Assembly (NCBI GenBank): GCA_045633005.1
Contig: JAZQXT010000075.1
Location: forward strand, 20,441-84,440
Length of the DNA: 64,000 nt
Source of the DNA: Eubacteriales bacterium
Lineage (GTDB): Bacteria; Bacillota; Clostridia; Oscillospirales; CAG-272
Reading direction: 5' to 3'
Shown here: one piece after another, positions 1 through 64,000 of the stretch
How the letters are laid out: every line of letters begins with the position of its first letter
Numbering within the stretch: the stretch's first letter is position 1
Notes under the pieces: generated by a model
The model's input: the letters and a program-made list of their open reading frames with translations, nothing else
The model's database searches: none
What the model was told of the DNA's origin: nothing
Position numbers and translations under genes: made by a program

Positions 1-822
1 TACCTCAAAGAGATCGGACGCGTTCCGCTTCTTGATGCCAATACCGAGAGGGAACTTGCGGAGATAATGCACGACGAGGAGCAGAGCGAGGCGGCTCGTC
101 AGGATGCGAAGGACAAGCTTGTTGTAGCGAACCTCAGGCTCGTCGTAAGCATTGCCAAGAGATACGTTGGAAAGGGAATGTTCTTCCTTGACCTTATCCA
201 AGAGGGTAACCTCGGACTTATGAAGGCTGTTGAAAAGTTTGATTACAGCAAGGGATATAAGTTCTCCACCTTCGCAACGTGGTGGATAAGACAGGCTATC
301 AACCGCGCTATCGCCGATCAGGCAAGAACTATCAGAATTCCCGTTCATATGGTCGAGACCATACACAAGGTAGCACGTTATCAGCGCCAGATGCTTCAGG
401 AGCTCGGACGCGAGGCTACTGCGGAAGAGATCGGTGAAAAGATGGGAATGGGCGCCGACAAGGTACGCGAGATAATGAAGATAGCGCAAGAGCCCGTATC
501 GCTTGAAACTCCTATCGGCGAGGAGGAGGACAGCCACCTTGGCGACTTTATCCCCGACGACGAGACTCCCGCGCCCGCCGATGCCGCGTCCGCAACTATT
601 CTGCGCGAGGTCATCGACCGCGAGCTTCGCACTCTTACTCCCCGCGAGGAGCACGTTATCAAGCTCCGCTTCGGACTTTACGACGGACGTTGCCGCACTC
701 TCGAGGAAGTCGGCAAGGAATTTGATATTACTCGTGAGCGTATTCGTCAGATAGAGGCGAAGGCACTCCGTAAGCTCCGCCACCCCAGCCGCGCGAAGCA
801 TCTTAAGGGATTTATCGACTAA
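1..822 (+). CDS. rpoD: RNA polymerase primary sigma factor (sigma-70/SigA), 5' end outside window
   Basis: Frame 1 is open from base 1 ([21 protein letters not shown]...), so the ATG at 67 in the ORF track is internal. Region 2 ([39 protein letters not shown]), region 3 (IRIPVHM) and region 4.2 ([30 protein letters not shown]) are visible. Confidence 0.9.
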
Positions 823-990
823 TTTTGGTTGTGCATACTTCACAAAGATAAGAAGAATAAATCGTTGTTAGCGACAATAAATTTGTGAAAAAATGCAAAA
901 GTTGGCTTTTGGCTTTGTGTAAAGTGCAAAATAAAAATTAACAGCCTGTTACGATAACGCTAAAGCTGACAAAAGTGTCGAAAAATCAAC

Positions 991-1019
991 TTGACTTTTT
1001 ATAGGAATTGTAGTAAAAT
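991..1019 (+). promoter_or_regulatory. Sigma-A promoter TTGACT-17-TAAAAT for the 1071 SBP gene
   Basis: Hexamers at 991-996 and 1014-1019 with a 17-nt spacer. A 5'-UTR hairpin GTGCGC-gag-GCGCAC (1035-1049) follows. Confidence 0.55.
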
Positions 1020-1070
1020 ATTATTATAAATATGCGTGCGCGAGGCGCACACCGTAAGGAGGAACCCTTT

Positions 1071-2987
1071 ATGAAAAAACGGATAGTGAGCTTGCTTTTG
1101 TGCCTTGTAATGGCGCTCAGCGTTATTCTCACAGGATGCTCCGGTGGCAACCAGACAGGTGATACCGACGAGGTTACCGATAAGGCATCGTCTTCTACCA
1201 TTACCCTCAAAATGTACGTGGTCTGCGAAAAGCCCGTTTCCGAGGAAACTGCTAAGACCATAAACGCCGCATTTAACAAGATAACCAAGTCCAGCTTCAA
1301 GACTCAGGTAAATCTTAGCTTCTGCACTTATGATACATATTACGATACTATCGAGAACGTTTTTGGTGAGAACCAGAAGCTTGCCGCTCTCAAGGAAGAG
1401 GCAAGAAAGCACCTGAAGGAAGCAAAGAAGGCAGCCAAGGCACAGGGTATTGATGCAAATACCGTAGAGTGGCTTGATGCTTATTATGCAGAGAACCCCC
1501 AGTACGCTCAATTCAGAGGTGAGGATGAAGTGTCCGAGGAGGAGACTTCCGTTACCGCCGAGGAGACCGTAATGGAGGAGATCGAGGGTGCTGACGGCGC
1601 GGCTATAAGCGTTCTTAAATACCCCGACGAGAAGGCAAATCAGATAGATATTTTCTGGTTTGACGGTTATGACAGATATATTGAATATATCGAAAACGAG
1701 TGGGTAGCTGCCGTAGACGATAATGTCGGCGCAAAGCTTAAGGAATATCTTAACCCCGATCTTCTTGCTTGGATCAAGCAGTTCGGTCAGGGAATGACCT
1801 ACGCTATCCCCAACAACAACCCCATTGGCGAGTACACCTACCTCCTTCTTAACAAGGAGCTTATTGACCACTACAGCTACGACCCTGCTACTATGGATTC
1901 TCTTGCTGATTGCGAGAACTTCCTTAAGGACGTGGCAACCTACAGCACGGATTGTCTCCCCGTCGTAGGCGAGCTTCCCATCGTGAATGCTCACTATTGG
2001 TCGTACGATATGTCTACCAACCGCATCAACCCCAACAAGTTCTCCGTTATCGCAAGCAGCACCTTTAATAACCTCATCGGCGGACATATGGATCTTGACG
2101 TGACCAAGACCAATAACCCCGTAATGAGCATTTCTAACATTTTCAGAAATCCCGACTACGTATCTCAGCTCCGTACTATTCAGAAGTATAAGGATCTCGG
2201 TTACGTATCCGCTGCGGCAGGCGCAGATCAGAAGTTTGCTGTAAGCGTTGTTAAGGGCGGCGCAGAGCTTGCTAAGATCTACGGCGATGATTACTATATG
2301 AACGTTCTTGAGTATCCCCGCATTTCCGAGAATGACGTTTGCGGCAGTATGTTCGGCGTTTCCTCTTACTCCGTCAACGTTGCTCGCGCTATGGAGATAA
2401 TTACCGCTATCAATACCAATTCCGCACTTCGCAATATTCTTCAGTACGGTGTGGAAGAGGTTCACTATCAGCTCGATGAGGATGGCAACCTTACTCGCCT
2501 TAACAACGACTATATGATGGACGTAGCAAAGACGGGTAATATGTTTATCGCACATCCCGAGGAGGGCGTTGATGCTGACGTTTGGAGCTTTGCAAAGACT
2601 CAGAACTACAGCGCACTTCCCACTCTCACGCTTGGTTTTGGCATATTCGATCCTGCTAACATCAACAACGAGGGTCCGTCGGCGGGCTCGACAACCACTC
2701 CTCCCACTACCGATGAAAACGGCGAGCCCGTAGAGGAAGAGGATCGCAGACTTGCGGCATATCTCATTCCTCAGGTCGAAAAGATCTCTGCAGAGGTCGA
2801 GGCGGCTCTCAAGGCTGTTAAGAACAGCGAGGAGCTTGAGGCACTTATCACGAAGTATACCGTGGACTGCCAGAAGAACGAGGGCGTTACTACGCACGCG
2901 AGTGCAAGCACTCCTTCTTCCGTATACTATTACTACTTGACTTGGATGCTTGAGTCGGGCTTCAATAGCGAGCTCGTACTTGAGTAA
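1071..2987 (+). CDS. Extracellular solute-binding lipoprotein (ABC-type, large ~638 aa), monocistronic
   Basis: AAGGAGG lies 8 nt upstream of the ATG at 1071. Signal peptide plus lipobox: MKKRIVSLLLCLVMALSVILTGC. The composition is typical of Firmicute sugar-binding lipoproteins. It has its own promoter (991-1019) and terminator (2999-3031). Confidence 0.72.
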   Translation: MKKRIVSLLLCLVMALSVILTGCSGGNQTGDTDEVTDKASSSTITLKMYVVCEKPVSEETAKTINAAFNKITKSSFKTQVNLSFCTYDTYYDTIENVFGENQKLAALKEEARKHLKEAKKAAKAQGIDANTVEWLDAYYAENPQYAQFRGEDEVSEEETSVTAEETVMEEIEGADGAAISVLKYPDEKANQIDIFWFDGYDRYIEYIENEWVAAVDDNVGAKLKEYLNPDLLAWIKQFGQGMTYAIPNNNPIGEYTYLLLNKELIDHYSYDPATMDSLADCENFLKDVATYSTDCLPVVGELPIVNAHYWSYDMSTNRINPNKFSVIASSTFNNLIGGHMDLDVTKTNNPVMSISNIFRNPDYVSQLRTIQKYKDLGYVSAAAGADQKFAVSVVKGGAELAKIYGDDYYMNVLEYPRISENDVCGSMFGVSSYSVNVARAMEIITAINTNSALRNILQYGVEEVHYQLDEDGNLTRLNNDYMMDVAKTGNMFIAHPEEGVDADVWSFAKTQNYSALPTLTLGFGIFDPANINNEGPSAGSTTTPPTTDENGEPVEEEDRRLAAYLIPQVEKISAEVEAALKAVKNSEELEALITKYTVDCQKNEGVTTHASASTPSSVYYYYLTWMLESGFNSELVLE

Positions 2988-2998
2988 TAAACAAAAAC

Positions 2999-3031
2999 GC
3001 GGCGCACCTAAAAGGTGTGCCGCATTTTTTA
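2999..3031 (+). terminator. Intrinsic terminator after the 1071 SBP gene
   Basis: GCGGCGCACC-taaaa-GGTGTGCCGC followed by a T-run. Confidence 0.7.
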
Positions 3032-3733
3032 TAAGAATATCATTGAGCCAACGTCGAAAAGCACTTCGTCCGAAAGCGAGCGGATTGGGGTTTTGTGCCG
3101 AGCGCAAAAATCGCGTATTTTTTCATAGTCGGGATGACGCTCAATGCTTCCCGCAAAGTACAAGGTATCACCGCAAACACCGCTTGCGCCGCCAATAAAG
3201 CCGTATTGGTAAGGCGGGAGCTTGACGTGTCCCGATGATATGAGTAGAGCCTCGCCGCCCTGCGCTGAAAAAGCCTTGCATATCCCCGCATCTGCGGAAA
3301 TTACAGCGCCGTCCGAAAGCGCGGCGCAGGAGCATTTTGCATATCCCTGCGAAACGTCAACTATCGAAAGCCCCGCTTGCTTTGCGAGGGAAACGGCATC
3401 GCCGCAGGTGTACTTTACGTTGCATATTGCGTGTTTTTTAAGGGCGCAAGCGCAAAGGGATACGTCGTTGGGGTAGGACTCGCCTATCACCGTGTCGCAT
3501 AGCCTTATTTCGTAGCCGCACTCGCTGATGCGCGAAAGCTCACGCTCGGCTATCGTGGCGTAGCTCTTGTGTGTCAATACGGTCTTGCCTATACTGAAAA
3601 GCAAAAGGTCTGCGTGCGATGCTATGGGCGCGGAGAGTGATGGATGAGGAGGGAGCAAGACGGGCTCGATTCCGAGCCGCAAAAGCTCATCGCGGCAGGC
3701 GCGGGGTAAACGGCAATCGGTTACACAAAGCAT
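3029..3733 (-). CDS. Conserved hypothetical protein, amidinotransferase/GME-fold-like (recalled as DUF6873-type)
   Basis: GGAGG lies 5 nt upstream of the ATG at 3733 (MLCVTDCRLP...). The ORF-track start at 3778 has no RBS. HADLLLF and a C-terminal GGASGVCGD motif resemble guanidino-modifying-enzyme-fold proteins. The family assignment is from memory only. Confidence 0.5.
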   Translation of the reverse strand: MLCVTDCRLPRACRDELLRLGIEPVLLPPHPSLSAPIASHADLLLFSIGKTVLTHKSYATIAERELSRISECGYEIRLCDTVIGESYPNDVSLCACALKKHAICNVKYTCGDAVSLAKQAGLSIVDVSQGYAKCSCAALSDGAVISADAGICKAFSAQGGEALLISSGHVKLPPYQYGFIGGASGVCGDTLYFAGSIERHPDYEKIRDFCARHKTPIRSLSDEVLFDVGSMIFL

Positions 3734-3791
3734 ATATACCTCCAAAATACAGAAAAGGCTGCCGCAATGCGACAGCATAAATCTGCTCTAA

Positions 3792-3980
3792 TCAGGCGTT
3801 TTCTGCCTTCTTCATGGTGCGCAGACAACGCGCACAGATGCTGACGGTTTTAATGGTTCCGTTCTCGGAAACCTTGACCTTGCGGATATTGGGCTTCCAG
3901 GCTCTGTTGGTCTTACGATGGGAGTGAGAAACAGTATTGCCGAAAACAACACCCTTACCGCAAACGCTGCATTTTGCCAT
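3792..3980 (-). CDS. rpmB: 50S ribosomal protein L28
   Basis: MAKCSVCGKGVVFGNTVSHSHRKTNRAWKPNIRKVKV is the canonical L28 sequence. There is a GGAGGTG RBS. The ORF-track start at 4019 is an upstream extension. Confidence 0.95.
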   Translation of the reverse strand: MAKCSVCGKGVVFGNTVSHSHRKTNRAWKPNIRKVKVSENGTIKTVSICARCLRTMKKAENA

Positions 3981-4094
3981 TCCTGACACCTCCTTAAATA
4001 CTTGAGTCCATAACAACATCGGTAATTATATCACAATATTTTCAAAAAAGCAAGGGGTTTACGAATTATTTTTTATTTAATTTCAAAAATATCC

Positions 4095-5411
4095 TTATTT
4101 TTTTATAATTTCGCCTATTATCGTCGATTTTTCAACCCTCAAAAGCCGAACGGAGACCTCTTTTCCCTTGATGTCAACGTCACTTGGTGCTATTATTTCG
4201 ATAAAGGAGTCGGTGTGTCCCGTTGCCTTGCCGTTTGAAAAGGTTTCAAAAAGCACGCGCCTGACGGGAGCTTTTTCGATTTCTGCGGTGAGTATCTCAC
4301 GCGTTATCTGCTCCTGTAGTGCCGCAAGGCCGGCGGCACGCCGCTTTTTGTCCTCCTGCGATACCTGATTGGGCATTGAGGCGGCGGGCGTTCCCTCGCG
4401 CGGTGAGTAGGGGAAAATGTGCGCTGTCAGAAATCTGTTCTTTTCCAAAAACTCGCGCGTTTCGGCGTATTCCTTTTCGCTCTCACTCGGAAAGCCGACG
4501 ATAACGTCGGTGGTGAACATCACGTCGGGCATAGCCGCTCTCAGCCTCGCCATAGCCGCGGCGGCTTCCTCGGCGGTGTAGCGGCGGTTCATCGCGGCAA
4601 GCGTTTTTGTGGAGCCGCTTTGAAGCGAGATGTGAAAATGGGGAGCTATATGCTTTAGCTTCGATATCTTGCCGACGAACTCCTCGTCAAGCAGAGTGGG
4701 GTATATAGAGCCGAGACGAATACGGGTCTTAGCGCATATTTCGTCAACGCGGCAAAGCAATTCGGCAAGCGTAACGCCGTCAAGGTCGCGCCCGTACGAT
4801 GCGGTCTCAATGCCCGTAAGCACTATTTCGGGGCAACCGTCGGCGACGAATTCGCTGACCTCGCGAAGCACGTCGTCGGGGTGCTTGGAGCGCACGCTTC
4901 CCCGCGCCGCGGGAATGGCGCAGTATGCGCAGCGATTTTCGCATCCGTCCTCAATTTTTATATATACGCGCGTGCGCGGAAAGCTGCGGAGCGACATTTT
5001 TTCAAACGGTGCGCTCCCGATATCGGGAACGTATATGCTTGGTTTTTTTAGCTCTTTCTCCTCTATAAGCTCTGATGCAAGACTTGCGCATCTGAGCTTT
5101 TCGGCGTTGCCGCAAACGGCGCGGACTCCATCTATCTCTGCTATCTTTTGCGGAGCTGACTGCGCGGTGCATCCCGTGACTATTATCGGTGCGCTTGGGT
5201 TTGCGGCGTGAAGTCTGCGTATCATCTGGCGCGATTTACGGTCAGCCTCCGCCGTGACGGTGCAGGTGTTCACGATAAAGGCGTCGCAATCTGCGTCGGG
5301 GTCTACTGCCGTTATGCCGAATGCCGCAAGTGCCTCTGCGATAGCCTCGCTCTCATATTGATTTACCTTACAGCCGAGAGTCAGCATCCCGACCTTTTTA
5401 TTCTTGATCAT
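4095..5411 (-). CDS. mtaB: tRNA t6A37 methylthiotransferase MtaB (radical SAM, MiaB family)
   Basis: N-terminal LTLGCKVNQYESEAI (UPF0004 domain). Radical-SAM CENRCAYCAIP (CxxxCxxC). TRAM-like C-terminus. GGGAGG RBS. Confidence 0.85.
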   Translation of the reverse strand: MIKNKKVGMLTLGCKVNQYESEAIAEALAAFGITAVDPDADCDAFIVNTCTVTAEADRKSRQMIRRLHAANPSAPIIVTGCTAQSAPQKIAEIDGVRAVCGNAEKLRCASLASELIEEKELKKPSIYVPDIGSAPFEKMSLRSFPRTRVYIKIEDGCENRCAYCAIPAARGSVRSKHPDDVLREVSEFVADGCPEIVLTGIETASYGRDLDGVTLAELLCRVDEICAKTRIRLGSIYPTLLDEEFVGKISKLKHIAPHFHISLQSGSTKTLAAMNRRYTAEEAAAAMARLRAAMPDVMFTTDVIVGFPSESEKEYAETREFLEKNRFLTAHIFPYSPREGTPAASMPNQVSQEDKKRRAAGLAALQEQITREILTAEIEKAPVRRVLFETFSNGKATGHTDSFIEIIAPSDVDIKGKEVSVRLLRVEKSTIIGEIIKK

Positions 5412-5540
5412 AACAGCCGCCTCCCGAAAAAATACGTATATATTTTACCATTTACGGCGCAAAAAGTAAACACCTATCGCCGCAAAAAACAAAAAAATGT
5501 CAAAAAAACTTTAATAGGAAAGAATATTTTCAAAATATCC

Positions 5541-5569
5541 TTGAAAATGGCGTGCGATTAGAGTATAAT
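5541..5569 (+). promoter_or_regulatory. Sigma-A promoter TTGAAA-17-TATAAT for upp
   Basis: Hexamers at 5541-5546 and 5564-5569. Confidence 0.6.
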
Positions 5570-5571
5570 AA

Positions 5572-6246
<675 letters not shown>

Positions 6247-6253
6247 GGAATTA

Positions 6254-6280
6254 AAAGGCGGACTGCTGTCCGCCTTTTAT
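6254..6280 (+). terminator. Intrinsic terminator after upp
   Basis: AAAGGCGGAC-tgct-GTCCGCCTTT followed by T(A)T. Confidence 0.65.
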
Positions 6281-6288
6281 ATAAGAAA

Positions 6289-7278
6289 ATGAGAATATTA
6301 AAAATAGAAAAAAACGACGCGGGACAGCGCCTTGACAAGTTTCTTACGAAAGCGGTAAAGGGACTTCCGCAGTCGCTTATGTATAAATTTCTGCGCACGA
6401 AGAAAATAAAGCTCAACCGCAAGCGTGCCGAGCCAAAGACCATGCTTTGCGAGGGTGACGAGGTGGAGCTTTTTATCAGAGACGAGTTTTTTGACTCTCC
6501 CGAAGCCGATACGTCCGCGTACACGCGCATAGAGCCAAAGCTCGATATCGTCTACGAGGACGAAAATATACTTTTGCTTAACAAACGCCCCGGAGTCCTC
6601 GTCCACGAGGACGACGAGGGCAAGGACAATACCCTCGTTATGCATATGCAGGCGTATCTTTATCGCAAGGGCGAATACACGCCCGACGGTGAGCAGAGCT
6701 TTGCCCCCGCGCTTTGCAATCGCATTGACAGAAACACGGGCGGAATCGTTATTGCCGCCAAGAACGCGGCGGCGCTCCGTGATATGAACGAGCGTATCCG
6801 CCTCGGCGAGGTGAAAAAATTCTATCTCTGCGCCGTACACGGCATTCCCGAAAAACGCGCAGACGTACTGCGCGCGTATCTTCGCAAGGACAGCGCGACG
6901 AACACCGTCACCATCAGCGACCGAAAGCGCGACGGCTACAAGGAGATAATCACGGGCTATCGCACGCTTGCCACGGTCGGCAGGGGCGAGGGAGCGCGTT
7001 CACTCGTTGAGATCGAGCTTTTTACGGGCAGAACGCACCAGATACGCGCCCATATGGCGCACGTCGGACACCCGCTTTGCGGAGAGGGAAAGTACGGCGT
7101 GAACCGCGAGGATAAAAAGCTCGGCTATAAGTGGCAAGCGCTTTATTCCTACCGCGTCGGCTTTGCCTTTGAGAAAAAGGGCGGTGCGCTTGATTATCTG
7201 TCGGGCAAGGAGTTTTCGCTGTCCTACGACGACGTGTGGTTCTGCTCGGATTTCGGGGTGGGGAAGTATGGCAAATAA
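6289..7278 (+). CDS. RluA-family 23S rRNA pseudouridine synthase (RluC/D-like, with S4 domain)
   Basis: S4-like N-terminus (QRLDKFLTKAV...LFI). Catalytic-loop motif NRIDRNTGGIV. HQIRAH motif near the C-terminus. Confidence 0.85.
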   Translation: MRILKIEKNDAGQRLDKFLTKAVKGLPQSLMYKFLRTKKIKLNRKRAEPKTMLCEGDEVELFIRDEFFDSPEADTSAYTRIEPKLDIVYEDENILLLNKRPGVLVHEDDEGKDNTLVMHMQAYLYRKGEYTPDGEQSFAPALCNRIDRNTGGIVIAAKNAAALRDMNERIRLGEVKKFYLCAVHGIPEKRADVLRAYLRKDSATNTVTISDRKRDGYKEIITGYRTLATVGRGEGARSLVEIELFTGRTHQIRAHMAHVGHPLCGEGKYGVNREDKKLGYKWQALYSYRVGFAFEKKGGALDYLSGKEFSLSYDDVWFCSDFGVGKYGK

Positions 7279-8842
7279 GCTCCTTCGCCCATCGTCCGCG
7301 TGGCAAAGGCTTCTGTATCTCGCCGCGTCTGCGCTCGCACTCGGGTTTTGTATGTGCTTCCCAACGGCACTCGGCGCGATAATAGAATGGGTGGCGTTCA
7401 TTCCCGCGGCGCTCGTGCTTTTCGCACTTGCAGAAAAGCCGCGCAGAGCGTACCTTTACGGATTTTTCTTCTTCTACGTTATGTATTTCGTGGTGTGGCA
7501 TTGGGTTTTGAGCCTTTATCCGATGGATTTCGTCGGTATGAGCAACGCATCGTCAGCCGCAGTCGTTGCGCTTGCGTGGCTTGGGCTTCCCTTGCTTGCC
7601 GCGATAGTGGGCGGCTTCGTCTTTCTTGTGTTCGCAAGGCTTGGCAAATCCTGCAATAGCGCATTTTTGCCCTTTCTTGCCGCCGCGCTGTGGGCGGTGT
7701 TTGAGTGGACTCAAACGCTGACGTGGGCGGGCGTGCCGTGGGGCAGACTTGCCCTCGGTCAGCTCGTCGGAAACTTCACAGTTACAGCAATGAGTGCGTC
7801 GCTTCTCGGCTCTTATTTCGTTTCCGCCCTCATCATAGCGACCTCGGCTCTCGCGGCTCAGGCGCTCTTGCTCGGAAAGCTGAAATGGCGCGTGATAACC
7901 GCCGCGTCTCTCGCGGTGGGAAATCTGCTTTGCGGCGCGTTGCTCACCGCAATCCCTATGGGCGAGCAGAGCGTAAGGGTGGCGGCGGTGCAGGGAAATA
8001 TCTCCTCGCGCGACGGCTACACTGCCTATACAAACTCGCAAATATGGGAAAAATATGAGAAATACACCCGCCGCGCCGCCGCCGACGGCGCAAAGATAGT
8101 GCTGTGGCCCGAAAGCGTATTTGCATCGCGCTTTCTCTCAAATGACGCGGCGCTTCGCCGAAAGCTTTCAACACTTGCGGATGACTTGGATATCACCCTT
8201 GCCATCGGGTGCTTTGACTACGGCGAGAACCGTGAGATACTTAATTGCATAGCGACCTTTTATCCCGACGGCACGGCGGAGAGTGAGCTTTACTGCAAGC
8301 GACGCCTCGTTCCGTTTGGCGAATATATGCCGTGGCGGACGTTTTTAAGCTTCGTTTTTCCGCCGCTTGCGGAAATTGCCTCGCTTGAGGAGGATATAAT
8401 AGCGGGCGATAGCACCGCTATCGCCGACGGCGGCGACGTTGCCCTCGGCGGTATCATCTGTTTTGACTCTATCTACGAGCCGCTTGCACGCGACAGCGTG
8501 CGCGACGGCGCGGAGCTTTTGCTTCTTTCCACCAACGACTCTTGGTTTGGCACGTCGCGCGCCCTTTATATGCACGTCGCGCAAGCGCGGCTTCGAGCTA
8601 TCGAAAACTCGCGCGGAGTGCTTCGCGCGGCAAGCACGGGTGTTTCGTGCGTTATCTCTCCCACGGGCGCGATAAGCGCAAGCATTGGTGCAAATGAGGA
8701 GGGTTACGTCGTAGCGGACGTGCTGTTGTCGGAGCGCGATACGCCGTATACGCTTGTGGGTAACGCTTTCGTTTACGCCTCGATTGCTTTCGTTTTCTCG
8801 CTTTTTGCGTATCAATGCGCAAAAAAGTGCAGAAAGAAGTAA
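7268..8842 (+). CDS. lnt: Apolipoprotein N-acyltransferase-like protein (polytopic membrane domain + CN-hydrolase domain)
   Basis: Multiple N-terminal TM helices. CN-hydrolase triad context is visible: VLWPES (Glu), CKRRLVPFGEYMP (Lys), GGIICFDSIY (Cys). The ATG at 7268 overlaps the stop of the pseudouridine synthase gene by 11 nt. The ORF-track start at 7163 lies inside the upstream gene. Confidence 0.75.
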   Translation: MANKLLRPSSAWQRLLYLAASALALGFCMCFPTALGAIIEWVAFIPAALVLFALAEKPRRAYLYGFFFFYVMYFVVWHWVLSLYPMDFVGMSNASSAAVVALAWLGLPLLAAIVGGFVFLVFARLGKSCNSAFLPFLAAALWAVFEWTQTLTWAGVPWGRLALGQLVGNFTVTAMSASLLGSYFVSALIIATSALAAQALLLGKLKWRVITAASLAVGNLLCGALLTAIPMGEQSVRVAAVQGNISSRDGYTAYTNSQIWEKYEKYTRRAAADGAKIVLWPESVFASRFLSNDAALRRKLSTLADDLDITLAIGCFDYGENREILNCIATFYPDGTAESELYCKRRLVPFGEYMPWRTFLSFVFPPLAEIASLEEDIIAGDSTAIADGGDVALGGIICFDSIYEPLARDSVRDGAELLLLSTNDSWFGTSRALYMHVAQARLRAIENSRGVLRAASTGVSCVISPTGAISASIGANEEGYVVADVLLSERDTPYTLVGNAFVYASIAFVFSLFAYQCAKKCRKK

Positions 8843-8944
8843 ACCTTAAGTTTCGCTTGCGTTCTTGACTTTTTCTCCGAAAAGGGTTATAATTTATAAG
8901 TATCAAGGTGAAGAATACCGCTGATCTTTAGAGGATGATTATTG

Positions 8945-9553
8945 ATGAACGATATAAAAAACGCAGTAGCAAAAAATATTTCCGAGTTGCGCCAAGCACA
9001 CGGAATGACGCAGATCGAGCTTGCGGAAAGGCTTAATTATTCAGACAAGGCGATCTCCAAGTGGGAGCGTGCCGAGTCCATTCCCGACGTAACGGTGCTC
9101 GTTACGATAGCGGAGCTTTTCGGCGTTACGCTTGACTACCTCGTTCACGAGGAGCATACGGCAGCCGAGCGCAAGGAGGCGGCGAGCGAGCCTATTCACA
9201 AGCATAACCGCCATCTCATCGCCGCAATGTCGGTGATGCTCGTTTGGTTTATATCCCTGCTTGTGTTCGTGCTGCTTGCTCTGTTTGCGCCCTCTGTCAA
9301 GGGCGAATGGCTCTCATTTCTTTACGGCATTCCCGTGGCATCCATCGTGCATCTCGTTTTCAACAGTATTTGGTTTGAAACGAGAAGAAACTATCTGATA
9401 ATTTCAGTCCTTATGTGGTCCATTCTTTTGGCTATCCACGTAACGGTGCTTGTGGCAGGATATAATCTGTGGTTGCTCTACCTTCTCGGTATCCCCGGTC
9501 AGCTCGTTATATTTATGTGGTCAAGGCTTAAAAAAGCTCCTAAAAAGAAATAA
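8945..9553 (+). CDS. XRE-family helix-turn-helix protein with C-terminal transmembrane domain
   Basis: HTH_3 signature (LRQAHGMTQIELAERLNYSDKAISKWERAESIPDVTVLVTIAELFGVTLDYLV) followed by about 4 hydrophobic helices. Confidence 0.8.
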   Translation: MNDIKNAVAKNISELRQAHGMTQIELAERLNYSDKAISKWERAESIPDVTVLVTIAELFGVTLDYLVHEEHTAAERKEAASEPIHKHNRHLIAAMSVMLVWFISLLVFVLLALFAPSVKGEWLSFLYGIPVASIVHLVFNSIWFETRRNYLIISVLMWSILLAIHVTVLVAGYNLWLLYLLGIPGQLVIFMWSRLKKAPKKK

Positions 9554-9596
9554 AATCGGCTCGCATGGAGTGTACTCCAAAGGGGCAGTTTTCAGA

Positions 9597-9635
9597 AATA
9601 CGGCATATCTCGAAAAGAGGTATGCCGTATTTTTG
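9597..9635 (+). terminator. Intrinsic terminator after the XRE-family gene
   Basis: AATACGGCATA...TATGCCGTATT followed by TTTT. Confidence 0.7.
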
Positions 9636-9748
9636 CATTTGTGCCACAAATGCAGTGATTGTCAGGAAAATTGAAAAGCCATAGATGAACACAAGGGAGC
9701 CTTTTTCTTTTTCCCAGAAGGCAATTGGATAAATTTTCACTAAATATG

Positions 9749-9777
9749 TTTACAAACCGCAAAAAATGTGATACAAT
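9749..9777 (+). promoter_or_regulatory. Sigma-A promoter TTTACA-17-(TGa)TACAAT driving a ~235-nt leader
   Basis: Hexamers at 9749-9754 and 9772-9777. TG of an extended -10 at 9769-9770. Confidence 0.55.
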
Positions 9778-9970
9778 AAATTCGCTACACAAAACCGAAT
9801 AAACTTTTAAGGGCTAATGGTCTTTCTATTTATATAGGGATATTATACCCTTTTTTAGGCATACTACTTTTGAATTTGGTAAAAGCGCAAATTCCAACAG
9901 GTAGTATGTCGGATACCATTATCCCGTTTATCTGGTTTTGTGTAGCAGCAATCGGAGTTTGCGTTTTTCG

Positions 9971-9999
9971 GTGCGCTGGCTTCGGTTGGCGCACTTTTT
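9971..9999 (+). terminator. Leader (attenuator-type) intrinsic terminator with UUCG tetraloop, 20 nt upstream of the 10019 start codon
   Basis: GUGCGCUGGC-UUCG-GUUGGCGCAC (10 bp including 3 G.U) followed by UUUUU (9995-9999). The RBS begins at 10006. Confidence 0.6.
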
Positions 10000-10018
10000 A
10001 ATTTTGGGAGGATTTATT

Positions 10019-10297
10019 ATGGATGCATTTGCATTTGGTGCTATTATCGGTTCGATTTTAAGCGGTGCTGCTGTTGGGGCGGTTCCTGCAATATGTGGCG
10101 CAATAAAACAAAAAATAGGTTTAGCCATAGGTGGATTTTTCGCATGTATTGTAGCCTCTTTCTTGTTGGGGTTAATTTTATCCGTTCCTACCTGTGCCGT
10201 CTTTTTATTTTTAATATTCAAAAAGCCAAAATTAGCAGAAAATAATTCAGCTAATACCGAAAATTCTAATAAGGATCTCGGTGATGACGAAGTTTAA
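10019..10297 (+). CDS. Small hypothetical membrane protein (92 aa, Gly/Ala-rich helices, acidic tail)
   Basis: GGGAGG at 10006-10011 lies 7 nt upstream of the ATG at 10019. Two or three predicted TM helices (GAIIGSILSGAAVGAVPAICGAI, IGGFFACIVASFLLGLILSV). It has its own promoter, long leader and terminator. Confidence 0.55.
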   Translation: MDAFAFGAIIGSILSGAAVGAVPAICGAIKQKIGLAIGGFFACIVASFLLGLILSVPTCAVFLFLIFKKPKLAENNSANTENSNKDLGDDEV

Positions 10298-10311
10298 AAA
10301 ATAACATAATC

Positions 10312-10347
10312 AAAAGGAACCGACCTACACCGAAACGGTTCCTTTTT
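10312..10347 (+). terminator. Intrinsic terminator after the small membrane protein gene
   Basis: AAAAGGAACCG-(13 nt)-CGGTTCCTTTT followed by T. Confidence 0.7.
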
Positions 10348-10492
10348 GTATTGATTGCATAATATTTTTGATAGAACTGTTCTTAAGAGTACGTCCCGTC
10401 GAACTCACTCTTTTTTATGCCAAAATCTGCATTGAATAACCAACGCGCGATACAGCCGATAATTGTAATGTAAAAATTGTCGGGGGAAGCGT

Positions 10493-11269
10493 ATGTACTA
10501 TAACAAAGTCGAAATTTGCGGAGTGAACACCACGAAGCTGAAAACGTTGACGGACGAGGAAAAACACGACCTTTTGCAAAAAACCAAGGAGGGCGACGAC
10601 GGCGCGCGCGCCGAGCTGATATACGGCAATCTAAGGCTTGTCCTTAGCATAATACAGCGTTTTTCGGGGCGGCACGAGTCGATGGACGATCTTTTTCAGG
10701 TCGGATGTATCGGACTCGTTAAGGCGGTGGATAATTTTAATCTTGAATTGAACGTGAAATTTTCCACATACGCCGTTCCGATGATAATAGGCGAGATACG
10801 CCGTTATCTGCGCGATAATAATGCGATACGCATAAGCCGCTCGGTAAGGGACCTTGCCTACCGCGCACTCGGCGCACGCGAGGAGCTGATGGGCGACAAC
10901 CAAAACGAGCCGACACCCGCGCAGATAGCGGAGAAGATCGGCGAGAGCCGCGAGGCGGTGGTGAGAGCTATGGAGGCAATAATCGAGCCGATGTCTCTTT
11001 ACGAGCCGATATACAGCGAAAACGGCGACTCGCTCTACGTTATTGACCAGCTTGCGGACACGAATTTCTCGGATGAGATGTGGCTCGAAAATATCGCGCT
11101 TGCCGAGGCACTTGAGCATCTTGGCGAGAGGGAGCGCAGAATAATCAGCCTTCGCTTTTTTATGAACAAAACTCAGATGGAGATAGCCGAGGAGATAGGC
11201 ATCTCACAAGCGCAGGTGTCGCGACTTGAAAAGGGCGCGCTTGAGCGAATGCGCAAGGAGATAAATTGA
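10493..11269 (+). CDS. sigG: Sporulation (forespore) sigma factor SigG
   Basis: Near-collinear with my recollection of B. subtilis SigG: NKVEICGV(N/D)T(T/S)KL, GNLRLVLS(I/V)IQRF, DDLFQVGCIGL(V/M)K(A/S)VDNF, VKFSTYAVPMIIGEIRRYLRDNN, KTQMEIAEEIGISQAQVSRLEK. Confidence 0.85.
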   Translation: MYYNKVEICGVNTTKLKTLTDEEKHDLLQKTKEGDDGARAELIYGNLRLVLSIIQRFSGRHESMDDLFQVGCIGLVKAVDNFNLELNVKFSTYAVPMIIGEIRRYLRDNNAIRISRSVRDLAYRALGAREELMGDNQNEPTPAQIAEKIGESREAVVRAMEAIIEPMSLYEPIYSENGDSLYVIDQLADTNFSDEMWLENIALAEALEHLGERERRIISLRFFMNKTQMEIAEEIGISQAQVSRLEKGALERMRKEIN

Positions 11270-11297
11270 AAAAAGCCTCAAAGTGAGGCTTTTTTTC
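11270..11297 (+). terminator. Intrinsic terminator after sigG
   Basis: AGCCTCA-aag-TGAGGCT followed by TTTTTT. Confidence 0.75.
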
Positions 11298-11378
11298 ATT
11301 ATAATAGAATAAAAAAACCTTAATATTATTATATTATTATTAAACTTTACTAAAATAATAAAATATTAAATTTTATAA

Positions 11379-11407
11379 TTGAAATTGACCTTGAAATGTA
11401 GTATAAT
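11379..11407 (+). promoter_or_regulatory. Sigma-A promoter TTGAAA-17-TATAAT for the glg operon, preceded by ~85 bp of ~90% AT DNA
   Basis: Hexamers at 11379-11384 and 11402-11407. The AT tract at 11297-11378 could act as an UP element or curved DNA. Confidence 0.55.
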
Positions 11408-11458
11408 ATAGGATAGGAAAATTTGATTCCGAATTTTCTGCTGACGAAGGAGGAAAAA

Positions 11459-13393
11459 ATGGGCAAAAAAAATGAAATGGCGGAATACCTGTTTCATCAG
11501 GGTACGAATTTTGAGTCATATAATTATTTTGGCGTCCATCGTGAGGATGGCTTGCTCACCTTTCGCGTCTGGGCTCCCAATGCTACCGCGATTGCCGTAA
11601 TAGGCGATTTCAACGGCTGGTGCGGTTGCCACGGCTACTATATGCATCGCTTGAATGACGGCGGCATTTGGGAGATATCGCTCCACGATATGCCCGACGG
11701 CACTCGCTATAAATATCTTATTCATACGAAGGACGGCAGACAGCTTCAGAAGGCTGATCCCTACGCCTTTGCCGCTGAGCTTCCCCCTGCAACCGCATCT
11801 CTCGTTTACACCGCCCCCATCGATTACGCGTGGCGTGATGCGGGCTGGATGAGCTTCCGTCCGAATGCGAGGGAGTATAACCGCCCGATAAACGTTTACG
11901 AGCTTCATCTCGGCTCTTGGAAGCGTCACGAGGACGGCACTTATCTTAGCTATCTTGAGCTTGCGCACGAGCTTCCGCAGTACGTTAAGCAGATGGGATA
12001 TACCCACGTCGAGCTTTTGCCCGTTATGGAGCATCCGTTTGACGGCTCTTGGGGCTATCAGGTCACGGGCTATTACGCGCCCACGGCACGCTTCGGCTCT
12101 CCGCACGATTTCTGCGCACTCGTTGACGCTTTGCACGAGGCGGGCATCGGAGTTATTCTCGATTGGGTTCCCGCGCACTTCCCCAAGGATGCGCACGGAC
12201 TTTACGAATTTGACGGACAGCCGCTTTACGAGTATCAGGGCTGGGACAGAATGGAGCATAAGGGCTGGGGAACGCGCCGCTTTGACGTTGGCAGACCCGA
12301 AATTCAGTCATTCCTCGTTTCCAACGCTTGCTTCTGGGCGCAGGTCTACCACGCGGACGGGATCCGCGTTGACGCGGTAGCATCCATGCTCTACCTCGAT
12401 TACGATAAAATGCCCGACGAGTGGGTGCCTAATATCTACGGCGATAACCGTTGCCTTGAGGCTATGGCGTTCTTCAAAAAGCTCAACGGACATATGGCGT
12501 ATCGCCACCCCGCCGTTATGATGATAGCGGAGGAATCGAGCGCGTGGGGCGGTCTTACCTCGTTCGAGGGCGACGGACTCGGCTTCACTTATAAATGGAA
12601 TATGGGTTGGATGAACGACGGTCTTTCCTATCTTGAGACCGACCCGATATACAGAAAATACCACCACGATAAAATGACCTTCTCGCTGATGTACTCCTTC
12701 GGCGAAAAGTATATGCTTCCCATCTCTCACGACGAGGTCGTACACGGCAAAAAGTCGCTTCTCGACCGCGCCCCCGGTGACTACTACAATAAGTTTGCGG
12801 GCACGCGCGCGTTTATGACCTATATGATGACGCACCCCGGCAAAAAGCTACTCTTTATGGGATGCGAGTATGGTCCTTTTAGAGAATGGGATTACAACGA
12901 CAGCCTTGAGTGGTTTATGCTTGATTATGACAAGCACGCAAGACTTCAGCGCTTTAACGCAGACCTCAATCACCTCTATCTTGCAAACTCGCCACTCTGG
13001 GCGCGAGATACCGATTGGAGCGGCTTTGATTGGGTGGAGGTCGATAATGCGGACGCAAGCGTTATCGCTTACCGCAGAATGTCCGACGAGGGCGAGCTTC
13101 TCGTAGTTATCAACTACACGCCCGTTTATTACCCCGAATATCGACTCGGCGTACCCTTTGCGGGACGCTGGAGCGAGCTTCTCTCAAGTGACGATCTTGC
13201 CTACGGCGGCGGCGGCGTTACGCACCCCGACGGCATCGTAAGCGAGCCGATCCCCGCAGGCAGGTGGGAAAACTCCGTTTCGCTTCGCCTTGCGCCGCAC
13301 GGTGCGCTGATCTTCAAGCTTGATGAAAAGATCTCGGATACCGCGCCGAAGGCAAAGAAGCTGTCGGCACGCCCAAAAAAGAAAAATAAATAA
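11459..13393 (+). CDS. glgB: 1,4-alpha-glucan branching enzyme
   Basis: GH13 branching-enzyme motifs: YELHLGSW, GYTHVELLPVMEHPFDGSWGYQVTGYYAP, DWVPAHFPKD, GIRVDAVASMLY, MIAEEST-like MIAEESSAW, LPISHDEVVHGK. AAGGAGG RBS precedes the ATG at 11459. Confidence 0.95.
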   Translation: MGKKNEMAEYLFHQGTNFESYNYFGVHREDGLLTFRVWAPNATAIAVIGDFNGWCGCHGYYMHRLNDGGIWEISLHDMPDGTRYKYLIHTKDGRQLQKADPYAFAAELPPATASLVYTAPIDYAWRDAGWMSFRPNAREYNRPINVYELHLGSWKRHEDGTYLSYLELAHELPQYVKQMGYTHVELLPVMEHPFDGSWGYQVTGYYAPTARFGSPHDFCALVDALHEAGIGVILDWVPAHFPKDAHGLYEFDGQPLYEYQGWDRMEHKGWGTRRFDVGRPEIQSFLVSNACFWAQVYHADGIRVDAVASMLYLDYDKMPDEWVPNIYGDNRCLEAMAFFKKLNGHMAYRHPAVMMIAEESSAWGGLTSFEGDGLGFTYKWNMGWMNDGLSYLETDPIYRKYHHDKMTFSLMYSFGEKYMLPISHDEVVHGKKSLLDRAPGDYYNKFAGTRAFMTYMMTHPGKKLLFMGCEYGPFREWDYNDSLEWFMLDYDKHARLQRFNADLNHLYLANSPLWARDTDWSGFDWVEVDNADASVIAYRRMSDEGELLVVINYTPVYYPEYRLGVPFAGRWSELLSSDDLAYGGGGVTHPDGIVSEPIPAGRWENSVSLRLAPHGALIFKLDEKISDTAPKAKKLSARPKKKNK

Positions 13394-13429
13394 ATATATA
13401 TAATCGCAAGAAAGGATCGGATCAAAGCA

Positions 13430-14614
13430 ATGTATAAGAAAAAAGAATGTGTCGCAATGCTTCTGGCTGGTGGACAGGGAAGCAGACTTTACGCGCTTAC
13501 CTCAAAGCTTGCCAAGCCCGCCGTTTTGTTCGGCGGCAAATATCGCATCATCGATTTCCCCCTTTCAAACTGTGTTAATTCGGGCATTGACACCGTAGGC
13601 GTTCTTACCCAGTATCAGCCCTTGTTGCTTAACGATTACATCGGCAACGGACTTCCCTGGGACCTTGACCGCAACTACGGCGGAGTAAAGATCCTGCCCC
13701 CCTATCAGGGAAAGGACCGTGCCGACTGGTATCGCGGTACTGCCAACGCAATTTATCAGAACATTCAGTTTATCAAGCAGTATGATCCCGAATACGTTTT
13801 GATACTTTCGGGCGACCACATCTACAAGATGGACTACGCCGCAATGCTTGCCGCACACAAGCGCAACAATGCGGACTGCACTATCGCCGTTATCGACGTT
13901 CCGATCGAGGAGGCAAGCCGCTTCGGTATTATGAGCGTAAACGAGGACGGAAGCGTATGGAAGTTCTCCGAAAAGCCAAAGAACCCCGACAGCACGAAGG
14001 CTTCTATGGGTATTTACATCTTCAATACCAAGAAGCTCCTCTCCTATCTTGAGGAGGATGAGAAGAACCCCGACTCCGAAAACGATTTCGGTAAAAACAT
14101 CATCCCTGCAATGCTTGGCGCGGGCGAGAGAATGTTCGCATATCCCTTCTCAGGATATTGGAAGGACGTTGGAACTATCTCCTCTCTCTGGGAGGCGAAT
14201 ATGGATATGCTCGGCGAAGATCCCGCACTCGTTCTTAACGACGACAAGTGGCGCATCTACGCTCGCCACTACGCACAGGCACCCCAGTTCATAAGCAAGG
14301 ATGCCGAGGTTTCCAACTCATCCATTACCGAGGGCTGTGAGATATACGGAAAGGTCAAGAATTCCGTTCTCGGCGTAGGCGTTCGCGTTATGGAGGGCGC
14401 AGAGGTCGTGGATTCCGTTATTATGAGCGGTGCTACGATAGACAAGAATGCCGTTGTTAAGTATTCCATCGTCGATTCCTTTGCCTACGTTGGCGAGGGC
14501 GTAACCCTCGGCGCAGATCGCGCAGAGGGCGTAGAAGTAGCCGTTGTTGGCGCAGGCGTAAGCATTTCCGCAGGGGAAAACGTTCCTCAGGGCGCAATGC
14601 TTTACGGTGAATAA
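13430..14614 (+). CDS. glgC: Glucose-1-phosphate adenylyltransferase, catalytic subunit
   Basis: [43 protein letters not shown], with FSEKPK and a left-handed beta-helix C-terminus. Confidence 0.95.
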
Positions 14615-14634
14615 TAAATAAGGAGGATATTAAA

Positions 14635-15768
14635 ATGACCGCAGCAGGACTTATATTTTCCAATATTCACGACGAATGTCTGCCTGAGCTTACGCGCCAT
14701 CGTACAATGGCAAGCGTTCCCTTCGGTGGCAGATACCGTCTTATAGATTTTCCGCTTTCCAATATGGTCAACTCCAACATCACTAAGGTTGGCGTTATAA
14801 CTCACTATAACTATCAGTCGCTCCTTGACCATCTCGGAACGGGCAAGGACTGGGATCTCGCTCGCCGCTCCGGCGGTATCAAGCTGCTCCCGCCCTTTAT
14901 TTCCGCGTTTGATGCAAAGGGCACTCCCTCGCTTTATCACACTCGCCTTGAGGCTATGCTCGGCGTTATGAACTTCATTTCGCGCTGTGACGAGGACGTT
15001 ATCGTCCTTTCCGATTGCGACGCTATCTGCAACATCGACCTTCGCGACGTTATAAGAAACCATGAGAAAAACGGCGCGGACATCACCATCGTGACCAAGC
15101 GCGTTAAGGGCGGAAGCGCCATTGCCGACAGACAGTGGATAGTAAACGCCGACGATAACGGCAATATTTACGAGGTAGCCGAGTACACCAAGGGACTTTG
15201 CGACGAGGCAGAGGTCTCCACCAATATTATGGTGATCACCCGCAACTACCTGCTGGGAATACTGCTTGACGCTTCGGCGCACGGATATACTCACTTCTTT
15301 AGCGAGATCATCCTCAAAAACATCGGCAGAGCAAACTACCGCGCGTACCGTTATAACGGATATTACGCTAACATCAACTCTCTTGCAGGATATTTTGATT
15401 GCTCCATGCAGCTTCTTAACGCTGACGTGCGCGGCGCACTCTTCAGACAGGAGAACCGCTCCGTATACACGAAGGTCCGCAACTCCGCCCCCACGACCTA
15501 TTGCGAGGGCGCAAAGGTAACCAATTCCGTTATAGCTGACGGATGCGTTATCGAGGGCGAGGTAGAGAACTGCATAATCTTCCGCGGAGTAAAGGTTGGC
15601 AGAGGCACGAAGATCAAAAACTCCATTCTGCTTCAGGACACCTACGTTGGACAGAACGTAAGCCTTAATTGCGTTATAACCGATAAAAACGCTATTATCC
15701 GCGATTCCCGCGTTCTTTCGGGACACGAGAGCATGCCGTTCTTTATAGGCAAGGATATAATGGTATAA
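14635..15768 (+). CDS. glgD: Glucose-1-phosphate adenylyltransferase, GlgD subunit
   Basis: Paralogue of GlgC that lacks the GGxGxRL loop (GLIFSNIHDECLPELTRHRTMASVPFGGRYRLIDFPLSNMVNS). It sits between glgC and glgA as in Firmicute glg operons. Confidence 0.9.
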   Translation: MTAAGLIFSNIHDECLPELTRHRTMASVPFGGRYRLIDFPLSNMVNSNITKVGVITHYNYQSLLDHLGTGKDWDLARRSGGIKLLPPFISAFDAKGTPSLYHTRLEAMLGVMNFISRCDEDVIVLSDCDAICNIDLRDVIRNHEKNGADITIVTKRVKGGSAIADRQWIVNADDNGNIYEVAEYTKGLCDEAEVSTNIMVITRNYLLGILLDASAHGYTHFFSEIILKNIGRANYRAYRYNGYYANINSLAGYFDCSMQLLNADVRGALFRQENRSVYTKVRNSAPTTYCEGAKVTNSVIADGCVIEGEVENCIIFRGVKVGRGTKIKNSILLQDTYVGQNVSLNCVITDKNAIIRDSRVLSGHESMPFFIGKDIMV

Positions 15769-15781
15769 AAGAGGTCTGGAA

Positions 15782-17221
15782 ATGAAAAAAAGTGTACTTT
15801 TCGTAGGAGCTGAGGCAATGCCCTTTGCCGCCACGGGCGGTCTTGGCGACGTTCTTGGCTCGCTCCCCACGGCACTTGCCGCAGAGGGAGCAGACGTGCG
15901 CGTGGTCATGCCGCTCTATTCGGCTGTCGGCGCACAATGGCGCGAGCAGATGACGACAGAGGCGGTCTTTACCGTAGAGCTTGCTTGGCGCCGTCAGTAC
16001 TGTGGAATACTTAGTCTTAAAAAGGACGGAGTTACCTATTATTTCGTTGACAACGAATATTACTTTGACCGCGCGGGCGGACTTTACGGTCATTACGATG
16101 ACGGTGAACGCTTCGCTTTCTTCTGCACAGCCGTGCTTGAAATGCTTCCGAGGATAAATTTCTTCCCGAAGGTGCTTCACGCTAACGATTGGCAGTCTGC
16201 GCTTTCCCTGATATATCTTTGCAGAAAGTATATGGGACGTCCGCAGTACGCCGCTATCCGCCGCGTATTTACCATTCACAATATCGAATATCAGGGTAAA
16301 TACGATTTCTACATTCTCGGTGACGTTTTCGGACTTGGTGCCGCAGACCGCGAGTGCGTAGAATACGACGGATGTATAAATCTTATGAAGGGCGCTATCG
16401 AGTCCGCAGAGATAGTCAGCACCGTAAGCCCCAGATACGCCGAGGAGATAATGACTCCCCAGTATTCTCACGGGCTTTGGAGAATTTTACAGAGAAATTC
16501 CTCAAAGGTGTGCGGTATACTCAACGGCATCGACTATGCGTATTACGATCCCGAAACGGACCCCATCCTTCCCAAGAATTACAGCGCAAAAGCTCCCGCG
16601 CAGAAGGCGGCTTGCCGCACAAAGCTGCGCCAAGATATCGGACTTCCCGACGCGGACGTTCCGCTTATCGCCGTTATCTCGCGCCTTGCATCGCATAAGG
16701 GACTCGACATCGTTGCCGAGTGTCTGCGCGGCGTTCTTTGGAACACGGGCGCACAGTTCGTCGTGCTCGGATGCGGCGAGAGCAAGTACGAGGACTTTTT
16801 CCGCGCACTTGAGGCCGAATTCCCGAATCAGGTACGCGCGCTCATCACCTACGACAGAGATCTGTCGCGCAAGATATACGCCGCGGCTGATATCTTTATG
16901 ATGCCGTCGAAGAGCGAGCCCTGCGGTCTTTCGCAGATGATAGCGTCAAGATACGGCGCGATCCCCGTAGTAAGAGAAACGGGCGGACTTGCCGACTCCA
17001 TACACGGATATTGGGAGACCGAGGACGGAACTCTTATGGGAAATGGATTTACCTTTGCCAATTACAGCGCCGCCGAGCTTTACGAGCGCACCTGCGCCGC
17101 AGTAGAGCTGCTTAAGGACAAGAAAAAGGCAAGGAAATTTATAAAGAAGATAATGTCCACCGATTTCTCGTGGACGGCATCTGCAAAGCAGTACATCAGT
17201 ATGTACGATAGCCTTAACTGA
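15782..17221 (+). CDS. glgA: Glycogen synthase (ADP-glucose type, GT5)
   Basis: VGAEAMPFAATGGLGDVLGSLP (KTGGL-type motif), HANDWQSAL, and C-terminal PSKSEPCGLSQM / ETGGLADSI. Confidence 0.95.
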   Translation: MKKSVLFVGAEAMPFAATGGLGDVLGSLPTALAAEGADVRVVMPLYSAVGAQWREQMTTEAVFTVELAWRRQYCGILSLKKDGVTYYFVDNEYYFDRAGGLYGHYDDGERFAFFCTAVLEMLPRINFFPKVLHANDWQSALSLIYLCRKYMGRPQYAAIRRVFTIHNIEYQGKYDFYILGDVFGLGAADRECVEYDGCINLMKGAIESAEIVSTVSPRYAEEIMTPQYSHGLWRILQRNSSKVCGILNGIDYAYYDPETDPILPKNYSAKAPAQKAACRTKLRQDIGLPDADVPLIAVISRLASHKGLDIVAECLRGVLWNTGAQFVVLGCGESKYEDFFRALEAEFPNQVRALITYDRDLSRKIYAAADIFMMPSKSEPCGLSQMIASRYGAIPVVRETGGLADSIHGYWETEDGTLMGNGFTFANYSAAELYERTCAAVELLKDKKKARKFIKKIMSTDFSWTASAKQYISMYDSLN

Positions 17222-17250
17222 TCAAAGACAAATATTTGGAGGAAGTTGAT

Positions 17251-19725
17251 TTGAATTACAAACCTAACGCAACCGAAGTAAAATCTAATATTGAACAAAA
17301 GCTTTCGCGCCAGTTTGGCGCAACCGCCCGCGACGCTTCGCGCGAGCAGATGTATAAGGCAGTCGTTCACACCGTGAAGGACATCCTTACCGAAAAGCGC
17401 TCCGACTTCAAGGACACCATCAACCAGAAGGGTGAAAAGCGCATCTACTACATGTGCATGGAGTTCCTTATGGGACGCTCACTCAAGACCAGCCTTCACA
17501 ACCTCGGACTTGCCGAGGCGTACAAGAAGGCGCTTAAAAATCTCGGCTACGATCTTGACGATCTTTACGAGTGCGAGCCCGATGCAGGTCTTGGCAACGG
17601 CGGTCTCGGCAGACTTGCCGCTTGCTTTATGGACTCCCTCTCCTCGCTCGATTATCCCGCTTGCGGCTTCTCGCTTTGCTATGAGTACGGACTCTTTAAG
17701 CAGAAGATCGTTGACGGCATTCAGGTAGAGCTTCCCGACATCTGGCTCCCCGGCGGCGAGGTATGGCTCGTTCCCCGTACCGACCGCATCTTCACCGTTA
17801 AGATGGGGGGTAAGGTAGTTGAAAAGTGGCAGAACGGCAGACTTGAGATCGGATATGAGGACACCGAGGACTTCGAGGCAGTTCCTTACGATATGATGGT
17901 TTCGGGCGGCGACAGCGACGGCGTAAACAGACTCCGTCTTTGGAAGGCACGCGACATCCGCTCCTTCAATATGGGACTCTTCACGCAGGGACAGTACACC
18001 CGTGCGCTTGAGGAAAGCACCAGCGCGGAGATAATCTCAAAGGTTCTCTATCCCTCGGATAACCATATGGAAGGTAAGCTGCTCCGTCTTACTCAGCAGT
18101 ACTTCCTCGTTTCCGCATCCGTTCAGAGCATCATCCGCGACCATATGGCGGTTTACGGAACTCTTGATAACCTTCACGATAAGGTTGCTATCCACATCAA
18201 CGATACCCACCCTGCGCTGTGCATTCCCGAGCTTATGCGTATCCTTATAGATGACTATAACTATTCTTGGGAGCACGCTTGGTATATCACCACCAACACC
18301 GTATCCTACACCAACCACACCGTAATGCCCGAGGCACTTGAGAAGTGGAGCGAGGACCTCTTCCGCTTCCGTCTGCCCAGAATCCACACCATCGTACGCG
18401 AAATCAACGAGCGCTTCTGCAAGGAGGCTTGGGAGCGTTTCCCCGGCAACTGGAACAGAGTTTCCGCTATGAGCATCATCAGCTACGGTCAGGTGCATAT
18501 GGCAAATCTTGCCGTTATCGGTTCTCACACCGTAAACGGAGTTTCCAAGCTCCACTCCCAGATACTCGTAGATTCCGTATTCAAGGATTTCTACCGTATG
18601 TGGCCCGAAAGATTTACCAACGTAACCAACGGTATTGCTCACCGCCGTTGGCTGTGCTACTCCAACCCCGGTCTTGCAGGTCTGCTTGACGAAACTATCG
18701 GAACGGGATACCGCAAGAATCCCGAGGAGCTTGAAAAGTTCCTTGCATTTGCCGACGATAAGGCTGTTCTCGACAGACTCCGCGCTATCAAGCACGAAAA
18801 CAAGGAGAAGTTCTCCGAGTTTATCTACAAGCGCACGGGCGTGCCGATCGACACCCATTCCATCTATGACGTACAGATCAAGCGTCTGCACGAATACAAG
18901 CGTCAGCTTCTTAACGTTCTCAACATCATCGGAATGTATCTCGATCTTCTTGATAATCCCGATATGGATTTCTATCCCAGAACGTTCATCTTCGGTGCAA
19001 AGGCGGCTCCCGGATATCACCTTGCAAAGAGAATCATTCAGCTCATCTCCATGCTCTCCCGCGAGCTTGACGCTAACCCCAAGATCCGCGAAAAGCTCCG
19101 CGTTATCTTCGTTGAGGATTACAACGTAAGCGCGGCAGAGTGCCTTATCCCCGCGGCAGAGATCAGCCAGCAGATCTCTATGGCTGGTAAGGAAGCAAGC
19201 GGTACGGGCTGTATGAAGCTTATGATAAACGGTGCGCTCACCATCGGTACTCTTGACGGTGCAAACGTTGAGATGCACGCCGCAGTAGGTGACGATAACA
19301 TCTACATCTTCGGTCTTAACGCCGCAGAGGTTGAGGAGCTTTGGCTCTCGGGCTACACTCCCGCACTCTTCTACGCGCGTAACGAGAAGCTTCGCCGCAT
19401 AATCGACAGACTCAACGTAGGCTTTGCGGGCGAGTCCTTTGCTGACATCGCAACCTACCTTATCTCTCCCTCCCACGGCGTTGCCGACCCCTATCTCTGC
19501 ATAGCTGACTTTGATTCCTATAACAAGACTCACGGCGCAATGTACAGAGATTACCTCGACCGCGAGAAGTGGACCCGTATGTCCCTTGTAAATATCGCAA
19601 AGTGCGGCTACTTTGCCGCAGACCGCGCAGTTGCCGAGTATGCCGACAAGATATGGCACCTCAACCGCGTTCCCGTTCCCAAGGCAGCTCCCGCAAAGAC
19701 CACGAGGGCTAAGGCTAAAAAATAA
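17251..19725 (+). CDS. glgP: Glycogen/maltodextrin phosphorylase (GT35)
   Basis: YYMCMEFLMGRSL, GLGNGGLGRLAACFMDS, and the pyridoxal-phosphate site EISQQISMAGKEASGTGCMKLMINGA. The start is uncertain: TTG at 17251 is 8 nt after GGAGG (17238-17242), while the ORF-track TTG at 17236 overlaps the RBS. Confidence 0.93.
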   Translation: MNYKPNATEVKSNIEQKLSRQFGATARDASREQMYKAVVHTVKDILTEKRSDFKDTINQKGEKRIYYMCMEFLMGRSLKTSLHNLGLAEAYKKALKNLGYDLDDLYECEPDAGLGNGGLGRLAACFMDSLSSLDYPACGFSLCYEYGLFKQKIVDGIQVELPDIWLPGGEVWLVPRTDRIFTVKMGGKVVEKWQNGRLEIGYEDTEDFEAVPYDMMVSGGDSDGVNRLRLWKARDIRSFNMGLFTQGQYTRALEESTSAEIISKVLYPSDNHMEGKLLRLTQQYFLVSASVQSIIRDHMAVYGTLDNLHDKVAIHINDTHPALCIPELMRILIDDYNYSWEHAWYITTNTVSYTNHTVMPEALEKWSEDLFRFRLPRIHTIVREINERFCKEAWERFPGNWNRVSAMSIISYGQVHMANLAVIGSHTVNGVSKLHSQILVDSVFKDFYRMWPERFTNVTNGIAHRRWLCYSNPGLAGLLDETIGTGYRKNPEELEKFLAFADDKAVLDRLRAIKHENKEKFSEFIYKRTGVPIDTHSIYDVQIKRLHEYKRQLLNVLNIIGMYLDLLDNPDMDFYPRTFIFGAKAAPGYHLAKRIIQLISMLSRELDANPKIREKLRVIFVEDYNVSAAECLIPAAEISQQISMAGKEASGTGCMKLMINGALTIGTLDGANVEMHAAVGDDNIYIFGLNAAEVEELWLSGYTPALFYARNEKLRRIIDRLNVGFAGESFADIATYLISPSHGVADPYLCIADFDSYNKTHGAMYRDYLDREKWTRMSLVNIAKCGYFAADRAVAEYADKIWHLNRVPVPKAAPAKTTRAKAKK

Positions 19726-19749
19726 TTTCCCGAAAGAGAAAAAGACTTA

Positions 19750-21669
19750 ATGCTACCCGTATATTCAACTGAGATCGCCAAAAACGGCGTAAGAATAAAA
19801 AAACAGTATGATAGGAAAGCCGCCGACGCGCTCGGCGCTTTCCCCTGCGGAGCAAAGGTCGTATTCACAGCAGAAGTGCCGAGATCTCTCGGCACTTGTG
19901 CTGTTGTTATGCGTATTGCCCGCGATAACGGCGCGCACGGCGAGGAATCGGTCGATCCCTCCTACCGTGACCTTCCCTTTGAATTCACTTCCACTGATTG
20001 GATCTACGATATATATACCCTTACCATAGACACGGCACTTCTCTGCGGCGGCGACGGCTCGGGGCTTTTTTATTACGAGTACCTTTTCCTTCGCGGCGAC
20101 GATACGCTGTTCTCGGATACATACGATAATCTTAATTTCAACCTTTCCGCAAAGGAGGGGCGCTTTTTCCGCCTCCTCGTTTACGAAAAGGGCTTCAAAA
20201 CTCCCGCGTGGCTTGGCGGCGGCGTGATGTATCAGATATTCCCCGACCGCTTTTGTCGCGGAAAGGGAAAAACAAAGTACGCTCCCGACGCAGAGTGCGT
20301 TAAAAAATGGAACGGAACGGAGGTTCAGCACGCGCACTTCAGAGGCGAGGCTGTAAAGAATAATCAGTTCTTTGGCGGAAACCTTTGGGGAATTATCGAA
20401 AAACTTCCGTATCTTGCATCTCTTGGCGTAAGCGTGATCTATCTCAATCCCATTTTTGCGGCAAAGAGCAATCATAAATACGATACCGCCGATTATATGA
20501 AGGTCGACGACGGCTTTGGCGGCGAGGCGGCTTTTAAAAAGCTCGTTGATGCGGCTCACGCCGCGGGTATCAAGGTAGTGCTTGACGGCGTTTTCAACCA
20601 CACGGGCGACGAGAGCATCTATTTCGACGCGGCAAAAAGCGGTGACGAAAAGTACCGCGATTGGTATTATTTCCACGATGACGGCGGCTATGAGTCTTGG
20701 TGGGGCATCAGTATTCTGCCAAAGCTCAGGCTTTCTGATCCCGAGTGCCGCGAATATTTCACGGGTAAGGGCGGAGTGATTGAAAAATATCTGCTCGCAG
20801 GTGCTGACGGCTGGCGTCTTGACGTGGCGGACGAGCTTCCCGATGAATTTTTGTTTGATCTGCGCGAGCGCGCGCACTCGGTAAACAAGGATGCGGTCGT
20901 TATCGGCGAGGTCTGGGAAAACGCCGCCGATAAGATAGCGTATAGCAAGCGCCGTCCGTATTTCAGGGGAAAACAGCTTGACAGCGTAATGAACTACCCC
21001 TTGCGCGTGGCGCTTATCGACTACGCGACGAACCGCAACAGCGCACAGCTTGCCAACACTCTTACGGAGCTTTACGCATCGTATCCGCCGCAGGTCTCGA
21101 ACGTTCTTATGAACATCATCGGAACGCACGATACGGAGCGCATACTTTCTCTGCTCGGCGACCGCGCGGCTGTCGAGGTAGCAAGACACGAGCAGGATAA
21201 CGAAAAGCTTGCCGCAATGCGTTTGTCCGAGGAGGGCAGAGCGTGGGGCAAAAAAATGCTTTTGCTCGCTTCCGCTATCCAATACACCGTTTTCGGCTTC
21301 CCCTGCGTTTACTACGGCGACGAGCTTGGGATGGAGGGTATGGGCGATCCCTTCTGCCGCAGACCTATGGCGTGGGACTTTGGTGACGGTGAACTTCTTG
21401 CCCACTATCAAAGGCTTGGCGATATGCGCAAAAATGAAAGCATTTTCGACGGCGGAGATTTCCGCGTAACTCGCGCAGAGGGCGGATATTTTGAGTTTGT
21501 TCGCACCAAGGGCAAGAGCTGTATTAAAGTTGCGGCAAATCTCTCGTACGACGCGCAGACTTGCAAAATGGACGGCGCGTGGACGGATATTTATAAGCAA
21601 AAGCGCGGCAAGGGCGATCTTACGCTTGGCGTGGGCGAGTTCTGCGTGCTTAAATACAGAGGTCAGTAA
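19750..21669 (+). CDS. GH13 alpha-amylase-family enzyme (neopullulanase/cyclomaltodextrinase-like), no signal peptide
   Basis: The four GH13 conserved regions are visible: VLDGVFNHTGDES, DGWRLDVADELP, VIGEVWEN, NIIGTHDTERI. No N-terminal hydrophobic signal, so it is probably cytoplasmic. It is the last enzyme gene of the glg operon. Confidence 0.85.
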   Translation: MLPVYSTEIAKNGVRIKKQYDRKAADALGAFPCGAKVVFTAEVPRSLGTCAVVMRIARDNGAHGEESVDPSYRDLPFEFTSTDWIYDIYTLTIDTALLCGGDGSGLFYYEYLFLRGDDTLFSDTYDNLNFNLSAKEGRFFRLLVYEKGFKTPAWLGGGVMYQIFPDRFCRGKGKTKYAPDAECVKKWNGTEVQHAHFRGEAVKNNQFFGGNLWGIIEKLPYLASLGVSVIYLNPIFAAKSNHKYDTADYMKVDDGFGGEAAFKKLVDAAHAAGIKVVLDGVFNHTGDESIYFDAAKSGDEKYRDWYYFHDDGGYESWWGISILPKLRLSDPECREYFTGKGGVIEKYLLAGADGWRLDVADELPDEFLFDLRERAHSVNKDAVVIGEVWENAADKIAYSKRRPYFRGKQLDSVMNYPLRVALIDYATNRNSAQLANTLTELYASYPPQVSNVLMNIIGTHDTERILSLLGDRAAVEVARHEQDNEKLAAMRLSEEGRAWGKKMLLLASAIQYTVFGFPCVYYGDELGMEGMGDPFCRRPMAWDFGDGELLAHYQRLGDMRKNESIFDGGDFRVTRAEGGYFEFVRTKGKSCIKVAANLSYDAQTCKMDGAWTDIYKQKRGKGDLTLGVGEFCVLKYRGQ

Positions 21670-22004
21670 TGGGAATACTTGATATATTCAAAAAGAAAAA
21701 AGACCCGTCGAATAAAAAATACCGCCTTGAAATGGCACAGCGTATTGCGGGGCAGGCGATAAAATACGTCACCGAGCGCCGCGATAACGTGGAGGAGGTC
21801 ATCGGTAAGGGCGGTTGTATGAGCCTTCACGACGGGGAATTTATCGTATTTTCGTCGTCAGAGACCGTTTTTCGCTGTAAGGCGGAGGAGCTTGAGGCAT
21901 GGGAGCTTCTTTCAAAGGACGGAGTCGTCTTGACGGGCCCCGATATCGAGCACGGCGGCGAGGTTCGCACCATCATTGCCTTCTACGTTTATTATAGAAA
22001 ATAA
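21669..22004 (+). CDS. Hypothetical protein (111 aa)
   Basis: Its ATG overlaps the GH13 stop by 1 nt (TAATG), which suggests translational coupling. No family recognised. Confidence 0.5.
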   Translation: MGILDIFKKKKDPSNKKYRLEMAQRIAGQAIKYVTERRDNVEEVIGKGGCMSLHDGEFIVFSSSETVFRCKAEELEAWELLSKDGVVLTGPDIEHGGEVRTIIAFYVYYRK

Positions 22005-22046
22005 AAATTCTTCGTTGCTCTTGACGGAGAATTTCCAAGCACAAAA

Positions 22047-22079
22047 AATCGGCAGAGAGATTGTTTTCTCTGCCGATTT
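22047..22079 (+). terminator. Terminator of the glg operon (after the 21669 ORF)
   Basis: AATCGGCAGAGA-(8 nt)-TCTCTGCCGATT followed by TG-interrupted Ts. Confidence 0.6.
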
Positions 22080-22089
22080 GTGTTATAAT
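22061..22089 (+). promoter_or_regulatory. Extended -10 promoter (TTGTTT-17-TGtTATAAT) for the 22130 ORF
   Basis: -10 at 22084-22089 with TG at 22081-22082. The -35 is weak. Confidence 0.45.
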
Positions 22090-22129
22090 GAAATCAAACT
22101 CGTGACAAATAAGAATAAAGAGGTACTGT

Positions 22130-22645
22130 ATGGGTAAAATTCTCGGATCGTGGAGCGGAATGAGAAAATATCTTGAGCAGGATATGTTGGCAGAATCCTT
22201 GCAAGGGAGAATTCGATATGGCTGTACCACGTACGTTGGAATGGACGGTTGCCGATTTTTTGAGATTTGCATTGACAAACGGCAAGTAAAGCGTTTTTCG
22301 TGGGAAACCGTGAATACTTACTTTATTGAAAACGGATGTACGAAAAATCCTTCCCCAAGCGGAAAAAGTGAATATTGGGCGGAGTTTTGGACTTTGCTGG
22401 ATAAATATTCCATAGATCAGCGAACGGAATATACCGACGACGAGTTCTGCGGAGCATTGGAGGAATATCGTAATCAGGACATTCAAGACAGCATCTATTC
22501 CAATAATCCGTTAGTAAGAATGTTTGCGATATTGGATAGACGAATCGGCAAAAGAACTCTCCAAAATTTAAAAGATAGCGTCCAAGACCAGCCTGAATGG
22601 TTGCGCCAATTCTATCTTTTAAGATTAAACGCGGAAAATATTTAA
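22130..22645 (+). CDS. Hypothetical protein (171 aa) in a low-GC patch
   Basis: AAAGAGG RBS. Extended -10 promoter at 22061-22089. Flanked by terminators at 22047-22079 and 22666-22697. Noticeably lower GC by eye than its neighbours. No family assigned with confidence. Confidence 0.55.
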   Translation: MGKILGSWSGMRKYLEQDMLAESLQGRIRYGCTTYVGMDGCRFFEICIDKRQVKRFSWETVNTYFIENGCTKNPSPSGKSEYWAEFWTLLDKYSIDQRTEYTDDEFCGALEEYRNQDIQDSIYSNNPLVRMFAILDRRIGKRTLQNLKDSVQDQPEWLRQFYLLRLNAENI

Positions 22646-22665
22646 CATCCAAATATGAAAACGAT

Positions 22666-22697
22666 ACCCTGACAGACTGCTAAAGATCTGTCAGGGT
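22666..22697. terminator. Hairpin between convergent genes (22130 ORF / ferredoxin-like gene)
   Basis: ACCCTGACAGA-(10 nt)-TCTGTCAGGGT, an 11-bp perfect stem. The T-runs are weak. Confidence 0.5.
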
Positions 22698-22733
22698 AAA
22701 TTATTTGGCTATTGCTTATCGAAAGCGTTATTT

Positions 22734-23549
22734 TTATTTTCTGAGTTTTCGCTTTATTTCCTGCGGGACCTTCGGCTCGGCAAATTTTTTGTCAAGATAT
22801 TTGACAAGCAAGGGCGAGACCTTCATGCTTCTTGCACCCTCGGGGCAGAATTTCACACAGGCGTTGCAACGGATGCAACGGCTCTTGTCCACGGCGGGAC
22901 TTCCCGAAATGATAGCTCCTGCGGGGCATACGTCGTAGCAAGCGTCGCAGTAGCGACATTTCGAAGCGTCAAACGTGGGGGCAGAGACAGCCATATTCAT
23001 TATAGCCCTTGTGGGAACGAGCCTTGACATTCCCGCCAATATCGGCGCGGGCGGTATCTCGCCCACGGGATCGCGCGCGGCGGTGATAAGGAACTCACCT
23101 ATAAGCGCGAGATTGTCGGGAAGCTCCTGCTTTACGTTTGCGTAGTCGGCAAGAGAATGCTCAAGCGGACACGTCATAACGCGGAAAAGCGGAGTTTCGC
23201 ACACGTCAAAAAGCTCAGCAGCCTCGGAGGCGGCGGCGCCGACTCCGCACGAGCCGTAGCCAAGTATCAACGCCGAGCGCGGAGCAAACAGCTGCGCCGA
23301 GGTAAAAAAGTCAACTACGGGGCGGGGAAGATGAAAGGCGTAAACGGGTAGGATGGCAAGCAGGAGATCTGCGTGAAGCTCAAGCGTCGTAGCCGCTTCT
23401 CTGTCGTCGGGGTGGGTTATGTCAAGCACGTCGGCAGAATATCCCGCGCGGCGATAGAGTATCGTTGCCGCATCCGCAAGATCGGCACAGCCACCGCCGG
23501 GCGAAAAGGTTATTATGAGTATTCTTTTTTTATTCTTTTTGATATCCAT
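22734..23549 (-). CDS. Flavodoxin-like / 2x[4Fe-4S] ferredoxin-domain protein (recalled as EFR1-type ferredoxin)
   Basis: N-terminal flavodoxin-like ILIITFSPGGG. C-terminal CRYCDACYDVCP and CIRCNACVKFCP ferredoxin motifs. It lies 22 nt downstream of asd on the same strand. Confidence 0.7.
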   Translation of the reverse strand: MDIKKNKKRILIITFSPGGGCADLADAATILYRRAGYSADVLDITHPDDREAATTLELHADLLLAILPVYAFHLPRPVVDFFTSAQLFAPRSALILGYGSCGVGAAASEAAELFDVCETPLFRVMTCPLEHSLADYANVKQELPDNLALIGEFLITAARDPVGEIPPAPILAGMSRLVPTRAIMNMAVSAPTFDASKCRYCDACYDVCPAGAIISGSPAVDKSRCIRCNACVKFCPEGARSMKVSPLLVKYLDKKFAEPKVPQEIKRKLRK

Positions 23550-23571
23550 TTTTCAGCTTGCCCGACTGATA

Positions 23572-24648
23572 TCAGTCAAAGTATCCGAGACGGTAAAGAA
23601 GCTCTGCGTTAAGGACGGATCCGCCGGCAGCACCGCGAAGGGTGTTGTGGGAAAGTCCTACGAACTTGTAATCAAAGAGGGTGTCGGGGCGCAGTCTGCC
23701 TGCGGTGATACCCATACCGCCGTAGATCTCGCGGTCTACGCGGCACTGAGGACGGTTATCCTCCTCAAAATAGGTGATGAACTGCTTGGGAGCGGAGGGA
23801 AGCTCAAGCTCCTGAGGAAGTCCCTTGAACTCAGCCCAACGCTGAAGGATCTCTTCCTTGGAGGGAGTTCTCTCAAAGCTCATAAATACAGCGGCGGTGT
23901 GACCGTTGGTAACGGGAACGCGGATGCACTGGGTAGTGATAATGGGAGCGTCAGCCTTAACGATAACGCCGTTTTCTACCTTACCCCAAACGCGCAGGGG
24001 CTCCTGCTCGCTCTTTTCTTCCTCGCCACCGATGTAGGGGATGACGTTGTCTATCATCTCAGGCCACTCGTTGAAGGTCTTACCTGCGCCCGAAATTGCC
24101 TGATAGGTAGTAGCTACCACCTGCTTGATGCCAAACTCACGAAGGGGAGTGAGCATGGGAACGTAGGACTGAATGGAGCAGTTGGGCTTTACCGCGATAA
24201 ATCCGCGGGAGGTGCCAAGACGCTTCTTCTGTGCCGCGATTACCTCGAAGTGAGAGGGGTTGATCTCGGGAACTACCATGGGAACGTCGGGAGTCCAACG
24301 GTTTGCGCTGTTGTTGGAAACAACGGGAAGCTCGCACTTTGCGAACGCCTCCTCCATAGCAACTACGTCAGCCTTGGGCATATCAACTGCGCAAAGAACG
24401 AAATCGCAAAGCTCTGCGATCTTCTTGGCGTCAGAAGCGTCAAGAACGGTCATGGATGCGAACTTCTCGGGCATGGGAATATCGAGCTTCCAGCGTGCGC
24501 CGACAGCCTCAGCGTAGGTCTTGCCTGCGGAGCGTGCAGATGCGGCAAGGCAGGAAACCTCGAAGTAGGGGTGGTTATCAAGCAGTGTCAGAAAACGCTG
24601 ACCGACCATACCGGTAGCGCCGACAACACAACATTTTTTCTTGTTCAT
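23572..24648 (-). CDS. asd: Aspartate-semialdehyde dehydrogenase
   Basis: NAD(P) loop VVGATGMVGQRF. Active-site region AVKPNCSIQSY. C-terminal GLSHNTLRGAAGGSVLNAELL. Confidence 0.92.
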   Translation of the reverse strand: MNKKKCCVVGATGMVGQRFLTLLDNHPYFEVSCLAASARSAGKTYAEAVGARWKLDIPMPEKFASMTVLDASDAKKIAELCDFVLCAVDMPKADVVAMEEAFAKCELPVVSNNSANRWTPDVPMVVPEINPSHFEVIAAQKKRLGTSRGFIAVKPNCSIQSYVPMLTPLREFGIKQVVATTYQAISGAGKTFNEWPEMIDNVIPYIGGEEEKSEQEPLRVWGKVENGVIVKADAPIITTQCIRVPVTNGHTAAVFMSFERTPSKEEILQRWAEFKGLPQELELPSAPKQFITYFEEDNRPQCRVDREIYGGMGITAGRLRPDTLFDYKFVGLSHNTLRGAAGGSVLNAELLYRLGYFD

Positions 24649-24736
24649 GGTACTAAAACCTCAACTTTCAAATAGATAAGTATATAATATCACAAAACGC
24701 GCAAAAAAGCAACACTAATTTGCATTTTTTGACGAT

Positions 24737-25594
24737 TTATTCGGATTTCATTTTAAGAGATTCGGCGTAAACCTCGTTTTTGGGTATTCCGCGCTCCTTT
24801 GCGACCGCTTTTACCGCATCTTTCATAGCAACGCCGCCTGCAATATAGGCTTCAAGATGCTCTCTGATGCTCATTTGCGCCACGGCGGAGTCGGCGTTTT
24901 CGGGCGCACCCTCAAGCACCAGCACGTACTCGCCGCGCGGCTCTTTTTCTTTATAATATTCCACCGCCTCCGAAAGCGTCATTCTGAGCGCTTCCTCGTT
25001 GAGCTTCGTAAGCTCGCGGCAAAGTGCTATCTTGCGCTCTCCGCCGCAAGCGGCAAGCAGGTCGTCAAGCGTCTTGCGAAGCTTGTGCGGCGCTTCGTAT
25101 ATTATCTGCGTGCGCTCCTCGGACGCTATCACCTCAAGCCTTTCGCGGCGCTCCTTCGCGCCCACGGGAATGAAGCCTTCAAAGCAAAATCTGCGCGTGG
25201 AGAGAGCGGAGAGAGTGAGCGCCGTTATAGCGGCGCACGCGCCCGGAATGGAGGAAACGGGAATACCGCGCTCGGCGCACAGACGCACAAGGTCCTCCCC
25301 CGGATCGGATATGGCGGGAGTTCCCGCGTCGCTTATAAGGGCGCAGGACTCGCCCGCCTCAAGGCGGTCTGCTATCTCAGGTCCGCGCGATGCCTTGTTA
25401 TGCTCGTGGTATGATACAAGGGGGCGGCGAATGCCGAGTCGGGAGAGGAAAAGTCCCGAATTTCGGGTGTCCTCCGCGGCGATAAAATCCACCTCGGACA
25501 GCACCTTTATACCTCGCTCGGATATGTCGGATAGGTTTCCTATGGGCGTGGCTACAAGATAAAGTCTGCCGCCTTCAACTTTGTTTTTTTCCAT
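24737..25594 (-). CDS. rsmI: 16S rRNA (cytidine1402-2'-O)-methyltransferase
   Basis: GRLYLVATPIGNLSDISERGIKVLSEVDFIAAEDTR and SDAGTPAISDPG. AAAAGGAG RBS precedes the ATG at 25594. The ORF-track start at 25741 runs into the divergent amidase gene. Confidence 0.9.
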   Translation of the reverse strand: MEKNKVEGGRLYLVATPIGNLSDISERGIKVLSEVDFIAAEDTRNSGLFLSRLGIRRPLVSYHEHNKASRGPEIADRLEAGESCALISDAGTPAISDPGEDLVRLCAERGIPVSSIPGACAAITALTLSALSTRRFCFEGFIPVGAKERRERLEVIASEERTQIIYEAPHKLRKTLDDLLAACGGERKIALCRELTKLNEEALRMTLSEAVEYYKEKEPRGEYVLVLEGAPENADSAVAQMSIREHLEAYIAGGVAMKDAVKAVAKERGIPKNEVYAESLKMKSE

Positions 25595-25657
25595 TTTGGC
25601 ACTCCTTTTCGGTTGCTTGAATAAGATAATAGGGAAGTAAAAGAAAGGTTTTGTGAT

Positions 25658-26221
25658 ATGGCTATAAAGGTATACATCGATCAGGGACATAACCCCGTGA
25701 ACCCCAACGCGGGGGCGGAGGGAAACGGTCTGCGCGAGCAAAATCTCGTATACGAGATAGGAAGGGAGCTTGCAAGCTTACTGCGCGCAAACGGTAATTT
25801 TGAGGTCAGATTATCGCGCCCGACACCTCAAACACAGCTCGGAAACAGTACCTCGTCAAGCCTTAAAATAAGGGTGAACGAGGCGAATTCATGGGGCGCG
25901 GATTATTTCATAAGTCTGCATACCAACGCCTCCACCTCCCCCGCGGCAAACGGTAGCGAGGCTCTCGTTTATTCCTCGCCGTCGCGCTCAGCAAGTCTTG
26001 CCGAGGATATACTTGAGGGATTAACCGAGGCAACGGGGCTTCGCAATCGCGGAGTCAAGGTAAGGAGCGGACTTTACGTGCTTCGAAAAACGCAAATGCC
26101 CGCGGTGCTCGTGGAGCTTGCATTCATCTCAAACCCCGAGGAAGCCGCGCTTATGCGTGACCGCCCCGAGCTGTTTGCAAGGGGAATATACGACGGTATA
26201 GTGGAATATACGGGCGTTTAA
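25658..26221 (+). CDS. N-acetylmuramoyl-L-alanine amidase (Amidase_3 catalytic domain only, no signal peptide)
   Basis: IDQGHNP...AEGNGLREQNL..., ADYFISLHTNA, MPAVLVELAFISNPEE (Zn-ligand His/Glu contexts of the MurNAc-LAA family). Confidence 0.85.
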   Translation: MAIKVYIDQGHNPVNPNAGAEGNGLREQNLVYEIGRELASLLRANGNFEVRLSRPTPQTQLGNSTSSSLKIRVNEANSWGADYFISLHTNASTSPAANGSEALVYSSPSRSASLAEDILEGLTEATGLRNRGVKVRSGLYVLRKTQMPAVLVELAFISNPEEAALMRDRPELFARGIYDGIVEYTGV

Positions 26222-26371
26222 ATAAAAAACTTGTGCAAAACACATTAGATGAAAAAGTGTGTTTTTTATAGATATTCATCTAATTGAGTAGATGGATATA
26301 TTAAAAAACGCCGTTTTCGTTAGATTGTAATCTAATAAAATTAAGTTATTTGCGGATTTTGGCATTACTGA

Positions 26372-26403
26372 TCGCCTATCGGATACCGAGGCATCCGATA
26401 GGC
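26372..26403. terminator. Hairpin between the convergent amidase and ligA genes
   Basis: CGCCTATCGGAT-(8 nt)-ATCCGATAGGCG, a 12-bp perfect stem followed on the + strand by TAATTTTAATTT. Confidence 0.55.
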
Positions 26404-26414
26404 GTAATTTTAAT

Positions 26415-28460
<2,046 letters not shown>

Positions 28461-28617
28461 TTAAACATACATAAATATATTATACCACTTTTGGCGAATA
28501 AAGTCAAACAAAAAGCGTATTTTGCCCCCGAAAATGGATAGATGTCGAAACGAATCCGACTTTTTGGCAATATTGCACAAACTTCACAAAAAAATCGAAA
28601 AAAATATAAAAAACCTA

Positions 28618-28646
28618 TTTATTTTTCACAAAAAGTGTGCTACAAT
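28618..28646 (+). promoter_or_regulatory. Extended -10 promoter (TGcTACAAT) for hpf
   Basis: -10 at 28641-28646 with TG at 28638-28639. Weak -35 TTTATT. 5'-UTR hairpin GTAATACA...TGTATTAC at 28653-28676. Confidence 0.45.
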
Positions 28647-28700
28647 ATAAGTGTAATACAAGGCATATTGTATTACAGTTCAAGACAGGAGGACACATAA

Positions 28701-29231
28701 ATGAAAATTACAGTTGTTGGCAGACAGATGAGCATCCGCGACGATCTTCGTGAGCTCGCTGAAAAGAAGCTCTCAAAGCTTGACCGTTATTTTGACGGCG
28801 AGGGCAAGGCAACGGTAACCTTCAGCTGCAAGAGAAACCGTGAGAATATAGAGATCACGATATCTGCGGCAAATACTCTGTTCCGCTGTGAAACCGACGG
28901 AGATAGCTTCCGCACCGCTATCGACCGTGCGGTGGAGACCATCGACCGTCAGATACGCAAAAACAAGACGCGCCTTGAAAAGCGCCTTAAGAGGTCGGCG
29001 TTTGAGGATATCGGTGCTTCTCCCGCCGAGGCAGTAGAGGTGGACGACGGAGATTTCGAGATCCGCCGCAAGAGCTTCCCGTTCAAGCCCATGTCGCCCG
29101 AGGAAGCTATCTTACAGATGAATCTTTTGGGGCATTCCTTCTTCGTCTTTATCGACGACGTAACGGAGGACACCTGCGTAGTCTATTCCCGCAAGGACGG
29201 CAACTACGGACTTATAGTTCCAGAAAAATAA
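28701..29231 (+). CDS. hpf: Ribosome hibernation-promoting factor (long HPF)
   Basis: S30AE N-terminal domain (MKITVVGRQMSIRDDLRELAEKKLSKLDRYF) and the C-terminal dimerisation domain (RRKSFPFKPMSPEEAILQMNLLGHSFFVFID...VVYSRKDGNYGLI). Confidence 0.92.
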   Translation: MKITVVGRQMSIRDDLRELAEKKLSKLDRYFDGEGKATVTFSCKRNRENIEITISAANTLFRCETDGDSFRTAIDRAVETIDRQIRKNKTRLEKRLKRSAFEDIGASPAEAVEVDDGDFEIRRKSFPFKPMSPEEAILQMNLLGHSFFVFIDDVTEDTCVVYSRKDGNYGLIVPEK

Positions 29232-29242
29232 TAACCAATCCA

Positions 29243-29272
29243 AAAGGGCAGCCGCAAGGCTGCCCTTTTTTG
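29243..29272 (+). terminator. Intrinsic terminator after hpf
   Basis: AAAAGGGCAGCC-gcaa-GGCTGCCCTTTT followed by TT. Confidence 0.8.
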
Positions 29273-29286
29273 TAGGTAAAAAATAT

Positions 29287-29664
29287 TTACGAATAGTCTT
29301 TTTTGTTCCCCGCAAGCGGTTCGTATTTCGCAAGAATCGCTTTCATTTCGGGCGTGTCCTTCACCGCTTCGTAAACTCCCCACGAGCGCAGATGATCTAT
29401 TTGTCGCTTGACTGCGTTTGCTTCCGAGGACGAGTTGGTCTGTGTCATATCAAAAACCTTTCCTTTGACGAGGAAAGAAGTGTGTACGGTAGTTTTGGGA
29501 AGCGAATCGTAAGCCTTGGCATGCTCAAATCCCAATTTGTAATTTTTAAATGCTTTGTCAAGCTCATCTACCATCACATATCGGTTTGCTATCCAAAAAT
29601 ACAGTTCGCTCAACTTTTGGTTGTAAAAGCCGTAATCTCCGTCGTCGAAGATCGTCTTGATCAA
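29287..29664 (-). CDS. Hypothetical 125-aa ORF, possibly the 3' remnant of a longer (TPR-like) gene
   Basis: It begins at a TTG with no Shine-Dalgarno sequence. It starts about 45 nt after the terminator of the upstream gene. It reads like a helical-repeat C-terminal domain. Coding status is uncertain. Confidence 0.35.
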   Translation of the reverse strand: MIKTIFDDGDYGFYNQKLSELYFWIANRYVMVDELDKAFKNYKLGFEHAKAYDSLPKTTVHTSFLVKGKVFDMTQTNSSSEANAVKRQIDHLRSWGVYEAVKDTPEMKAILAKYEPLAGNKKDYS

Positions 29665-29708
29665 GCAACACGATTTAACTGTGGGTTGAATTTTTTAATT
29701 ATAGTGCA

Positions 29709-29748
29709 AAAACGGCATAACCGCGAGGGGTTATGCCGTTTTGTTTTT
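29709..29748 (-). terminator. Intrinsic terminator after the carboxypeptidase gene (stem usable in both directions)
   Basis: AAAACGGCATAACC-(6 nt)-GGTTATGCCGTTTT, a 14-bp stem with U-runs on both strands. Confidence 0.75.
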
Positions 29749-29798
29749 AAGTTGGGTGTTGGTATGTTGGTTTGTCGTGTGAATCAAGGATGCTCGTT

Positions 29799-31751
29799 TT
29801 ATTCAACCAACGATATCAGCTTGTTTATAGAATTATATCTTCCCGCGTTGTTTTTGCACTTCATAACGACGGCTATGTATTCCTTGCCGTCGATATCAAA
29901 GACGGCGCAGATGCAATATCCCGCAGAGTTTGTCGTTCCCGTTTTGAAGCCGATGGCGTTGGGATTATAGAAACCGTCTTCGGGATCGAGCAGACGATTG
30001 GTGTTGGTCCACGTTTTTTTCGCGCCGCCAATAAAGGTAACGGTGCATTTGTGCATAGCGGTGATCTCGTTGATGGTCGGATAGGTCTTTCTTATGTGAT
30101 GTGCTATCGTCACAATATCGGCAATGGTTGTGTAATGGTTGTCGTGAGACTCGCCTACCGCATTCATAAAGTGGGATGAATTTGCACCGATCTCCTTGGC
30201 GTAGTCGTTCATAAGTTCGACGAAGTAATCAAGCGCGTCGTTGTCACTCATATTCTTATCGCCCGAAACGAAACGCGAAACGTGTACTGCGATAGTGTAC
30301 GCCGCGTCACTTCCCGAGGGAAGAAGCATTGCCACCAGCGCATCGCGCAGGGTCAATTTTACTCCCACGTCAAGGTATGCTCGGCTCAGCTCGAGGTTGA
30401 CGAGATAAAGCTCGTTCCCCGTCTTGAGCACGGTGTCCTCGGGCAGATATTTGAGTGCGGTTGCCGCGCAAAGAAGCTTTGTGATGCTTGCGGGCGCTAC
30501 GCGCAGATCGGCGTTGCTTTCGCATATCATTTGAAGCGTATCAGCCTCGTAAAGTCCGTAGTATTTGGTAGAGAGCTTGAGAGATGAGTCAGCCAACGCC
30601 TCGCATACCGTGCAGACGTTGTTGGAAAAGGTATGTCCCAATGGGTCGGAATATACGGGCTCAACGATAACGGCGTTGCACGTTGAGCATTTAACGCTTT
30701 CGGTGTAACCGCGTCTTGTGCAGGTGGGCTCGCCGCCTTCGACCGTTACGAGCGTGTGCTCCGTGGGCTCGGTGGTAGTAAATTCGGAGAGGGGAACGCC
30801 GCAACGCGAGCAGCCCAAATGCTCGGATACTCCGTACATTGAGCAGGTAGGTGCTACGGCTGGGATGGTTATGGGGTTATGATCGAGTGCGGGGATGGTT
30901 TCGGGTGCGGTAAAGGTGATCTTGCACGTCGAGCAGATAACGCTGTCGGTGCAGCCGTCCTCCGTGCAGGTGGGCGCCGTGCCCTTTACGGTCTTTTTGC
31001 TGTGTCCGAGGGCGGGAATGACCTCCGATTCAACAAGCACCTCGTTGCATTGCGAGCAGTAGGTCTTTTCGGTCTTGCCGTCCTTCGTGCAGGTAGCCGC
31101 CTTGCCCTTTGCCGTTATCGGCGTGTGCTCAAGTGCGGCGATGGGCTGTGCTTCAAGCGTTACCGCGCCGCATACGGAACACGCTTCGCTTTCGGTGAAG
31201 CCCGCCTCCGTGCAGGTGGGAGCTTTGCCCTCGACCGTAATGACGGTGTGTTCGAGAGCCTTGATGGGCTGTGCTTCAAGCGTTACGGTGCTGCATACGG
31301 AGCACACCTCGCTTTCGGTGTAGCCGTCCTCCGCGCAGGTGGGTGCTTTGCCGTCAACTGCTACGGGCGTGTGACCGACAGCCGCGATCACCTCTCCCTC
31401 GCGTATAACGGCGGAGCAAAGCGCGCATACCGAGCCTTCCGTGCGTCCATCCTCGGTGCAGGTGGGGGCGACCGCCTCAACCGTAACGGAGCTGTGCTCC
31501 GCGAGCGGCAGAGTCTCAACCTCGCTTTCGCCGCACGCGCACGAGCGTTGCTGTGAGCCTTGGGACGTGCAGGTGGATGCCGAGATAAGCGACCATTCGC
31601 CGAATTCGTGAACGTGCGCCGCGGTAGTGCCTGCCGACGCATCACCTGAAGAATCGCATCCTGTGCATAAGATGATAAGTAAGATCAAAAAAACGGTGAA
31701 AAGCGATGACGGTAAAAGTTTGACCATCGGTTTTTTTGTGTTCATAGCCAT
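29799..31751 (-). CDS. D-alanyl-D-alanine carboxypeptidase (S11 penicillin-binding protein) lipoprotein with eight N-terminal 41-aa Cys/His repeats
   Basis: Lipobox LIILCTGC. Eight exact-period repeats (see the repeat feature). PBP motifs are ASITK (SxxK), PSGSD (SxN-like) and FKTGTT (KTG). The start may be M1 (31751) or M3 (31745), and GGAG spacing favours M3. Confidence 0.85.
   Translation of the reverse strand: MAMNTKKPMVKLLPSSLFTVFLILLIILCTGCDSSGDASAGTTAAHVHEFGEWSLISASTCTSQGSQQRSCACGESEVETLPLAEHSSVTVEAVAPTCTEDGRTEGSVCALCSAVIREGEVIAAVGHTPVAVDGKAPTCAEDGYTESEVCSVCSTVTLEAQPIKALEHTVITVEGKAPTCTEAGFTESEACSVCGAVTLEAQPIAALEHTPITAKGKAATCTKDGKTEKTYCSQCNEVLVESEVIPALGHSKKTVKGTAPTCTEDGCTDSVICSTCKITFTAPETIPALDHNPITIPAVAPTCSMYGVSEHLGCSRCGVPLSEFTTTEPTEHTLVTVEGGEPTCTRRGYTESVKCSTCNAVIVEPVYSDPLGHTFSNNVCTVCEALADSSLKLSTKYYGLYEADTLQMICESNADLRVAPASITKLLCAATALKYLPEDTVLKTGNELYLVNLELSRAYLDVGVKLTLRDALVAMLLPSGSDAAYTIAVHVSRFVSGDKNMSDNDALDYFVELMNDYAKEIGANSSHFMNAVGESHDNHYTTIADIVTIAHHIRKTYPTINEITAMHKCTVTFIGGAKKTWTNTNRLLDPEDGFYNPNAIGFKTGTTNSAGYCICAVFDIDGKEYIAVVMKCKNNAGRYNSINKLISLVE
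30597..31616 (-). repeat. In-frame tandem repeat, 8 x 123 bp (41 aa), plus a trailing CxxC
   Basis: GATGGGCTGTGCTTCAAGCGTTAC recurs at 31141 and 31264 (123 bp apart). Protein units end in His at residues 86, 127, 168, 209, 250, 291, 332 and 373. Consensus: T.(V/I)TV.GKAPTCTEDG.TES..CS.C......E...I.AL.H. Confidence 0.9.
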
Positions 31752-31936
31752 CTCCGAAAAGAATTTTTATTATACAAAATTTAATTATATTACATTTGGG
31801 CAAAAATGTCAAGATTAAGTTTTTGCCTCTACGCAACCGTTTGAATTTTCGGCAAATTTCCGAACCAAAATTCATGGCAGTAATTACTTCGGGAAATCGG
31901 TACAAAAATCTTTTTTCTAAAAACTGCAAAAAAGTG

Positions 31937-31965
31937 TTGACAAAACATTTGGATTGTGATAATAT
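31937..31965 (+). promoter_or_regulatory. Sigma-A promoter TTGACA-17-(TGa)TAATAT for tRNA-Lys
   Basis: Hexamers at 31937-31942 and 31960-31965. The tRNA begins 15 nt downstream of the -10. Confidence 0.65.
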
Positions 31966-31979
31966 ATATGGAGCCGCGT

Positions 31980-32055
31980 GATCCATTAGCTCAGACGGTA
32001 GAGCACTTGACTTTTAATCAAGGTGTCCGGAGTTCGAGTCTCCGATGGATCACCA
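31980..32055 (+). tRNA. tRNA-Lys (anticodon UUU), CCA encoded
   Basis: Cloverleaf folded by hand. Acceptor GATCCAT/ATGGATC. D arm GCTC-AGACGGTA-GAGC. Anticodon arm CTTGA-CTTTTAA-TCAAG. T arm CGGAG-TTCGAGT-CTCCG. Discriminator A plus CCA. Total 76 nt. Confidence 0.95.
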
Positions 32056-32090
32056 AAAATCCCCATCCTCAACAGAGGATGGGGATTTTT
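32056..32090 (+). terminator. Intrinsic terminator immediately after tRNA-Lys
   Basis: AAAATCCCCATCC-(8 nt)-GGATGGGGATTTT followed by T. Confidence 0.8.
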
Positions 32091-32092
32091 GA

Positions 32093-32290
32093 TGATCCAC
32101 GAGCGAACTCCGTCCGCAAGCTTGCTTGTAAGCGCCAAGACAAGGAAAACGCCGTTGGCGTTTTCAGTGAAATCCGACTTCGTCGGGTGAAATACGGCTT
32201 CGCCGTGTGAAATATTTGCCTTACGGCAAATGTGAAATATTTTGCTTCGCAAAATGTGAAGGTGGCTTTTTGCTTGCGCAAAAAGCATTT
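32093..32290 (+). repeat. Heptamer-punctuated hairpin array A (GTGAAAT x4 plus GTGAAGG)
   Basis: GTGAAAT occurs at 32167, 32187, 32207 and 32232, and GTGAAGG at 32256. Each is followed by a different short stem with a TTC/TTAC/TTGC loop: CCGAC-ttc-GTCGG, ACGGC-ttc-GCCGT, ATTTGCC-ttac-GGCAAAT, ATTTTGC-ttc-GCAAAAT, GCTTTTTGC-ttgc-GCAAAAAGC. AAAACGCC-gtt-GGCGTTTT (32147-32165) precedes them. Confidence 0.8.
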
Positions 32291-32338
32291 TATAAAATTG
32301 AATTAAGCTTTGTAGAATTAAATTATTAAGGAGCGAAA

Positions 32339-33187
32339 ATGCTTTACGACGTAATGAATGCGGCGGGGTTTCCGAAGGAAGCCCAAGATTATTTTATACT
32401 AAAGGAACAAGAGCTGTTGCGTATGGAGTGCGCGGAGCAGAGGATAGCCGACGCTGTGGCGGCGGTATGCACGGACGGCGCGGAGTTCATCCCGCTTCTC
32501 GAAGCGCTCTCGGCGGATAGCGGCGTGCCGCGCTACGCCTCCGATATGATAGTGCTGCTCTACGCCGCCGAAAAGATGGCGGAGCGATACAAGGAAGCAG
32601 GGCTGTCCGACGAAATATATATTGACACGATATCCGACCTTCGCAACAAGCTTTACGAATGCAAAAAGCTAAAGGGCGAGTGGGGAACGTTCGTGGCGTG
32701 GTGGCTTGCGGGATATTTCAGGCTCAAGCGTTTTGCCCTCGGCAGACTTCAATACGAGGTCGTGGAGCACGAGGGAGGGCACGCGCTGAACTGCCACATA
32801 CCGTCGGGCTCGCCGCTGAATTTCGAAGCCGTTATGGCTTCGCTTCGCAAAGCGTACGATTTTTATCCGCAGGTGAGGCGCGACGGCAAAATTACCGTGG
32901 TATGTCATTCGTGGTTGCTTTATCCGCCGCACAGAGAGCTGTTTTCGGACGGCGGCAACCTGCGCCGTTTCGTAGACCTTTTCACTATTACGGAAAGCAC
33001 CCCCGACCCGAAAAATCAATCCCTTTGGCTGATCTTTTATAAAAATTACAATTCCGTAAGCCTCGACGAGCTTCCGACGGATACCACGCTCCGGCGCGCC
33101 TTCGTAAAGTATCTGCGCGATGGCAACTGTATGGGCTACGGCAGGGGATATTTGATATTTGATGGTGAAAAAGTAGTATCAAAATAA
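32339..33187 (+). CDS. Conserved hypothetical protein, probably a GNAT-like acyltransferase-domain protein
   Basis: AAGGAG RBS. 282 aa. The overall pattern (helical N-terminal domain, then ...RLKRFALGRLQYEV...HIPSGSPL...VVCHSWLLYP) matches proteins I recall being annotated as acyltransferase-domain-containing. Not verified. Confidence 0.5.
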   Translation: MLYDVMNAAGFPKEAQDYFILKEQELLRMECAEQRIADAVAAVCTDGAEFIPLLEALSADSGVPRYASDMIVLLYAAEKMAERYKEAGLSDEIYIDTISDLRNKLYECKKLKGEWGTFVAWWLAGYFRLKRFALGRLQYEVVEHEGGHALNCHIPSGSPLNFEAVMASLRKAYDFYPQVRRDGKITVVCHSWLLYPPHRELFSDGGNLRRFVDLFTITESTPDPKNQSLWLIFYKNYNSVSLDELPTDTTLRRAFVKYLRDGNCMGYGRGYLIFDGEKVVSK

Positions 33188-33259
33188 AAAAGTTACGGGA
33201 ATATGCCGTACTCTAAAGGACAGTTTTTAATTCAACAGAATACAGTACCTACCGACAGA

Positions 33260-33298
33260 AAAAGGACGGAGAGTTGTAAACTCCCCGTCCTCTTTTAT
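33260..33298 (+). terminator. Intrinsic terminator after the 32339 gene
   Basis: AGGACGGAGAG-(7 nt)-CTCCCCGTCCT (one mismatch) followed by CTTTTATTT. Confidence 0.65.
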
Positions 33299-33344
33299 TT
33301 GCAAGCACTGCTTTTTGTAACTACAAATGCGATGATTCAATTCG

Positions 33345-33549
33345 TCGATATGCTTCGCTGCGCTCAGCTCGATATATTTGCCTTGCGGCAAATTCGATAT
33401 AACCGCCCTTGCGGTCGGTTTCGATATGATATTCGCCTATTTTTCTCGTGCGAAGCACATATCGAGTCCGTAAGGACATATCGAGCACGAAGTGCATATC
33501 GATCGCCGTAGGCGAATATCGATGCGTTGTGCCCTTAAGGGCACAACGC
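33345..33549. repeat. Heptamer-punctuated hairpin array B (TCGATAT x4 then its reverse complement ATATCGA x4)
   Basis: TCGATAT occurs at 33345, 33369, 33394 and 33421. ATATCGA occurs at 33459, 33478, 33496 and 33516. Interleaved hairpins include ATTTGCC-ttgc-GGCAAAT (the same stem as in array A), GTCC-gtaa-GGAC, GCAC-gaa-GTGC, TCGCC-gta-GGCGA and GCGTTGTGCCC-ttaa-GGGCACAACGC. Long-range complement: GATATTCGCC (33428-33437) with GGCGAATATC (33511-33520). Confidence 0.8.
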
Positions 33550-33556
33550 TAACCAT

Positions 33557-35114
<1,558 letters not shown>

Positions 35115-35285
35115 ATCTGCCTCCAAAATTGCATTCATTAATATAATATATCATTTTGCGCAGAAATTCAATACCAATTTGTAAATTATTTGTATTTGGG
35201 GACTTTGCCGCGATGTCTTCTGTAACATTCTTACATTTTTAAGAGCGGTTTATTTGTTAAGTTTCACAAAAAGTTTTTTTGCCTA

Positions 35286-35314
35286 TTGACAAATGTACGG
35301 CAATAATGTATAAT
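35286..35314 (+). promoter_or_regulatory. Consensus sigma-A promoter TTGACA-17-TATAAT for the 35377 SBP gene
   Basis: Perfect hexamers at 35286-35291 and 35309-35314. Confidence 0.65.
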
Positions 35315-35376
35315 TGACTTACCAATAAATGCCCTTGGGCAAATTATGCCCGCGAGCAAATTTTCAGGAGGAAAAA

Positions 35377-36885
35377 ATGAAAAACGCAACAAAGCTTATA
35401 AGCCTTGTATTGGCAGTTTTGATGATGGCTGTGGCGCTTGTTTCATGTGCTGACACCGGTGAAGGCAACACCACCACCGCCGGCGCTGTTACGACGAACC
35501 CTTCATCCGCTAACTCGGACGTTGTTCCTACCGTTCCGGACGGAGTGACCTACCCCGGTCAGACCATCAACGTAATTGCCAGCAACTACGACTGGTTTAA
35601 CGACGAGATCTACGTCGAGGCGGAGACCGGAAGTGCTATTCCCGATGCTATCTGGAAGAGAAATGACCTCGTTAAGACGAAGCTCGGTATCGAGTTCGTT
35701 TACTCGGGTCAGGATTCCAGCAGCGGTCCCGGTGGAACCAACAAGGTCGTTGGTGAGATCGACAAGCAGTACGAGGGCGGTCTTAACGACTACTCCGTAG
35801 CAGTAGGTAACTCCTACACTATGGCTACCAACACCATGGAGAACCATTTCGTTGACCTTACCGATATGGGTGCTTATTTTGATCTTGAGAAGGCTTACTG
35901 GTCTCAGGGTATGAACGATGCTCTCAGCATTGGTAGCGCTCAGTACCTCGCTACCGGTCCTATGGTTCTTTCGTCCTACAGACTTATCTACGGTACTCTG
36001 TTCAACGAGACTATGTTCAACAACCACGAGGTTGCTCTTCCTTACGATAAGGTAGATTCTAAGGAGTGGACCGTTGCTTACCAGAGAAGCATCGTAGAGA
36101 CCTTCTGTGATGCAGAGGTGGATCAGGATCCCGCTGCAACCTACGGCTTTATCGTAAACCACAATAACATCGGTTGTGACCCTTACCTCAGCGCACTCAA
36201 GGTTCCGCTCGTTGTAAAGGATGAGAACAATATGTTCAAGGTAGAGACCGATAGAGACCGTACCGTTAGTGCGATCGGTGAGGTCTGCGACCTTATCTAC
36301 AACACCAGAGGTACTTATCGTCTTGCTAGCTACGGCAACGACAGCGAGCAGGGTGATCTTGCTAAGAAGTTCTCCGAGGGTACTGCTGCAATGGCACACC
36401 TTCGTCTGATGGAGCTTGAGGGTGAGTTCATTTCTCAGATGGAAGACGTTTACGGTATTCTTCCTATGCCTCTGCTCAATTCCGATCAGGACAACTACTA
36501 CACTATGGCTCACGACCAGATCTCCGTTGTTGGCGTTCCCAACACCAGAAAGAGCGAGTCTGAGCTTGAGATGATCGGTGCGTTCCTCGATCTCATGGCA
36601 TACTACTCCTACACCGAGGTAACTCCCGTATACTACGATATGTGCCTTAAGGGCAGATATTTCGAGAACCCCCGCGCTCTCGATATGCTCGATAAGCTCA
36701 CCGAGGGTCTTTACATGGACCCCGCAGTTATCTACCACGAGATCCTTGGTGGTCCTCTCGGTAGCTGGCGTGGATGGATCGGCAGCAACAAGACCAGCGT
36801 TGCTTCCTCCATTACCATTCTCGGCAGAAATATGACTGCACACGTTAAGAAGGTTAACACCGCTTTCGAAAAGATTGCTAAGTAA
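35377..36885 (+). CDS. Extracellular solute-binding lipoprotein (ABC-type, ~502 aa), monocistronic
   Basis: AGGAGG RBS. MKNATKLISLVLAVLMMAVALVSC lipobox. Consensus promoter at 35286-35314 and terminator at 36898-36930. No permease genes are adjacent. Confidence 0.72.
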   Translation: MKNATKLISLVLAVLMMAVALVSCADTGEGNTTTAGAVTTNPSSANSDVVPTVPDGVTYPGQTINVIASNYDWFNDEIYVEAETGSAIPDAIWKRNDLVKTKLGIEFVYSGQDSSSGPGGTNKVVGEIDKQYEGGLNDYSVAVGNSYTMATNTMENHFVDLTDMGAYFDLEKAYWSQGMNDALSIGSAQYLATGPMVLSSYRLIYGTLFNETMFNNHEVALPYDKVDSKEWTVAYQRSIVETFCDAEVDQDPAATYGFIVNHNNIGCDPYLSALKVPLVVKDENNMFKVETDRDRTVSAIGEVCDLIYNTRGTYRLASYGNDSEQGDLAKKFSEGTAAMAHLRLMELEGEFISQMEDVYGILPMPLLNSDQDNYYTMAHDQISVVGVPNTRKSESELEMIGAFLDLMAYYSYTEVTPVYYDMCLKGRYFENPRALDMLDKLTEGLYMDPAVIYHEILGGPLGSWRGWIGSNKTSVASSITILGRNMTAHVKKVNTAFEKIAK

Positions 36886-36897
36886 TCTTTAATAATT

Positions 36898-36930
36898 CAA
36901 TGGACTGCGCCTTGGGCGCAGTCCATTTTT
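36898..36930 (+). terminator. Intrinsic terminator after the 35377 SBP gene
   Basis: AATGGACTGCGCC-ttg-GGCGCAGTCCATT followed by TTT. Confidence 0.8.
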
Positions 36931-36941
36931 CTTGCTTTTGA

Positions 36942-36970
36942 CTTGACAAGCTTTAAAAAGTAATATATAA
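36942..36970 (+). promoter_or_regulatory. Consensus sigma-A promoter TTGACA-17-TATAAT for the HAD-IIB/glcK unit
   Basis: Perfect hexamers at 36942-36947 and 36965-36970. Confidence 0.65.
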
Positions 36971-37013
36971 TATAAATGATTATTGGCTTTTTGTCAGACT
37001 TGGAGGAAGTAAA

Positions 37014-37724
37014 ATGATAAAACTTGTGGCATTCGACCTTGACGGAACGCTGACTCAGCATAAAACCCCGATTAGTGACGAAAATCGCGCGGTGCTTGAT
37101 CGCCTTGCCGAGAAATATACGCTTCTTATGGTAGGTGCGGGACAATGTATGCGTATTTATAAGCAGATGCGCGAATATCCCATTGATATAATAGGTAACT
37201 ACGGCTTGCAGTATGCAAGATATGACGCGAAGACGGGTGCTCCCGTTATCGAGCGTGACCTCGTGCTTCCTTGCGATAGGGAGTCCGTAACGGCGAGAGT
37301 CGAAATGCTCAGAAATAAATACGGCTTTACCGAGTACGCGGGCGAGAGCGTGGAGTTTCACCCCTCGGGCTGTGTGACCTTCCCAGTGCTTGGCACGGCG
37401 GCTAAAATAGAGGACAAGCTTGCGTTTGACCCCGACCGTTCAAAGCGCCGCAAGATATACGACGAGGTGTGCGAGGTCTTTTCCGAGTACGTCGTGTTCG
37501 TCGGTGGCTCGTCCTCGTTCGATATGGCGCCCAAGCCCTACGATAAATATTACGCGCTGTCTAAATATTGCGAGGAGCGCGGCATAGCACATAACGAGGC
37601 TGTTTTCGTAGGCGACGATTACGGCAGGGGCGGTAACGACGAGTCGGTATTCGTTTCCGATTTCGGTTTTATAAAGGTTGACGATTATACGAAGCTTGGC
37701 GAGTATGTCAAGGAACTTCTTTGA
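37014..37724 (+). CDS. HAD-superfamily hydrolase (subfamily IIB, Cof-like)
   Basis: Motif I VAFDLDGTLT. C-terminal motif VGDDYGRGGNDESV. GGAGG RBS. Confidence 0.8.
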   Translation: MIKLVAFDLDGTLTQHKTPISDENRAVLDRLAEKYTLLMVGAGQCMRIYKQMREYPIDIIGNYGLQYARYDAKTGAPVIERDLVLPCDRESVTARVEMLRNKYGFTEYAGESVEFHPSGCVTFPVLGTAAKIEDKLAFDPDRSKRRKIYDEVCEVFSEYVVFVGGSSSFDMAPKPYDKYYALSKYCEERGIAHNEAVFVGDDYGRGGNDESVFVSDFGFIKVDDYTKLGEYVKELL

Positions 37725-37738
37725 AAAGGAGATATAAA

Positions 37739-38701
37739 ATGAAATACAGAATAGGTATTGACCTTGGCGGAACGAATATCGCCGCAGGTCTTGTAGATGA
37801 AAACGCGGCAATAGTAAAAAAGGCGAGCACTCCCACGGGAGCTGAGCGTGCGCCCGAAACTATCGTGGAGGATATGGCGGCGCTTTGCCACCGTCTTATT
37901 GCGGAGGCTGGCGTGTCGATCGAGGACGTTGTCTTCGTTGGAATCGCAACCCCAGGAATTGCCGACCGCGACAACGGCGTGGTCGTTTACGCAAACAATC
38001 TGCCCTTCAGACATTTCCCCATAATCAAGTTGCTTTCCGAAAAATTCCCCGTTTCAAATATGGGAATTGAAAACGATGCCAACGCCGCCGCTTGGGGCGA
38101 GGCTGTCGCAGGTGCGGCAAAGGGAACGAGAAATTCTGTAATGATAACGCTTGGCACGGGTGTCGGCGGCGGAATCGTTATTGATAATAAGGTGTATTCG
38201 GGCTTCAACTTCGCAGGTGCGGAGCTTGGACACATCGTAATTTCCGCAGGCGGTAAGCCCTGCTCCTGCGGCAGAAACGGTTGCTGGGAGGCGTACAGCT
38301 CCGCGACCGCACTTATTAGAATGACCGCCGAAAAGATTGACGAGTGCAAGGCGGCGGGCAGAGAGACCGCTATGACCGAGCTTGTTGCCAAGAAGGGCAA
38401 GATTTCGGGCAGAACGGCATTTGACGCTATGCGTGCGGGTGACGCCGCCGCAAAGGAGGTCGTTGATTCTTACATCTACTATCTCGCTTGCGGAATCGCT
38501 AACATAGTAAATATCTTCCAGCCCGAGGTCCTTTCCATCGGCGGCGGAGTTTCCAATGAAAAGGAAAATCTTCTCACTCCCCTCGTTCCTCTGGTGAGAG
38601 CACAGCAGTACGGTGGCGACCTCGTTCCGCTTACCGATATAAGAATCGCTCAACTCGGCAACGACGCGGGTATCATCGGCGCGGCCCTCCTTAATTATTA
38701 A
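37739..38701 (+). CDS. glcK: ROK-family glucokinase
   Basis: IGIDLGGTNIAAGLVD ATP-binding motif. ROK Zn motif GHIVISAGGKPCSCGRNGCWEAY. AAAGGAG RBS precedes the ATG at 37739. Confidence 0.85.
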   Translation: MKYRIGIDLGGTNIAAGLVDENAAIVKKASTPTGAERAPETIVEDMAALCHRLIAEAGVSIEDVVFVGIATPGIADRDNGVVVYANNLPFRHFPIIKLLSEKFPVSNMGIENDANAAAWGEAVAGAAKGTRNSVMITLGTGVGGGIVIDNKVYSGFNFAGAELGHIVISAGGKPCSCGRNGCWEAYSSATALIRMTAEKIDECKAAGRETAMTELVAKKGKISGRTAFDAMRAGDAAAKEVVDSYIYYLACGIANIVNIFQPEVLSIGGGVSNEKENLLTPLVPLVRAQQYGGDLVPLTDIRIAQLGNDAGIIGAALLNY

Positions 38702-38928
38702 AAGGGGCGTCTCATTTAGCGCAGAACAAAAACACGAAAACAAGTAAATAAAAAAGACCGTTTTTTTCATCCGCAAAGATGAATAAAGCGGTCTTTTTAA
38801 GGTAGAAATCCTCACGGATTTCAATTTTTTATACGTGTTTTTTAGCCGCGCTTTTGCCCTCTGGCGTACCCTCGTACGCCTACGACGGCAAAATCACGAC
38901 TTCTGCATCTAACTGAGACGCCCCTTTT
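38700..38928. repeat. Structured intergenic element bounded by perfect 15-bp inverted repeats
   Basis: AAAAGGGGCGTCTCA (38700-38714) and TGAGACGCCCCTTTT (38914-38928) abut the two convergent stop codons. Three nested or independent hairpins lie inside: 38751-38798, 38805-38822, and 38852-38893 (TTTTGCC...GGCGTAC-cctc-GTACGCC...GGCAAAA). Confidence 0.75.
38751..38798. terminator. Two-tier bidirectional terminator inside the 38700-38928 element
   Basis: AAAAAGACCG...TTCATC-cgcaaa-GATGAA...CGGTCTTTTT, with A/T runs on both sides. Confidence 0.6.
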
Positions 38929-38931
38929 CGT

Positions 38932-39789
38932 TTATTGCAGGGCGGAGCCGATAACGGGACCGTACTGCGAGAGATTGGGGATTATAAAATTGACGTTGAA
39001 GCTGTTTTTCAACGACTCGAATACGTCGCGTACGGGTTGCATCGAGGTGAGATTTCCCGTAAGCACGATGTCGCGGATATTAAAGGAGCGTGCGGCGAAT
39101 ATTGCCATCATCGCCACGGTCTCCGTGACCATATTGACTATACCGAGCGATATATCGTGGCGTGTGGCAAGGTCGCTGAGGTTACCGAAGTTCGATGCGG
39201 TAAGGTTTTCGTTTACGTCGGGGTAAATGCCCTTCTTTGAAATATCGCTGATGCGAAGGTCGACCTGCGAAAGATCGCCGCCCTCGCAAAGCTGCTCGAT
39301 GTGGGATATGGTGTCAACGCCAAGCATCTTGCGCGACAGACCGACTATAGTGCCGCCGCCGACACCCGTGCCGCCGAGGTATTCCGTGGTTATCCCCTCG
39401 TCCGTGCATTTTGCGTGTATCAACGCCGTGCCCGTGCCCATGCTGACGACGATAGCCTCCTTGAGTCCCGAAAGATACATTCCGCCTATGCCGATGCTGT
39501 CAAACTCGGATACGCTGTGGCAGGGCAGGGAGTATATGGGGGAGGTAACGAAGGCGGAGCCTGCGCCCGTCATCATTATTCTGTCGATATCGTCAAGCGC
39601 AAGTCCGTTTTCAAGGGTGAATTTTCCAAACGCGCCGTACACCGAGGTCACGGGGTCGGTGGCGCGGACGAACATGGGAGCTATCAGCTTGCCGTCGGGC
39701 GCGAAGCCGACGATCTTCGTGGTGCTTCCGCCTACGTCAATGCCGATAACGGTCTTTTTATTTTTAGGTTTTAGTGTGAATTTTGCCAT
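38932..39789 (-). CDS. coaW: Type II pantothenate kinase (CoaW/fumble-like)
   Basis: ASKHA-fold motifs IGIDVGGSTTKIVGF, MTGAGS, SMGTGTA and GGTGVGGGTIVGL, with overall similarity to the staphylococcal-type enzyme as I recall it. Confidence 0.72.
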   Translation of the reverse strand: MAKFTLKPKNKKTVIGIDVGGSTTKIVGFAPDGKLIAPMFVRATDPVTSVYGAFGKFTLENGLALDDIDRIMMTGAGSAFVTSPIYSLPCHSVSEFDSIGIGGMYLSGLKEAIVVSMGTGTALIHAKCTDEGITTEYLGGTGVGGGTIVGLSRKMLGVDTISHIEQLCEGGDLSQVDLRISDISKKGIYPDVNENLTASNFGNLSDLATRHDISLGIVNMVTETVAMMAIFAARSFNIRDIVLTGNLTSMQPVRDVFESLKNSFNVNFIIPNLSQYGPVIGSALQ

Positions 39790-39845
39790 AATTCTCTCCG
39801 ATTTTTATCAAATTGGAATTTTCTTTAGTTAATTATAACATTATC

Positions 39846-39874
39846 TTGCAAAAAAATCAATATGGTGGTATAAT
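39846..39874 (+). promoter_or_regulatory. Sigma-A promoter TTGCAA-17-TATAAT for HAD-IIA/rqcH
   Basis: Hexamers at 39846-39851 and 39869-39874. Confidence 0.6.
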
Positions 39875-39908
39875 ATTTGATAAGATTATGCTTTAGGAGG
39901 CAATTAAG

Positions 39909-40730
39909 ATGTTTGAAAATCCCAGTAATAAGATATTGCAGGACAAGGAGCTTTACATATTCGATATGGACGGCACGATATATCTCGGCTCGCAGGTGTT
40001 CGATTTTGCCGTTAAATTCATAAATGCGCTTCGCGCATCGGGCAGGAGAGTGCTGTTCTTTACGAACAACGCCTCGCACACCTCTGATTTTTATCTTTCC
40101 AAGCTCACTCGCCTTGGCTTTGCTCCCACGCGCGACGAGATAATGACGTCGGGCGACGTTACCGTTGAGTTTCTTACCCGTCATCGCGGCGGCAAGAGCG
40201 TTTATCTCGTCGGCACGGACGAGCTCGTTGCCGATTTTGCGGCACGCGGTATAAATATTATTTCGGGAGACGAGCCGAGTGCGGATATCGTTATCACGAG
40301 CTTTGACACGAGCCTGACCTATAAAAAGCTCGACGATGCCTGCCGCCTTATCAGAGGCGGCGCGGAGTACCTTTCCACCCACCCCGACTACAACTGTCCG
40401 ACCGAAACGGGATTTATCCCCGACAGCGGCGCGATAGCCGCGTTTTGCACCGCATCGACGGGCAAGACTCCCACGTATTTCGGCAAGCCCTATCGTCAGA
40501 CCGTCGAGATGATAAGCGAGGCTACGGGCGTTTCGCTTGACAAAATGTGCATCTTCGGCGACAGACTCTATACCGACATCGCCCTCGGCAAAAAGCACGG
40601 CGTTACCGCCGTACTCGTATACACGGGCGAGACTACGCGCGAGGACGTGGAGAATGCACTTGAGGCAGACCGTCCCGACTTCGTATTTGACTCGCTCGCC
40701 GAGGCAGATACGGCAATTTTCGGAGCATAA
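39909..40730 (+). CDS. HAD-superfamily hydrolase (subfamily IIA, NagD-like sugar phosphatase)
   Basis: YIFDMDGTIY (motif I), FFTNNAS (motif II), KP...IFGDRLYTDIALG (motifs III/IV). Confidence 0.8.
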   Translation: MFENPSNKILQDKELYIFDMDGTIYLGSQVFDFAVKFINALRASGRRVLFFTNNASHTSDFYLSKLTRLGFAPTRDEIMTSGDVTVEFLTRHRGGKSVYLVGTDELVADFAARGINIISGDEPSADIVITSFDTSLTYKKLDDACRLIRGGAEYLSTHPDYNCPTETGFIPDSGAIAAFCTASTGKTPTYFGKPYRQTVEMISEATGVSLDKMCIFGDRLYTDIALGKKHGVTAVLVYTGETTREDVENALEADRPDFVFDSLAEADTAIFGA

Positions 40731-40744
40731 AGGAATTTTATTGA

Positions 40745-42514
40745 ATGTCATTTGACGCAGGAATGCTTGCCGCCGTCATCGCGGAAATAAACGCGGGCGC
40801 GGCGGGCGGAAGAATAGAAAAGGTCTATCAGCCGCAAAACGACGAGGTCGTTTTGCTTATGCGCACGCGGGACGGCGGCCGCCGTCTGCTATTGCGTTGC
40901 GGCGCAAATGACCCGCGAATATGCTTTACGGGTGTAGCGAGGGATAACCCCGCCGCACCGCCCACGCTTTGTATGCTTTTGCGTAAGCACCTCGGCGGAG
41001 CTTTTCTCGTTGGCGTAAAGCAGCTTGGCTTTGAGCGTGTAGCAAGCCTTGAGTTTGACGCGCGTGACGAGCTTGGCTTTCCTTGCAAAAAGTATCTTAT
41101 AGCCGAGGTTATGGGCAAAAACAGCAACCTCATCTTCACCGACGGCGATATGAAGATACTTGCCGCGCTTCGTACCGTAGACTTTACCACCTCGCGCTTG
41201 CGTCAGGTGCTTGTGGGTATGAAGTACGAGCTTCCGCCGCCGCAGGCGGATAAGCGCGACCCGCGCGGCGAGAGCGAGGACGGCTTTTTCCGTGCCGTAA
41301 GCGACGCAAGCGGAGAGATGACGGCGGCGAAATTTATAAATTCAACCTATCTTGGTATAGCCCCCGTCGTTGCAAGGGAAATAGTCACGCGCGCCTGCGG
41401 ACGCGCCGACGCGAGCCTTTGCGACGTGGATATAAGTGCGCTTTATAAAGCGTTTTCGGGAGTGTACGCGGATCTGAATTCGGGCAACACCTTACCCGTT
41501 ATCGCGTACGACGGATCAAAGCCCGTGGAGTATTCCTTCCTTCCGCTTACGCAGTACGGCGTGGAGAATTGCCGTATTTGCGAAAGCTTTGGTGAGATGC
41601 TCGATATCTATTTCGGAGAGCGCGACAGAGCCGCGCTCGTCAGCGCACGCGCCGCAGACCTTCAGCGTGCCGTTGCCTCGGCGCAATCGAGACTCCAGCG
41701 TAAGCTTGAGGCACAGCGAGCCGAGCTTGCCGATTGCGACAAGGGTGACGAATGCCGCCGCGATGCCGACCTCATTATAGCTAACCTCTATCAGCTAAAA
41801 AGAGGCGACGAGAGCGTGCGCCTTATCGACTACTCCGAAATGCTTCCCGACGGCAGCTTTGCGCTTCGCAGTCTTACGCTTGACCCGCGCCTTACGCCCT
41901 CGGCAAACGCGCAAAGGCTTTACAAAAAATACAACAAATCCTGCACGGCAAGGATAGAGCTTGCAAAGCAGATAAAGCTTGCCGAGCGCGAGCTTGAATA
42001 TATAATGAGCGTAAAGGACGCGCTCAACCGCGCCGAGTCGGGTGCGGGGCTTGCTCAGATACGCGCAGAGCTTGAAAGTGTCGGAGTCTTGCGTGCCCGT
42101 AAGGGGGCGGCACCCGCCAAGAGCGTAAAAGCGCCGCTTGGCGAATACGTTACCACCAACGGCTACGAGGTGCTTTGCGGAAAGAACAATCTGCAAAACG
42201 AGGAGATCACCTTCCGCCGCGCAGAGAAGGGAGACATCTGGTTTCACGCTAAGGGTGTCCCCGGTTCACACGTTCTTTTGCGTACGTGCGGAGCACCGCT
42301 TGACGATATTCCCGACGAGGACCTTAACGACGCTCTGTGTATCGCCGCGTATAATTCAGACGCACGCGAGGGCAACAACGTAGCGGTGGATTACGTGGAC
42401 GTTCGCCACGTTAAAAAGCCGCCGTCCGCACGTCCCGGACTCGTTATTTATCACACCAATTACACGGCGTATATAACGCCCGATGCGGAAAAAGTCGCAT
42501 CTATGAAAAAATGA
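40745..42514 (+). CDS. rqcH: Ribosome-quality-control factor RqcH (NFACT / FbpA family)
   Basis: NFACT-N (MSFDAGMLAAVIAEINAGAAGGRIEKVYQPQNDEVVLLMR). Coiled-coil middle region. NFACT-R (GYEVLCGKNNLQNEEITFRRAEKGDIWFHAKGVPGSHVLL). Confidence 0.85.
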   Translation: MSFDAGMLAAVIAEINAGAAGGRIEKVYQPQNDEVVLLMRTRDGGRRLLLRCGANDPRICFTGVARDNPAAPPTLCMLLRKHLGGAFLVGVKQLGFERVASLEFDARDELGFPCKKYLIAEVMGKNSNLIFTDGDMKILAALRTVDFTTSRLRQVLVGMKYELPPPQADKRDPRGESEDGFFRAVSDASGEMTAAKFINSTYLGIAPVVAREIVTRACGRADASLCDVDISALYKAFSGVYADLNSGNTLPVIAYDGSKPVEYSFLPLTQYGVENCRICESFGEMLDIYFGERDRAALVSARAADLQRAVASAQSRLQRKLEAQRAELADCDKGDECRRDADLIIANLYQLKRGDESVRLIDYSEMLPDGSFALRSLTLDPRLTPSANAQRLYKKYNKSCTARIELAKQIKLAERELEYIMSVKDALNRAESGAGLAQIRAELESVGVLRARKGAAPAKSVKAPLGEYVTTNGYEVLCGKNNLQNEEITFRRAEKGDIWFHAKGVPGSHVLLRTCGAPLDDIPDEDLNDALCIAAYNSDAREGNNVAVDYVDVRHVKKPPSARPGLVIYHTNYTAYITPDAEKVASMKK

Positions 42515-42555
42515 GATAATATTTTCTGAAATTTGAAAAAAATTTCAAAAAACTA

Positions 42556-42584
42556 TTGCATTTTCACTCGATATGTGATATTAT
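42556..42584 (+). promoter_or_regulatory. Sigma-A promoter TTGCAT-17-TATTAT for rpsT
   Basis: Hexamers at 42556-42561 and 42579-42584. Confidence 0.55.
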
Positions 42585-42660
42585 ATTTAACTGTGAAGAA
42601 ATAGGAGTGTGTGTCCTCTCAGTCTCACCCTTTTCTGTAAAATATTAGGGAGGTTTAGAA

Positions 42661-42924
42661 ATGGCAAACATTAAGTCTGCAAAGAAGCGTATTCTCGTTA
42701 TCGAAAAGAGAACTCTTGTTAACAAGATCGCTCGCACCAAGCTCAAGACCATCGTTAAGAAGTTTGTTGCCGCTGTTGAGTCGGGTGACAAGGCTGCCGC
42801 AACCGTAGCTTACACCGCTGCTGTTAAGGCTGTTGATCAGGCTGCTGCTCGTGGAATCATCCACAAGAACGCTGCCGCTCACAAGAAGAGCCAGTTCACT
42901 AAGAAGCTCAACGCCATGGCGTAA
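42661..42924 (+). CDS. rpsT: 30S ribosomal protein S20
   Basis: MANIKSAKKRILVIEKRTLVNK... with ARGIIHKNAAAHKKS. GGGAGG RBS. Confidence 0.95.
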   Translation: MANIKSAKKRILVIEKRTLVNKIARTKLKTIVKKFVAAVESGDKAAATVAYTAAVKAVDQAAARGIIHKNAAAHKKSQFTKKLNAMA

Positions 42925-42956
42925 TTCTTGGCGTATATATAATATACCCAAAGGGG

Positions 42957-42998
42957 AAAAGGAACGCAAGTCGTGCTTGCGGCCTTTTCTTTTTTATC
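42957..42998 (+). terminator. Intrinsic terminator after rpsT
   Basis: CGCAAG-tcgtg-CTTGCG core with an extended imperfect stem, followed by TTTTCTTTTTT. Confidence 0.6.
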
Positions 42999-43008
42999 TC
43001 AGCGCCGC

Positions 43009-43037
43009 TTGACAGTAATATCGTGCGGTGCTATAAT
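43009..43037 (+). promoter_or_regulatory. Consensus sigma-A promoter TTGACA-17-TATAAT for the DUF2974-like gene
   Basis: Perfect hexamers at 43009-43014 and 43032-43037. Confidence 0.65.
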
Positions 43038-43057
43038 AAAGCACAGAGGTGTTTTTA

Positions 43058-44134
43058 ATGTCTGATATTTTTGATTATCTTAAATGGCGCGGAGACCTTA
43101 GCTTTTCCGTCGCTCCGCTGTGCGAGGTGGACGCTCTGATATTTGCGGAGCTTTCATACATAGACCTTGGCGGTATCGTTCCCACGCGGACTCGGGTTCA
43201 GGGAATATCCCTAAAAAACGCCGCGCGCCGATATTTTGATTCATACAGGGGCAGGGAAATAAGACTTGGCAAGCTGCTTCCCGACTCTATACTAAAGCTT
43301 CTTCGCGTTGCCGCAGAAACCAAACGCTTTTCCGAGGTGCGTATGCTCGGCTACCGTGCCGTGCTTGACGAGGCGCGTGGCGAGCAATTTTCTGCCGTTA
43401 CGTTTTTAATAGAGGGCGGAACGTATTGTGTGACCTTTCGCGGAACGGACGATAGCATACTCGGCTGGAAGGAGGACTTCAGAATGTCCTTCTGCCGTGA
43501 GATACCCGCGCAGACTCACGCTCTTCGATATCTAAATAGAGTCGCGCAGAATAACGACGGCGCAAGCTTCGTCGTATGCGGTCACAGTAAGGGCGGAAAT
43601 CTTGCGGTGTGGTCGGCAGTACACGCCGAAAAGAACGTGCGCGATGCAATAAAGGTCGTTTATAATTTTGACGGCCCCGGATTTTTGCACGACGTAAAGC
43701 TCTCCGAGGGCTATCGTGATATTGAAAAAAGGATAAATACCATCGTACCCGAACGCTCCGTGGTCGGAATGTTCTTTTACGACGGTGCAAGATACCGTAC
43801 GGTAAAGAGCAGTGCCAAGGGGCTTTATCAGCACGATGCTATGTCGTGGCTTACCGAGCCGCGCGGCTTTACTCCCGCTGTGGATATCGACCCCGAATAT
43901 AAAAAGGTAAATAAAAAGCTCAGCAGATGGATGGCAAATATGAGCGACGCGGAGCGCAAGGCGGTGGTCGAATCGCTTTTCGGTCTGCTTTATTCAACGA
44001 AGGCAACGACGCTTACGGAGCTTGCGGCGGACAGCCCTGCACTTTGGCGGGCGTTCGTCAGGTCGGATGCGGAGACCTCGGCGGCGCTGAAAATAGGACT
44101 TCGCGCCTTGTTTGCGGATTTTAAAAAGAAGTAA
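43058..44134 (+). CDS. Alpha/beta-hydrolase (lipase-like) protein, DUF2974/Mbeg1-like
   Basis: Typical N-terminus IFDYLKWRGDLSF...EVDALIFAELSYI. Nucleophile elbow CGHSKGG. Confidence 0.78.
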   Translation: MSDIFDYLKWRGDLSFSVAPLCEVDALIFAELSYIDLGGIVPTRTRVQGISLKNAARRYFDSYRGREIRLGKLLPDSILKLLRVAAETKRFSEVRMLGYRAVLDEARGEQFSAVTFLIEGGTYCVTFRGTDDSILGWKEDFRMSFCREIPAQTHALRYLNRVAQNNDGASFVVCGHSKGGNLAVWSAVHAEKNVRDAIKVVYNFDGPGFLHDVKLSEGYRDIEKRINTIVPERSVVGMFFYDGARYRTVKSSAKGLYQHDAMSWLTEPRGFTPAVDIDPEYKKVNKKLSRWMANMSDAERKAVVESLFGLLYSTKATTLTELAADSPALWRAFVRSDAETSAALKIGLRALFADFKKK

Positions 44135-44177
44135 AATAGGCAAATGCGCCGTTTTGTAAGGTTTTTTCTGCTTTTTC

Positions 44178-44206
44178 TTGATATGATGTCGATTTTGTGA
44201 TATAAT
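44178..44206 (+). promoter_or_regulatory. Sigma-A promoter TTGATA-17-TATAAT for the DUF3006-plsY-methyltransferase-FolC-like operon
   Basis: Hexamers at 44178-44183 and 44201-44206. Confidence 0.6.
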
Positions 44207-44235
44207 GAAATATAATTCTTTTGTCGAGGTGTAGC

Positions 44236-44481
44236 GTGAAAAAGGAGCTTTTGCTTGTCGTTGACAGATTTGAGGGCGGCTTTGCCGTTTGCGTGGACGA
44301 CGACGAGAACGTTTTTAATCTTGATAAAACCGCTCTATCGGACGTAGCCGAGGGAGATTGCTTCCTTGCGGAGCGGGACGGCGATAAGGTCAGCTTCGTC
44401 AGAGCATTGCCCGACGAGACCGCGCGCCGAAAGGCGGAGGCAGCGGCTATGCTTGCCGCGCTGTTTGCAAAAAATAATTGA
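44236..44481 (+). CDS. DUF3006-like small protein
   Basis: LLLVVDRFEGGFAVCVDDDENVFNLDKTALSDVAEGDCF is the typical pattern of this family as I recall it. GTG at 44236 lies 4 nt after GAGGTG. The ORF-track TTG at 44221 has no RBS. Confidence 0.65.
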   Translation: MKKELLLVVDRFEGGFAVCVDDDENVFNLDKTALSDVAEGDCFLAERDGDKVSFVRALPDETARRKAEAAAMLAALFAKNN

Positions 44482-44496
44482 AAAGGAAAATAAGTT

Positions 44497-45327
44497 ATGA
44501 TAAAAGGTATTTTCGATAGCTTATATGAAAGCGACCTCGGTCAGAGTGCATTCTTTACGTCGGGCGCCGCTTACGCCGTGGCGATAATCCTTTGTATGGT
44601 GGTTGGGTATCTGCTCGGCAGTATAAACTCCGCTATCGTGGTTTCGAAATTAAAGTACAAGCAGGATATCAGAGAATACGGAAGCAAGAATGCGGGAATG
44701 ACGAATATGTTCCGCGTTTACGGAAAGACGGGCGGACTTCTTACCCTTGCGGGTGATTTCGCAAAAACGCTCGTAGCCGTGACCTTTGCGGATATACTCA
44801 TCGGTAACGGCAAGCTCTTTATCGGAAGCGAGGGAGCTTACGTTGCGGGATTTTTCTGTATGCTCGGTCACATTTTTCCGCTTTACTATAAGTTCAAGGG
44901 CGGCAAGGGCGTGCTCGTTACAGCCACCACGCTGCTTCTTATCGAGCCCGTCGTTTTTGCCGTAATGTTCGTTATATTTGCCGTGATATTCCTCGGCTCG
45001 AAGATGGTTTCGCTTGGCTCCGTTATGAGCGCACTTCTTTTGCCCGTTATAGTCGATAGCTATTATAAGGTGCTAATAGGTCACAGCGGCGCGGCGGGCG
45101 CGATAAGAATGATAATAATCTTCCTTACCGCAGGCATCGTCGTATTTATGCACCGCGCAAACATCAAGCGCATATACAACGGCGAGGAATCCAAAATGGA
45201 GCTTTTTAAGAAAAAGAAGCTCCCCGAAACCTCGGATGAGGCAGAGGAAGAAGAAGCCGAAATTGCTCCGAGAGGGGAAAAGGCGGATAAAAATACCAGC
45301 CGTAAAAAGCTAAGGAAGAAAAAATGA
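44497..45327 (+). CDS. plsY: Acyl-phosphate:glycerol-3-phosphate acyltransferase PlsY, with a long charged C-terminal tail
   Basis: GSINSAIVVSK...YGSKNAGMTNMFR, HIFPLYYKFKGGKG. The final ~55 aa are Lys/Glu-rich (KKKKLPETSDEAEEEEAEIAPRGEKADKNTSRKKLRKKK). Confidence 0.85.
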   Translation: MIKGIFDSLYESDLGQSAFFTSGAAYAVAIILCMVVGYLLGSINSAIVVSKLKYKQDIREYGSKNAGMTNMFRVYGKTGGLLTLAGDFAKTLVAVTFADILIGNGKLFIGSEGAYVAGFFCMLGHIFPLYYKFKGGKGVLVTATTLLLIEPVVFAVMFVIFAVIFLGSKMVSLGSVMSALLLPVIVDSYYKVLIGHSGAAGAIRMIIIFLTAGIVVFMHRANIKRIYNGEESKMELFKKKKLPETSDEAEEEEAEIAPRGEKADKNTSRKKLRKKK

Positions 45328-46514
45328 CCGATAACGTAAAAACGGCGGCGCACATAGCCACCATTGCCGCAGAGAAAAGCGTGCTTCGCAAATGCACGCT
45401 CTCAAAGCCCGCCGACAGCGCCGTAATGCGCTCCGAAATATCGATGATGAGGCTTGGCGGCGAGACCGCCCTGCGCCTTGTGACCTATATGAAGGACGGC
45501 AAGGCTATACAGAAAAACGTAAGCGCGGACGAGCTTTGTGCATTTTTTGAGGAAAACTCCTACGGACAGATAAATATCATCACCACGCTTGGCGAGTGTG
45601 AGCTTCGCCGCTCGAAATCGGGGAAGGTCACGCTTCTTGGCGGGGATAGGCTTCTCCGCGCCATCGGGGCGGAGGTTTCCGAGGACAAAATGCTTGCGCC
45701 CGAGTCAAATGACAGAAAGAAAAACCGTATACTTACGGGTGACGAGCCGTTTTTGTACGAGCTTGGTATAAGCGATAAAAACGGACGTATACACGATAAA
45801 AAGCAAGGAAAATTCAGGCAGATTTGCAGATTCCTCGAATACGTAAGGGATATTGAGGAGCATCTGCCGACGGACGGTGAGCTTCGCATCTGCGACCTCT
45901 GTTGCGGAAAAAGCTACCTTTCCTTTGCTCTCTACCACTATTTTGCAATAGCCAAAAATCGCAAGGTCAGTATGACGGGCGTTGACCTAAAGCCCGACGT
46001 TGTGGATTACTGCAATCGCGTTTGCGAAAGCCTCGGATTTTCGGGACTTGAATTTGTTTGCGGCGACGCGATAAAATACGAGACCGAAACGCCCCCGTCG
46101 CTCGTCGTTTCGCTCCACGCTTGCGATATTGCGACGGATATCGTTCTTCACCGCGCCGCTGATTGGGGCGCGAAGGTCATACTCTCGACCCCCTGCTGTC
46201 ACCACGAGCTTGCGAATAAGATAAATTGCGAGCCGCTCGGCTTCGTCTCGGCGTATCCGATGCTCAAGCGCAAGATGTGCGACGCGCTGACCGATGCCGC
46301 CCGCCTCGCGTTTTTGAAGAGCCGCGGCTACGCTGTCTCGGCGGCGGAGCTTGTAGACCCCGACGATACGCCCAAAAACGTACTGCTTCGCGCAGTAAGA
46401 AAAAAGAATTTCGATCCCACCTCGCGTGAAGCGAAAAGGGCGGCGGCTGAATACGAGGAGATCAAGCGCTTCCTCGTTGGAGACGAAAAGCTCTTTGCCG
46501 ATACTCTCGAATGA
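45324..46514 (+). CDS. Class I SAM-dependent methyltransferase (Methyltransf_32-like), unknown substrate
   Basis: SAM motif I RICDLCCGKSYLS. Post-I GVDLK. SLHACDIATD. It overlaps plsY by 4 nt. Confidence 0.68.
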   Translation: MTDNVKTAAHIATIAAEKSVLRKCTLSKPADSAVMRSEISMMRLGGETALRLVTYMKDGKAIQKNVSADELCAFFEENSYGQINIITTLGECELRRSKSGKVTLLGGDRLLRAIGAEVSEDKMLAPESNDRKKNRILTGDEPFLYELGISDKNGRIHDKKQGKFRQICRFLEYVRDIEEHLPTDGELRICDLCCGKSYLSFALYHYFAIAKNRKVSMTGVDLKPDVVDYCNRVCESLGFSGLEFVCGDAIKYETETPPSLVVSLHACDIATDIVLHRAADWGAKVILSTPCCHHELANKINCEPLGFVSAYPMLKRKMCDALTDAARLAFLKSRGYAVSAAELVDPDDTPKNVLLRAVRKKNFDPTSREAKRAAAEYEEIKRFLVGDEKLFADTLE

Positions 46515-47629
46515 AGCTTCATACGGCAAATAAATACCTCTCATCCCTTCCGCGAAAGTCGGAGAAGGGACTCGTAGCCCGCTTTGACGCATTGCGCGAG
46601 GCTACCCTCACCGCCGTTGGTGCAGACACGGCGCTTACCGTTTTGCTTACCGTTTCGGGCGAGGAGCATTCTTTCGTTTGCCGCGCCGCGATGGCGGCTC
46701 TTGCGCACGCGGGATACAATGCAGCGCTGATAAGCCTTGATCCCGAAGCACCTCTTGAAGAGATGGTGCATATAGGAAAAAACGCTGTCTCCGACGACGA
46801 GGCGGCGCAGGTGGCGACCGCCGTGCGCCAAGCGGCTGTCTCGCTCGGAATAACGCCAACTCTCATAGAGGCAAAGCTCTTATGCGCTTTAGCACTTTGT
46901 AGCCGCAAGGGATGCAAGAACGTGATAGTGGGCTTCGATCCGATGAATATTCCTCACGCTTTTTACGATATTTTCCCCTCTGCACGGACGGTTGCGCTCT
47001 TGCCATCGGAGGCGAGCGTTTCCGAAAGCTCTTCCATCGTGCGTAAAGGAGTCCTTGAGGTCATAAGCGCTCCGCGCGGCGAGGAGGAGTATAGGGCGAT
47101 ATCGGCGGTGTGCGCCAAGGTCAATTGCCGCCACAGCGTTATATCAAGATCCGCCGTCGCTTCCCCCACGCTCACTTACAAGGGGATAGAGTTTTTGTAT
47201 AAGGACCGTAAATATGCTATGCGCGGACATTCCGAAAGTATGATCGCCGAAGCAGTTGCGGCTATTTTGGCGGCTCGCGCACTTGAAAGGCGCGGATTTA
47301 AGATAAGCGAGGGCGACGTTGGTGCTATACTTCCCGACGTGGCTGTGGAGTATGGGTGCAGGATAGTGTCCTACAATCCGTGCGTCATAGCTCTCGTGTG
47401 CCGAAACGGCAGACCGTCGCCGCAGATCAGGAGCGATGCCGAGAGGGTGTGCGCCCGTTTTGACAAACCGCTCCGTCTTTTTTCCGAATTTAGCGGAGAT
47501 GCGGAGCTTGAAGGCGCTTTTGGCTCGTGTTACAGCGGCGAATGCGCTCTTTGCGTAGAAGGAACTCCGCATTTTGTCCGTGATACCCTGAATGCGCTTG
47601 AGGGTTGGATATCTCCACCCGTTAAATAA
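46511..47629 (+). CDS. FolC/Mur-ligase-like protein with degenerate nucleotide-binding loop
   Basis: By-eye collinearity with folylpolyglutamate synthase: YL.SL...E, then LLTVSGEEHSF where FolC has HVAGTNGKGST, then IGKNAVSDDEAAQV vs NGIPISDEEW, then PTLIEAKLLCALAL vs PTEFEIMTACAF. It overlaps the upstream gene by 4 nt. Confidence 0.45.
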   Translation: MKLHTANKYLSSLPRKSEKGLVARFDALREATLTAVGADTALTVLLTVSGEEHSFVCRAAMAALAHAGYNAALISLDPEAPLEEMVHIGKNAVSDDEAAQVATAVRQAAVSLGITPTLIEAKLLCALALCSRKGCKNVIVGFDPMNIPHAFYDIFPSARTVALLPSEASVSESSSIVRKGVLEVISAPRGEEEYRAISAVCAKVNCRHSVISRSAVASPTLTYKGIEFLYKDRKYAMRGHSESMIAEAVAAILAARALERRGFKISEGDVGAILPDVAVEYGCRIVSYNPCVIALVCRNGRPSPQIRSDAERVCARFDKPLRLFSEFSGDAELEGAFGSCYSGECALCVEGTPHFVRDTLNALEGWISPPVK

Positions 47630-47649
47630 TAAAAGAAAGGTTATAAGCA

Positions 47650-48381
47650 ATGTCAAAAAGAGCCTTGATCATCATAGGAGCGATCATGCTTCTGCCGATA
47701 ATAGTTACCTTGTGTTTTTATATAAGCTATTGCGGCGATAATCCCGTTGTTGCAAGCTACGACGGAGACGTTACGCGAATATCGTATGGTGATAAAACGC
47801 TTATTGCCGTAGAAGGGGAAGAGAATTACAGGTTCAGATACGGCGAATATCTCGGAAAGATAGGCGATAGAAACTTCGGCCCGTCGCTTTATCGCGTGCT
47901 TGACGATGAGAGCGGATGCTATTACGCCGTCGCAGACCGTGACAAGAATCTGCTGTACACCGAGTCGGGCAAGCTTGAGGACGGTATGAAAACGGATAAT
48001 AGCACCGTAACGAGACTTGTTTTTGACAACTATTCGGTAAATATTGAAGGCGTTGACGCGCAAACCGTAAGCGATGCCTTTATCGGCGCGGGAGCAGAGG
48101 AGATCGAAATGAAGCCCTCGGCGTACCGTGACGAAAATCAAAATAAGCAATACCGTGTTTACGATATATGGGTGTCGTACGACGGATCTGCGGTGCTTAC
48201 GGAAAACGCGGGCAAGCTCTTTTATCTCACCGAGGAAAAGAGCTGGATATTCGTTCCCCTCGACGTGTACGAGGAGGGCGTGGAGAAGTACGGTGAGAAC
48301 AGCAGTAAGCTCGTTCTCAAATCTTACGTCGTTAAAGCACCTGCGGCACGACTAATACTCAGCGAATACATACCTAAATAA
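47650..48381 (+). CDS. Hypothetical membrane-anchored protein (243 aa)
   Basis: Single N-terminal TM helix (ALIIIGAIMLLPIIVTLCFYI). Last gene of the 44236-48381 operon, followed by a strong terminator. Confidence 0.6.
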   Translation: MSKRALIIIGAIMLLPIIVTLCFYISYCGDNPVVASYDGDVTRISYGDKTLIAVEGEENYRFRYGEYLGKIGDRNFGPSLYRVLDDESGCYYAVADRDKNLLYTESGKLEDGMKTDNSTVTRLVFDNYSVNIEGVDAQTVSDAFIGAGAEEIEMKPSAYRDENQNKQYRVYDIWVSYDGSAVLTENAGKLFYLTEEKSWIFVPLDVYEEGVEKYGENSSKLVLKSYVVKAPAARLILSEYIPK

Positions 48382-48387
48382 ACGGCG

Positions 48388-48431
48388 AAAAATCTCCGAC
48401 CGTGCATGCCTTTGCACAGTCGGAGATTTTT
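48388..48431 (+). terminator. Intrinsic terminator ending the 44236-48381 operon
   Basis: AAAAATCTCCGAC-(18 nt with inner GTGCA/TGCAC)-GTCGGAGATTTTT. Confidence 0.8.
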
Positions 48432-48598
48432 ATATCCAAAAGCCAATTGTCAACTCAAAACAATAATGGATAAAAATTACAATAAAACTACAAAAAGTAA
48501 ACAAAACGCTTTTTTCGACAAAATTTGAAGGCACAAAAACGTGAAAAATAAAAATTTGTGCAAATTGCCCATAGTGATAGCACAAATAGCTTGCCAAC

Positions 48599-48621
48599 GG
48601 GAGAGGGGGAGGGGAAGGGGG
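48599..48621 (+). other. G-quadruplex-type motif GGG-AGA-GGGGG-A-GGGG-AA-GGGGG
   Basis: Four G-runs of at least 3 nt with loops of 1-3 nt, inside otherwise AT-rich non-coding DNA. Confidence 0.6.
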
Positions 48622-48906
48622 ACTTAGAAATGGTTGCGCGTGCAACTTGCGCAGGTGGGCTTGAGTAAAAATAATTAACTATTGCTTTTTGAGAGCTTAA
48701 AATCGGACGAAAAAACGCTCTGCAAGGTCAAAAAAGGCTAAAAAAGCATTAATGAATGTAATTTTTATTTACTTTATGTAGAGCGTGTGATTTTTTGAAC
48801 AAAGCTTTCACACGCAAAACAAATGCGTTCATCTGACCGCATTACGCGCAGATGTGAAAAAAACTCAAAAATAATGCCTTGGCGCAAGGCTTGAAAAATA
48901 ATTTCG

Positions 48907-48935
48907 TTGACACTTTTTTCAGAATATGTTAATAT
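48907..48935 (+). promoter_or_regulatory. Sigma-A promoter TTGACA-17-(TGt)TAATAT for the 48999-62296 locus
   Basis: Hexamers at 48907-48912 and 48930-48935. Short 5'-UTR hairpin GCGGG-caaaat-CCCGC at 48958-48973. Confidence 0.6.
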
Positions 48936-48998
48936 ATATTTTAGAAATTTATTTTCGGCGGGCAAAATCCCGCAAAAACAAAGGTAGGAGGAGTTGTA

Positions 48999-51900
48999 AT
49001 GACAACAAAATTCCAAAGAATCGTAGCTCTCTTCCTTGCCGTCTGCACCATGATGGGTTGCTTTATGCTTACAGCATATGCCACCGAGTCGTCATCGACG
49101 ACAACGGGCAAGGGCTCCGTCACGAGTAACGCTATCGCAGACGCAGAGGAGCTACTCGATGCTATCACCTATGCAGAGTATCTTGCTTTGTACGGTGATG
49201 ACGCCATATATCCGGCGGGCACCGAAAGCATCGTTATCAATGGCGTTGACTATTATGCCGATAAGACTACGGCTGAAGTCAAGAAGGAAACCTTTGACGG
49301 CGTTGAGGGTCTGGTGACCCCCGAAAACGGCGAGGTTACTTGGAAGGTCAACGTTCCCAAGACGGGTAAGTATGCTATCAAGCTTACTTATTGGCCTGTT
49401 GAGGGTAAGCCCGCGGCTATTCAGCGCGAGTTTAAGATAAACGGCGCCGTTCCCTTCGTTGAGGCTTACTACATCACTCTCTCAAGAGTATGGAAGAACG
49501 TCTACGACGAGGCAAACAAGCACACCATTGCAACGGGTGACGAGCGTTATTTCCAGGCGGACTTCCTCGGAAACGAGATCAGACCGACTATGGTGACCGC
49601 TCCCGAATGGTGCGAGTATTCGCTTAAGGATATCGACGGCTTCTATCAGGATAGCTTTGAGTTCCTTTTCAATGAAGGTGAGAATACCATTACCCTTGAG
49701 GGTATAAGCCAGGCTATGGCTATTTCCACCATCGAGCTCTATCCTTACGAAGAGCCTATCTCTTACGATGAGTACATTAAAAAGTACGAGGGTCAGCCTA
49801 ACGGCACGGGCAAGGTAAAGTTTGAGGCGGAGATTCCCTTTAAGCTCTCCACCAACACCGTATACCCCGTTGAGGACCGCACCTCTGCACTCACCAGCCC
49901 CGTAGATGCATCCTGCACTCTGCTTAACACCCTCGGCGGTGAGAAGTGGCAGACCTCTGGTCAGTGGATAAGCTATCAGTTTACCGTTGATGCCAGCGGA
50001 ATGTACGAGATAACCTCGCGCTTCAGACAGGACATCAACGACGGTATGTATTCCTCTCGCGTACTTTATCTGTACAGCGATGACAGCGTTGCTTCGGGCG
50101 ACCTTGGATACTATAACGGCATTCCCTTCAGCGAGGCAAGAGAGCTTAGATTCAACTACTCCACGGATTGGCAGTCTGCTCCCCTTCAGTACGGCAAGAC
50201 CGTAGTAAAGGAGAACGGCGAGTCCACCGTAGAGCTTTGCGACACTAAATATTACTTTAAGGAAGGCGTTACCTACACCATGAAGCTTGAGGTATCCCTC
50301 GGCTCGATGGGTGAGGTCATAAGCGAGATCGAAAACTCCCTTACCATAATCAACAATGCTTACCTTAACATAATAAGACTTACCGGTTCTAACCCTGACG
50401 AGTATCGTGACTATTATTTCAGCGAGATAATGCCCGATACCATCATCAATATCATTCTTCAGGGCGAGAAGCTCAAGGCTATCGCAGATCAGCTCGCATC
50501 TCTTTCGGGCGAGACGGGATCTAACGTTGCTACTCTTCAGAAGATCGCACGTCTGCTTGAGAGAATGGGCTCCGACGAGGACGAGATAGCAAAGAACCTT
50601 GAGACCCTCAAGACCTATATCGGTACTCTCGGTACTTGGCTCAGCGACGCTAAGAGCCAGCCCCTCCAGCTCGACTACATCGTTATCCAGAGCGCAGAAG
50701 AGGAGCTTCCCGAGGGCGAGGCAGGCTTCTTTGCAGCACTTTGGCACGAGCTTAAGAGCTTCTTCTGGAGCTTCTTCCGCGATTACAACAATATGGGTGC
50801 ATCCGAGGAGACTATCTCGGGTAACGAGACCATCGAGGTCTGGATCGCAACCGGACGTGACCAGAGCCAGGTTCTCCGTAACCTTGTAAACAACGACTTT
50901 ACTCCCACTACGGGCATTCCCGTTAACCTCAAGCTCGTTGCGGCGAATACGCTTCTGCCTTCTATCTTGGCAGGAAGCGGACCTGATTCTTACCTCGGAC
51001 TCAGTGATAACGACGTTATCAACTACGCTATCCGTGGTGCACTCGCTCCCATCGAGAATTACGAGGGCTTTAACGAGGTCTCAACAACGCAGTTTAACGA
51101 GGCTGCAATGATGGTTCTTGGTATCGCAGACGCAAACGAGGTCATGCACTACTACGGACTTCCCGAGACGCAGACCTTCCCGATGATGTTCATCCGTACC
51201 GACATTCTTGCAAATCTCGGTATTGAAAAGCTTGATACTTGGGGAGACCTTCTCTCTGCGGCTACCGTTCTCAGCCAGAACAATATGACCATCGGTCTTT
51301 CCAACGACTATAAGATATTCCTCTATCAGATGGGCAGTGAGCTTTTTGCTGATAACGGAATGAGAGTCAACCTCGACTCCAACCTCGCACTTGATTCCTT
51401 TGAGACCATGTGCGATATGTTCACACAGTACTCCTTCCCCTATAAATTCGACTTTGCAAACCGCTTCCGTACGGGTGAGATGCCCATAGGTATCTCGGCG
51501 TATAACGCAACGTACAACCAGCTCATCGTATTTGCTACCGAGCTTCGCGGACTTTGGGAATTCGTTCCGCTGCCCGGTTATGAGTACGTTGATGAAAACG
51601 GCGAGACCAAGATCAACAACTGTTCCGTTTCTACGGTAACCGCAACCGTTCTTATCAACAACGACGGCGCAAATGCAGAGACGCTTCACAAGAACGCTTG
51701 GGAGTTTATGAAGTGGTATTCGGGCGCTGAGTGTCAGATCAACTACTCCAACGAGATGGTTGCTATCCTCGGTGACTCCGCAAAGCACGCTACCGCAAAC
51801 GTTACCGCGCTCGATTCGATGCCTTGGACCAACAAGGAATATACGAATCTCAGCGCTCAGTTTAAGAACCTTGCTTCTATTCCTAACTACCCCGGTACTT

Positions 51901-52406
51901 ACATCATTCAGCGTTACACTCAGTTCTCGTTCCTGTCTGCGTATAACGACAAGCTCGATCCCACTGATGACCTTCTCGGATATATTCCCGTTATAAATAA
52001 GGAAATATCTCGAAAGAGAGCAGAGTTCGGACTTGAGACCCTTGAGGTCGGTGAGACGCTGGCAAGCAAGCGTCAGTTTATGATACTTGCCGCACTCGGC
52101 GCACTCGACGGACACGGACTTACGAGCGCGGAGGAGGAAAGATATACTTCTCTCGTTACCGTTCTCAGCGACGCGGACAAGACGACCTACGCCGCAGAGA
52201 TAGAGGCACTTAAGAAGGCACTTTCGGATATTCCTTCGTACAGAGCTTATTGTGAGGACGTTTACATCGATGCCCTCAGAGCGGCGGGCGATGCTCTTGA
52301 AGCAGCAAACGCCGAGCTGTTCGGAAACATCTGCAAGTACATCGATGCTTGCGCTGACGCGCTTAAGTCATATCAGGCATCTTACCCTGCTCCCAAAAAG
52401 GGATAA
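48999..52406 (+). CDS. Giant secreted solute-binding protein: two beta-sandwich (CBM-like) modules + helical linker + family-1 SBP domain
   Basis: AGGAGG RBS. Signal peptide MTTKFQRIVALFLAVCTMMGCFMLTAYA. The SBP-like part reads ETIEVWIATGRDQSQVLRNLVNNDFTPTTGIPVNLKLVAANTLLPSILAGSGPDSY. It sits first in an operon with ABC permeases. Confidence 0.72.
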   Translation: MTTKFQRIVALFLAVCTMMGCFMLTAYATESSSTTTGKGSVTSNAIADAEELLDAITYAEYLALYGDDAIYPAGTESIVINGVDYYADKTTAEVKKETFDGVEGLVTPENGEVTWKVNVPKTGKYAIKLTYWPVEGKPAAIQREFKINGAVPFVEAYYITLSRVWKNVYDEANKHTIATGDERYFQADFLGNEIRPTMVTAPEWCEYSLKDIDGFYQDSFEFLFNEGENTITLEGISQAMAISTIELYPYEEPISYDEYIKKYEGQPNGTGKVKFEAEIPFKLSTNTVYPVEDRTSALTSPVDASCTLLNTLGGEKWQTSGQWISYQFTVDASGMYEITSRFRQDINDGMYSSRVLYLYSDDSVASGDLGYYNGIPFSEARELRFNYSTDWQSAPLQYGKTVVKENGESTVELCDTKYYFKEGVTYTMKLEVSLGSMGEVISEIENSLTIINNAYLNIIRLTGSNPDEYRDYYFSEIMPDTIINIILQGEKLKAIADQLASLSGETGSNVATLQKIARLLERMGSDEDEIAKNLETLKTYIGTLGTWLSDAKSQPLQLDYIVIQSAEEELPEGEAGFFAALWHELKSFFWSFFRDYNNMGASEETISGNETIEVWIATGRDQSQVLRNLVNNDFTPTTGIPVNLKLVAANTLLPSILAGSGPDSYLGLSDNDVINYAIRGALAPIENYEGFNEVSTTQFNEAAMMVLGIADANEVMHYYGLPETQTFPMMFIRTDILANLGIEKLDTWGDLLSAATVLSQNNMTIGLSNDYKIFLYQMGSELFADNGMRVNLDSNLALDSFETMCDMFTQYSFPYKFDFANRFRTGEMPIGISAYNATYNQLIVFATELRGLWEFVPLPGYEYVDENGETKINNCSVSTVTATVLINNDGANAETLHKNAWEFMKWYSGAECQINYSNEMVAILGDSAKHATANVTALDSMPWTNKEYTNLSAQFKNLASIPNYPGTYIIQRYTQFSFLSAYNDKLDPTDDLLGYIPVINKEISRKRAEFGLETLEVGETLASKRQFMILAALGALDGHGLTSAEEERYTSLVTVLSDADKTTYAAEIEALKKALSDIPSYRAYCEDVYIDALRAAGDALEAANAELFGNICKYIDACADALKSYQASYPAPKKG

Positions 52407-52445
52407 AGCATTGGATCTAAAATCAACGTAAGGAGAAACAAGTAC

Positions 52446-53393
52446 ATGTCAAGTAACACAGCAACAAAAAAGGCTGTATCCAGAAAAGATATGTCGCGCT
52501 GGCAGTGGACATGGAAAGAGATGAAGCGCAACTGGGTAGCGTACGTTATGATCGCTCCCTTCTGCATAGTCTTCACGCTCTTCACCGTGGCACCGGTTGT
52601 GGTCTCGCTTTTGATAAGCTTTACTGACTTTAACCTGATGCAGATCCCTAACATCGTGTGGCTGGATAACTACATTCGCCTTTTCCTTGATGACGATCTT
52701 TTCCTGACTGCCATCAAAAACACATTCATCTTCGCCGTGATCGTCGGTCCCGCTTCCTATTTGATGTCTCTTATGGTTGCGTGGTTCATCAACGAGCTTA
52801 GCCCCAAGATCCGTGCGATCGTAACCCTTATATTCTACGCTCCCTCCATTTCGGGTCAGGTATACCTTATTTGGGGTACGCTTTTCTCCAGTGACTCATA
52901 CGGCTGGGTAAACGCAACGCTCCTTGACCTTAACCTTATAAGTGAGGAAATAGCGTGGTTTGAAAACGCATCTTACATTATGCCGCTTTGTATCGTGGTT
53001 GCCCTTTGGACCTCGCTTGGAACCTCGTTCCTTAGCTTTATTGCAGGTCTTCAGGGTATTGACCGTTCAATGTACGAGGCGGGCGCGGTTGACGGTATCC
53101 GCAACCGTTGGCAGGAGCTTTGGTACATAACCCTGCCTTCCATGAAGCCGCAGCTGATGTTCGGTGCGGTCATGTCCATCACCAGCTCCTTCGGCTTCGG
53201 CGGAGTCGTTACCTCGCTCTGCGGATTCCCCTCCACCGACTATGCCGCATGGACCATTACTCACCACCTCGACGACTACGGAGGACAGCGTTTTGAGGTT
53301 GGATATTCTTCGGCAATAGCAGTTGTGCTTTTTGCCATCATGATCGGAGCCAACGGCTTGGTCAAGAAAGTCTTGTCAAAGGTAGGACAGTGA
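52446..53393 (+). CDS. Carbohydrate ABC transporter permease (MalF/CUT1 type), pair 1
   Basis: Six hydrophobic segments. EAA loop YEAGAVDGIRNRWQELWYITLPSMKP. Confidence 0.9.
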   Translation: MSSNTATKKAVSRKDMSRWQWTWKEMKRNWVAYVMIAPFCIVFTLFTVAPVVVSLLISFTDFNLMQIPNIVWLDNYIRLFLDDDLFLTAIKNTFIFAVIVGPASYLMSLMVAWFINELSPKIRAIVTLIFYAPSISGQVYLIWGTLFSSDSYGWVNATLLDLNLISEEIAWFENASYIMPLCIVVALWTSLGTSFLSFIAGLQGIDRSMYEAGAVDGIRNRWQELWYITLPSMKPQLMFGAVMSITSSFGFGGVVTSLCGFPSTDYAAWTITHHLDDYGGQRFEVGYSSAIAVVLFAIMIGANGLVKKVLSKVGQ

Positions 53394-53394
53394 T

Positions 53395-54270
53395 ATGGCA
53401 AAGAAATTAAGAACCAGAAAGCATAAAGTCGTTCTTAACCGTTCAGCCGGTGGCGACGCAGGTATCACTTTCATCCTTTTCATTCTCGGCATATTTATGT
53501 TCCTCCCTATGTTTTACGTTATCATGCAGTCTCTCAAGCCTCTTGATGAGCTCTGGATGTTCCCGCCGAGATTTACCGTTTCCAACCCCACGTTCTCCAA
53601 CTTCGGTGATCTGTTCACCCTTATGAACACCTCTTGGGTACCCTTCTCACGTTACATATTCAACACCGTATTCGTGGCTGTAACGGGTACTATAGGAAAC
53701 CTGTTCTTCGGCTCTCTTGCCGCATACGCACTCGCAAAGATCGCGTTCCCCGGCGGAAAGACGATATTCAAAACGATCCGTATGTCGCTGATGTTCCATC
53801 AGACCGTTACGCAGATCACGAACTTCATCATCATGAGTGCTCTCGGCATGCTTGATACCCAGTGGGCTATCATCATTCCCGCATGGGGCTCTACTCTCGG
53901 TCTTTACCTGATGAAGCAGTTTATGGAGACCAACGTTCCCAACACCGTTCTTGAGTCTTCAAGACTTGACGGTGCGAGCGAGCTTAAGACCTTCTGGGTC
54001 ATCGCAATGCCTATGGTTAAGCCCGGTTGGCTTACTCTTATCGTTTACTGTTTCCAGAACCTTTGGAACTCCGGCTCCTCGATCTACATTCACTCCGAGC
54101 AGCTCAAGTCATTCAACTACGCGATCGGTCAGATCACCGCGGGCGGTATCAAGCGTGCGGGTGCATCTGCGGCTGCAACCGTTGTAATGATGATGGTTCC
54201 TATCATGGTATTCGTTATCACCCAGTCGAACATCATCGAAACGATGGGTTCGAGTGGTATGAAGGACTAA
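53395..54270 (+). CDS. Carbohydrate ABC transporter permease (MalG/CUT1 type), pair 1
   Basis: EAA loop LESSRLDGASELKTFWVIAMPMVKP. It starts 1 nt after the upstream stop. Confidence 0.9.
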   Translation: MAKKLRTRKHKVVLNRSAGGDAGITFILFILGIFMFLPMFYVIMQSLKPLDELWMFPPRFTVSNPTFSNFGDLFTLMNTSWVPFSRYIFNTVFVAVTGTIGNLFFGSLAAYALAKIAFPGGKTIFKTIRMSLMFHQTVTQITNFIIMSALGMLDTQWAIIIPAWGSTLGLYLMKQFMETNVPNTVLESSRLDGASELKTFWVIAMPMVKPGWLTLIVYCFQNLWNSGSSIYIHSEQLKSFNYAIGQITAGGIKRAGASAAATVVMMMVPIMVFVITQSNIIETMGSSGMKD

Positions 54271-54282
54271 GGAGGTTGTGTA

Positions 54283-56421
54283 ATGAAGAGATTTATTAGC
54301 ATTATCGCCTTGGTTTTCGCGCTTGTTATGATTTTTGCAGTTCCTGCAAGTGCATTCAAGCCCTATCAGACCTATACCTACTCGATCGACGGCTTTGCGC
54401 TCCACTCTCCCGATGCGTATACTCCCGTAAGAACGGTAGATTCCGCGTATATGGGACTTGAAGTACCCTTTGACGAGCCCCGTGATATCGTTGTCGATGA
54501 AAGCGATAACGTTTATCTCGTTGACTCAAAGAACGACAGAGTTGTAGTTCTCGATAAGTACTTCAAATTCAAATTCGACGTAGATACCTTCGTAAACGAG
54601 CAGGGAGTTGACGACTGCCTGAACAATCCTAACGGCGTGTTCGTAAAGAACGGCGTTATGTACGTTTGCGATACCGACAACGCTCGTATCGTTACCTTTG
54701 ACACTAACGGTAATTTCCTTCGCATCATAGCAGAGCCCGAAAGCTCCCTCTTTGACGAAGGCTCGGCTTATATGCCCATTGCCGTTGCGGTTGACGATTA
54801 CGGCAAGCTCTACGTAGTATCTATGTCCAACTACGAGGGCGTCATCGTTATGGACTACGACGGCGAGTTCATCTGCTTCGTAGGCGCTCAGAAGGTTTCT
54901 CTTACCGCTTGGGAAAAGATCTGGAGAATGTTCCAGACCGACGAGCAGAGAGAGCTCAGCGAAGCAAACATTTCTACAACTTATAATAATATCACAATTG
55001 ATGCGGACGGCTTCATTTATATCACCACCGACGGTATAGACGAGGACGACCAGTATAGCGCTATGACGGGTAAGGATAAGTCGGGCGACTTTGCTCCCGT
55101 TAAGAAGCTCAACCCCGCAGGCGACGAGGTCATGGCGAGAAACGGCTTCTGGCCTCCCTCCGGAGAGCTTGATATATCCCTTACCACCGCAGACGGCTCG
55201 ACGGCAGTTGGTGCTTCGAAGATCGTTGACGTAGCGGTAGGACCCGAGAAGACTTGGTCCATCATCGACGAGAAGAGAAGTAAGATATTCACCTACGACG
55301 AGCAGGGTAACCTCTTGTTCGCATTCGGTGATTTCGGCTCACAGCTCGGAAACCTTGAGAACATCGAGGGTATATGCTACATGAGCGACGGAATGCTTCT
55401 CGTTCTTGACAAAATACTTGATAATATCACCGTTTACCAGAGAACGGAATACGGCGATATCATTATTCAGGCTCTCGCAAATCAGAACTCCCGTCAGTAC
55501 GACAGAGCTATTGACGACTGGTTTGAGATCCTTAAGAGAAACTCCAACTTCGACGCCGCTTATATAGGAATCGGTGATGCGTACTACCGTAACGGTGAGT
55601 ATGAGCTTGCACAGGATTACTACAAGGCAGCGTACGATACTGAGGGTTGGTCCAAGGCATACGCCGAGATCCGTAAGGAATGGATCGGTAAGTACGTATG
55701 GACTGTTCCGATCTTCATAGTTGCAGTAGTTCTCATCGTTTCCAAGCTGTTCAAGAAGGCGGCTAAGGTCAACAAGCACGCGGCTACCGCAGGCGGCAAG
55801 CGTACCTTCGTTGAGGAGCTCGTTTACGGCTTCCACCTTATCTTCCACCCATTCGACGGCTTCTGGGATCTGAAGCACGAAAAACGCGGTTCTCTCCGCG
55901 CCGCGCTGGTTTATCTGGTAGTTACGGTATTCGTATTCTTCTATCAGGCTATCGGCTCGGGTTACCTTGTAAATCCCTATGAGAACCAGTCCTCGGTATT
56001 CGTCCACATTCTCGGAGTTCTTCTCCCCATAATGCTTTGGGTAATATCCAACTGGTGTCTTACCACTCTGTTTGAGGGTGAGGGAAGCCTTAAGGACATC
56101 TTTATTGCGTGCTGCTATGCACTGCTTCCCATAGTTCTCATCTTCATCCCCACTACTATCGCTTCTAACTTCGTACTTCTTGAGGAGCTTGATCTTGTCA
56201 ACGTTCTCAACTCGTTTGCGTTCATTTGGGCAGGACTCTTGATCTTCTCGGGTATGATGATAACTCACGACTACACCGTGAGCAAAAACTTCGTTACCGT
56301 GCTTGGTACGCTTATAGCTATGGTATTTGTAATGTTCGTTGCTATTCTGTTTACAACTCTCGTTGCAAAGATCGTAAGCTTTATTGCCAACATCGTTACC
56401 GAGATCGGCTATCGCTTATAA
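54283..56421 (+). CDS. Fusion protein: signal peptide + NHL-repeat beta-propeller + TPR + C-terminal 5-TM Yip1-like domain
   Basis: NHL-like blades (PRDIVVDESDNVYLVDSKNDRVVVLD, PNGVFVKNGVMYVCDTDNARIVTFD, PIAVAVDDYGKLYVVS, IEGICYMSDGMLLVLD). TPR (IGIGDAYYRNGEYELAQDYYKAAYD). Then multiple TM helices with a Yip1-like layout. Confidence 0.65.
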   Translation: MKRFISIIALVFALVMIFAVPASAFKPYQTYTYSIDGFALHSPDAYTPVRTVDSAYMGLEVPFDEPRDIVVDESDNVYLVDSKNDRVVVLDKYFKFKFDVDTFVNEQGVDDCLNNPNGVFVKNGVMYVCDTDNARIVTFDTNGNFLRIIAEPESSLFDEGSAYMPIAVAVDDYGKLYVVSMSNYEGVIVMDYDGEFICFVGAQKVSLTAWEKIWRMFQTDEQRELSEANISTTYNNITIDADGFIYITTDGIDEDDQYSAMTGKDKSGDFAPVKKLNPAGDEVMARNGFWPPSGELDISLTTADGSTAVGASKIVDVAVGPEKTWSIIDEKRSKIFTYDEQGNLLFAFGDFGSQLGNLENIEGICYMSDGMLLVLDKILDNITVYQRTEYGDIIIQALANQNSRQYDRAIDDWFEILKRNSNFDAAYIGIGDAYYRNGEYELAQDYYKAAYDTEGWSKAYAEIRKEWIGKYVWTVPIFIVAVVLIVSKLFKKAAKVNKHAATAGGKRTFVEELVYGFHLIFHPFDGFWDLKHEKRGSLRAALVYLVVTVFVFFYQAIGSGYLVNPYENQSSVFVHILGVLLPIMLWVISNWCLTTLFEGEGSLKDIFIACCYALLPIVLIFIPTTIASNFVLLEELDLVNVLNSFAFIWAGLLIFSGMMITHDYTVSKNFVTVLGTLIAMVFVMFVAILFTTLVAKIVSFIANIVTEIGYRL

Positions 56422-56438
56422 CGGCAGGAGGATAAAAA

Positions 56439-59400
56439 ATGAATAAGATGAATAGAATTATTGCATTGATTCTGACTGTCGTAATGCTTATCGGAACTCT
56501 TATGCTTGAAGTCGGAGCGGCTACCGCTGTCGATATCATCTATGAAGAGGATGAGAACGGCAAGGCTACCGATATTATCGATTACGAGAAAACGGTTGCT
56601 CAGTACCTCACGCTTGAGTTCGAAACACCTCAGCAGAAGCTTGCTACCATGACTAAGATGGTAGAGAGAGACGGATATCAGCTTTGGGTCGATGATTTTA
56701 CGGGCGAAGTTGCTACCGTAAACGTTGAAACGGGCGAGATCCTTTTCTCCAACCCCTACGACGTAGCTACCACCGGTACTACGGCGACGAGAGCTGAGAT
56801 CATGTCTCAGATCATCGTTACCTATATGGATAACGATGCTAAGAAGAAGATGAACAGCTTCGTTGATGCCGCACAGCGCGGACAGATCACCGTAAAGCAT
56901 ATCAAGAACGGTGTCAGAGTTGAGTACAGCATCGGTCGTGAGGACGCGAGAATGCTCGTTCCCAGACTTATCGAGAAGGAAAGATTCGAGACCAAGATAC
57001 TTGATCCCTTTGCGGCTGAGATAAATGCAGTTTCCGAAGAGCAGGGACTTCCCGTCAAGGAGTGGAGAGATTACCACTACGATCTTACCCTCCGCGATAA
57101 GATAAGACAGGAATCTAAGAACCAGCTCTGGCATAACTTCAATATGCTCAGAAACTTCTACACTTACCATGAAATGGGCTCTACGGGCGGTGACCAGCAC
57201 GTTTCCAAGGTAATAAACTCCATGGGCGTTTACTACTTTGAGACCAACACCAACCTCACCCAGCTCAGCAAGGTAGAGAACCTTATTAAGACCTACGTTC
57301 CTTCCTACACCTACGAGGATCTTGAGGCTGACCATACCAAGACTCAGTACGTAAGCGCAGACCTCATTCCTCCCGTATTCAAGATGGCTCTTGAGTATAC
57401 TCTTGACAAGTGGGGCGTCAGCGTTTGCATGCCTGCAAACGGACTTCGCTTCAACGAGTCCATCTACCAGCTTGAGAACATCAGCGTTCTTCCTTATATG
57501 GGAGCTGGCGCAAACTACGTAGGCGATGATAAGACTGACGTTATCACAGGCTACAACTTCTTCCCCGATGGCTCAGGAACGCTCTTCCGTCACGAGGACC
57601 TTGCAGGTAGCGTTGCTACCGCCGTTTCGGGTAAGGTATACGGTCAGGATTACGCATACAACACCATTATCGGTTCACATCAGGAAATTATCAGATACCC
57701 CGTATTCGGTATAGTTTCCAACGATGCCTACTATAACAGAACCTACGAGGAGCAGCTCGTTGAAAAGCCCGTTCTTGATGAAGAGGGCAACGAGAAGAAG
57801 GATGAAAACGGAAACGTTATCACCGAGCAGGTTAAGGAAATGGTAGAGGTCGGCTCCGAAAGAGTTGATCAGGACCGCGGCTTCGTTGCTATCATTGAAG
57901 AGGGTGACGCACTTGCCGAGCTTTCCACGTATCACGCAGGATCGCTTTCCAAGTACAACGCCGTAAATATGCTCTTCAGCCCCAGACCTAAGGATACCTA
58001 CAACCTTGCAAACGCTATCTCCGTTGGTGCAAATGCATCTTGGACCGTAGTTTCCTCCCGTAAGTACACGGGCAACTACACCATCCGTTACATTATGCTT
58101 ACCGACGATGCTACCGCAAAGTCAAAGGGAATAACCGACTACTATGAAACCAGCTGGATGGGTATGGCAGAGGCTTACCGCGATTATCTCTACGAAGCAG
58201 GTAATCTCGACGCCCTTGATGCAAACGAGATCAAGGAAGATATCCCCGTATACATCCAGACGTTCGGTGCTCTCGAGACTATCGAGAAGTACCTTTCCAT
58301 CCCCGTAAACGTAATGACTCCTCTCACCTCGTTTGAGGATATCAAGACCATGCATAGCGAGCTCGCCGCTGAGGGCGTATCGAACGTTAAGTTCAAGCTT
58401 ACGGGTTATGCAAACGGCGGTATGTATTCAAGCATGCCCTCCGATCTTGATTGGGAGAGTGCAGTAGGTGGCAAGGACGGATACGAAGAGCTTCTGGCTT
58501 ATGCAAATGCAAACGGCTTTGAGCTGTTCCCCGACTTCAACTTCGCTTACGTAAGATCGATGGAGGACTCCATCTTTGATAGCTTCGTGTTCAGCAAGCA
58601 CCTCGTTAAGTCCATTAACGATACGTATATGTCCAAGAGATATTACAGCGCAACGAGACAGACCTACATCGGTCGTTTTGAGCTTGCCGTATCTCCCGCA
58701 TATTACGCAAACTTCTATGAAGAGCTTGCCGCAAATCTTCTTGAATCCTATGCAGACGGAATGCCCACCGCGATCTCGGTAGGCACTCTCGGAACGGAGC
58801 TTAACTCCGACTTTGACGAGGATGAGCCTTACAACCGTGAGGACTCCAAGTCTCAGACCGTCTCTATCTTTGAGAAGATCGACAAGGACTTCAATTCCGT
58901 AATGACCGACGGAGCAAACGTTTATACTTGGAAGTACATCGACCATATCGTAAACGTATCTCTCGACTCCAGCCGTTACATCAAGTCAAGCGCAGCCGTA
59001 CCCTTTATCGGTGTTGTTCTTCACGGTAGCAGACAGTTCGCAGGAACTCCTCTTAATATGGAAGGAAACATCGGCTATAGCTTCTTGAAGGCTATTGAAA
59101 ACGGTGCAAGCCTTAACTTCACTCTTTGCTATCAGAACTATGATGAGTTCAAGGAGTATATGGACCTTAGCGAATACTATTCCGTACGTTACGACATCCT
59201 TAAGAGCGAGGTAGTTGAGTACTACACGCTTCTCAACAGCCTTACCAAGGATCTTCAGCTTTCCAAGATAGTAGCTCACGAATTCCTTATCGGCGAACGT
59301 GTTCCCGATGAGGATGAGAAGGCTGCTGACGAGGAACAGGCTAAGAAGGAAGAGGCAGAGAAGGAAGCAGCCGAGACGGAAGCCGCTGAAAAGGCATATC

Positions 59401-60185
59401 AGGCTGCTATCAACCACGGTAGAACCGTAGCTCTTGCCGAGATCAGCAAGGCTCTCGCTACCATTACCGAGAGAACTCAGACTACTAAGAACTATTCCGA
59501 AACCCTTCGCGGACTGCTTGATCAGCTCGTAGCACTCGAGTCCGGAACTCCCGCAGATCCCGAGACTCCCGCAGTAGACGCTACTACTCCCGCTGCTGAA
59601 ACGACCGATGAGGAAGCAGCCGCTGCAAAGGAAAAGCTGCTCAAGGATATCGACGGATACCTTTCCTCGATTCAGGCAAACAACGCAATGCTCAACGATG
59701 AGTTTGCAATAGCTAAGAAGGCAAACGCCAACGTAATTCTTGCTTACGAGCACTACGTTACCAAGAATGCCGAGGGCTTCTCTCAGGCGTTCAAGGATGA
59801 CGTTACCGCAAGCTACAACGGTGTAACCTCTGCTTATGCAAATATCGCTACTCAGGTAACCGAAGCTTACGCCGCAGCATCCGCAGTATTTGAGGAGGCT
59901 AAGGCTATCCTTGGTGAGCTTAAGTACGTTCTCGTTGATCCTAATGCCGAGCCTGAAAAGGAAGAGGAGAAGGATGACGACGACGGCTACAACTACACCA
60001 AGTACACCGACGATAACGACAACATCGTTCGCGTCGAGTACGAAAACGGCGTATTCTTCATTCTTAACTTCAACTACTTCGACGTAACCGTTAAATACAA
60101 CGGTCAGGAGTACACCATCGCAAACTACGGTGGAATCAGAGTAAACGCAGACGGCACGACAACTGCTTTTGCCGTAAATAATTAA
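56439..60185 (+). CDS. 1248-aa secreted/anchored protein of unknown function (recalled as DUF5696-type)
   Basis: AGGAGG RBS. N-terminal hydrophobic signal/anchor (IIALILTVVMLIGTLMLEVGAA). Long globular region. Acidic coiled-coil segment (DEDEKAADEEQAKKEEAEKEAAETEAAEKA, ~59307-59400). Asp-rich stretch (EEEKDDDDGYNYTKYTDDNDN). No catalytic motif I can name. Confidence 0.6.
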   Translation: MNKMNRIIALILTVVMLIGTLMLEVGAATAVDIIYEEDENGKATDIIDYEKTVAQYLTLEFETPQQKLATMTKMVERDGYQLWVDDFTGEVATVNVETGEILFSNPYDVATTGTTATRAEIMSQIIVTYMDNDAKKKMNSFVDAAQRGQITVKHIKNGVRVEYSIGREDARMLVPRLIEKERFETKILDPFAAEINAVSEEQGLPVKEWRDYHYDLTLRDKIRQESKNQLWHNFNMLRNFYTYHEMGSTGGDQHVSKVINSMGVYYFETNTNLTQLSKVENLIKTYVPSYTYEDLEADHTKTQYVSADLIPPVFKMALEYTLDKWGVSVCMPANGLRFNESIYQLENISVLPYMGAGANYVGDDKTDVITGYNFFPDGSGTLFRHEDLAGSVATAVSGKVYGQDYAYNTIIGSHQEIIRYPVFGIVSNDAYYNRTYEEQLVEKPVLDEEGNEKKDENGNVITEQVKEMVEVGSERVDQDRGFVAIIEEGDALAELSTYHAGSLSKYNAVNMLFSPRPKDTYNLANAISVGANASWTVVSSRKYTGNYTIRYIMLTDDATAKSKGITDYYETSWMGMAEAYRDYLYEAGNLDALDANEIKEDIPVYIQTFGALETIEKYLSIPVNVMTPLTSFEDIKTMHSELAAEGVSNVKFKLTGYANGGMYSSMPSDLDWESAVGGKDGYEELLAYANANGFELFPDFNFAYVRSMEDSIFDSFVFSKHLVKSINDTYMSKRYYSATRQTYIGRFELAVSPAYYANFYEELAANLLESYADGMPTAISVGTLGTELNSDFDEDEPYNREDSKSQTVSIFEKIDKDFNSVMTDGANVYTWKYIDHIVNVSLDSSRYIKSSAAVPFIGVVLHGSRQFAGTPLNMEGNIGYSFLKAIENGASLNFTLCYQNYDEFKEYMDLSEYYSVRYDILKSEVVEYYTLLNSLTKDLQLSKIVAHEFLIGERVPDEDEKAADEEQAKKEEAEKEAAETEAAEKAYQAAINHGRTVALAEISKALATITERTQTTKNYSETLRGLLDQLVALESGTPADPETPAVDATTPAAETTDEEAAAAKEKLLKDIDGYLSSIQANNAMLNDEFAIAKKANANVILAYEHYVTKNAEGFSQAFKDDVTASYNGVTSAYANIATQVTEAYAAASAVFEEAKAILGELKYVLVDPNAEPEKEEEKDDDDGYNYTKYTDDNDNIVRVEYENGVFFILNFNYFDVTVKYNGQEYTIANYGGIRVNADGTTTAFAVNN

Positions 60186-60199
60186 GGAGGTGCAGAACA

Positions 60200-61174
60200 G
60201 TGACTAACGATTTGGAACTGAAAAACACCGCGAGTGTTCCCCAGAAGAAAACTAAAAAGAAACGCGCTGCATCTCTTGATAAGCGCAAGGCGCGTGCGGG
60301 CTGGTGGTTCGTAATGCCCTTCGTGCTCGGATTCTTTATCGTATACGTTCCGATCATATTTGACTCGCTGGTATACAGCTTCAGTACGGTCGAGTATACC
60401 GATTTCGGTCCTGTAACGCATTTTGTCGGATTTGAAAATTATAGCTACGCTATCTTCTCAGACCCCGACTTTGCACAGACTCTGGTTACGGGTATGCAAG
60501 AGCTTATCTTTGACGTTCCCGCGATCATTCTGTTCTCTCTGTTTATGGCAGTTCTTCTTAACCAGAAGATGGTCGGACGTGCAGCGTTCCGCGCGATCTT
60601 CTTCGTTCCCGTTATAGTTTCTACGGGATTGTTTGAAACCATAAACGCGTCAAACCTTATGGAAGAAAGTATGGAAAGCGTTGACGGTATCGCAAGCGGC
60701 ACGGGTTCAAGTGCGGCAAGCCAGATCGTCTCGGCGGTCGATATAGCGTTGCTCTTCCAAAGCATGAAGGTCGGAACGGGTCTTGTACTCTATGTTACCG
60801 AGATGATCAATAACATCTACGACATAGTAAACCGTTCGGGCGTACAGATGCTTATCTTCCTTGCGGGTCTGCAGTCTATCTCTCCCGCAATTTACGAGTC
60901 CTGTCAGATAGACGGTGCAACGGGATGGGAGACCTTCTGGAAGATCACCTTCCCGATGATCAGCCCGATGATCCTCGTTAACGCCGTTTACACCGTAATC
61001 GACTCGTTTACAACCAATTCCAACACGGTTATGAGCTTTATCTCAAAAACCTACAACACTCAGAAAGAGCTCAGCGCGGCTATGTCTTGGATATACTTCT
61101 CGCTGATAATTCTGATCATCGCGGTAGTGGCGGGTATCTGTTCGGCATTCGTCTTCTACCAGCGCAGAGATTAA
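60200..61174 (+). CDS. Carbohydrate ABC transporter permease (MalF type), pair 2
   Basis: GTG start 6 nt after AAGGAGGTG. EAA loop YESCQIDGATGWETFWKITFPMISP. Confidence 0.85.
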   Translation: MTNDLELKNTASVPQKKTKKKRAASLDKRKARAGWWFVMPFVLGFFIVYVPIIFDSLVYSFSTVEYTDFGPVTHFVGFENYSYAIFSDPDFAQTLVTGMQELIFDVPAIILFSLFMAVLLNQKMVGRAAFRAIFFVPVIVSTGLFETINASNLMEESMESVDGIASGTGSSAASQIVSAVDIALLFQSMKVGTGLVLYVTEMINNIYDIVNRSGVQMLIFLAGLQSISPAIYESCQIDGATGWETFWKITFPMISPMILVNAVYTVIDSFTTNSNTVMSFISKTYNTQKELSAAMSWIYFSLIILIIAVVAGICSAFVFYQRRD

Positions 61175-61192
61175 TGAAAGGAGGACAAAATA

Positions 61193-62296
61193 ATGAATGC
61201 ACAGCAAACTGCTCCTGTCATTAAGAAGGAATCTAAAAACAAGATAAAGGTCGAGTTTGAAAGAACTCCTCTTAAGGAACGTCTCAAGGCGAAATTCGTC
61301 AACGCGGCGTTTGTGGGAAGTATCATTTGGTACATCATCCGCCTTGCACTCCTTCTTGGTATCGCGTATATCATTTTGTTCCCCTTCTATACGAAGATCG
61401 CAGGCTCCTTCATGGGTCCTAACGATTTCGTAGACGTTACCGTAATGCTTATCCCGAAGGACTTCTCGCTTGATATGTACAAGTACATACTTCTTGAGAA
61501 CAACTACTTCGAGGCATTCGGAAACACTCTGTTCCTTGCCGCTTCTACGGCACTCGTACAGACTCTTACCTGCTCGCTTATCGCTTACGGTCTTGCAAAG
61601 TTCAAATTCAAGGGCTCGACCTTCGTGTTCGCCGCCGTTGTATTTACGATGGTCGTACCGCATAGCGCACTGCAGATGTCGCTGTTTATGAACTTCCGAT
61701 ATTTTGACATATTCGGAATAGTAAAACTGCTTTCGGGACACGTTATTGAGGGAATTCAGATCTTTGATCCCAATAGCACCAGCCTGTTTATAAAGAATGC
61801 CGCCGCTGACGGTGCGCTGAACCTTATGAACACCAACTGGCCGCTTATGATCCTCTCCTTTACGGGTCTTGCGTTCAAGAACGGTCTGTTCATCTTCCTG
61901 CTTCGCCAGTTCTTCCGCGGAGTGCCTGATGAGCTTGAAGAATCCGCATACATCGACGGATCGGGCGTTTTCCGCACCTTCGTGCGAATCATTCTGCCTC
62001 TGTCCATACCGATGATGATAACGGTATTCTTGTTCTCGTTCTCTTGGCAGTGGACTGACGACTTCTACACGGGTCTGTTCTTCACGAACAACAAGACGGT
62101 GCTTATGTCCAACATTTACAGCACTATCCCGAAGACGCTCAGCCAGCAGTTCAACGGTTATGCAGGATGGAACCTCTATTCCTCCGCTATCCGTAACACC
62201 AGCGGTCTCCTTATTATGATTCCTCTGGTAATCATGTTCCTCTTCTGCCAGAAGTTCCTGGTACAAGGTATCGAACGTTCCGGTATTACCGGTTAA
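61193..62296 (+). CDS. Carbohydrate ABC transporter permease (MalG type, extended N-terminus), pair 2
   Basis: AAAGGAGG RBS. EAA loop EESAYIDGSGVFRTFVRIILPLSIP. At 367 aa it is longer than typical MalG-type permeases. Confidence 0.85.
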   Translation: MNAQQTAPVIKKESKNKIKVEFERTPLKERLKAKFVNAAFVGSIIWYIIRLALLLGIAYIILFPFYTKIAGSFMGPNDFVDVTVMLIPKDFSLDMYKYILLENNYFEAFGNTLFLAASTALVQTLTCSLIAYGLAKFKFKGSTFVFAAVVFTMVVPHSALQMSLFMNFRYFDIFGIVKLLSGHVIEGIQIFDPNSTSLFIKNAAADGALNLMNTNWPLMILSFTGLAFKNGLFIFLLRQFFRGVPDELEESAYIDGSGVFRTFVRIILPLSIPMMITVFLFSFSWQWTDDFYTGLFFTNNKTVLMSNIYSTIPKTLSQQFNGYAGWNLYSSAIRNTSGLLIMIPLVIMFLFCQKFLVQGIERSGITG

Positions 62297-62303
62297 TAAA
62301 CAA

Positions 62304-62327
62304 GGGTCTGCGCAAAAGCGCAGACCC
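62304..62327 (-). terminator. Hairpin GGGTCTGCGC-aaaa-GCGCAGACCC, the second hairpin met by alaS transcription
   Basis: 10-bp perfect stem. On the minus strand it is followed by TTGTTTATT. Confidence 0.55.
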
Positions 62328-62343
62328 TACGTTTATATAAAGT

Positions 62344-62378
62344 AAGGCTCAAATGCTTTCGCATTTGAGCCTTTTTTA
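62344..62378 (+). terminator. Intrinsic terminator ending the 48999-62296 locus
   Basis: AAGGCTCAAATGC-tttc-GCATTTGAGCCTT followed by TTTTT. It abuts the alaS stop codon at 62379. Confidence 0.75.
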
Positions 62379-64000
62379 TTATTTAAGCATACCCGCAAGC
62401 GTTGCTTGGGCAAGTGCGAGAGCCTCGTCTATCTTGGAGGCGTCAGCGCCGCCTGCCATAGCGTTGTCGGGGCGTCCGCCGCCCTTTCCGCCCGTTACGG
62501 CGGCAACTGCGCTTACAAGCTTTCCTGCGTGTGCGCCAGCCTTTGCGGCATCAGCACCGCATACGGCGATGAAGTTGAGCTTTTCACCGTTGACGGCGAT
62601 AACGGCTACGGTGTCGGGGTGGTTTGCCTTTATCTCGTCTGCAAGAGAACGAGCGACCTCTATCGCCATACCGTCAAAGCGAACGGCGGCGAGCTTTACA
62701 GAACCTATTTGCTTTGTGTTAGCGAGAATTGAGTCAAGCTTGGTAGCCGCGAGCTTGGAGTTAAGGCTGTCTATTTCTCTGCGTGCGCTTGCAAGCTCGG
62801 CGGAGAGAGCAGCCGCCTTTGTGCCGATATCAGCGGGATTCTGGCACTTAAGCTCACGCGCAACGTCGGCGATAAGTGCGTCCTTCTCATTCAGAAGATC
62901 AAGCAGACCTGCGCCCGTAACAGCCTCGATGCGACGAACACCTGCGGCAACGGAGGACTCGGAAATGATCTTGAAAAGACCGATCTCGCCCGTGTTGGAG
63001 CAATGCGTACCACCGCAAAGCTCGGTGGAGAACGTTCCCATTTTAACCATACGAACTACCTTGCCGTATTTTTCGCCAAAGAGCGCGATAGCGCCGTTTG
63101 CCTTTGCGGTCTCAACGTCGGTCTCAACCATTTCTATCTTCAGCGCGCTGAGGATGCAGGAGTTTACGAACAGCTCAACTGCGGCAAGCTCCTTCTTGGT
63201 AAGCGGCTGGAAGTGCGAGAAGTCAAAGCGGCAAACGGTATTGCTGACGTAAGAGCCGGCCTGCTCAACGTGGTTGCCGAGAACCTTGCGAAGCGCCGCC
63301 TGAAGCAGATGCGCGGCAGAGTGGTTGCGAGCGATGGAACGGCGGCGGGTGTCGTTTATGTCAGCGACAACGCTCTCGCCAACGCTGAACGTTCCGTTGA
63401 TAACGGTGCAAAGGTGAATGTAAACACCGTCGGATTTCTTCGTGTCGTAAACGTTTATAAGCTTGCCCTCGGCGTAGATAGTGCCCGCGTCGCCTATCTG
63501 TCCGCCGCCCTCGCCATAGAAGGGGGTTCGGTCAAGGATGATAGTGCAATCGCCCTCGTTGACGGAGTCAACGGAGTCGTCGCCGACGAGGATGGCAAGT
63601 ATCTTTGCTTCGGAGCGATAGTCGGTATATCCCGTAAACTCGGTCTTGGCAAGCTCGGAAATGAGGGACTTTGACGTGGAGCTCCAACCGCTGATATTAG
63701 CGCGAGCCTCGCGCGCGCGGTTCTTCTGACGGGTCATAAGAGCGTTGAAGGTGTCCTCGTCAATGGAAAGCTTGCTTTCCTCTGCAATCTCGCGGGTGAG
63801 GTCGATGGGGAAGCCGAAGGTATCGTAAAGCTTAAATACCTCCTCGCCCGAGATGGTGTCGGCGTTGCTGTCAAGTGCGCCGCGGATGAGGTTGGTGAGG
63901 ATGGAAAGACCTGCATCAATAGTAGCGTCAAAGCGCTCCTCCTCGATGGAAAGTACCTTCTTTATATAATCTGCACGCTCGGAAAGCTCGGTGTAAGCGC
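62379..64000 (-). CDS. alaS: Alanine--tRNA ligase, C-terminal ~540 aa (5' end outside window)
   Basis: The frame is continuous upstream of the ORF-track Met at 63737 (...VFKLYDTFGFPIDLTREIAEESKLSIDEDTFNALMTRQKNRAREAR...). Editing-domain HSAAHLL and CGGTHC motifs. C-terminal DHHA1-like GGKGGGRPDNAMAGG. Confidence 0.95.
   Translation of the reverse strand, partial: AYTELSERADYIKKVLSIEEERFDATIDAGLSILTNLIRGALDSNADTISGEEVFKLYDTFGFPIDLTREIAEESKLSIDEDTFNALMTRQKNRAREARANISGWSSTSKSLISELAKTEFTGYTDYRSEAKILAILVGDDSVDSVNEGDCTIILDRTPFYGEGGGQIGDAGTIYAEGKLINVYDTKKSDGVYIHLCTVINGTFSVGESVVADINDTRRRSIARNHSAAHLLQAALRKVLGNHVEQAGSYVSNTVCRFDFSHFQPLTKKELAAVELFVNSCILSALKIEMVETDVETAKANGAIALFGEKYGKVVRMVKMGTFSTELCGGTHCSNTGEIGLFKIISESSVAAGVRRIEAVTGAGLLDLLNEKDALIADVARELKCQNPADIGTKAAALSAELASARREIDSLNSKLAATKLDSILANTKQIGSVKLAAVRFDGMAIEVARSLADEIKANHPDTVAVIAVNGEKLNFIAVCGADAAKAGAHAGKLVSAVAAVTGGKGGGRPDNAMAGGADASKIDEALALAQATLAGMLK

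What the first reader, a model, noticed from the sequence alone, without database searches (positions are those of the whole stretch)
32093..32290. Array of five to seven short hairpins, each prefixed by the invariant heptamer GTGAAAT, immediately after tRNA-Lys
- Directly downstream of the tRNA-Lys terminator, GTGAAAT recurs at 32167, 32187, 32207 and 32232, with the variant GTGAAGG at 32256. Spacings are 20, 20, 25 and 24 nt.
- Every interval is filled by a different perfect 5-9 bp stem capped by a U-rich tri- or tetraloop (ttc, ttac, ttgc).
- The stems differ in sequence while the punctuation is constant. That is the inverse of ordinary tandem repeats and formally resembles a repeat/spacer organisation at miniature scale.
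- It is not coding: all frames give periodic nonsense.
- A single terminator would suffice here, so the function of a hairpin stack is unexplained. Possibilities include a small structured RNA, a protein-binding array, a recombination or insertion scar, or a family of mobile mini-palindromes.
Basis: seen in the sequence. Interest (0 to 1): 0.62.

Follow-up and report, generated by a model that had tools for sequence, protein, structure and literature searches.

The report
Gut-1 hairpin-array repeat after tRNA-Lys
The hairpin stack after tRNA-Lys is real and is a copy of the Gut-1 RNA motif, described in 2010 and still of unknown function; here it proves to belong to a large family of repeated hairpin arrays scattered through the genomes of uncultured gut bacteria.

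Summary
Four GTGAAAT plus one GTGAAGG punctuate six perfect hairpins at 32145-32286, far beyond chance. The element is not new in kind: Rfam's Gut-1 RNA model (RF01706; Weinberg 2010, human-gut metagenome only, function unknown) matches 32141-32218 above its curated threshold.

What I add:
- Gut-1 arrays occur in many gut Clostridia MAGs and some Akkermansia MAGs.
- They are multi-copy. Array depth in bovine gut metagenomes is 65-95 times that of the flanks, and assemblies break there.
- They are gained and lost between related species.
- Their neighbours are unrelated housekeeping genes.
- Near tRNA genes, the nearest array is downstream with GTGAWAT on the tRNA sense strand (13 of 13).
- Many copies are composites: a second, inverted array whose linker is the exact complement (22 of 24, four linker types), closed by a covarying long-range helix. 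One such composite lies 1.1 kb away in this window (33345-33549).
- Stems are 98% Watson-Crick with no G:U preference.
- Array-family sequence appears in metatranscriptome contigs, without strand information.

Best reading: a REP/BIME-like dispersed hairpin-array repeat, transcribed passively. Here it probably acts as a structured transcript end or fail-safe terminator behind the tRNA-Lys terminator. That function is inferred, not shown.

The parts
31937..31965 (+). Promoter-like site of tRNA-Lys (TTGACA-17-TAATAT with TG)
   Evidence: 10 of 12 consensus positions, extended -10.
31980..32055 (+). tRNA-Lys (anticodon UUU)
   Evidence: ARAGORN; Rfam tRNA model, 70.7 bits.
32061..32090 (.). Terminator T1 of tRNA-Lys: ccccatcctc-aaca-gaggatgggg followed by attttt. 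An A-run precedes it, so it reads as a terminator on both strands.
   Evidence: (inverted repeat I1). The same hairpin is conserved in L006, L240 and L242.
32093..32140 (+). Spacer holding the decayed remnant of a long hairpin (intact in L006 as gaactccgctccgcaagc/gcttgcggatggagttc)
32141..32166 (+). Gut-1 5' lead CAAGGAAA and first hairpin P1 (gaaaacgcc-gtt-ggcgttttc, 32145-32165)
   Evidence: Rfam alignment; inverted repeat I6. Conserved as gaaaacgN3-5cgttttc in L006, L008 and L245-L248.
32167..32262 (+). Four units of GTGAAAT plus hairpin (hairpins at 32174-32186, 32194-32206, 32214-32231, 32239-32255), then the variant linker GTGAAGG (32256-32262)
   Evidence: The Rfam Gut-1 match covers 32141-32218.
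32265..32299 (+). Terminal hairpin gctttttgc-ttgc-gcaaaaagc with the tail attttataaaatt: a terminator-like end of the array, conserved across the subfamily
   Evidence: terminator-like: 9 pairs, T-rich tail. Conserved in L006, L008 and L245-L248.
32339..33187 (+). Downstream gene: GNAT-like acyltransferase (NAT_N + GNAT_C). It is a neighbour, not part of the element.
   Evidence: Its orthologues were used to find the same locus in other species.
33345..33549 (.). Second family member, a composite. It has 4 x TCGATAT plus hairpins, then GATATTCGCC, then hairpins separated by 4 x ATATCGA, then tcgcc-gta-ggcgaatatc, and a closing hairpin gcgttgtgccc-ttaa-gggcacaacgc.
   Evidence: Absent from L006, L240 and L241.

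Best explanation
The array is a copy of the Gut-1 motif (Rfam RF01706).

What Gut-1 copies are. They belong to a family of dispersed intergenic 'punctuated hairpin arrays' found in uncultured gut Clostridia and some Akkermansia. Each array has three to six short, almost perfectly Watson-Crick hairpins separated by a 7-nt linker. The linker is constant within an array but differs between arrays. Many copies carry a second array in inverted orientation whose linker is the exact complement.

How they evolve. Whole arrays are duplicated and dispersed. Whole units are lost or gained, plausibly by recombination or slippage between the identical linkers. Copies tend to sit just after intrinsic terminators. 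Near tRNA genes, the GTGAWAT strand is always the tRNA sense strand.

What this copy probably does. It lies in the read-through zone after the tRNA-Lys terminator. A polymerase that escapes that terminator would transcribe six hairpins joined by GAA, then meet the array's own last hairpin and its U-rich tail. The most likely effect is therefore a compact, nuclease-resistant transcript end and fail-safe terminator. This would shield the GNAT gene from the strong tRNA promoter, much as REP/BIME elements act in enterobacteria. It is probably not a locus-specific regulator.

Shown: family membership, multi-copy dispersal, turnover between species, the orientation rule, and presence in metatranscriptome contigs.
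Inferred: read-through transcription, termination or stabilisation, and the mode of spread.
For: Family membership:
- The Rfam Gut-1 model scores 57.2 bits against a threshold of 50, E = 1e-8.
- The same model scores 52-88 bits in all 19 related loci tested.

Dispersal and copy number:
At least 66 of these are hairpin arrays, nearly all in gut Clostridia MAGs, with three contigs from Akkermansia or Akkermansiaceae MAGs.
- Several 8-kb loci hold two or three copies (L008, L053, L107, L005).
- In four bovine gut DNA metagenomes, summed contig depth over 32165-32270 is 65-95 times that of the flanks, and contigs end at the array.
- This window itself holds a second copy at 33345-33549.

Turnover between species:
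- The target array is present in L006 and L240 (downstream GNAT protein 87% identical).
- It is absent in L242, which has the same tRNA-Lys, the same terminator and the same gene (69% identity), and in L243.
- The second copy is absent in L006, L240 and L241, where the intergenic region is 31 nt.

Descent from a master array:
- Eight copies of the subfamily each hold 3-4 of six hairpin types, always in the same order.

Context:
- In 13 of 13 cases the array nearest a tRNA gene (within 130 nt) is downstream of it and on its sense strand.
- Where a gene's 3' end faces an array, the GTGAWAT strand is the gene's strand in 24 cases and the opposite strand in 9.
- Arrays start 0-5 nt after the terminator's T-run in many loci.
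- The published Gut-1 consensus also begins with a pyrimidine run.
- 91 flanking ORFs match 123 Pfam families, none in more than three ORFs, with no transposase, integrase or cas enrichment.

RNA level:
- The + strand folds 12 kcal/mol better than the - strand, thanks to A-U and U-G extensions of each stem.
- The last hairpin is terminator-like.
- Metatranscriptome contigs cover the tRNA, the terminator, the spacer and the array. They show zero depth from 32291 to 32395, just to the right of the array.
- The second copy is likewise covered while its flanking genes are not.
Against: - No strand-specific or end-mapping RNA data could be obtained. RNA-run contigs carry no direction.
- The tRNA-to-array depth ratio in the RNA runs (7-15) resembles that in the DNA runs (3-18). 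DNA carry-over is therefore not excluded.
- Stems show no wobble preference: 1430 Watson-Crick, 9 G:T, 14 A:C and 10 other pairs. This is unusual for hairpins selected as RNA on one strand. A crude control set of nearby terminators has 4.0% G:T and 2.4% A:C.
- Loops are strongly asymmetric. On the strand opposite GTGAWAT they read C(GNA)G or C(GNNA)G (100 of 184), the classically stable loop types. This hints that the other strand matters.
- In L245 and L247 a gene on the opposite strand begins 15-20 nt from the array. There the array would be transcribed in the other sense.
- The tRNA-Lys terminator looks strong, so read-through may be rare.
- No mobilising enzyme was identified.
- Copy number per genome was not measured.
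Confidence: 0.5

Rival explanations
1. Gut-1 is a trans-acting small RNA, as Rfam classifies it. The hairpins present the single-stranded linkers (GAA within GUGAAAU) as repeated binding sites that titrate or scaffold a protein or a complementary RNA, as CsrB/RsmZ do for CsrA.
For: - The linker sequence is conserved while the stems covary. The published alignment counts 18 covarying positions.
- Neighbouring genes are unrelated, so a cis-regulatory role for one gene family is unlikely.
- Array-family sequence is present in metatranscriptome contigs.
- In composites the complementary linkers could pair in cis or in trans.
Against: - No promoter precedes the array at this locus or in relatives. 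Arrays begin directly after a terminator.
- Different linker types coexist in one genome (GTGAAAT and TCGATAT in this window). One dedicated binding partner fits that poorly.
- Copies come and go between close species.
- There is no wobble-pair signature.
Confidence: 0.18
2. The functional transcript is the opposite strand. On that strand the linkers read AUUUCAC and the loops are GNA or GNRA. The RNA would start in the AT-rich stretch right of the array and end at the bidirectional terminator T1, converging on the tRNA gene.
For: - Loops on that strand are C(GNA)G or C(GNNA)G in 100 of 184 unique hairpins, against about 3 on the other strand.
- T1 and its counterparts are symmetric A-run/hairpin/T-run terminators.
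- A weak promoter-like site lies at 32316-32287 on the - strand.
- GTGATAT-type composites hold TTGAAA-16-TATTAT with TG, pointing into the inverted array.
- In L245 and L247 a gene follows in that sense.
- The 13 of 13 tRNA rule fits convergent sharing of a terminator equally well.
Against: - The promoter-like sites are weak or absent in other members.
- The - strand fold is 12 kcal/mol less stable.
- The subfamily's conserved terminal hairpin plus T-rich tail reads as a terminator in the + sense.
Confidence: 0.15
3. The element works as DNA. The palindromes extrude as hairpins or cruciforms, or fold in single-stranded DNA, and the linkers are bound by a protein. The array would then serve as a site for supercoil management, recombination or replication-linked processes behind highly transcribed genes.
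For: - Stems are 97.7% Watson-Crick, with G:T and A:C equally rare. This is as expected if both strands count equally.
- The d(C-GNA-G) loop type is known to be very stable in DNA (my knowledge).
- Composites are symmetric and fold equally well on both strands.
- In L058 an array is followed by tandem heptamers without hairpins.
Against: - A 7-bp site is short for a specific DNA-binding protein.
- Several linker types occur in one genome.
- Unit spacing varies (20, 20, 25, 24 nt), so there is no helical phasing.
- There is no orientation bias relative to local GC skew: 22 loci positive, 17 negative.
Confidence: 0.1
4. Each hairpin is an independent insertion of a tiny mobile palindrome that duplicates a 7-bp target. 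Alternatively, it is a recorded acquisition as in CRISPR, so the heptamers are target-site duplications or duplicated repeats.
For: Linkers are identical within an array but differ between arrays, as repeat duplication at each insertion would give.
Against: - Hairpins are position-specific and inherited. Eight copies share six hairpin types in one fixed order.
- Composites from distant MAGs align position by position.
- Units of 9-19 nt are too small to carry recognisable ends.
- No cas genes or transposases lie nearby.
Confidence: 0.03

Closest known systems
Gut-1 RNA motif (Rfam RF01706; Weinberg et al. 2010, Genome Biol 11:R31, PMC2864571)
   Same: - Same sequence and structure: a CARY-GAAA lead, a first hairpin, then hairpins joined by (G)UGAAAU with C-UUC-G loops.
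- The match scores above the curated threshold.
- Gut habitat.
- No conserved neighbouring gene.
   Different: - The Rfam model covers three hairpins. This copy has six and its own terminator-like end.
- The paper knew the motif only from 43 human-gut metagenome sequences with no organism. Here it is placed in Clostridia and Akkermansia MAGs from ruminant, human and other animal guts.
- It is shown here to be multi-copy, often composite, and variable in its linker.
REP/BIME elements of enterobacteria and pseudomonads
   Same: - Extragenic palindromes at the ends of transcription units and between convergent genes.
- Multi-copy, occurring in clusters and in both orientations.
- Gained and lost between relatives, and transcribed passively.
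- Known to stabilise upstream mRNA and to aid termination (my knowledge).
   Different: - In REPs the palindrome itself is conserved and carries a 5' GTAG recognised by a RAYT transposase.
- Here the palindromes differ and the short linker is conserved.
- No RAYT-like gene was seen next to arrays.
BOX elements of Streptococcus pneumoniae (boxA-boxB(n)-boxC)
   Same: Modular intergenic repeats with a variable number of internal units and strong predicted secondary structure (my knowledge).
   Different: BOX modules are 45-59 bp with conserved sequence. No sequence relation to them was tested here.
CRISPR arrays
   Same: A formal pattern of constant punctuation and variable inserts.
   Different: - The repeats are 7 nt rather than 23-55 nt.
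- The inserts are 9-19-nt palindromes in a fixed, inherited order.
- There are no cas genes.
Tandem intrinsic terminators
   Same: T1 and the last hairpin each have a T-rich tail. The array sits in a terminator-rich zone.
   Different: The four internal hairpins and P1 have no U-run and are separated by a conserved purine-rich linker.

Membership tests
Gut-1 RNA (RF01706) | Covariance-model score at or above the curated gathering score (50 bits) | tested here: met
   57.2 bits, E = 1e-8, model positions 1-77 of 77, at 32141-32218 on the + strand.
Gut-1 RNA (RF01706) | CARY-GAAA lead, first hairpin, then hairpins joined by UGAAAU with CUUCG-type loops | tested here: met
   Residue-by-residue alignment to the family consensus. 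The published consensus line agrees.
Gut-1 RNA (RF01706) | Pyrimidine run (the terminator's U-tract) directly upstream of the lead, as in the published consensus | tested here: inconclusive
   In most relatives the T-run abuts the lead. At this locus the terminator's T-run ends 50 nt upstream.
Gut-1 RNA (RF01706) | Found in gut-associated, uncultured bacteria | tested here: met
   The window sequence is held by bovine gut metagenomes. Relatives are gut MAGs.
Gut-1 RNA (RF01706) | Acts as an RNA | tested here: inconclusive
   Array-family sequence is present in metatranscriptome contigs, but without strand information and with DNA carry-over not excluded. There is no wobble-pair signature.
REP/BIME | Extragenic palindromic units at the ends of transcription units | tested here: met
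REP/BIME | Tens to hundreds of copies per genome | tested here: inconclusive
   There are two copies in this 64-kb window and up to three per 8-kb locus. Depth in metagenomes is 65-95 times that of the flanks, but summed over all organisms. No closed genome was available.
REP/BIME | Copies share one conserved palindrome with a 5' GTAG-type tetranucleotide | tested here: not met
   Stems differ between units and between copies. The conserved part is the 7-nt linker.
REP/BIME | Association with a RAYT (Y1 transposase) gene | tested here: inconclusive
   None was among 91 ORFs flanking arrays. A single RAYT gene elsewhere in a genome could not be looked for.
CRISPR | Repeats of 23-55 nt, unique non-palindromic spacers of similar length, and cas genes | tested here: not met
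   The repeats are 7 nt. The palindromic inserts of 9-19 nt occur in a fixed order. No cas domains were found in neighbouring genes.
Tandem intrinsic terminators | Each G+C-rich hairpin followed by a U-run | tested here: not met
   On the + strand only T1 and the terminal hairpin clearly qualify. Two further + strand sites listed by the scan are artefacts of the linkers.
Integron attC arrays | Sites of 57-141 bp with R''/R' core sites, gene cassettes between them, and an IntI integrase | tested here: not met
   Units are 20-25 nt with nothing between them. No integrase is near arrays.

The most novel reading that the evidence does not exclude
Punctuated hairpin arrays may be a distinct, undescribed class of structured genetic element. 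In the composite form, four linkers and their four exact complements zip together. The variable hairpins then project from a rod of stacked four-way junctions, closed by a covarying long-range helix. Because the composite is symmetric, transcription entering from either side would build the same structure. It could therefore be a dedicated bidirectional transcription insulator or RNA-end module. Alternatively, it could be the substrate of an unknown mobilisation machinery that targets terminators and tRNA gene ends.
Probability: 0.15. Interest if true: 0.7.

Novelty: new member of a known kind. Interest (0 to 1): 0.42.

Why it matters
Gut-1 has sat in Rfam since 2010 as an orphan: metagenome-only, with no host and no function. 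This locus and its relatives give it several things.
- Hosts: gut Clostridia and Akkermansia MAGs.
- A genomic habit: just behind terminators, downstream of tRNA genes in a fixed orientation.
- An evolutionary mode: multi-copy, gained and lost between species, with unit loss from a master array.
- A larger architecture, with inverted arrays carrying complementary linkers, that the three-hairpin model misses.

Practical consequences:
- These arrays break metagenome assemblies.
- They create spurious ORFs, such as 33203-33511 in this window.

If the arrays do shape transcript ends, they would be the Clostridial counterpart of REP/BIME elements.

Tried and rejected
- **Phage link.** The same three-heptamer pattern in viral contigs gave 119 hits, but only 3 had hairpin spacers. 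I rejected a phage association.
- **RNA runs for the wider locus.** A search with 31000-33200 listed none. Only the array itself recovered metatranscriptomes, kept as contigs without strand.
- **Own promoter.** No convincing promoter precedes the array. An internal promoter-like site exists only in GTGATAT-type composites, so it is not a family feature.
- **Replication-strand bias.** The local GC skew of 40 loci, oriented by array strand, was 22 positive and 17 negative, so there is no signal. Many of these 'single' arrays are composites with a degenerate partner, which weakens the test.
- **Conserved neighbour gene.** None was found.
- **Wobble-pair asymmetry to assign the strand.** No asymmetry was found. 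The terminator control is crude.
- **Known protein sites.** I considered half-sites resembling Rex or CRP operators, parS or Noc sites, integron core sites, and anticodon or T-loop mimicry. I dropped them all because the heptamers are direct repeats and the linker sequence varies between arrays.
- **Insertion boundaries.** The array-less orthologue L242 is too diverged outside the terminator to define boundaries or a target duplication.
- **Literature.** Searches for the heptamer, the Rfam accession and Clostridial REP-like repeats found nothing beyond PMC2864571.

Full report
**1. The observation**

The + strand of 32141-32299 reads as follows:
- caaggaaaacgcc-gtt-ggcgttttca
- GTGAAAT ccgac-ttc-gtcgg
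- GTGAAAT acggc-ttc-gccgt
- GTGAAAT atttgcc-ttac-ggcaaat
- GTGAAAT attttgc-ttc-gcaaaat
- GTGAAGG tg gctttttgc-ttgc-gcaaaaagc attttataaaatt

The window holds only 8 GTGAAAT on both strands, against 8.4 expected. Four on one strand within 72 nt is therefore not chance, at about 1e-7 by Poisson arithmetic. A scan for perfect hairpins finds six in a row here and never more than three elsewhere in the 64 kb. Both strands fold far better than shuffles: + strand -61.1 kcal/mol, - strand -48.8 kcal/mol, z about -5.5 each.

On the + strand the AU that ends each heptamer pairs with the GU that starts the next, leaving only GAA unpaired. Upstream lie tRNA-Lys(UUU) at 31980-32055, with its own promoter-like site, and a strong symmetric terminator at 32061-32090. 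Downstream is a GNAT-like acyltransferase gene.

**2. Identity**

Rfam's Gut-1 RNA model (RF01706) matches 32141-32218 over its full length at 57.2 bits, against a gathering score of 50, with E = 1e-8.

Gut-1 was reported by Weinberg et al. 2010 (PMC2864571). They had 43 sequences, all from human-gut metagenomes, with no known organism. They rated it a likely RNA, not cis-regulatory and not a riboswitch, and gave no function. In the searchable paper library, only that paper mentions the family's Rfam accession.

**3. The family is larger than the Rfam model**

At least 66 of them have perfect-hairpin spacers. Nearly all are MAGs of gut Clostridia from ruminants, humans, horse and chicken (Oscillospiraceae, Acutalibacteraceae, Christensenellaceae, unclassified Eubacteriales). 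Three contigs come from Akkermansia or Akkermansiaceae MAGs. The Rfam model scores 52-88 bits in all 19 loci tested, always on the GTGAWAT strand. The same pattern in viral contigs gave only 3 family-like loci out of 119.

*Composites.* Many loci hold a composite. It consists of:
- four GTGAWAT-plus-hairpin units;
- about 30 nt of spacer;
- three or four hairpins separated by the reverse complement of the linker;
- a last hairpin;
- GTTG or ACTG;
- a symmetric A-run/hairpin/T-run terminator.

What Rfam calls Gut-1 is the inverted half of such composites, read on its own GTGAWAT strand.

*Linker complementarity.* In 22 of 24 aligned composites the majority linker of the second array is the exact reverse complement of the first. 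This holds across four linker types: GTGAAAT, GTGATAT, ATGAAAT and TCGATAT.

*Long-range helix.* RNAalifold finds an 11-bp long-range helix. It pairs the sequence just after the fourth linker with the far end of the element. Eight of the 11 pairs have compensatory changes, and only 6 of 264 cells are broken. The same far-end sequence can also pair locally, so two alternative pairings are possible.

*Folding.* Thermodynamic folding of the window's own composite uses linker-to-linker helices instead, at -92 and -95 kcal/mol on the two strands, z -7 and -8.

*Other linkers.* Further linker types were seen as by-catch: ATGAATT, CGAGATT and CATCAT.

**4. A second copy in this window**

At 33345-33549, between the convergent GNAT and DnaJ-domain genes, lies a composite with TCGATAT x4 and ATATCGA x4. 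The 102-aa ORF at 33203-33511, which has no Pfam match, is therefore spurious.

**5. Dispersal and turnover**

*Copy number.* In four bovine gut DNA metagenomes, summed contig depth over 32165-32270 is 65-95 times that of the single-copy flanks. Contigs end at the array. This shows a repeat that is abundant in the community, but it is not a per-genome count. Several 8-kb loci hold two or three copies (L008, L053, L107). Akkermansia L005 has three copies in a 439-bp tandem repeat.

*Gain and loss.* Orthologous loci were found through the GNAT protein.
- L006 and L240 (87% identity) have the same tRNA-Lys, terminator, array and gene.
- L242 (69% identity) has the same tRNA-Lys, terminator and gene but no array.
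- L243 (65% identity) also lacks the array.
- The second copy is absent from L006, L240 and L241, where the intergenic region is a 31-nt bidirectional terminator.

*Fixed unit order.* Eight copies of the target's subfamily were compared: the window, L006, two in L008, and L245-L248. All share the first hairpin (gaaaacgN..cgttttc), the last unit (attttgc..gcaaaat), GT(G/T)AAGG and the terminal gctttttgc..gcaaaaagc hairpin. Between these, each holds three or four of six hairpin types, always in the same order:
- a: ccNttcc
- b: ccgac or ccacc
- c: acggc or acgcc
- d: atttgcc
- e: atttcgc
- f: attttgc

The window has b-c-d-f and L006 has a-c-d-f. So the apparently 'replaced' first hairpin is differential loss of units from a longer master array. 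Recombination or slippage between the identical linkers is a plausible cause.

**6. Context**

- 91 ORFs flanking arrays match 123 Pfam families, none in more than three ORFs. They are housekeeping genes, with no transposase, integrase or cas enrichment.
- Arrays are enriched next to tRNA genes of many identities, and one lies at the end of an rRNA operon.
- In 13 of 13 cases the array nearest a tRNA gene (within 130 nt) lies downstream of it, with GTGAWAT on the tRNA sense strand.
- Where a protein gene's 3' end faces an array, the strands agree in 24 cases and disagree in 9. Where a 5' end faces an array there is no bias, at 10 against 14.
- Arrays often begin 0-5 nt after the terminator's T-run. 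The published consensus also starts with a pyrimidine run.

**7. Which strand, RNA or DNA?**

The evidence conflicts.

For the GTGAWAT strand as RNA:
- the orientation rule above;
- the 12 kcal/mol advantage of the + strand;
- the conserved terminator-like end of the subfamily.

For the opposite strand:
- Among 184 unique hairpins, 83% close with C-G.
- 100 have loops that read GNA or GNNA on the opposite strand, against about 3 on the GTGAWAT strand.
- L245 and L247 have genes that start next to the array in that sense.

For a DNA-level or two-strand constraint:
- In 248 clean stems there are 1430 Watson-Crick pairs, 9 G:T, 14 A:C and 10 other.
- A crude set of 88 nearby terminators is 86% Watson-Crick with 4.0% G:T and 2.4% A:C.

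Metatranscriptome evidence:
- Contigs from four runs hold array-family sequence at depth 90-470.
- They cover the tRNA 3' part, the terminator and the spacer, but nothing from 32291 to 32395.
- The second copy is covered while its flanking genes are not.
- This suggests transcription. However, contigs have no strand, the family is multi-copy, and the tRNA-to-array depth ratio resembles that of the DNA runs.

**8. Interpretation**

The target is a bona fide Gut-1 copy. The best-supported account is a dispersed, REP/BIME-like hairpin-array repeat. It accumulates behind terminators and is transcribed passively.

At this locus it most plausibly forms a compact structured end on transcripts that read through the tRNA-Lys terminator. 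It would stop them at its own last hairpin, insulating the GNAT gene. This function is inferred, not shown.

The rivals remain open:
- a trans-acting sRNA or protein sponge;
- an opposite-sense sRNA ended by the shared terminator;
- a DNA-level role.

An insertion-by-insertion or CRISPR-like origin of the units is nearly excluded by the fixed unit order.

**9. Novelty**

The element is a new member of a known family. Several points are not in the 2010 description and may be worth following up:
- the host assignment;
- the composite architecture with complementary linkers;
- the tRNA orientation rule;
- the master-array unit order;
- the turnover data.

Noticed in passing
window 33345-33549: A second hairpin-array element, a composite with a different linker (TCGATAT x4, then ATATCGA x4). 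It lies between the convergent GNAT and DnaJ-domain genes and is absent from the orthologous loci L006, L240 and L241.
   Followed up: yes
window 33203-33511: A 102-aa ORF with no Pfam match lies entirely within the terminator and hairpin-array region and is almost certainly not a gene. Arrays of this kind can create false ORFs.
   Followed up: partly
window 32046-32099: The inverted repeat around the tRNA-Lys terminator is 25 nt per arm. It reaches into the tRNA's 3' acceptor strand (TGGATCACCA against TGATGATCCA). It is partly kept in L006 but not in the array-less L242.
   Followed up: no
L005 1997-3306 (Akkermansia sp. MAG): A 439-bp unit is repeated three times in tandem. Each unit holds a CGAGATT-linked hairpin array and a GTGAAAT-linked array that scores as Gut-1. 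The family therefore reaches outside the Firmicutes.
   Followed up: partly
L058 about 2900-3080 (- strand): Next to a GTGAAAT array lies a run of tandem heptamers (tATTCAC, tATTCAT) with no hairpins between them, like an array with the hairpins removed.
   Followed up: no
L008 3580-3780 and L248 after position 200: In several copies of the target's subfamily, the array is followed by a strong terminator (gtggttgaag..cttcaaccac). Then comes a second kind of array with CATCAT(T) linkers and GNRA or GAA loops.
   Followed up: no
L062 687-714, and other GTGATAT-type composites: The third hairpin, fourth linker and following sequence together form a promoter-like site, TTGAAA-16-TATTAT with an upstream TG, that points into the inverted array. 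It is not present in GTGAAAT-type composites.
   Followed up: partly
L243 336-2933: In the most distant orthologous locus, resolvase and large serine recombinase genes lie directly upstream of the conserved terminator and the GNAT gene. This suggests an integrated element at this site.
   Followed up: no
L100 2046-2853: A Gut-1 composite sits at the very end of an rRNA operon, in the order 23S, tRNA-Lys, tRNA-Glu, 5S, tRNA-Asn, terminator, array.
   Followed up: no
L242, spacer between the tRNA-Lys terminator and the GNAT gene: The array-less orthologue contains GGCGTTTTC. This is the same 9-mer as the 3' arm of the array's first hairpin in the window. It could be a remnant, a seed or coincidence.
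   Followed up: no

Follow-up and report, generated by a model that had tools for sequence, protein, structure and literature searches.

A heptamer-punctuated hairpin array of a gut Clostridia genome as a probable copy of a dispersed, structured RNA element of the Gut-1 superfamily

The intergenic region 33338-33549 of the window, i.e., of the 64,000 nucleotides of Eubacteriales contig JAZQXT010000075.1 analysed here, is with high confidence one copy of a conserved, dispersed and structured RNA element of gut Clostridia, belonging to the same superfamily as Rfam Gut-1. The hairpins of this element and one long-range helix are under structural selection, and the element is expressed. Compared with Rfam and the searched literature, the UCGAUAU class, the full layout of four direct and four inverted heptamers (4+4) with its competing helix, the repertoire of heptamer classes and the strain polymorphism are new; our search for publications on Gut-1, hairpin arrays and clostridial extragenic repeats returned nothing beyond Weinberg et al. 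2010. The best overall explanation, which we hold with moderate confidence, is that a Gut-1-superfamily RNA element acts here in cis, as a module of transcript ends or intercistronic regions.

On the plus strand, the array under study (array B) consists of three TCGATAT-hairpin units, a fourth TCGATAT, 31 nt and four ATATCGA-hairpin units. TCGATAT starts at 33345, 33369, 33394 and 33421, and its reverse complement ATATCGA at 33459, 33478, 33496 and 33516; the heptamer positions of a preliminary description are thus correct at every coordinate, as is the orientation switch that it placed midway. The hairpins that it named after the heptamers, GTCC-gtaa-GGAC, GCAC-gaa-GTGC, TCGCC-gta-GGCGA and the 11-bp GCGTTGTGCCC-ttaa-GGGCACAACGC, are all found in the sequence. 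Such an arrangement is clearly non-random, as had been proposed. Indeed, the window carries 31 copies of TCGATAT on both strands, against 10.2 ± 2.9 expected and 19 in the largest shuffle, and eight of the 31 are packed into the 178 nt 33345-33522. Folding of array B was better than that of shuffles on either strand (z = -6.9 and -7.2). The stem ATTTGCC..GGCAAAT is shared, as had been noticed, by array B (33376-33393) and a second array, array A (32214-32231), and in the strain variants L007 and L009 the array B stem carries the same TTAC loop as array A. In a scan of the window for chained 6-8-mers, array A (32141-32260) and array B were the only matches in non-coding DNA. A coding sequence was rejected, since the heptamer spacings of 24, 25, 27, 38, 19, 18 and 20 nt are not multiples of three, and the ORFs 33203-33511 (+) and 33321-33497 (-) were discarded as genes because the segment is missing from sister strains. 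Array B was found again in independent ENA, JGI and Logan assemblies and therefore is not an assembly artefact. In several assemblies, contig breaks fall within such arrays.

Read on the minus strand, the element opens with H0, an 11-bp hairpin (33524-33549) located 7 nt past the stop of a DnaJ-domain gene; in most relatives, a long H0-like hairpin or the terminator of the upstream gene likewise stands directly ahead of the first heptamer. The 5' half (33459-33522, positions 1-70 of the covariance model described below) carries four UCGAUAU, corresponding to the plus-strand ATATCGA, and three short perfect hairpins, Ha (33503-33515), Hb (33485-33495) and Hc (33466-33477), all with stems that covary in the family; the loops of the hairpins that follow the four UCGAUAU are CUACG, CUUCG, CUUACG and CUUCG. 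The centre (33428-33458) comprises hairpin Hd (33448-33458), a spacer and a pairing segment (33428-33439) belonging to a 12-bp complement. The 3' half (33345-33427), recognised from both sequence and model, carries four AUAUCGA, corresponding to the plus-strand TCGATAT, together with the hairpins He (33401-33420), Hf (AUUUGCC-GCAA-GGCAAAU, 33376-33393) and Hg (GCU-GA-GC-GCA-GC-GA-AGC, 33352-33368), the last with possible tandem G.A pairs. Inspection by eye revealed no complementarity between the loops of the two halves within one element that would allow kissing.

To place array B among related loci, one genome per species was scanned for three ATATCGA at gaps of 8-24 nt, which gave at least 119 loci. 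Among the matches listed, the hosts include many Oscillospiraceae, Acutalibacteraceae, Christensenellaceae and other Clostridia MAGs from ruminant, horse and human guts, and at many of these loci plus-strand and minus-strand pattern matches lie side by side. The loci that were parsed have the same layout of four TCGATAT and four ATATCGA, with about 175 nt between the outer heptamers. A covariance model, R1, built from 15 elements with the window excluded, aligned to the window over its full length on the minus strand (33338-33522, 141.1 bits, E = 1e-32), with 75.4 bits on the plus strand, and detected at least 38 elements at 96 bits or more in 55 sources. The same 4+4 layout thus recurs well beyond this locus, which is not unique. 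In the R1 alignment, 96.4% of the cells are paired and 24 pairs show two-sided changes, in 291 cells; none of 500 shuffles reached this level and slid partners gave at most 45% pairing. RNAalifold run on an independent MAFFT alignment recovered the same hairpins, with compensatory changes in 18 pairs. A heptamer-Hf-heptamer scan of JGI metagenome contigs yielded 6 loci, and an exact 36-mer of the window element had 0 matches in these contigs.

Within the UCGAUAU class, the heptamer itself is under strong purifying selection. Its putative heptamer-heptamer helices do not covary in this class, most single changes breaking the pair, so that only covariation between classes speaks for heptamer zipping. 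Eight exact heptamers in two orientations resemble transposon ends or ParB/omega-type sites, and the selection on the heptamer could also be explained by an array of protein-binding sites in duplex DNA, of iteron, operator or partition type and spaced by about two helical turns. We consider this reading very improbable: hairpin covariation in the spacers would be superfluous for duplex DNA, the spacing varies from 18 to 38 bp, the several heptamer classes present per genome would require several proteins, and the region is transcribed.

A 10-bp complement had been described in array B and thought to fold its two halves onto each other. The complement is real and even extends to 12 bp (33428-33439 with 33509-33520), but it pairs the centre with one end unit rather than half with half, the stretch 33509-33520 being composed, in RNA orientation, of the end of the first heptamer and the 5' arm of Ha. 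This long-range helix is present in all 22 oriented elements, with 8-15 bp (mean 11.7). Its variable part, X, occurs as about 10 distinct 7-mers of roughly six types, namely AAATCYC, AAATTCC/AAATTCT, GAATTCT, TCGCC, TGCTCC and AAATCAC, and in the neighbouring part of the helix a change of GATAT to GAGAT is compensated by a change of ATATC to ATCTC. In a 17-sequence alignment, the helix is 93.6% paired and 7 of its 12 pairs covary; again, 0 of 500 shuffles reached this level, and slid partners were at most 55% paired. In RNA orientation, the same X forms the 5' arm of the first hairpin, so that either the local or the long-range pairing can be present, but not both at once. Both the local hairpin and the competing pairing are conserved.

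The array had been described on the plus strand. The functional strand is likely the minus one, a conclusion that we infer from wobble counts, the reading of one motif and the genomic context, along with the nearly twofold R1 scores (141 vs 75 bits). In the hairpins of the plus-strand left half, the 22 oriented elements contain 9 A.C against 1 G.T, and therefore G.U wobbles on the minus strand; the long-range helix taken in minus orientation contains 8 U.G cells. A recurrent plus-strand hairpin TCGC-NNN-GCTC (33352-33368 in the window) reads GAGC-NNN-GCGA on the minus strand, where the sequence would allow tandem sheared G.A pairs. Taken in minus-type orientation, the element follows a co-directional gene or tRNA in about 17 of 24 loci, for instance five tRNAs in L055 and one in L065. 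An RBS and ATG directly follow the element in L062, L068, L089, L094, L118 and L251, and elements stand straight after a stop codon or terminator. On the other hand, a variant of H0 in sister strains, GTGTCC/GGGCAC, keeps its pairing only as a plus-strand wobble (T.G) and, together with some heptamer variants, favours the plus strand; wobbles among single-base heptamer variants are about equal on either strand. The elements L078, L129, L109b and L032 are antisense to both neighbours, and the co-orientation with genes may only mirror the gene-strand (replication-strand) bias of Firmicutes.

The link to Gut-1 comes through array A, a half-form relative on the plus strand (32141-32290) made of a 5' hairpin, four GUGAAAU each with a hairpin, and a terminator. 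Its hairpin loops are of the C-UUC-G or C-UUAC-G type. It is located downstream of tRNA-Lys(UUU) (31980-32055) and of the terminator of this tRNA, and has its own terminator at 32265-32286; a promoter of the tRNA gene was recognised as well. Rfam RF01706 (Gut-1), with a consensus of (G)UGAAAU and hairpins with a CUUCG loop, matches array A at 32141-32218 (+) with 57.2 bits, for a gathering score of 50. A search of 4227 Rfam families identified array A only, as Gut-1, with no match to array B at E <= 10, and RF01706 searched directly against 33300-33600 gave no match on either strand, even at E <= 10. Array B is thus outside Gut-1 by gathering score, at which RF01706 also misses the other heptamer classes. 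Array B nevertheless presents the Gut-1-type layout, i.e., a 5' hairpin followed by at least three heptamer/short-hairpin units with a C-UUC-G-type loop, though its heptamer UCGAUAU departs from the GUGAAAU/GUGAUAU of Gut-1. It also shares a gut origin and RNA expression with this family, the direction of the RNA being deduced.

In the raw seed alignment of Gut-1, several members extend into a longer architecture, with a central complement and four inverted heptamers, as seen in the flanks of two seeds. In the orientation used by Weinberg, seed BAAZ01000095 is accompanied by UAUAU-UCGCC-UGAC-GGCGA, GCGAUAU/GUGAUAU units, GGCGAAUAUA and four AUAUCAC units, and seed BAAZ01025322 follows a tRNA and terminator with the same layout, GUGAUAU three to four times, GGCGAAUAUA and AUAUCAC four times. 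Since these raw flanks show the 4+4 layout, the Rfam Gut-1 models only the 5' half of the superfamily architecture. Array B has the same extended features, a central complement of the first unit and four inverted heptamers with hairpins; on its minus strand, array B represents the UCGAUAU form of the extended Gut-1 architecture. Other heptamers occur in the same layout, including GCTAAAT/ATTTAGC (L085), GTGAAGT/ACTTCAC (L083), GTGATAT/ATATCAC (L047) and GTTATGA/TCATAAC (L081), and in L085 a GCGATAT/ATATCGC element adjoins a TCGATAT element. In these elements, the centre is again composed of the last five heptamer bases plus X, and the second half is always the reverse complement of the element's own heptamer; heptamers of different classes have a common core close to GAWAU. 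Half forms with four direct units alone are often found in 5' UTRs. Further variants are a form with the 5' half, centre and terminator, a permuted form with four ATATCGA followed by four TCGATAT, and fusions of classes such as L029 (four AUGAAAU, then four UCGAUAU); tandem 7-nt repeats adjoin some arrays. The preliminary description had attributed arrays A and B to a common generating mechanism. Their architecture is indeed common, but local generation is not supported. Position-specific hairpins are conserved or covary across genera, the 4+4 layout is present in more than 38 elements and array A is Gut-1, which points to two members of one old, dispersed family of structured RNAs.

In the window, array B occupies the convergent intergenic gap between a GNAT-like gene (Pfam NAT_N + GNAT_C, 32339-33187, +), ending at 33187, and the DnaJ-domain gene (33557-34198, -), ending at 33557. 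The other neighbours are of housekeeping type and encode LigA, HPF, an S11 peptidase, DUF5685, HAD and ROK proteins, and nine ORFs scanned between 26.4 and 38.7 kb include no transposase, cas, tas, reverse transcriptase or toxin gene. On the GNAT side of the gap, the sequence 33255-33298 forms a bidirectional intrinsic-terminator-like hairpin, assigned to the minus strand, with a stem at 33264-33290 between a run of A and a run of T. This hairpin probably marks the 3' end of the minus-strand element transcript and at the same time terminates the GNAT-like gene on the plus strand. Hairpin and flank go along with the element in the relatives L252, L253 and L009.

Both arrays are present in metatranscriptome assemblies from bovine and other gut samples. 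In samples X25 and X26, the RNA depth was 21-51 over 32126-32277 and 5-137 over 33342-33569, with about 0 over the GNAT and DnaJ genes, these values coming from assembled contigs without direction and in part from relatives of the element in other organisms. The depth of the DnaJ gene was similar to that of the element in X15 and X28. Left of about 33277 the depth fell to about 0, which is consistent with termination at the 33264-33290 hairpin, and loose contig ends reveal expression of further family members in these RNA samples. A discrete RNA signal with silent flanking genes and an own terminator would also be expected of a trans-acting sRNA, stand-alone or derived from a 3' UTR, or of a sponge whose linker heptamers bind several copies of a protein or RNase, on the model of CsrB/RsmZ for CsrA, with the complementary 3' half masking the sites. 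The classification of Gut-1 by Weinberg et al. as a non-cis-regulatory sRNA (PMC2864571), the common core near GAWAU of the heptamer classes and the half forms with exposed heptamers point in the same direction. We nonetheless regard this role as rather unlikely, since several heptamer classes coexist in one genome, many copies lie in 5' UTRs or between cistrons and no candidate for a partner protein is linked to the elements. Furthermore, no promoter-like site was found between the DnaJ stop codon and H0, which suggests co-transcription with the DnaJ operon.

Comparison of strains shows that the element and its 3' flank form a polymorphic segment (33195-33553). Among contigs encoding an identical DnaJ protein, L003, L005, L007, L008 and L009 carry the element (about 98% identity), and in L001, L002, L006 and L010 the stretch 33195-33553 is replaced by a 23-nt terminator hairpin. 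In RNA and DNA contigs of other organisms, the match covers the element, and similarity to the window ends at 33552-33554. In close relatives, the element lies after a 173-aa GNAT gene (L253) or between the gene of a SpoIVB-like peptidase and the RBS that follows (L251), and the window's 3' flank with its terminator is also common to L252 and L253; none of the window's flanking genes was present in the 119 genome loci, among the matches listed. The similarity of the two L109 copies is limited to the part running from H0 to the last heptamer, with about 8 nt more. L085 and L032 contain two or three elements within 2 kb, and both orientations occur in clusters.

This behaviour recalls selfish or mobile DNA, either MITE- or REP/BIME-like or built stepwise, for instance by repeated small palindromic insertions each duplicating a 7-bp target, with transcription and folding as mere by-products. 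Such an origin could explain the presence and absence in near-identical strains, the copying of a discrete unit to unrelated flanks and gene contexts, the clusters in both orientations, and a heptamer that is identical within an element and different between elements. The mirrored halves with near-perfect Watson-Crick stems, the half arrays, the class fusions and the tandem 7-nt repeats would fit as well. However, the boundary between the window and L001 alleles is a replacement and not a clean insertion, with neither terminal inverted repeats nor target duplications, and the L109 copies have no target duplication; a MITE was rejected on these grounds. There is no transposase within about 6 kb. 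Viral contigs are not enriched, the two-orientation layout being found in 2 of 118 pattern matches, and blastn against plasmid and phage collections gave no match; a phage or plasmid origin was rejected accordingly. Hairpins at homologous positions are conserved or covary across families, as expected from ordinary descent under structural selection and not from fresh generation, and the element has strand-asymmetric features, namely G.U pairs, tandem G.A pairs and a one-sided central helix. The resemblance of the heptamer classes to each other would not be predicted for arbitrary target duplications either. On balance, we judge an explanation by primarily selfish DNA improbable, although both this reading and that of a trans-acting sRNA or sponge are compatible with the preferred one.

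The preferred reading, a Gut-1-superfamily RNA acting in cis, can be put as follows. In the minus-strand RNA, the element would open with H0 and continue with four UCGAUAU, each followed by a short perfect hairpin, then with a central segment and four AUAUCGA units, the latter with hairpins that appear to combine GNRA or GAA loops, G.U pairs and a tandem G.A motif. The complementary sets of heptamers could zip the two halves into a rod of short helices with the hairpins branching off, and the central segment, whose 10-15 bp with the first unit compete with the local hairpin there, could produce a second conformation. Transcription of the RNA would prolong that of the DUF5685/DnaJ-domain operon at its 3' end and stop at the 33264-33290 terminator. 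It may then serve as a compact, nuclease-resistant module at transcript ends or between cistrons, where it would protect or insulate the adjoining mRNA and build up as a stable fragment, in the manner of REP/BIME, ERIC or BOX elements. At the DNA level, it would behave as a discrete intergenic repeat that spreads and is lost. This specific role, a nuclease-resistant cis module combined with repeat-like spread, is a tentative proposal drawn from the analysis as a whole, and we rate it as plausible but somewhat short of probable.

Several features fit this proposal less well. The between-class covariation that speaks for heptamer zipping is explained equally well by an origin through inverted duplication or by a DNA-level reader. 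The stems of one half are near-perfect Watson-Crick helices (192 of 195 pairs), which speaks against the RNA reading, and the loop preferences of the two halves are mirror images (CUUCG-like vs CGAAG/GNRA-like); stem perfection and mirrored loops look more like DNA symmetry than RNA selection. Besides, an invariant heptamer and a 4+4 layout with a competing helix exceed the needs of an exonuclease block. A bolder, and in our estimate quite unlikely, interpretation is that the heptamer-punctuated hairpin ladders represent a new functional class, either self-assembling RNA scaffolds or arrays grown by a dedicated machinery. In the first case, the eight mutually complementary heptamers could act as promiscuous zippers within or between molecules, and half arrays of other loci could pair in trans; in the second, a machinery that adds or copies units would account for a heptamer that is constant inside an element and different between neighbours. 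If true, either version would be new biology.

Gut-1 has been present in Rfam since 2010 as a 77-nt orphan motif, from gut sequence only. Its true unit measures about 190 nt, with a strict 4+4 layout and a covarying long-range helix in competition with a local hairpin, and the superfamily comprises at least six heptamer/complement classes. The element occurs widely among Oscillospirales and allied Clostridia in the guts of ruminants and humans. In the metatranscriptomes analysed, its abundance exceeds that of the neighbouring genes, and it behaves as a dispersed, strain-polymorphic repeat. Strains that either carry or lack the element at one locus provide defined alleles, with which the function of this abundant class of gut-bacterial RNAs becomes directly testable. 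The R1 model and the layout rules also permit annotation of many unannotated intergenic regions in gut MAGs.

Gut-1 itself is the closest known system. It was described by Weinberg et al. 2010 from human-gut sequence as a probable sRNA and classed as non-cis-regulatory (PMC2864571). Array B and its relatives share with it the source, gut Clostridia and gut metagenomes, and the frequent location after a tRNA and terminator, whereas the published model, 77 nt with three hairpins, has neither the inverted half and long-range helix nor the heptamer classes and repeat-like dispersal. The family also resembles REP/BIME, ERIC, BOX and Correia-type repeats in being extragenic, palindromic and modular, with units of both orientations within arrays. 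Like REP/BIME-type repeats, its members are multicopy and strain-polymorphic and lie at 3' ends or between cistrons, where they are co-transcribed into stable RNA. REP/BIME are imperfect palindromes of about 35-40 nt with little sequence change from copy to copy in a given genome. For these types of repeats in general, the sequence is kept within a genome, and transposases (RAYT, IS200/IS605-like) or TIR/TA targets are known or suspected. In the array B family, by contrast, only the heptamer and the architecture are kept; the hairpins, of 11-20 nt, differ within and between elements, which sets the family apart from the REP/BIME palindromes, and no TIR, TSD or transposase was seen.

A constant linker between variable palindromes in a transcribed tandem array superficially suggests guide RNAs such as those of TIGR stem-loop, CRISPR-like or type III antitoxin repeat arrays. 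CRISPR and type III antitoxin (ToxI-like) arrays are built from near-identical direct repeats of about 25-45 nt and accompanied by cas genes or a downstream toxin endoribonuclease. Array B differs from both, its constant unit being only 7 nt and its units not identical repeats, with no cas or toxin gene nearby. TIGR arrays are more similar, since their repeated feature is also a variable yet always palindromic stem, and a dual-repeat TIGR locus has been characterised in the gut Clostridium Flavonifractor plautii (PMC12045711). Each TIGR stem-loop, however, holds two 8-12-nt spacers bounded by box C/box D, and the arrays adjoin a Nop-domain tas gene (Faure et al. 2025, PMC12045711). Loops of 3-4 nt therefore leave no room in array B for two such spacers with box C/D; its linkers are 7 nt and no tas gene is found among the neighbours. 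A guide-RNA array is accordingly discarded as a candidate, with next to no probability left to it. Finally, CsrB and RsmZ are likewise abundant RNAs rich in short hairpins, with a short motif that recurs along the molecule. Their GGA motif is located in the loops and binds CsrA, whereas the motif of array B is a linker that occurs in both polarities and changes between elements.

The 4+4 layout of heptamers and hairpins matched by our covariance model R1 (the UCGAUAU element) also occurs in modified arrangements at other genomic and metagenomic loci (L numbers). Head-to-tail fusions join arrays of different heptamer classes in L029 and L052: in the former, four AUGAAAU are followed by four UCGAUAU (5980-6166), and in the latter, four UCGAUAU and a hairpin precede three to four AAUUCAU (1753-1960), which are unable to pair with the UCGAUAU set of the same fusion. 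At four other loci the order is permuted, with four ATATCGA preceding four TCGATAT and CTCG...GAG at the borders (L035:1334-1524, L061:15-205, L108:7791-7933 and L127:7388-7563). Such elements resemble a circularly permuted version of the normal 4+4 order. Full UCGAUAU elements are also carried by two IMG/VR contigs labelled viral, with scores of 142 bits (L150:5135-5309) and 110 bits (L166:5433-5722); these contigs may represent prophage or wrongly binned host sequence.

Sequences adjoining the hairpin arrays were also recorded. Tandem 7-nt repeats free of hairpins, with the words GCATTCT/GCACTCT (GGAATGC/GGAATTC on the opposite strand), directly adjoin hairpin arrays in four loci (L031:157-280, L052:~1985-2030, L088:~3120-3161, L100:501-530 and 880-915). 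Furthermore, two unrelated half arrays of the UCGAUAU class share the motif GAGACAAGGGGACGGTTCTNTTGTCTTG in their upstream sequence: one copy is in L015 (~3160-3195), where a good extended -10 promoter precedes it, and the other is in L052 (~1675-1705); no Rfam match to this motif was found at the gathering score.

Within the window, TCGATAT occurs 23 times outside array B (33338-33549), counting both strands, versus about 10 copies expected for the whole window. Codon or dipeptide bias could be the source of this excess; alternatively, it could stem from a word that includes TCGA or ATCGAT and is connected with methylation or restriction. The ACTCCCGC words repeated at 59547-59595 are coding repeats, corresponding to P-rich linkers of a 1248-aa ORF (56439-60185), which belongs to a succession of very large ORFs of 1135, 712 and 1248 aa (48999-60185). 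This 1248-aa ORF has no relation to the hairpin arrays.

Several independent metagenome contigs, strain variants of the window locus, terminate within the arrays, at window positions 33375 (L007), 33388 (L003), 33487 (L005) and 33516 (L008) in array B and at 32234 (L006) in array A, which suggests that both arrays are common break points of short-read assemblies.

Array A itself (32141-32290, plus strand) is a Gut-1 RNA by its Rfam match, with 57.2 bits, and is flanked by the tRNA-Lys(UUU) terminator on one side and by its own terminator on the other. Since the sole promoter-like site upstream of it is the tRNA promoter (31937-31965), the array A RNA may, on this sequence arrangement, be produced by read-through past the tRNA-Lys(UUU) terminator. 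The same order, tRNA, terminator and element, is found in L055, in L065 and in BAAZ01025322, a member of the Gut-1 seed alignment.

Follow-up and report, generated by a model that had tools for sequence, protein, structure and literature searches.

Seven adjacent genes (g1 to g7) are inherited as a block in an uncultured lineage of gut Clostridia, and there is, in our judgment, an even chance that they encode a surface apparatus for the capture and import of glycans or oligosaccharides, built on two CUT1-type ABC translocons. The block encodes an oversized solute-binding protein (SBP), two permease pairs, a membrane protein bearing a beta-propeller, and a homologue of the GH129 and GH101 families with a rebuilt pocket; its features within the window (the whole 64-kb stretch of DNA analyzed) are listed in the table.

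Table. Features of the seven-gene cassette and its borders (nucleotide positions are those of the window)
Feature	Residues (aa)	Nucleotides	Strand	Description
Promoter-like site		48907..48935	+	sigma-70 type, TTGACA-17 nt-TAATAT with TG extension; 10/12 match
5'-UTR stem-loop		48958..48973	+	gcggg-caaaat-cccgc, then AAAAAC and Shine-Dalgarno
g1	1135	48999..52406	+	secreted SBP with N-terminal extension
g1 Sec signal peptide	1-28
g1 beta-sandwich A	78-248	49230-49742	+
g1 beta-sandwich B	273-433	49815-50297	+
g1 four-helix bundle	437-552	50307-50654	+
g1 MalE-like SBP fold	557-1010	50667-52028	+
g1 helical tail	1021-1128	52059-52382	+
g2	315	52446..53393	+	MalF/UgpA-type ABC permease; EAA loop EAGAVDG
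g3	291	53395..54270	+	MalG/UgpE-type ABC permease; EAA loop ESSRLDG
g4	712	54283..56421	+	membrane protein with signal peptide
g4 NHL beta-propeller	~30-380	54370-55422	+
g4 TPR	397-460	55471-55662	+
g4 TM helix	472-490			from TM profile
g4 Yip1 five-TM domain	518-686	55834-56340	+
g5	1248	56439..60185	+	secreted DUF5696 protein, GH129/GH101 homologue
g5 signal peptide	1-28
g5 N-terminal beta-sandwich region	~72-545	56652-58073	+
g5 (beta/alpha)8 barrel	547-948	58077-59282	+
g5 Ser780 codon	780	58776..58778	+	aligned with GH129 nucleophile Asp (NagBb D435)
g5 acidic loop	789-802	58803..58844	+	N789-S-D791-F-D793-E-D-E-P797-Y-N-R800-E-D802, after barrel strand beta4
g5 Asp824 codon	824	58908..58910	+	aligned with GH129 acid/base Glu (NagBb E478)
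g5 helical hairpin insertion	958-1158	59310-59912	+
g5 C-terminal beta-sandwich	1196-1245	60024-60173	+
g6	324	60200..61174	+	second MalF-type ABC permease, GTG start; EAA loop ESCQIDG
g7	367	61193..62296	+	second MalG-type ABC permease; EAA loop ESAYIDG
Two GC-rich terminator hairpins		62303-62328, 62344-62373 (span 62303..62373)	.	between g7 and alaS
alaS, C-terminal part		62379-63737	-	convergent to the operon

Conservation and organization of the locus

The order g1 to g7 was consistent, with zero exceptions, in all 112 related loci sampled (32 from genomes and 80 from metagenomes, in gut and bioreactor assemblies), as was their orientation, while the flanking genes vary; the co-conservation that a preliminary description of this DNA had set as a check therefore holds. 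Wherever a metagenome contig was long enough for the cassette (41 contigs), it carried all seven genes, and the truncated contigs were all consistent with this. Synteny persists where the identity of g5 and g1 falls to 33 to 40%, all parts of the cassette are under purifying selection, and each contig examined carries one copy. The flanks consist of housekeeping genes, e.g., alaS, spoIIIAA, and plsY, and a divergent ROK-family sugar-kinase-like gene lies upstream of the cassette in 19 of 53 loci. No regulator was found within the locus, and the genes beside the cassette in related loci include no conserved regulator, catabolic gene, or canonical glycoside hydrolase.

The seven same-strand open reading frames (ORFs) lie exactly where the preliminary description placed them, separated by gaps of 39, 1, 12, 17, 14, and 18 nt (in order) and each preceded by a strong AGGAGG-type Shine-Dalgarno sequence. 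A promoter-like site and a hairpin are also present at the promoter and terminator that it proposed, this second of the two downstream hairpins being followed by TTTTATTATT on the plus strand. Of 21 consensus matches in the region, the promoter-like site ranks first, but the scan alone is weak evidence, since 17 matches are expected after shuffling. The site is unchanged in two close relatives (L002 and L004) and is not conserved in more distant loci, whose leaders differ. The 5'-UTR stem-loop of g1 matches no Rfam family; at the equivalent upstream position, most g1 orthologues have a GC-rich hairpin of other sequence followed by CAAAAA. Within g1 to g7, the scan found no promoter above chance level. 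A weak terminator-like hairpin was observed within g4. The capture-and-import reading treats the seven genes as a single operon.

Transport components and the membrane protein g4

Pfam confirmed the domains named in the preliminary description, i.e., an SBP, BPD_transp_1 in all four permeases (g2, g3, g6, and g7), NHL-TPR-Yip1, and DUF5696, and these calls support the earlier picture of CUT1-type sugar importer parts accompanied by large extracytoplasmic proteins. The permeases form two MalF/MalG-type pairs that diverged anciently, g6 sharing only ∼25% identity with g2 and g7 ∼21% with g3; g7 has an extra loop (∼aa 177 to 217), and g2 retains 60 to 84% identity across loci. The EAA loops, which serve to couple a permease to an ATPase, are intact in all four, as had been read from the translations. 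The reported lack of an ATPase and a regulator was also borne out, as no ORF of the window carries the ABC signature LSGGQ/E and no regulator is present at the locus. The missing ATPase gene had been regarded as unusual but is no anomaly, because Firmicutes CUT1 importers commonly draw on an MsmX/MsmK ATPase that they share and that is encoded at another site (PMC7658222, PMC5730181, PMC4519317), and importers energized in this way likewise have no ATPase gene at their loci (PMC7658222). The cassette also resembles Firmicutes CUT1 importers of the MalEFG/MsmEFG/UgpABE type in its EAA-loop permease pairs and MalE-like family-1 SBP. It differs from them in combining two permease pairs with one SBP, in the size of that SBP (with extra modules and a helical tail and without a lipid anchor), and in the addition of the large conserved proteins g4 and g5 without a regulator. 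We know of no characterized precedent for a single SBP serving two translocons.

In the AlphaFold2 (AF2) model of g1 (pLDDT 83, pTM 0.77), a complete MalE-like oligosaccharide-binding fold follows a pair of beta-sandwich modules and a bundle of helices. The closest Foldseek matches are the CUT1 oligosaccharide SBPs 5ci5, 9xf5, 5ysb, and MalE (E values of 1e-13 to 1e-15; TM 0.72 to 0.79 for the SBP fold), in agreement with Pfam (SBP_bac_8, residues 634 to 918, E 2.7e-11) and with PDB profiles (Lin1841, E 1.6e-11). The two modules described as CBM-like were modeled as beta-sandwiches, but CBM35 matched g1 only below the Pfam threshold. A lipobox is not conserved in g1 (12 of 51), and the cleavage site is of the AxA type; the same check found no lipobox in g5.

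Three kinds of domain were found in g4 by Pfam (Yip1, E 4.9e-15; NHL [NHL/SBBP], E 4e-9; and TPR), and its PDB matches are NHL propellers (Thin, TRIM71, and PknD) and consensus TPRs. Its conservation spans the full length and peaks at aa 521 to 540. The NHL propeller and TPR lie outside the membrane, and the Yip1 bundle lies within it. In Bacillus YknWXYZ, the Yip1-family accessory protein YknW probably assists assembly of the ABC transporter (PMC4887032). Like g4, YknW is a Yip1-domain membrane protein encoded with an ABC transporter, but it is small and belongs to a MacB-type exporter, whereas g4 bears a large extracellular propeller and TPR and is encoded alongside type I importer permeases, its predicted partners.

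A GH129/GH101 homologue with a rebuilt pocket

The labels "no hydrolase," "orphan," and "no motif" previously attached to g5 are wrong as regards homology, since the protein is homologous to GH129/GH101 by fold and profile, although the catalytic residues are absent. It matches DUF5696 (Pfam, E 5e-121) and the GH129 profile (hhalign, 98.9%, E 3.2e-17, 352 columns), and its AF2 model (pLDDT 80.6, pTM 0.71) matches GH129 structures (Foldseek; 5opq/8rzk, E 3e-20; NagBb 5wzn, E 1.6e-14) and GH101 (E 1e-8 to 1e-11). Moreover, the crystallized NagBb sequence clears the Pfam threshold for DUF5696, and DUF5696, Glyco_hydro_129, and Glyco_hydro_101 all match full-length GH129 proteins together. Judged by fold and profile, DUF5696 (PF18952, mentioned in no paper in the literature) is a member of the GH101/GH129 superfamily. 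The three-domain body of g5 is common to NagBb (an alpha-N-acetylgalactosaminidase of GH129), DagB, and GH101 endo-alpha-GalNAc-ases; the ZgGH129-like DagB has the same N-terminal beta-sandwich, TIM barrel, and C-terminal Ig-like domain (PMC5698469). Unlike these enzymes, g5 is obligatorily linked to an ABC importer operon and carries a helical arm ahead of its C-terminal domain, which ranges from 200 to 1,000 aa across orthologues.

The pocket has been rebuilt relative to that of GH129, with Ser in place of the nucleophile and a new invariant acidic loop. In the nucleophile register (YLDVF versus ISVGT by hhalign, with which MAFFT agrees), Ser occurs in 53 of 54 proteins and, across 111 loci, in 105, with Ala in the other 6 and Asp or Glu in none. 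The acid/base position is not conserved in these loci (Asp in 38, Glu in 37, Ser in 22, and other residues in 14), and most GH129 pocket residues (H324, D326, H370, E448, C449, H454, and D525) are replaced. The loop (NSDFD…PYNR.D), in contrast, is essentially invariant across the 111 loci at NSDFD, P, Y, R, and the last D, its R800 pairing with the conserved GH129 Arg458 (hhalign), and the barrel's C-terminal face bears a dense set of invariant acidic and polar residues (D699, D791, D793, D802, N827, D835, H862, and E887). Hydrolysis by g5 remains putative because the canonical GH129 nucleophile and acid/base have been lost in this clade. That g5 is a retooled enzyme falls just short of an even chance, a noncatalytic glycan binder is nearly as plausible, and there is a small chance that it is something else.

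Proposed function and alternatives

We postulate the following. (i) g5 would engage a polymeric glycan, probably alpha-linked, and may either cleave it via relocated residues (the D791/D793 loop and D835) or merely hold it. (ii) One translocon or both would receive the resulting oligosaccharide from g1. (iii) A shared MsmX/MsmK-type ATPase encoded elsewhere would supply ATP hydrolysis. (iv) g4 would probably tether g1 and g5 (with cleavable signal peptides and without a lipid or wall anchor) to the membrane and, by analogy with YknW for YknXYZ, may be an assembly scaffold for the translocons. This capture-and-import reading shares its logic, a surface glycan-active protein with an SBP-dependent importer in a gut bacterium, with Gram-positive polysaccharide utilization loci (gpPULs) and the GNB/LNB-type systems of Bifidobacterium (a surface enzyme of GH101/GH129 together with an ABC importer), from which the cassette differs in its housekeeping neighborhood and in having no regulator, canonical glycoside hydrolase, or cytoplasmic catabolic enzymes. 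It is weakened by the housekeeping neighbors and the lack of a conserved regulator, catabolic gene, or canonical glycoside hydrolase, which are unlike typical inducible sugar loci, as well as by the missing GH129 nucleophile, the single SBP for two translocons, and the subthreshold CBM match of g1.

A rival reading is a role in the cell's own envelope, in which the GH129-like protein and propeller act on a polymer made by the cell itself (a surface polysaccharide, a capsule, or a glycan associated with spores), recycling or remodeling it, and the importers retrieve the fragments. The housekeeping and sporulation genes around the cassette (alaS, spoIIIAA, and plsY), the lack of co-conserved regulator and catabolic enzymes, the retention of a single copy per contig across the whole lineage, and a g5 arm as variable as in surface stalk proteins all fit such a role. 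We nevertheless consider it unlikely, as no matching glycosyltransferase or exporter lies beside the cassette (in the window or the flanks), the nearest structural relatives of g1 bind dietary or microbial oligosaccharides, and the ROK kinase-like neighbor in one-third of loci fits catabolism. It is also improbable that g5 is a fully active hydrolase of a new GH129-derived family in an ordinary Gram-positive polysaccharide utilization locus, whose second permease pair merely imports a second product. Homology to GH129/GH101 and the crowding of invariant residues on the barrel face are in its favor, and the acid/base is already mobile in the superfamily, DagB retaining only the NagBb nucleophile (PMC5698469). 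However, every characterized GH129/GH101 enzyme keeps the beta4 Asp that is Ser or Ala in 111 of 111 loci here, most of the pocket is replaced, and a locus with no regulator fails the usual gpPUL definition.

Chance juxtaposition of two unrelated importers and two unrelated surface proteins, without joint function, could be argued from the 21 to 25% identity between the permease pairs and from the hairpin within g4, but gaps of 1 to 39 nt, internal promoters no stronger than chance, and the same order and orientation despite changing flanks make it extremely improbable; synteny in the 112 loci effectively refutes it. The preliminary description thus stands as regards a co-conserved unit of CUT1 parts but not as regards an ATPase anomaly or an orphan protein without hydrolase homology. 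The seven-gene cassette is probably an undescribed form of glycan uptake machine.

A co-inherited seven-gene cassette

The seven plus-strand genes, g1 to g7, lie exactly where the preliminary description had placed them. The g1 gene, encoding a 1135-aa solute-binding protein (SBP) fusion, is followed by those for a MalF/MalG-type permease pair (g2 and g3), a 712-aa membrane protein (g4), a 1248-aa secreted protein (g5), and a second MalF/MalG-type pair (g6 and g7). All have an upstream AGGAGG-type ribosome-binding site, and the intervening gaps are 39, 1, 12, 17, 14, and 18 nt. Where a promoter had been claimed upstream of g1, there is a promoter-like site, TTGACA-17-TAATAT with a TG extension, which is identical in the two closest relatives. 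It ranked first among 21 promoter-like matches in a consensus scan of 16.5 kb, although the scan by itself is little proof, as shuffled sequences yield ~17 matches.

Related loci were retrieved with patterns derived from the clade of g5 itself, and the counts refer to that sample. A genome scan gave 32 loci, all in metagenome-assembled genomes (MAGs) of uncultured Clostridia, Eubacteriales, or Oscillospiraceae from ruminant, horse, and other guts, and a metagenome scan with the core profile gave 80 more, from human gut, rumen, and bioreactors. When the seven window proteins were mapped onto these 112 loci, the order and orientation of g1 to g7 were identical on every contig that was long enough; all seven genes were present on 41 of 41 metagenome contigs of sufficient length, and all incomplete contigs were compatible with this order. 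Synteny persists down to 33 to 40% identity for g5 and g1. The seven genes are obligately co-inherited and behave as one unit. The preliminary description had called for such a comparison of gene neighborhoods and had named lack of co-conservation as evidence against its proposal; no such lack was seen. In the genome and metagenome assemblies scanned, the cassette is confined to uncultured Clostridia/Oscillospiraceae-type genomes, and it is frequent in gut assemblies from ruminants, horses, and humans as well as in anaerobic digesters. One contig, L021 (JAGARL010000319.1), is filed under a Methanocorpusculum sp. MAG, but its identities and scores to all seven proteins equal those of the Oscillospiraceae contig L020, and it is therefore almost certainly a mis-binned bacterial contig.

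Genes flanking the cassette differ between lineages, with alaS and spoIIIAA recurring beside it in closer relatives as lineage synteny. When flank genes were clustered, first for 32 loci and then for 112, neither an ATPase nor a regulator nor a canonical glycoside hydrolase proved to be conserved. In the window, the flanking genes are housekeeping genes: plsY, a methyltransferase gene, and two open reading frames (ORFs) with no Pfam match lie upstream, and alaS lies downstream. Elsewhere, the window consists of core chromosomal genes, among them ligA and a glycogen operon; it also contains an ORF for an Lnt-type enzyme, which to our knowledge is not expected in most Firmicutes. The shorter of the two unmatched ORFs is also found upstream of the cassette in 7 to 8 related loci. 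Of the 53 loci with enough upstream sequence, 19 have a divergent gene for a ROK-family protein of ~320 aa at ~0.9 kb before the cassette (e.g., L001:936-1898, minus strand); the protein has no HTH domain and is thus probably a sugar kinase.

A GC-rich stem-loop followed by CAAAAA lies 12 to 20 nt before the g1 Shine-Dalgarno sequence in the window and is also found upstream of g1 orthologues (loci L001 to L107). Its position is kept in most of 39 distinct orthologous leaders, with unrelated stem sequences. It matches no Rfam family and may be a 5' mRNA stabilizer or a regulator binding site. Five more distant relatives (L005, L008, L010, L011, and L025) have a common leader of about 280 nt, absent from the window, and a conserved element, TATAAATTTTATGGCATTTTGCCG, ~300 nt upstream of g1; this type of leader has no Rfam match at the gathering threshold. 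No riboswitch or known leader was detected when the window, the 5' leader, and six related loci were scanned with Rfam.

Features of the window and their coordinates
Feature	Coordinates	Strand	Remark
Lnt-type ORF	7163-8842	+	N-terminal and CN-hydrolase domains of apolipoprotein N-acyltransferase
Glycogen cluster	11423-21669	+	GlgB-like branching enzyme, GlgC-type nucleotidyl transferase(s), GlgA-type starch synthase, glycogen phosphorylase, GH13 alpha-amylase-family protein
tRNA-Lys(UUU)	31980-32055		Directly upstream of Gut-1 RNA
Gut-1 RNA, RF01706	32141-32218	+	57 bits vs gathering score of 50
ROK-family gene	37721-38701	+	10 kb from cassette
NFACT/RqcH-type ribosome quality-control protein and Mbeg1-like lipase-fold protein	40745-42514 and 43049-44134	+	Upstream of plsY
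ORF, 372 aa	46511-47629	+	Directly upstream of operon
ORF, 243 aa	47650-48381	+	Directly upstream of operon
Promoter-like site	48907-48935		
Stem-loop in g1 leader	48958-48973		
Cassette, g1 to g7	48999-62296	+	
Two GC-rich hairpins	62303-62328, 62344-62373		Between g7 and convergent alaS

Importer subunits and the Yip1-domain protein

Four of the seven proteins (g2, g3, g6, and g7) match PF00528 (BPD_transp_1) above threshold, and the EAA coupling loops claimed for them are readable in each. The cassette encodes the membrane subunits of two type I importers in full, and either set is able to engage an ATPase. Their best NCBIfam matches (UgpA/E, MalF/G, and GlcT/U) are weak. The two MalF-type subunits are only 21 to 25% identical to each other, as are the two MalG-type subunits, and the second pair is consequently an old paralogue rather than a recent duplicate. 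No MalK/MsmX-type ATPase is encoded in the 64-kb window, and none is conserved in the flanks of the 112 loci. This absence, which the preliminary description had remarked on, is ordinary, since MsmX/MsmK-type ATPases encoded elsewhere are shared among importers of Firmicutes, Bacillus and Streptococcus included (PMC7658222, PMC5730181, PMC4519317), and such sharing is the rule in this group (PMC7658222). Energy would be supplied by such a shared ATPase.

The SBP domain proposed for g1 was found by Pfam (SBP_bac_8/SBP_bac_1), and the cassette contains one oligosaccharide-type binding protein of the MalE-like family 1. In the AF2 model of g1 (pLDDT of 83), the signal peptide is followed by two beta-sandwich domains and a four-helix bundle; a complete MalE-like fold comes next, and the chain ends in a helical tail. 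The MalE-like fold resembles oligosaccharide-binding proteins (Foldseek TM of 0.72 to 0.79), including binders of sophoro-oligosaccharides and cyclo-isomalto-oligosaccharides. The beta-sandwich fold of the two "CBM-like" modules was borne out by the model, but matches to CBM35 and Golvesin_C were below the Pfam threshold in the window protein and eight orthologues; we therefore do not call the modules CBMs and use "CBM-like" as a description of fold only. In g1 orthologues, the signal peptides are of the Sec type and their cleavage sites of the AxA type; a lipobox is found in 12 of 51 and is not conserved; among g5 orthologues, it is found in 0 of 53. A Gram-positive binding protein without a lipobox is unusual, and the lack of a conserved lipobox in g1 and of any in g5 implies some other tether.

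The gene for g4 is always located between the two permease pairs (112 loci). Pfam confirmed the NHL/SBBP, TPR, and Yip1 domains proposed for its product, with Yip1 (PF04893, 56 bits) at aa 518 to 686 and comprising five hydrophobic segments, and PDB matches were to six-bladed NHL propellers and consensus TPRs. With one transmembrane helix in addition to the five Yip1 helices, g4 is a polytopic membrane protein whose protein-interaction domains are large and extracellular. Like YknW, it is a multi-transmembrane Yip1 protein encoded in an ABC transporter operon, and YknW modulates the assembly of YknXYZ (PMC4887032). By analogy, g4 may interact physically and functionally with the transporter, acting as a scaffold that would organize the translocons and keep g1 and g5, which lack an anchor, at the membrane.

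A GH129 homologue with a noncanonical pocket

The DUF5696 domain proposed for g5 is present (PF18952, 405.5 bits against a gathering score of 25.6; E = 5e-121), but the protein is not an orphan, being related to GH129 by fold (Foldseek) and profile (hhalign). The AF2 model of residues 49 to 1248 (pLDDT of 80.6; pTM of 0.71) matches the Zobellia GH129-like 3,6-anhydro-D-galactosidase DagB (5opq/8rzk) with a Foldseek E of 3e-20; values for GH129 structures were 3e-20 and 1.6e-14, with a target-normalized TM of about 0.65. GH101 endo-alpha-GalNAc-ases came next (E of 1e-8 to 1e-11, TM of only 0.25 to 0.31) and then GH13 enzymes. In the body of g5, a (beta/alpha)8 barrel stands between an N-terminal and a C-terminal beta-sandwich, giving the homologous three-domain body of GH129; beta-sandwich, barrel, and C-terminal domain are the architecture described for DagB (PMC5698469).

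Profile comparison gave the same relationship. The DUF5696 core aligned with a 58-sequence GH129 profile over 352 columns (hhalign, 98.9%, E = 3.2e-17), and a 131-residue stretch of NagBb (5wzn), a GH129 alpha-N-acetylgalactosaminidase, taken from a marginal PDB match, scored 36.2 bits against Pfam DUF5696 (gathering score, 25.6). Full-length GH129-family proteins match DUF5696, Glyco_hydro_129, DUF6259, and Glyco_hydro_101 over the same region. NagBb-type representatives (P0250, P0255, P0308, P0346, and P0386) score higher on DUF5696 than on Glyco_hydro_129, some matching DUF5696 alone, and the "DUF" label thus conceals a family with a crystallized, characterized enzyme. PF12905 (GH101) has no match in g5 even at an E of 10, and the link to GH101 passes via GH129 proteins, which match both Pfam models.

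Sequence searches of PDB with g5 as a single sequence or a full-length profile returned only coiled-coil noise from a helical insertion, a core-only profile gave a marginal match to NagBb (E = 0.22), and the NagBb fragment, used as bait in an indexed protein search, retrieved short fragments only. Against a single GH129 fragment, hhalign aligned beta2-alpha2 alone; forcing the alignment to be global gave a misleading register at zero confidence, and hmmalign was no better. The residue register was settled only with the 58-sequence profile.

In that register, the GH129 nucleophile (YL-D-VF; NagBb D435, DagB D486), an Asp in 56 of 58 sequences, aligns with Ser780 of g5 (I-S-VGT) at the exact end of predicted strand beta4. 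Across 111 loci, this position is Ser in 105 and Ala in 6 and is never Asp or Glu. D699 (model D651) was rejected as a candidate nucleophile, as it aligns with the conserved GH129 Asp371 on beta3 and not with D435. The acid/base Glu (SS-E-E; NagBb E478; Glu in 55/58) aligns with Asp824, a position that is not conserved (D in 38, E in 37, S in 22, and others in 14 of the 111 loci). Because DagB also lacks this Glu (PMC5698469), its loss alone is the weaker criterion; the nucleophile is kept in both NagBb and DagB, and its loss means that g5 cannot be called a hydrolase. Most other conserved GH129 pocket residues are replaced (H324, D326, H370, E448, C449, H454, and D525 in P0250 numbering), and D371, R458, and H524 are retained. 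An invariant loop specific to the clade, N789-S-D791-F-D793…P797-Y-.-R800-.-D802, directly follows beta4, and N827, D835, H862, and E887 are likewise invariant; all lie on the C-terminal barrel face. g5 is therefore a secreted GH129 homologue with a conserved but noncanonical pocket. Either it is an enzyme whose catalytic residues have been relocated, or its glycosidase fold has been turned into a binding module; on both readings, so strongly conserved a pocket shows that the site is functional.

Between the barrel and the C-terminal beta-sandwich, ~200 residues are predicted by AF2 to form two long helical hairpins. In orthologues of 1480 to 2117 aa, this insertion reaches ~1000 residues and is a helix rich in Ala, Glu, and Lys that matches no Pfam domain, and the acidic linker and C-terminal beta-sandwich that follow are conserved. 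Thus, as in surface stalk proteins, an arm of variable length is attached to a constant body.

Possible function and relation to known systems

The cassette contains CUT1 family members, namely, BPD_transp_1 subunit pairs with cytoplasmic EAA loops and a MalE-like SBP, and would work like a CUT1 sugar importer, but it departs from the canonical layout of one SBP and one permease heterodimer per locus, having one SBP gene and four permease genes, invariantly, in 112 loci. Nor does it conform to the definition of a Gram-positive polysaccharide utilization locus (gpPUL), which requires a co-located polysaccharide-degrading enzyme, transporter, and transcriptional regulator: the transporter is there, a regulator is absent from the locus, none is conserved in its flanks, and the sole enzyme candidate lacks the canonical catalytic residues. 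g5 belongs to Pfam DUF5696 and, by way of GH129, to the GH101/GH129 superfamily but lacks the GH129 catalytic residues. We found no publications on DUF5696/PF18952 or on this set of genes.

We suggest that g5 engages a polymeric glycan and that g1 would deliver oligosaccharide to the permeases; from the fold ancestry of g5, the substrate might perhaps be alpha-linked and galacto-configured. On a fuller model, which we put forward tentatively and consider rather unlikely, the cassette would encode a previously unrecognized ABC importer supercomplex of monoderms, with two type I translocons, a propeller-TPR-Yip1 scaffold, a nonlipidated SBP bearing CBM-like modules, and a long-armed, GH129-derived protein without the ancestral catalytic dyad. 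Such a complex would be a Gram-positive counterpart of Sus-like machines that harvest surface glycans, in which a glycosidase fold is now a glycan-handling or mechanistically new catalytic subunit.

Chance juxtaposition of the seven genes is excluded, being contradicted by their synteny. The cassette might instead handle a surface glycan made by the cell itself, a reading with which the housekeeping neighborhood and the lack of a regulator agree. It is also possible that g5 is fully active and represents a new GH family; an active g5 would be the founding member of a new CAZy family, one whose partner transporter is defined.

The cassette is of interest for its invariant seven-part architecture, for the re-tooling of a glycosidase fold, and for being abundant in uncultured gut Clostridia. 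If our model is right, three gains would follow. DUF5696, a family without literature, would acquire a functional context and a place in the GH101/GH129 superfamily; g5 would provide a test case of a retaining glycosidase fold re-tooled once its nucleophile was gone; and the accepted architecture of type I importers in Gram-positive bacteria would be widened by a sugar ABC importer that combines two translocons with a scaffold subunit and an SBP lacking an anchor.
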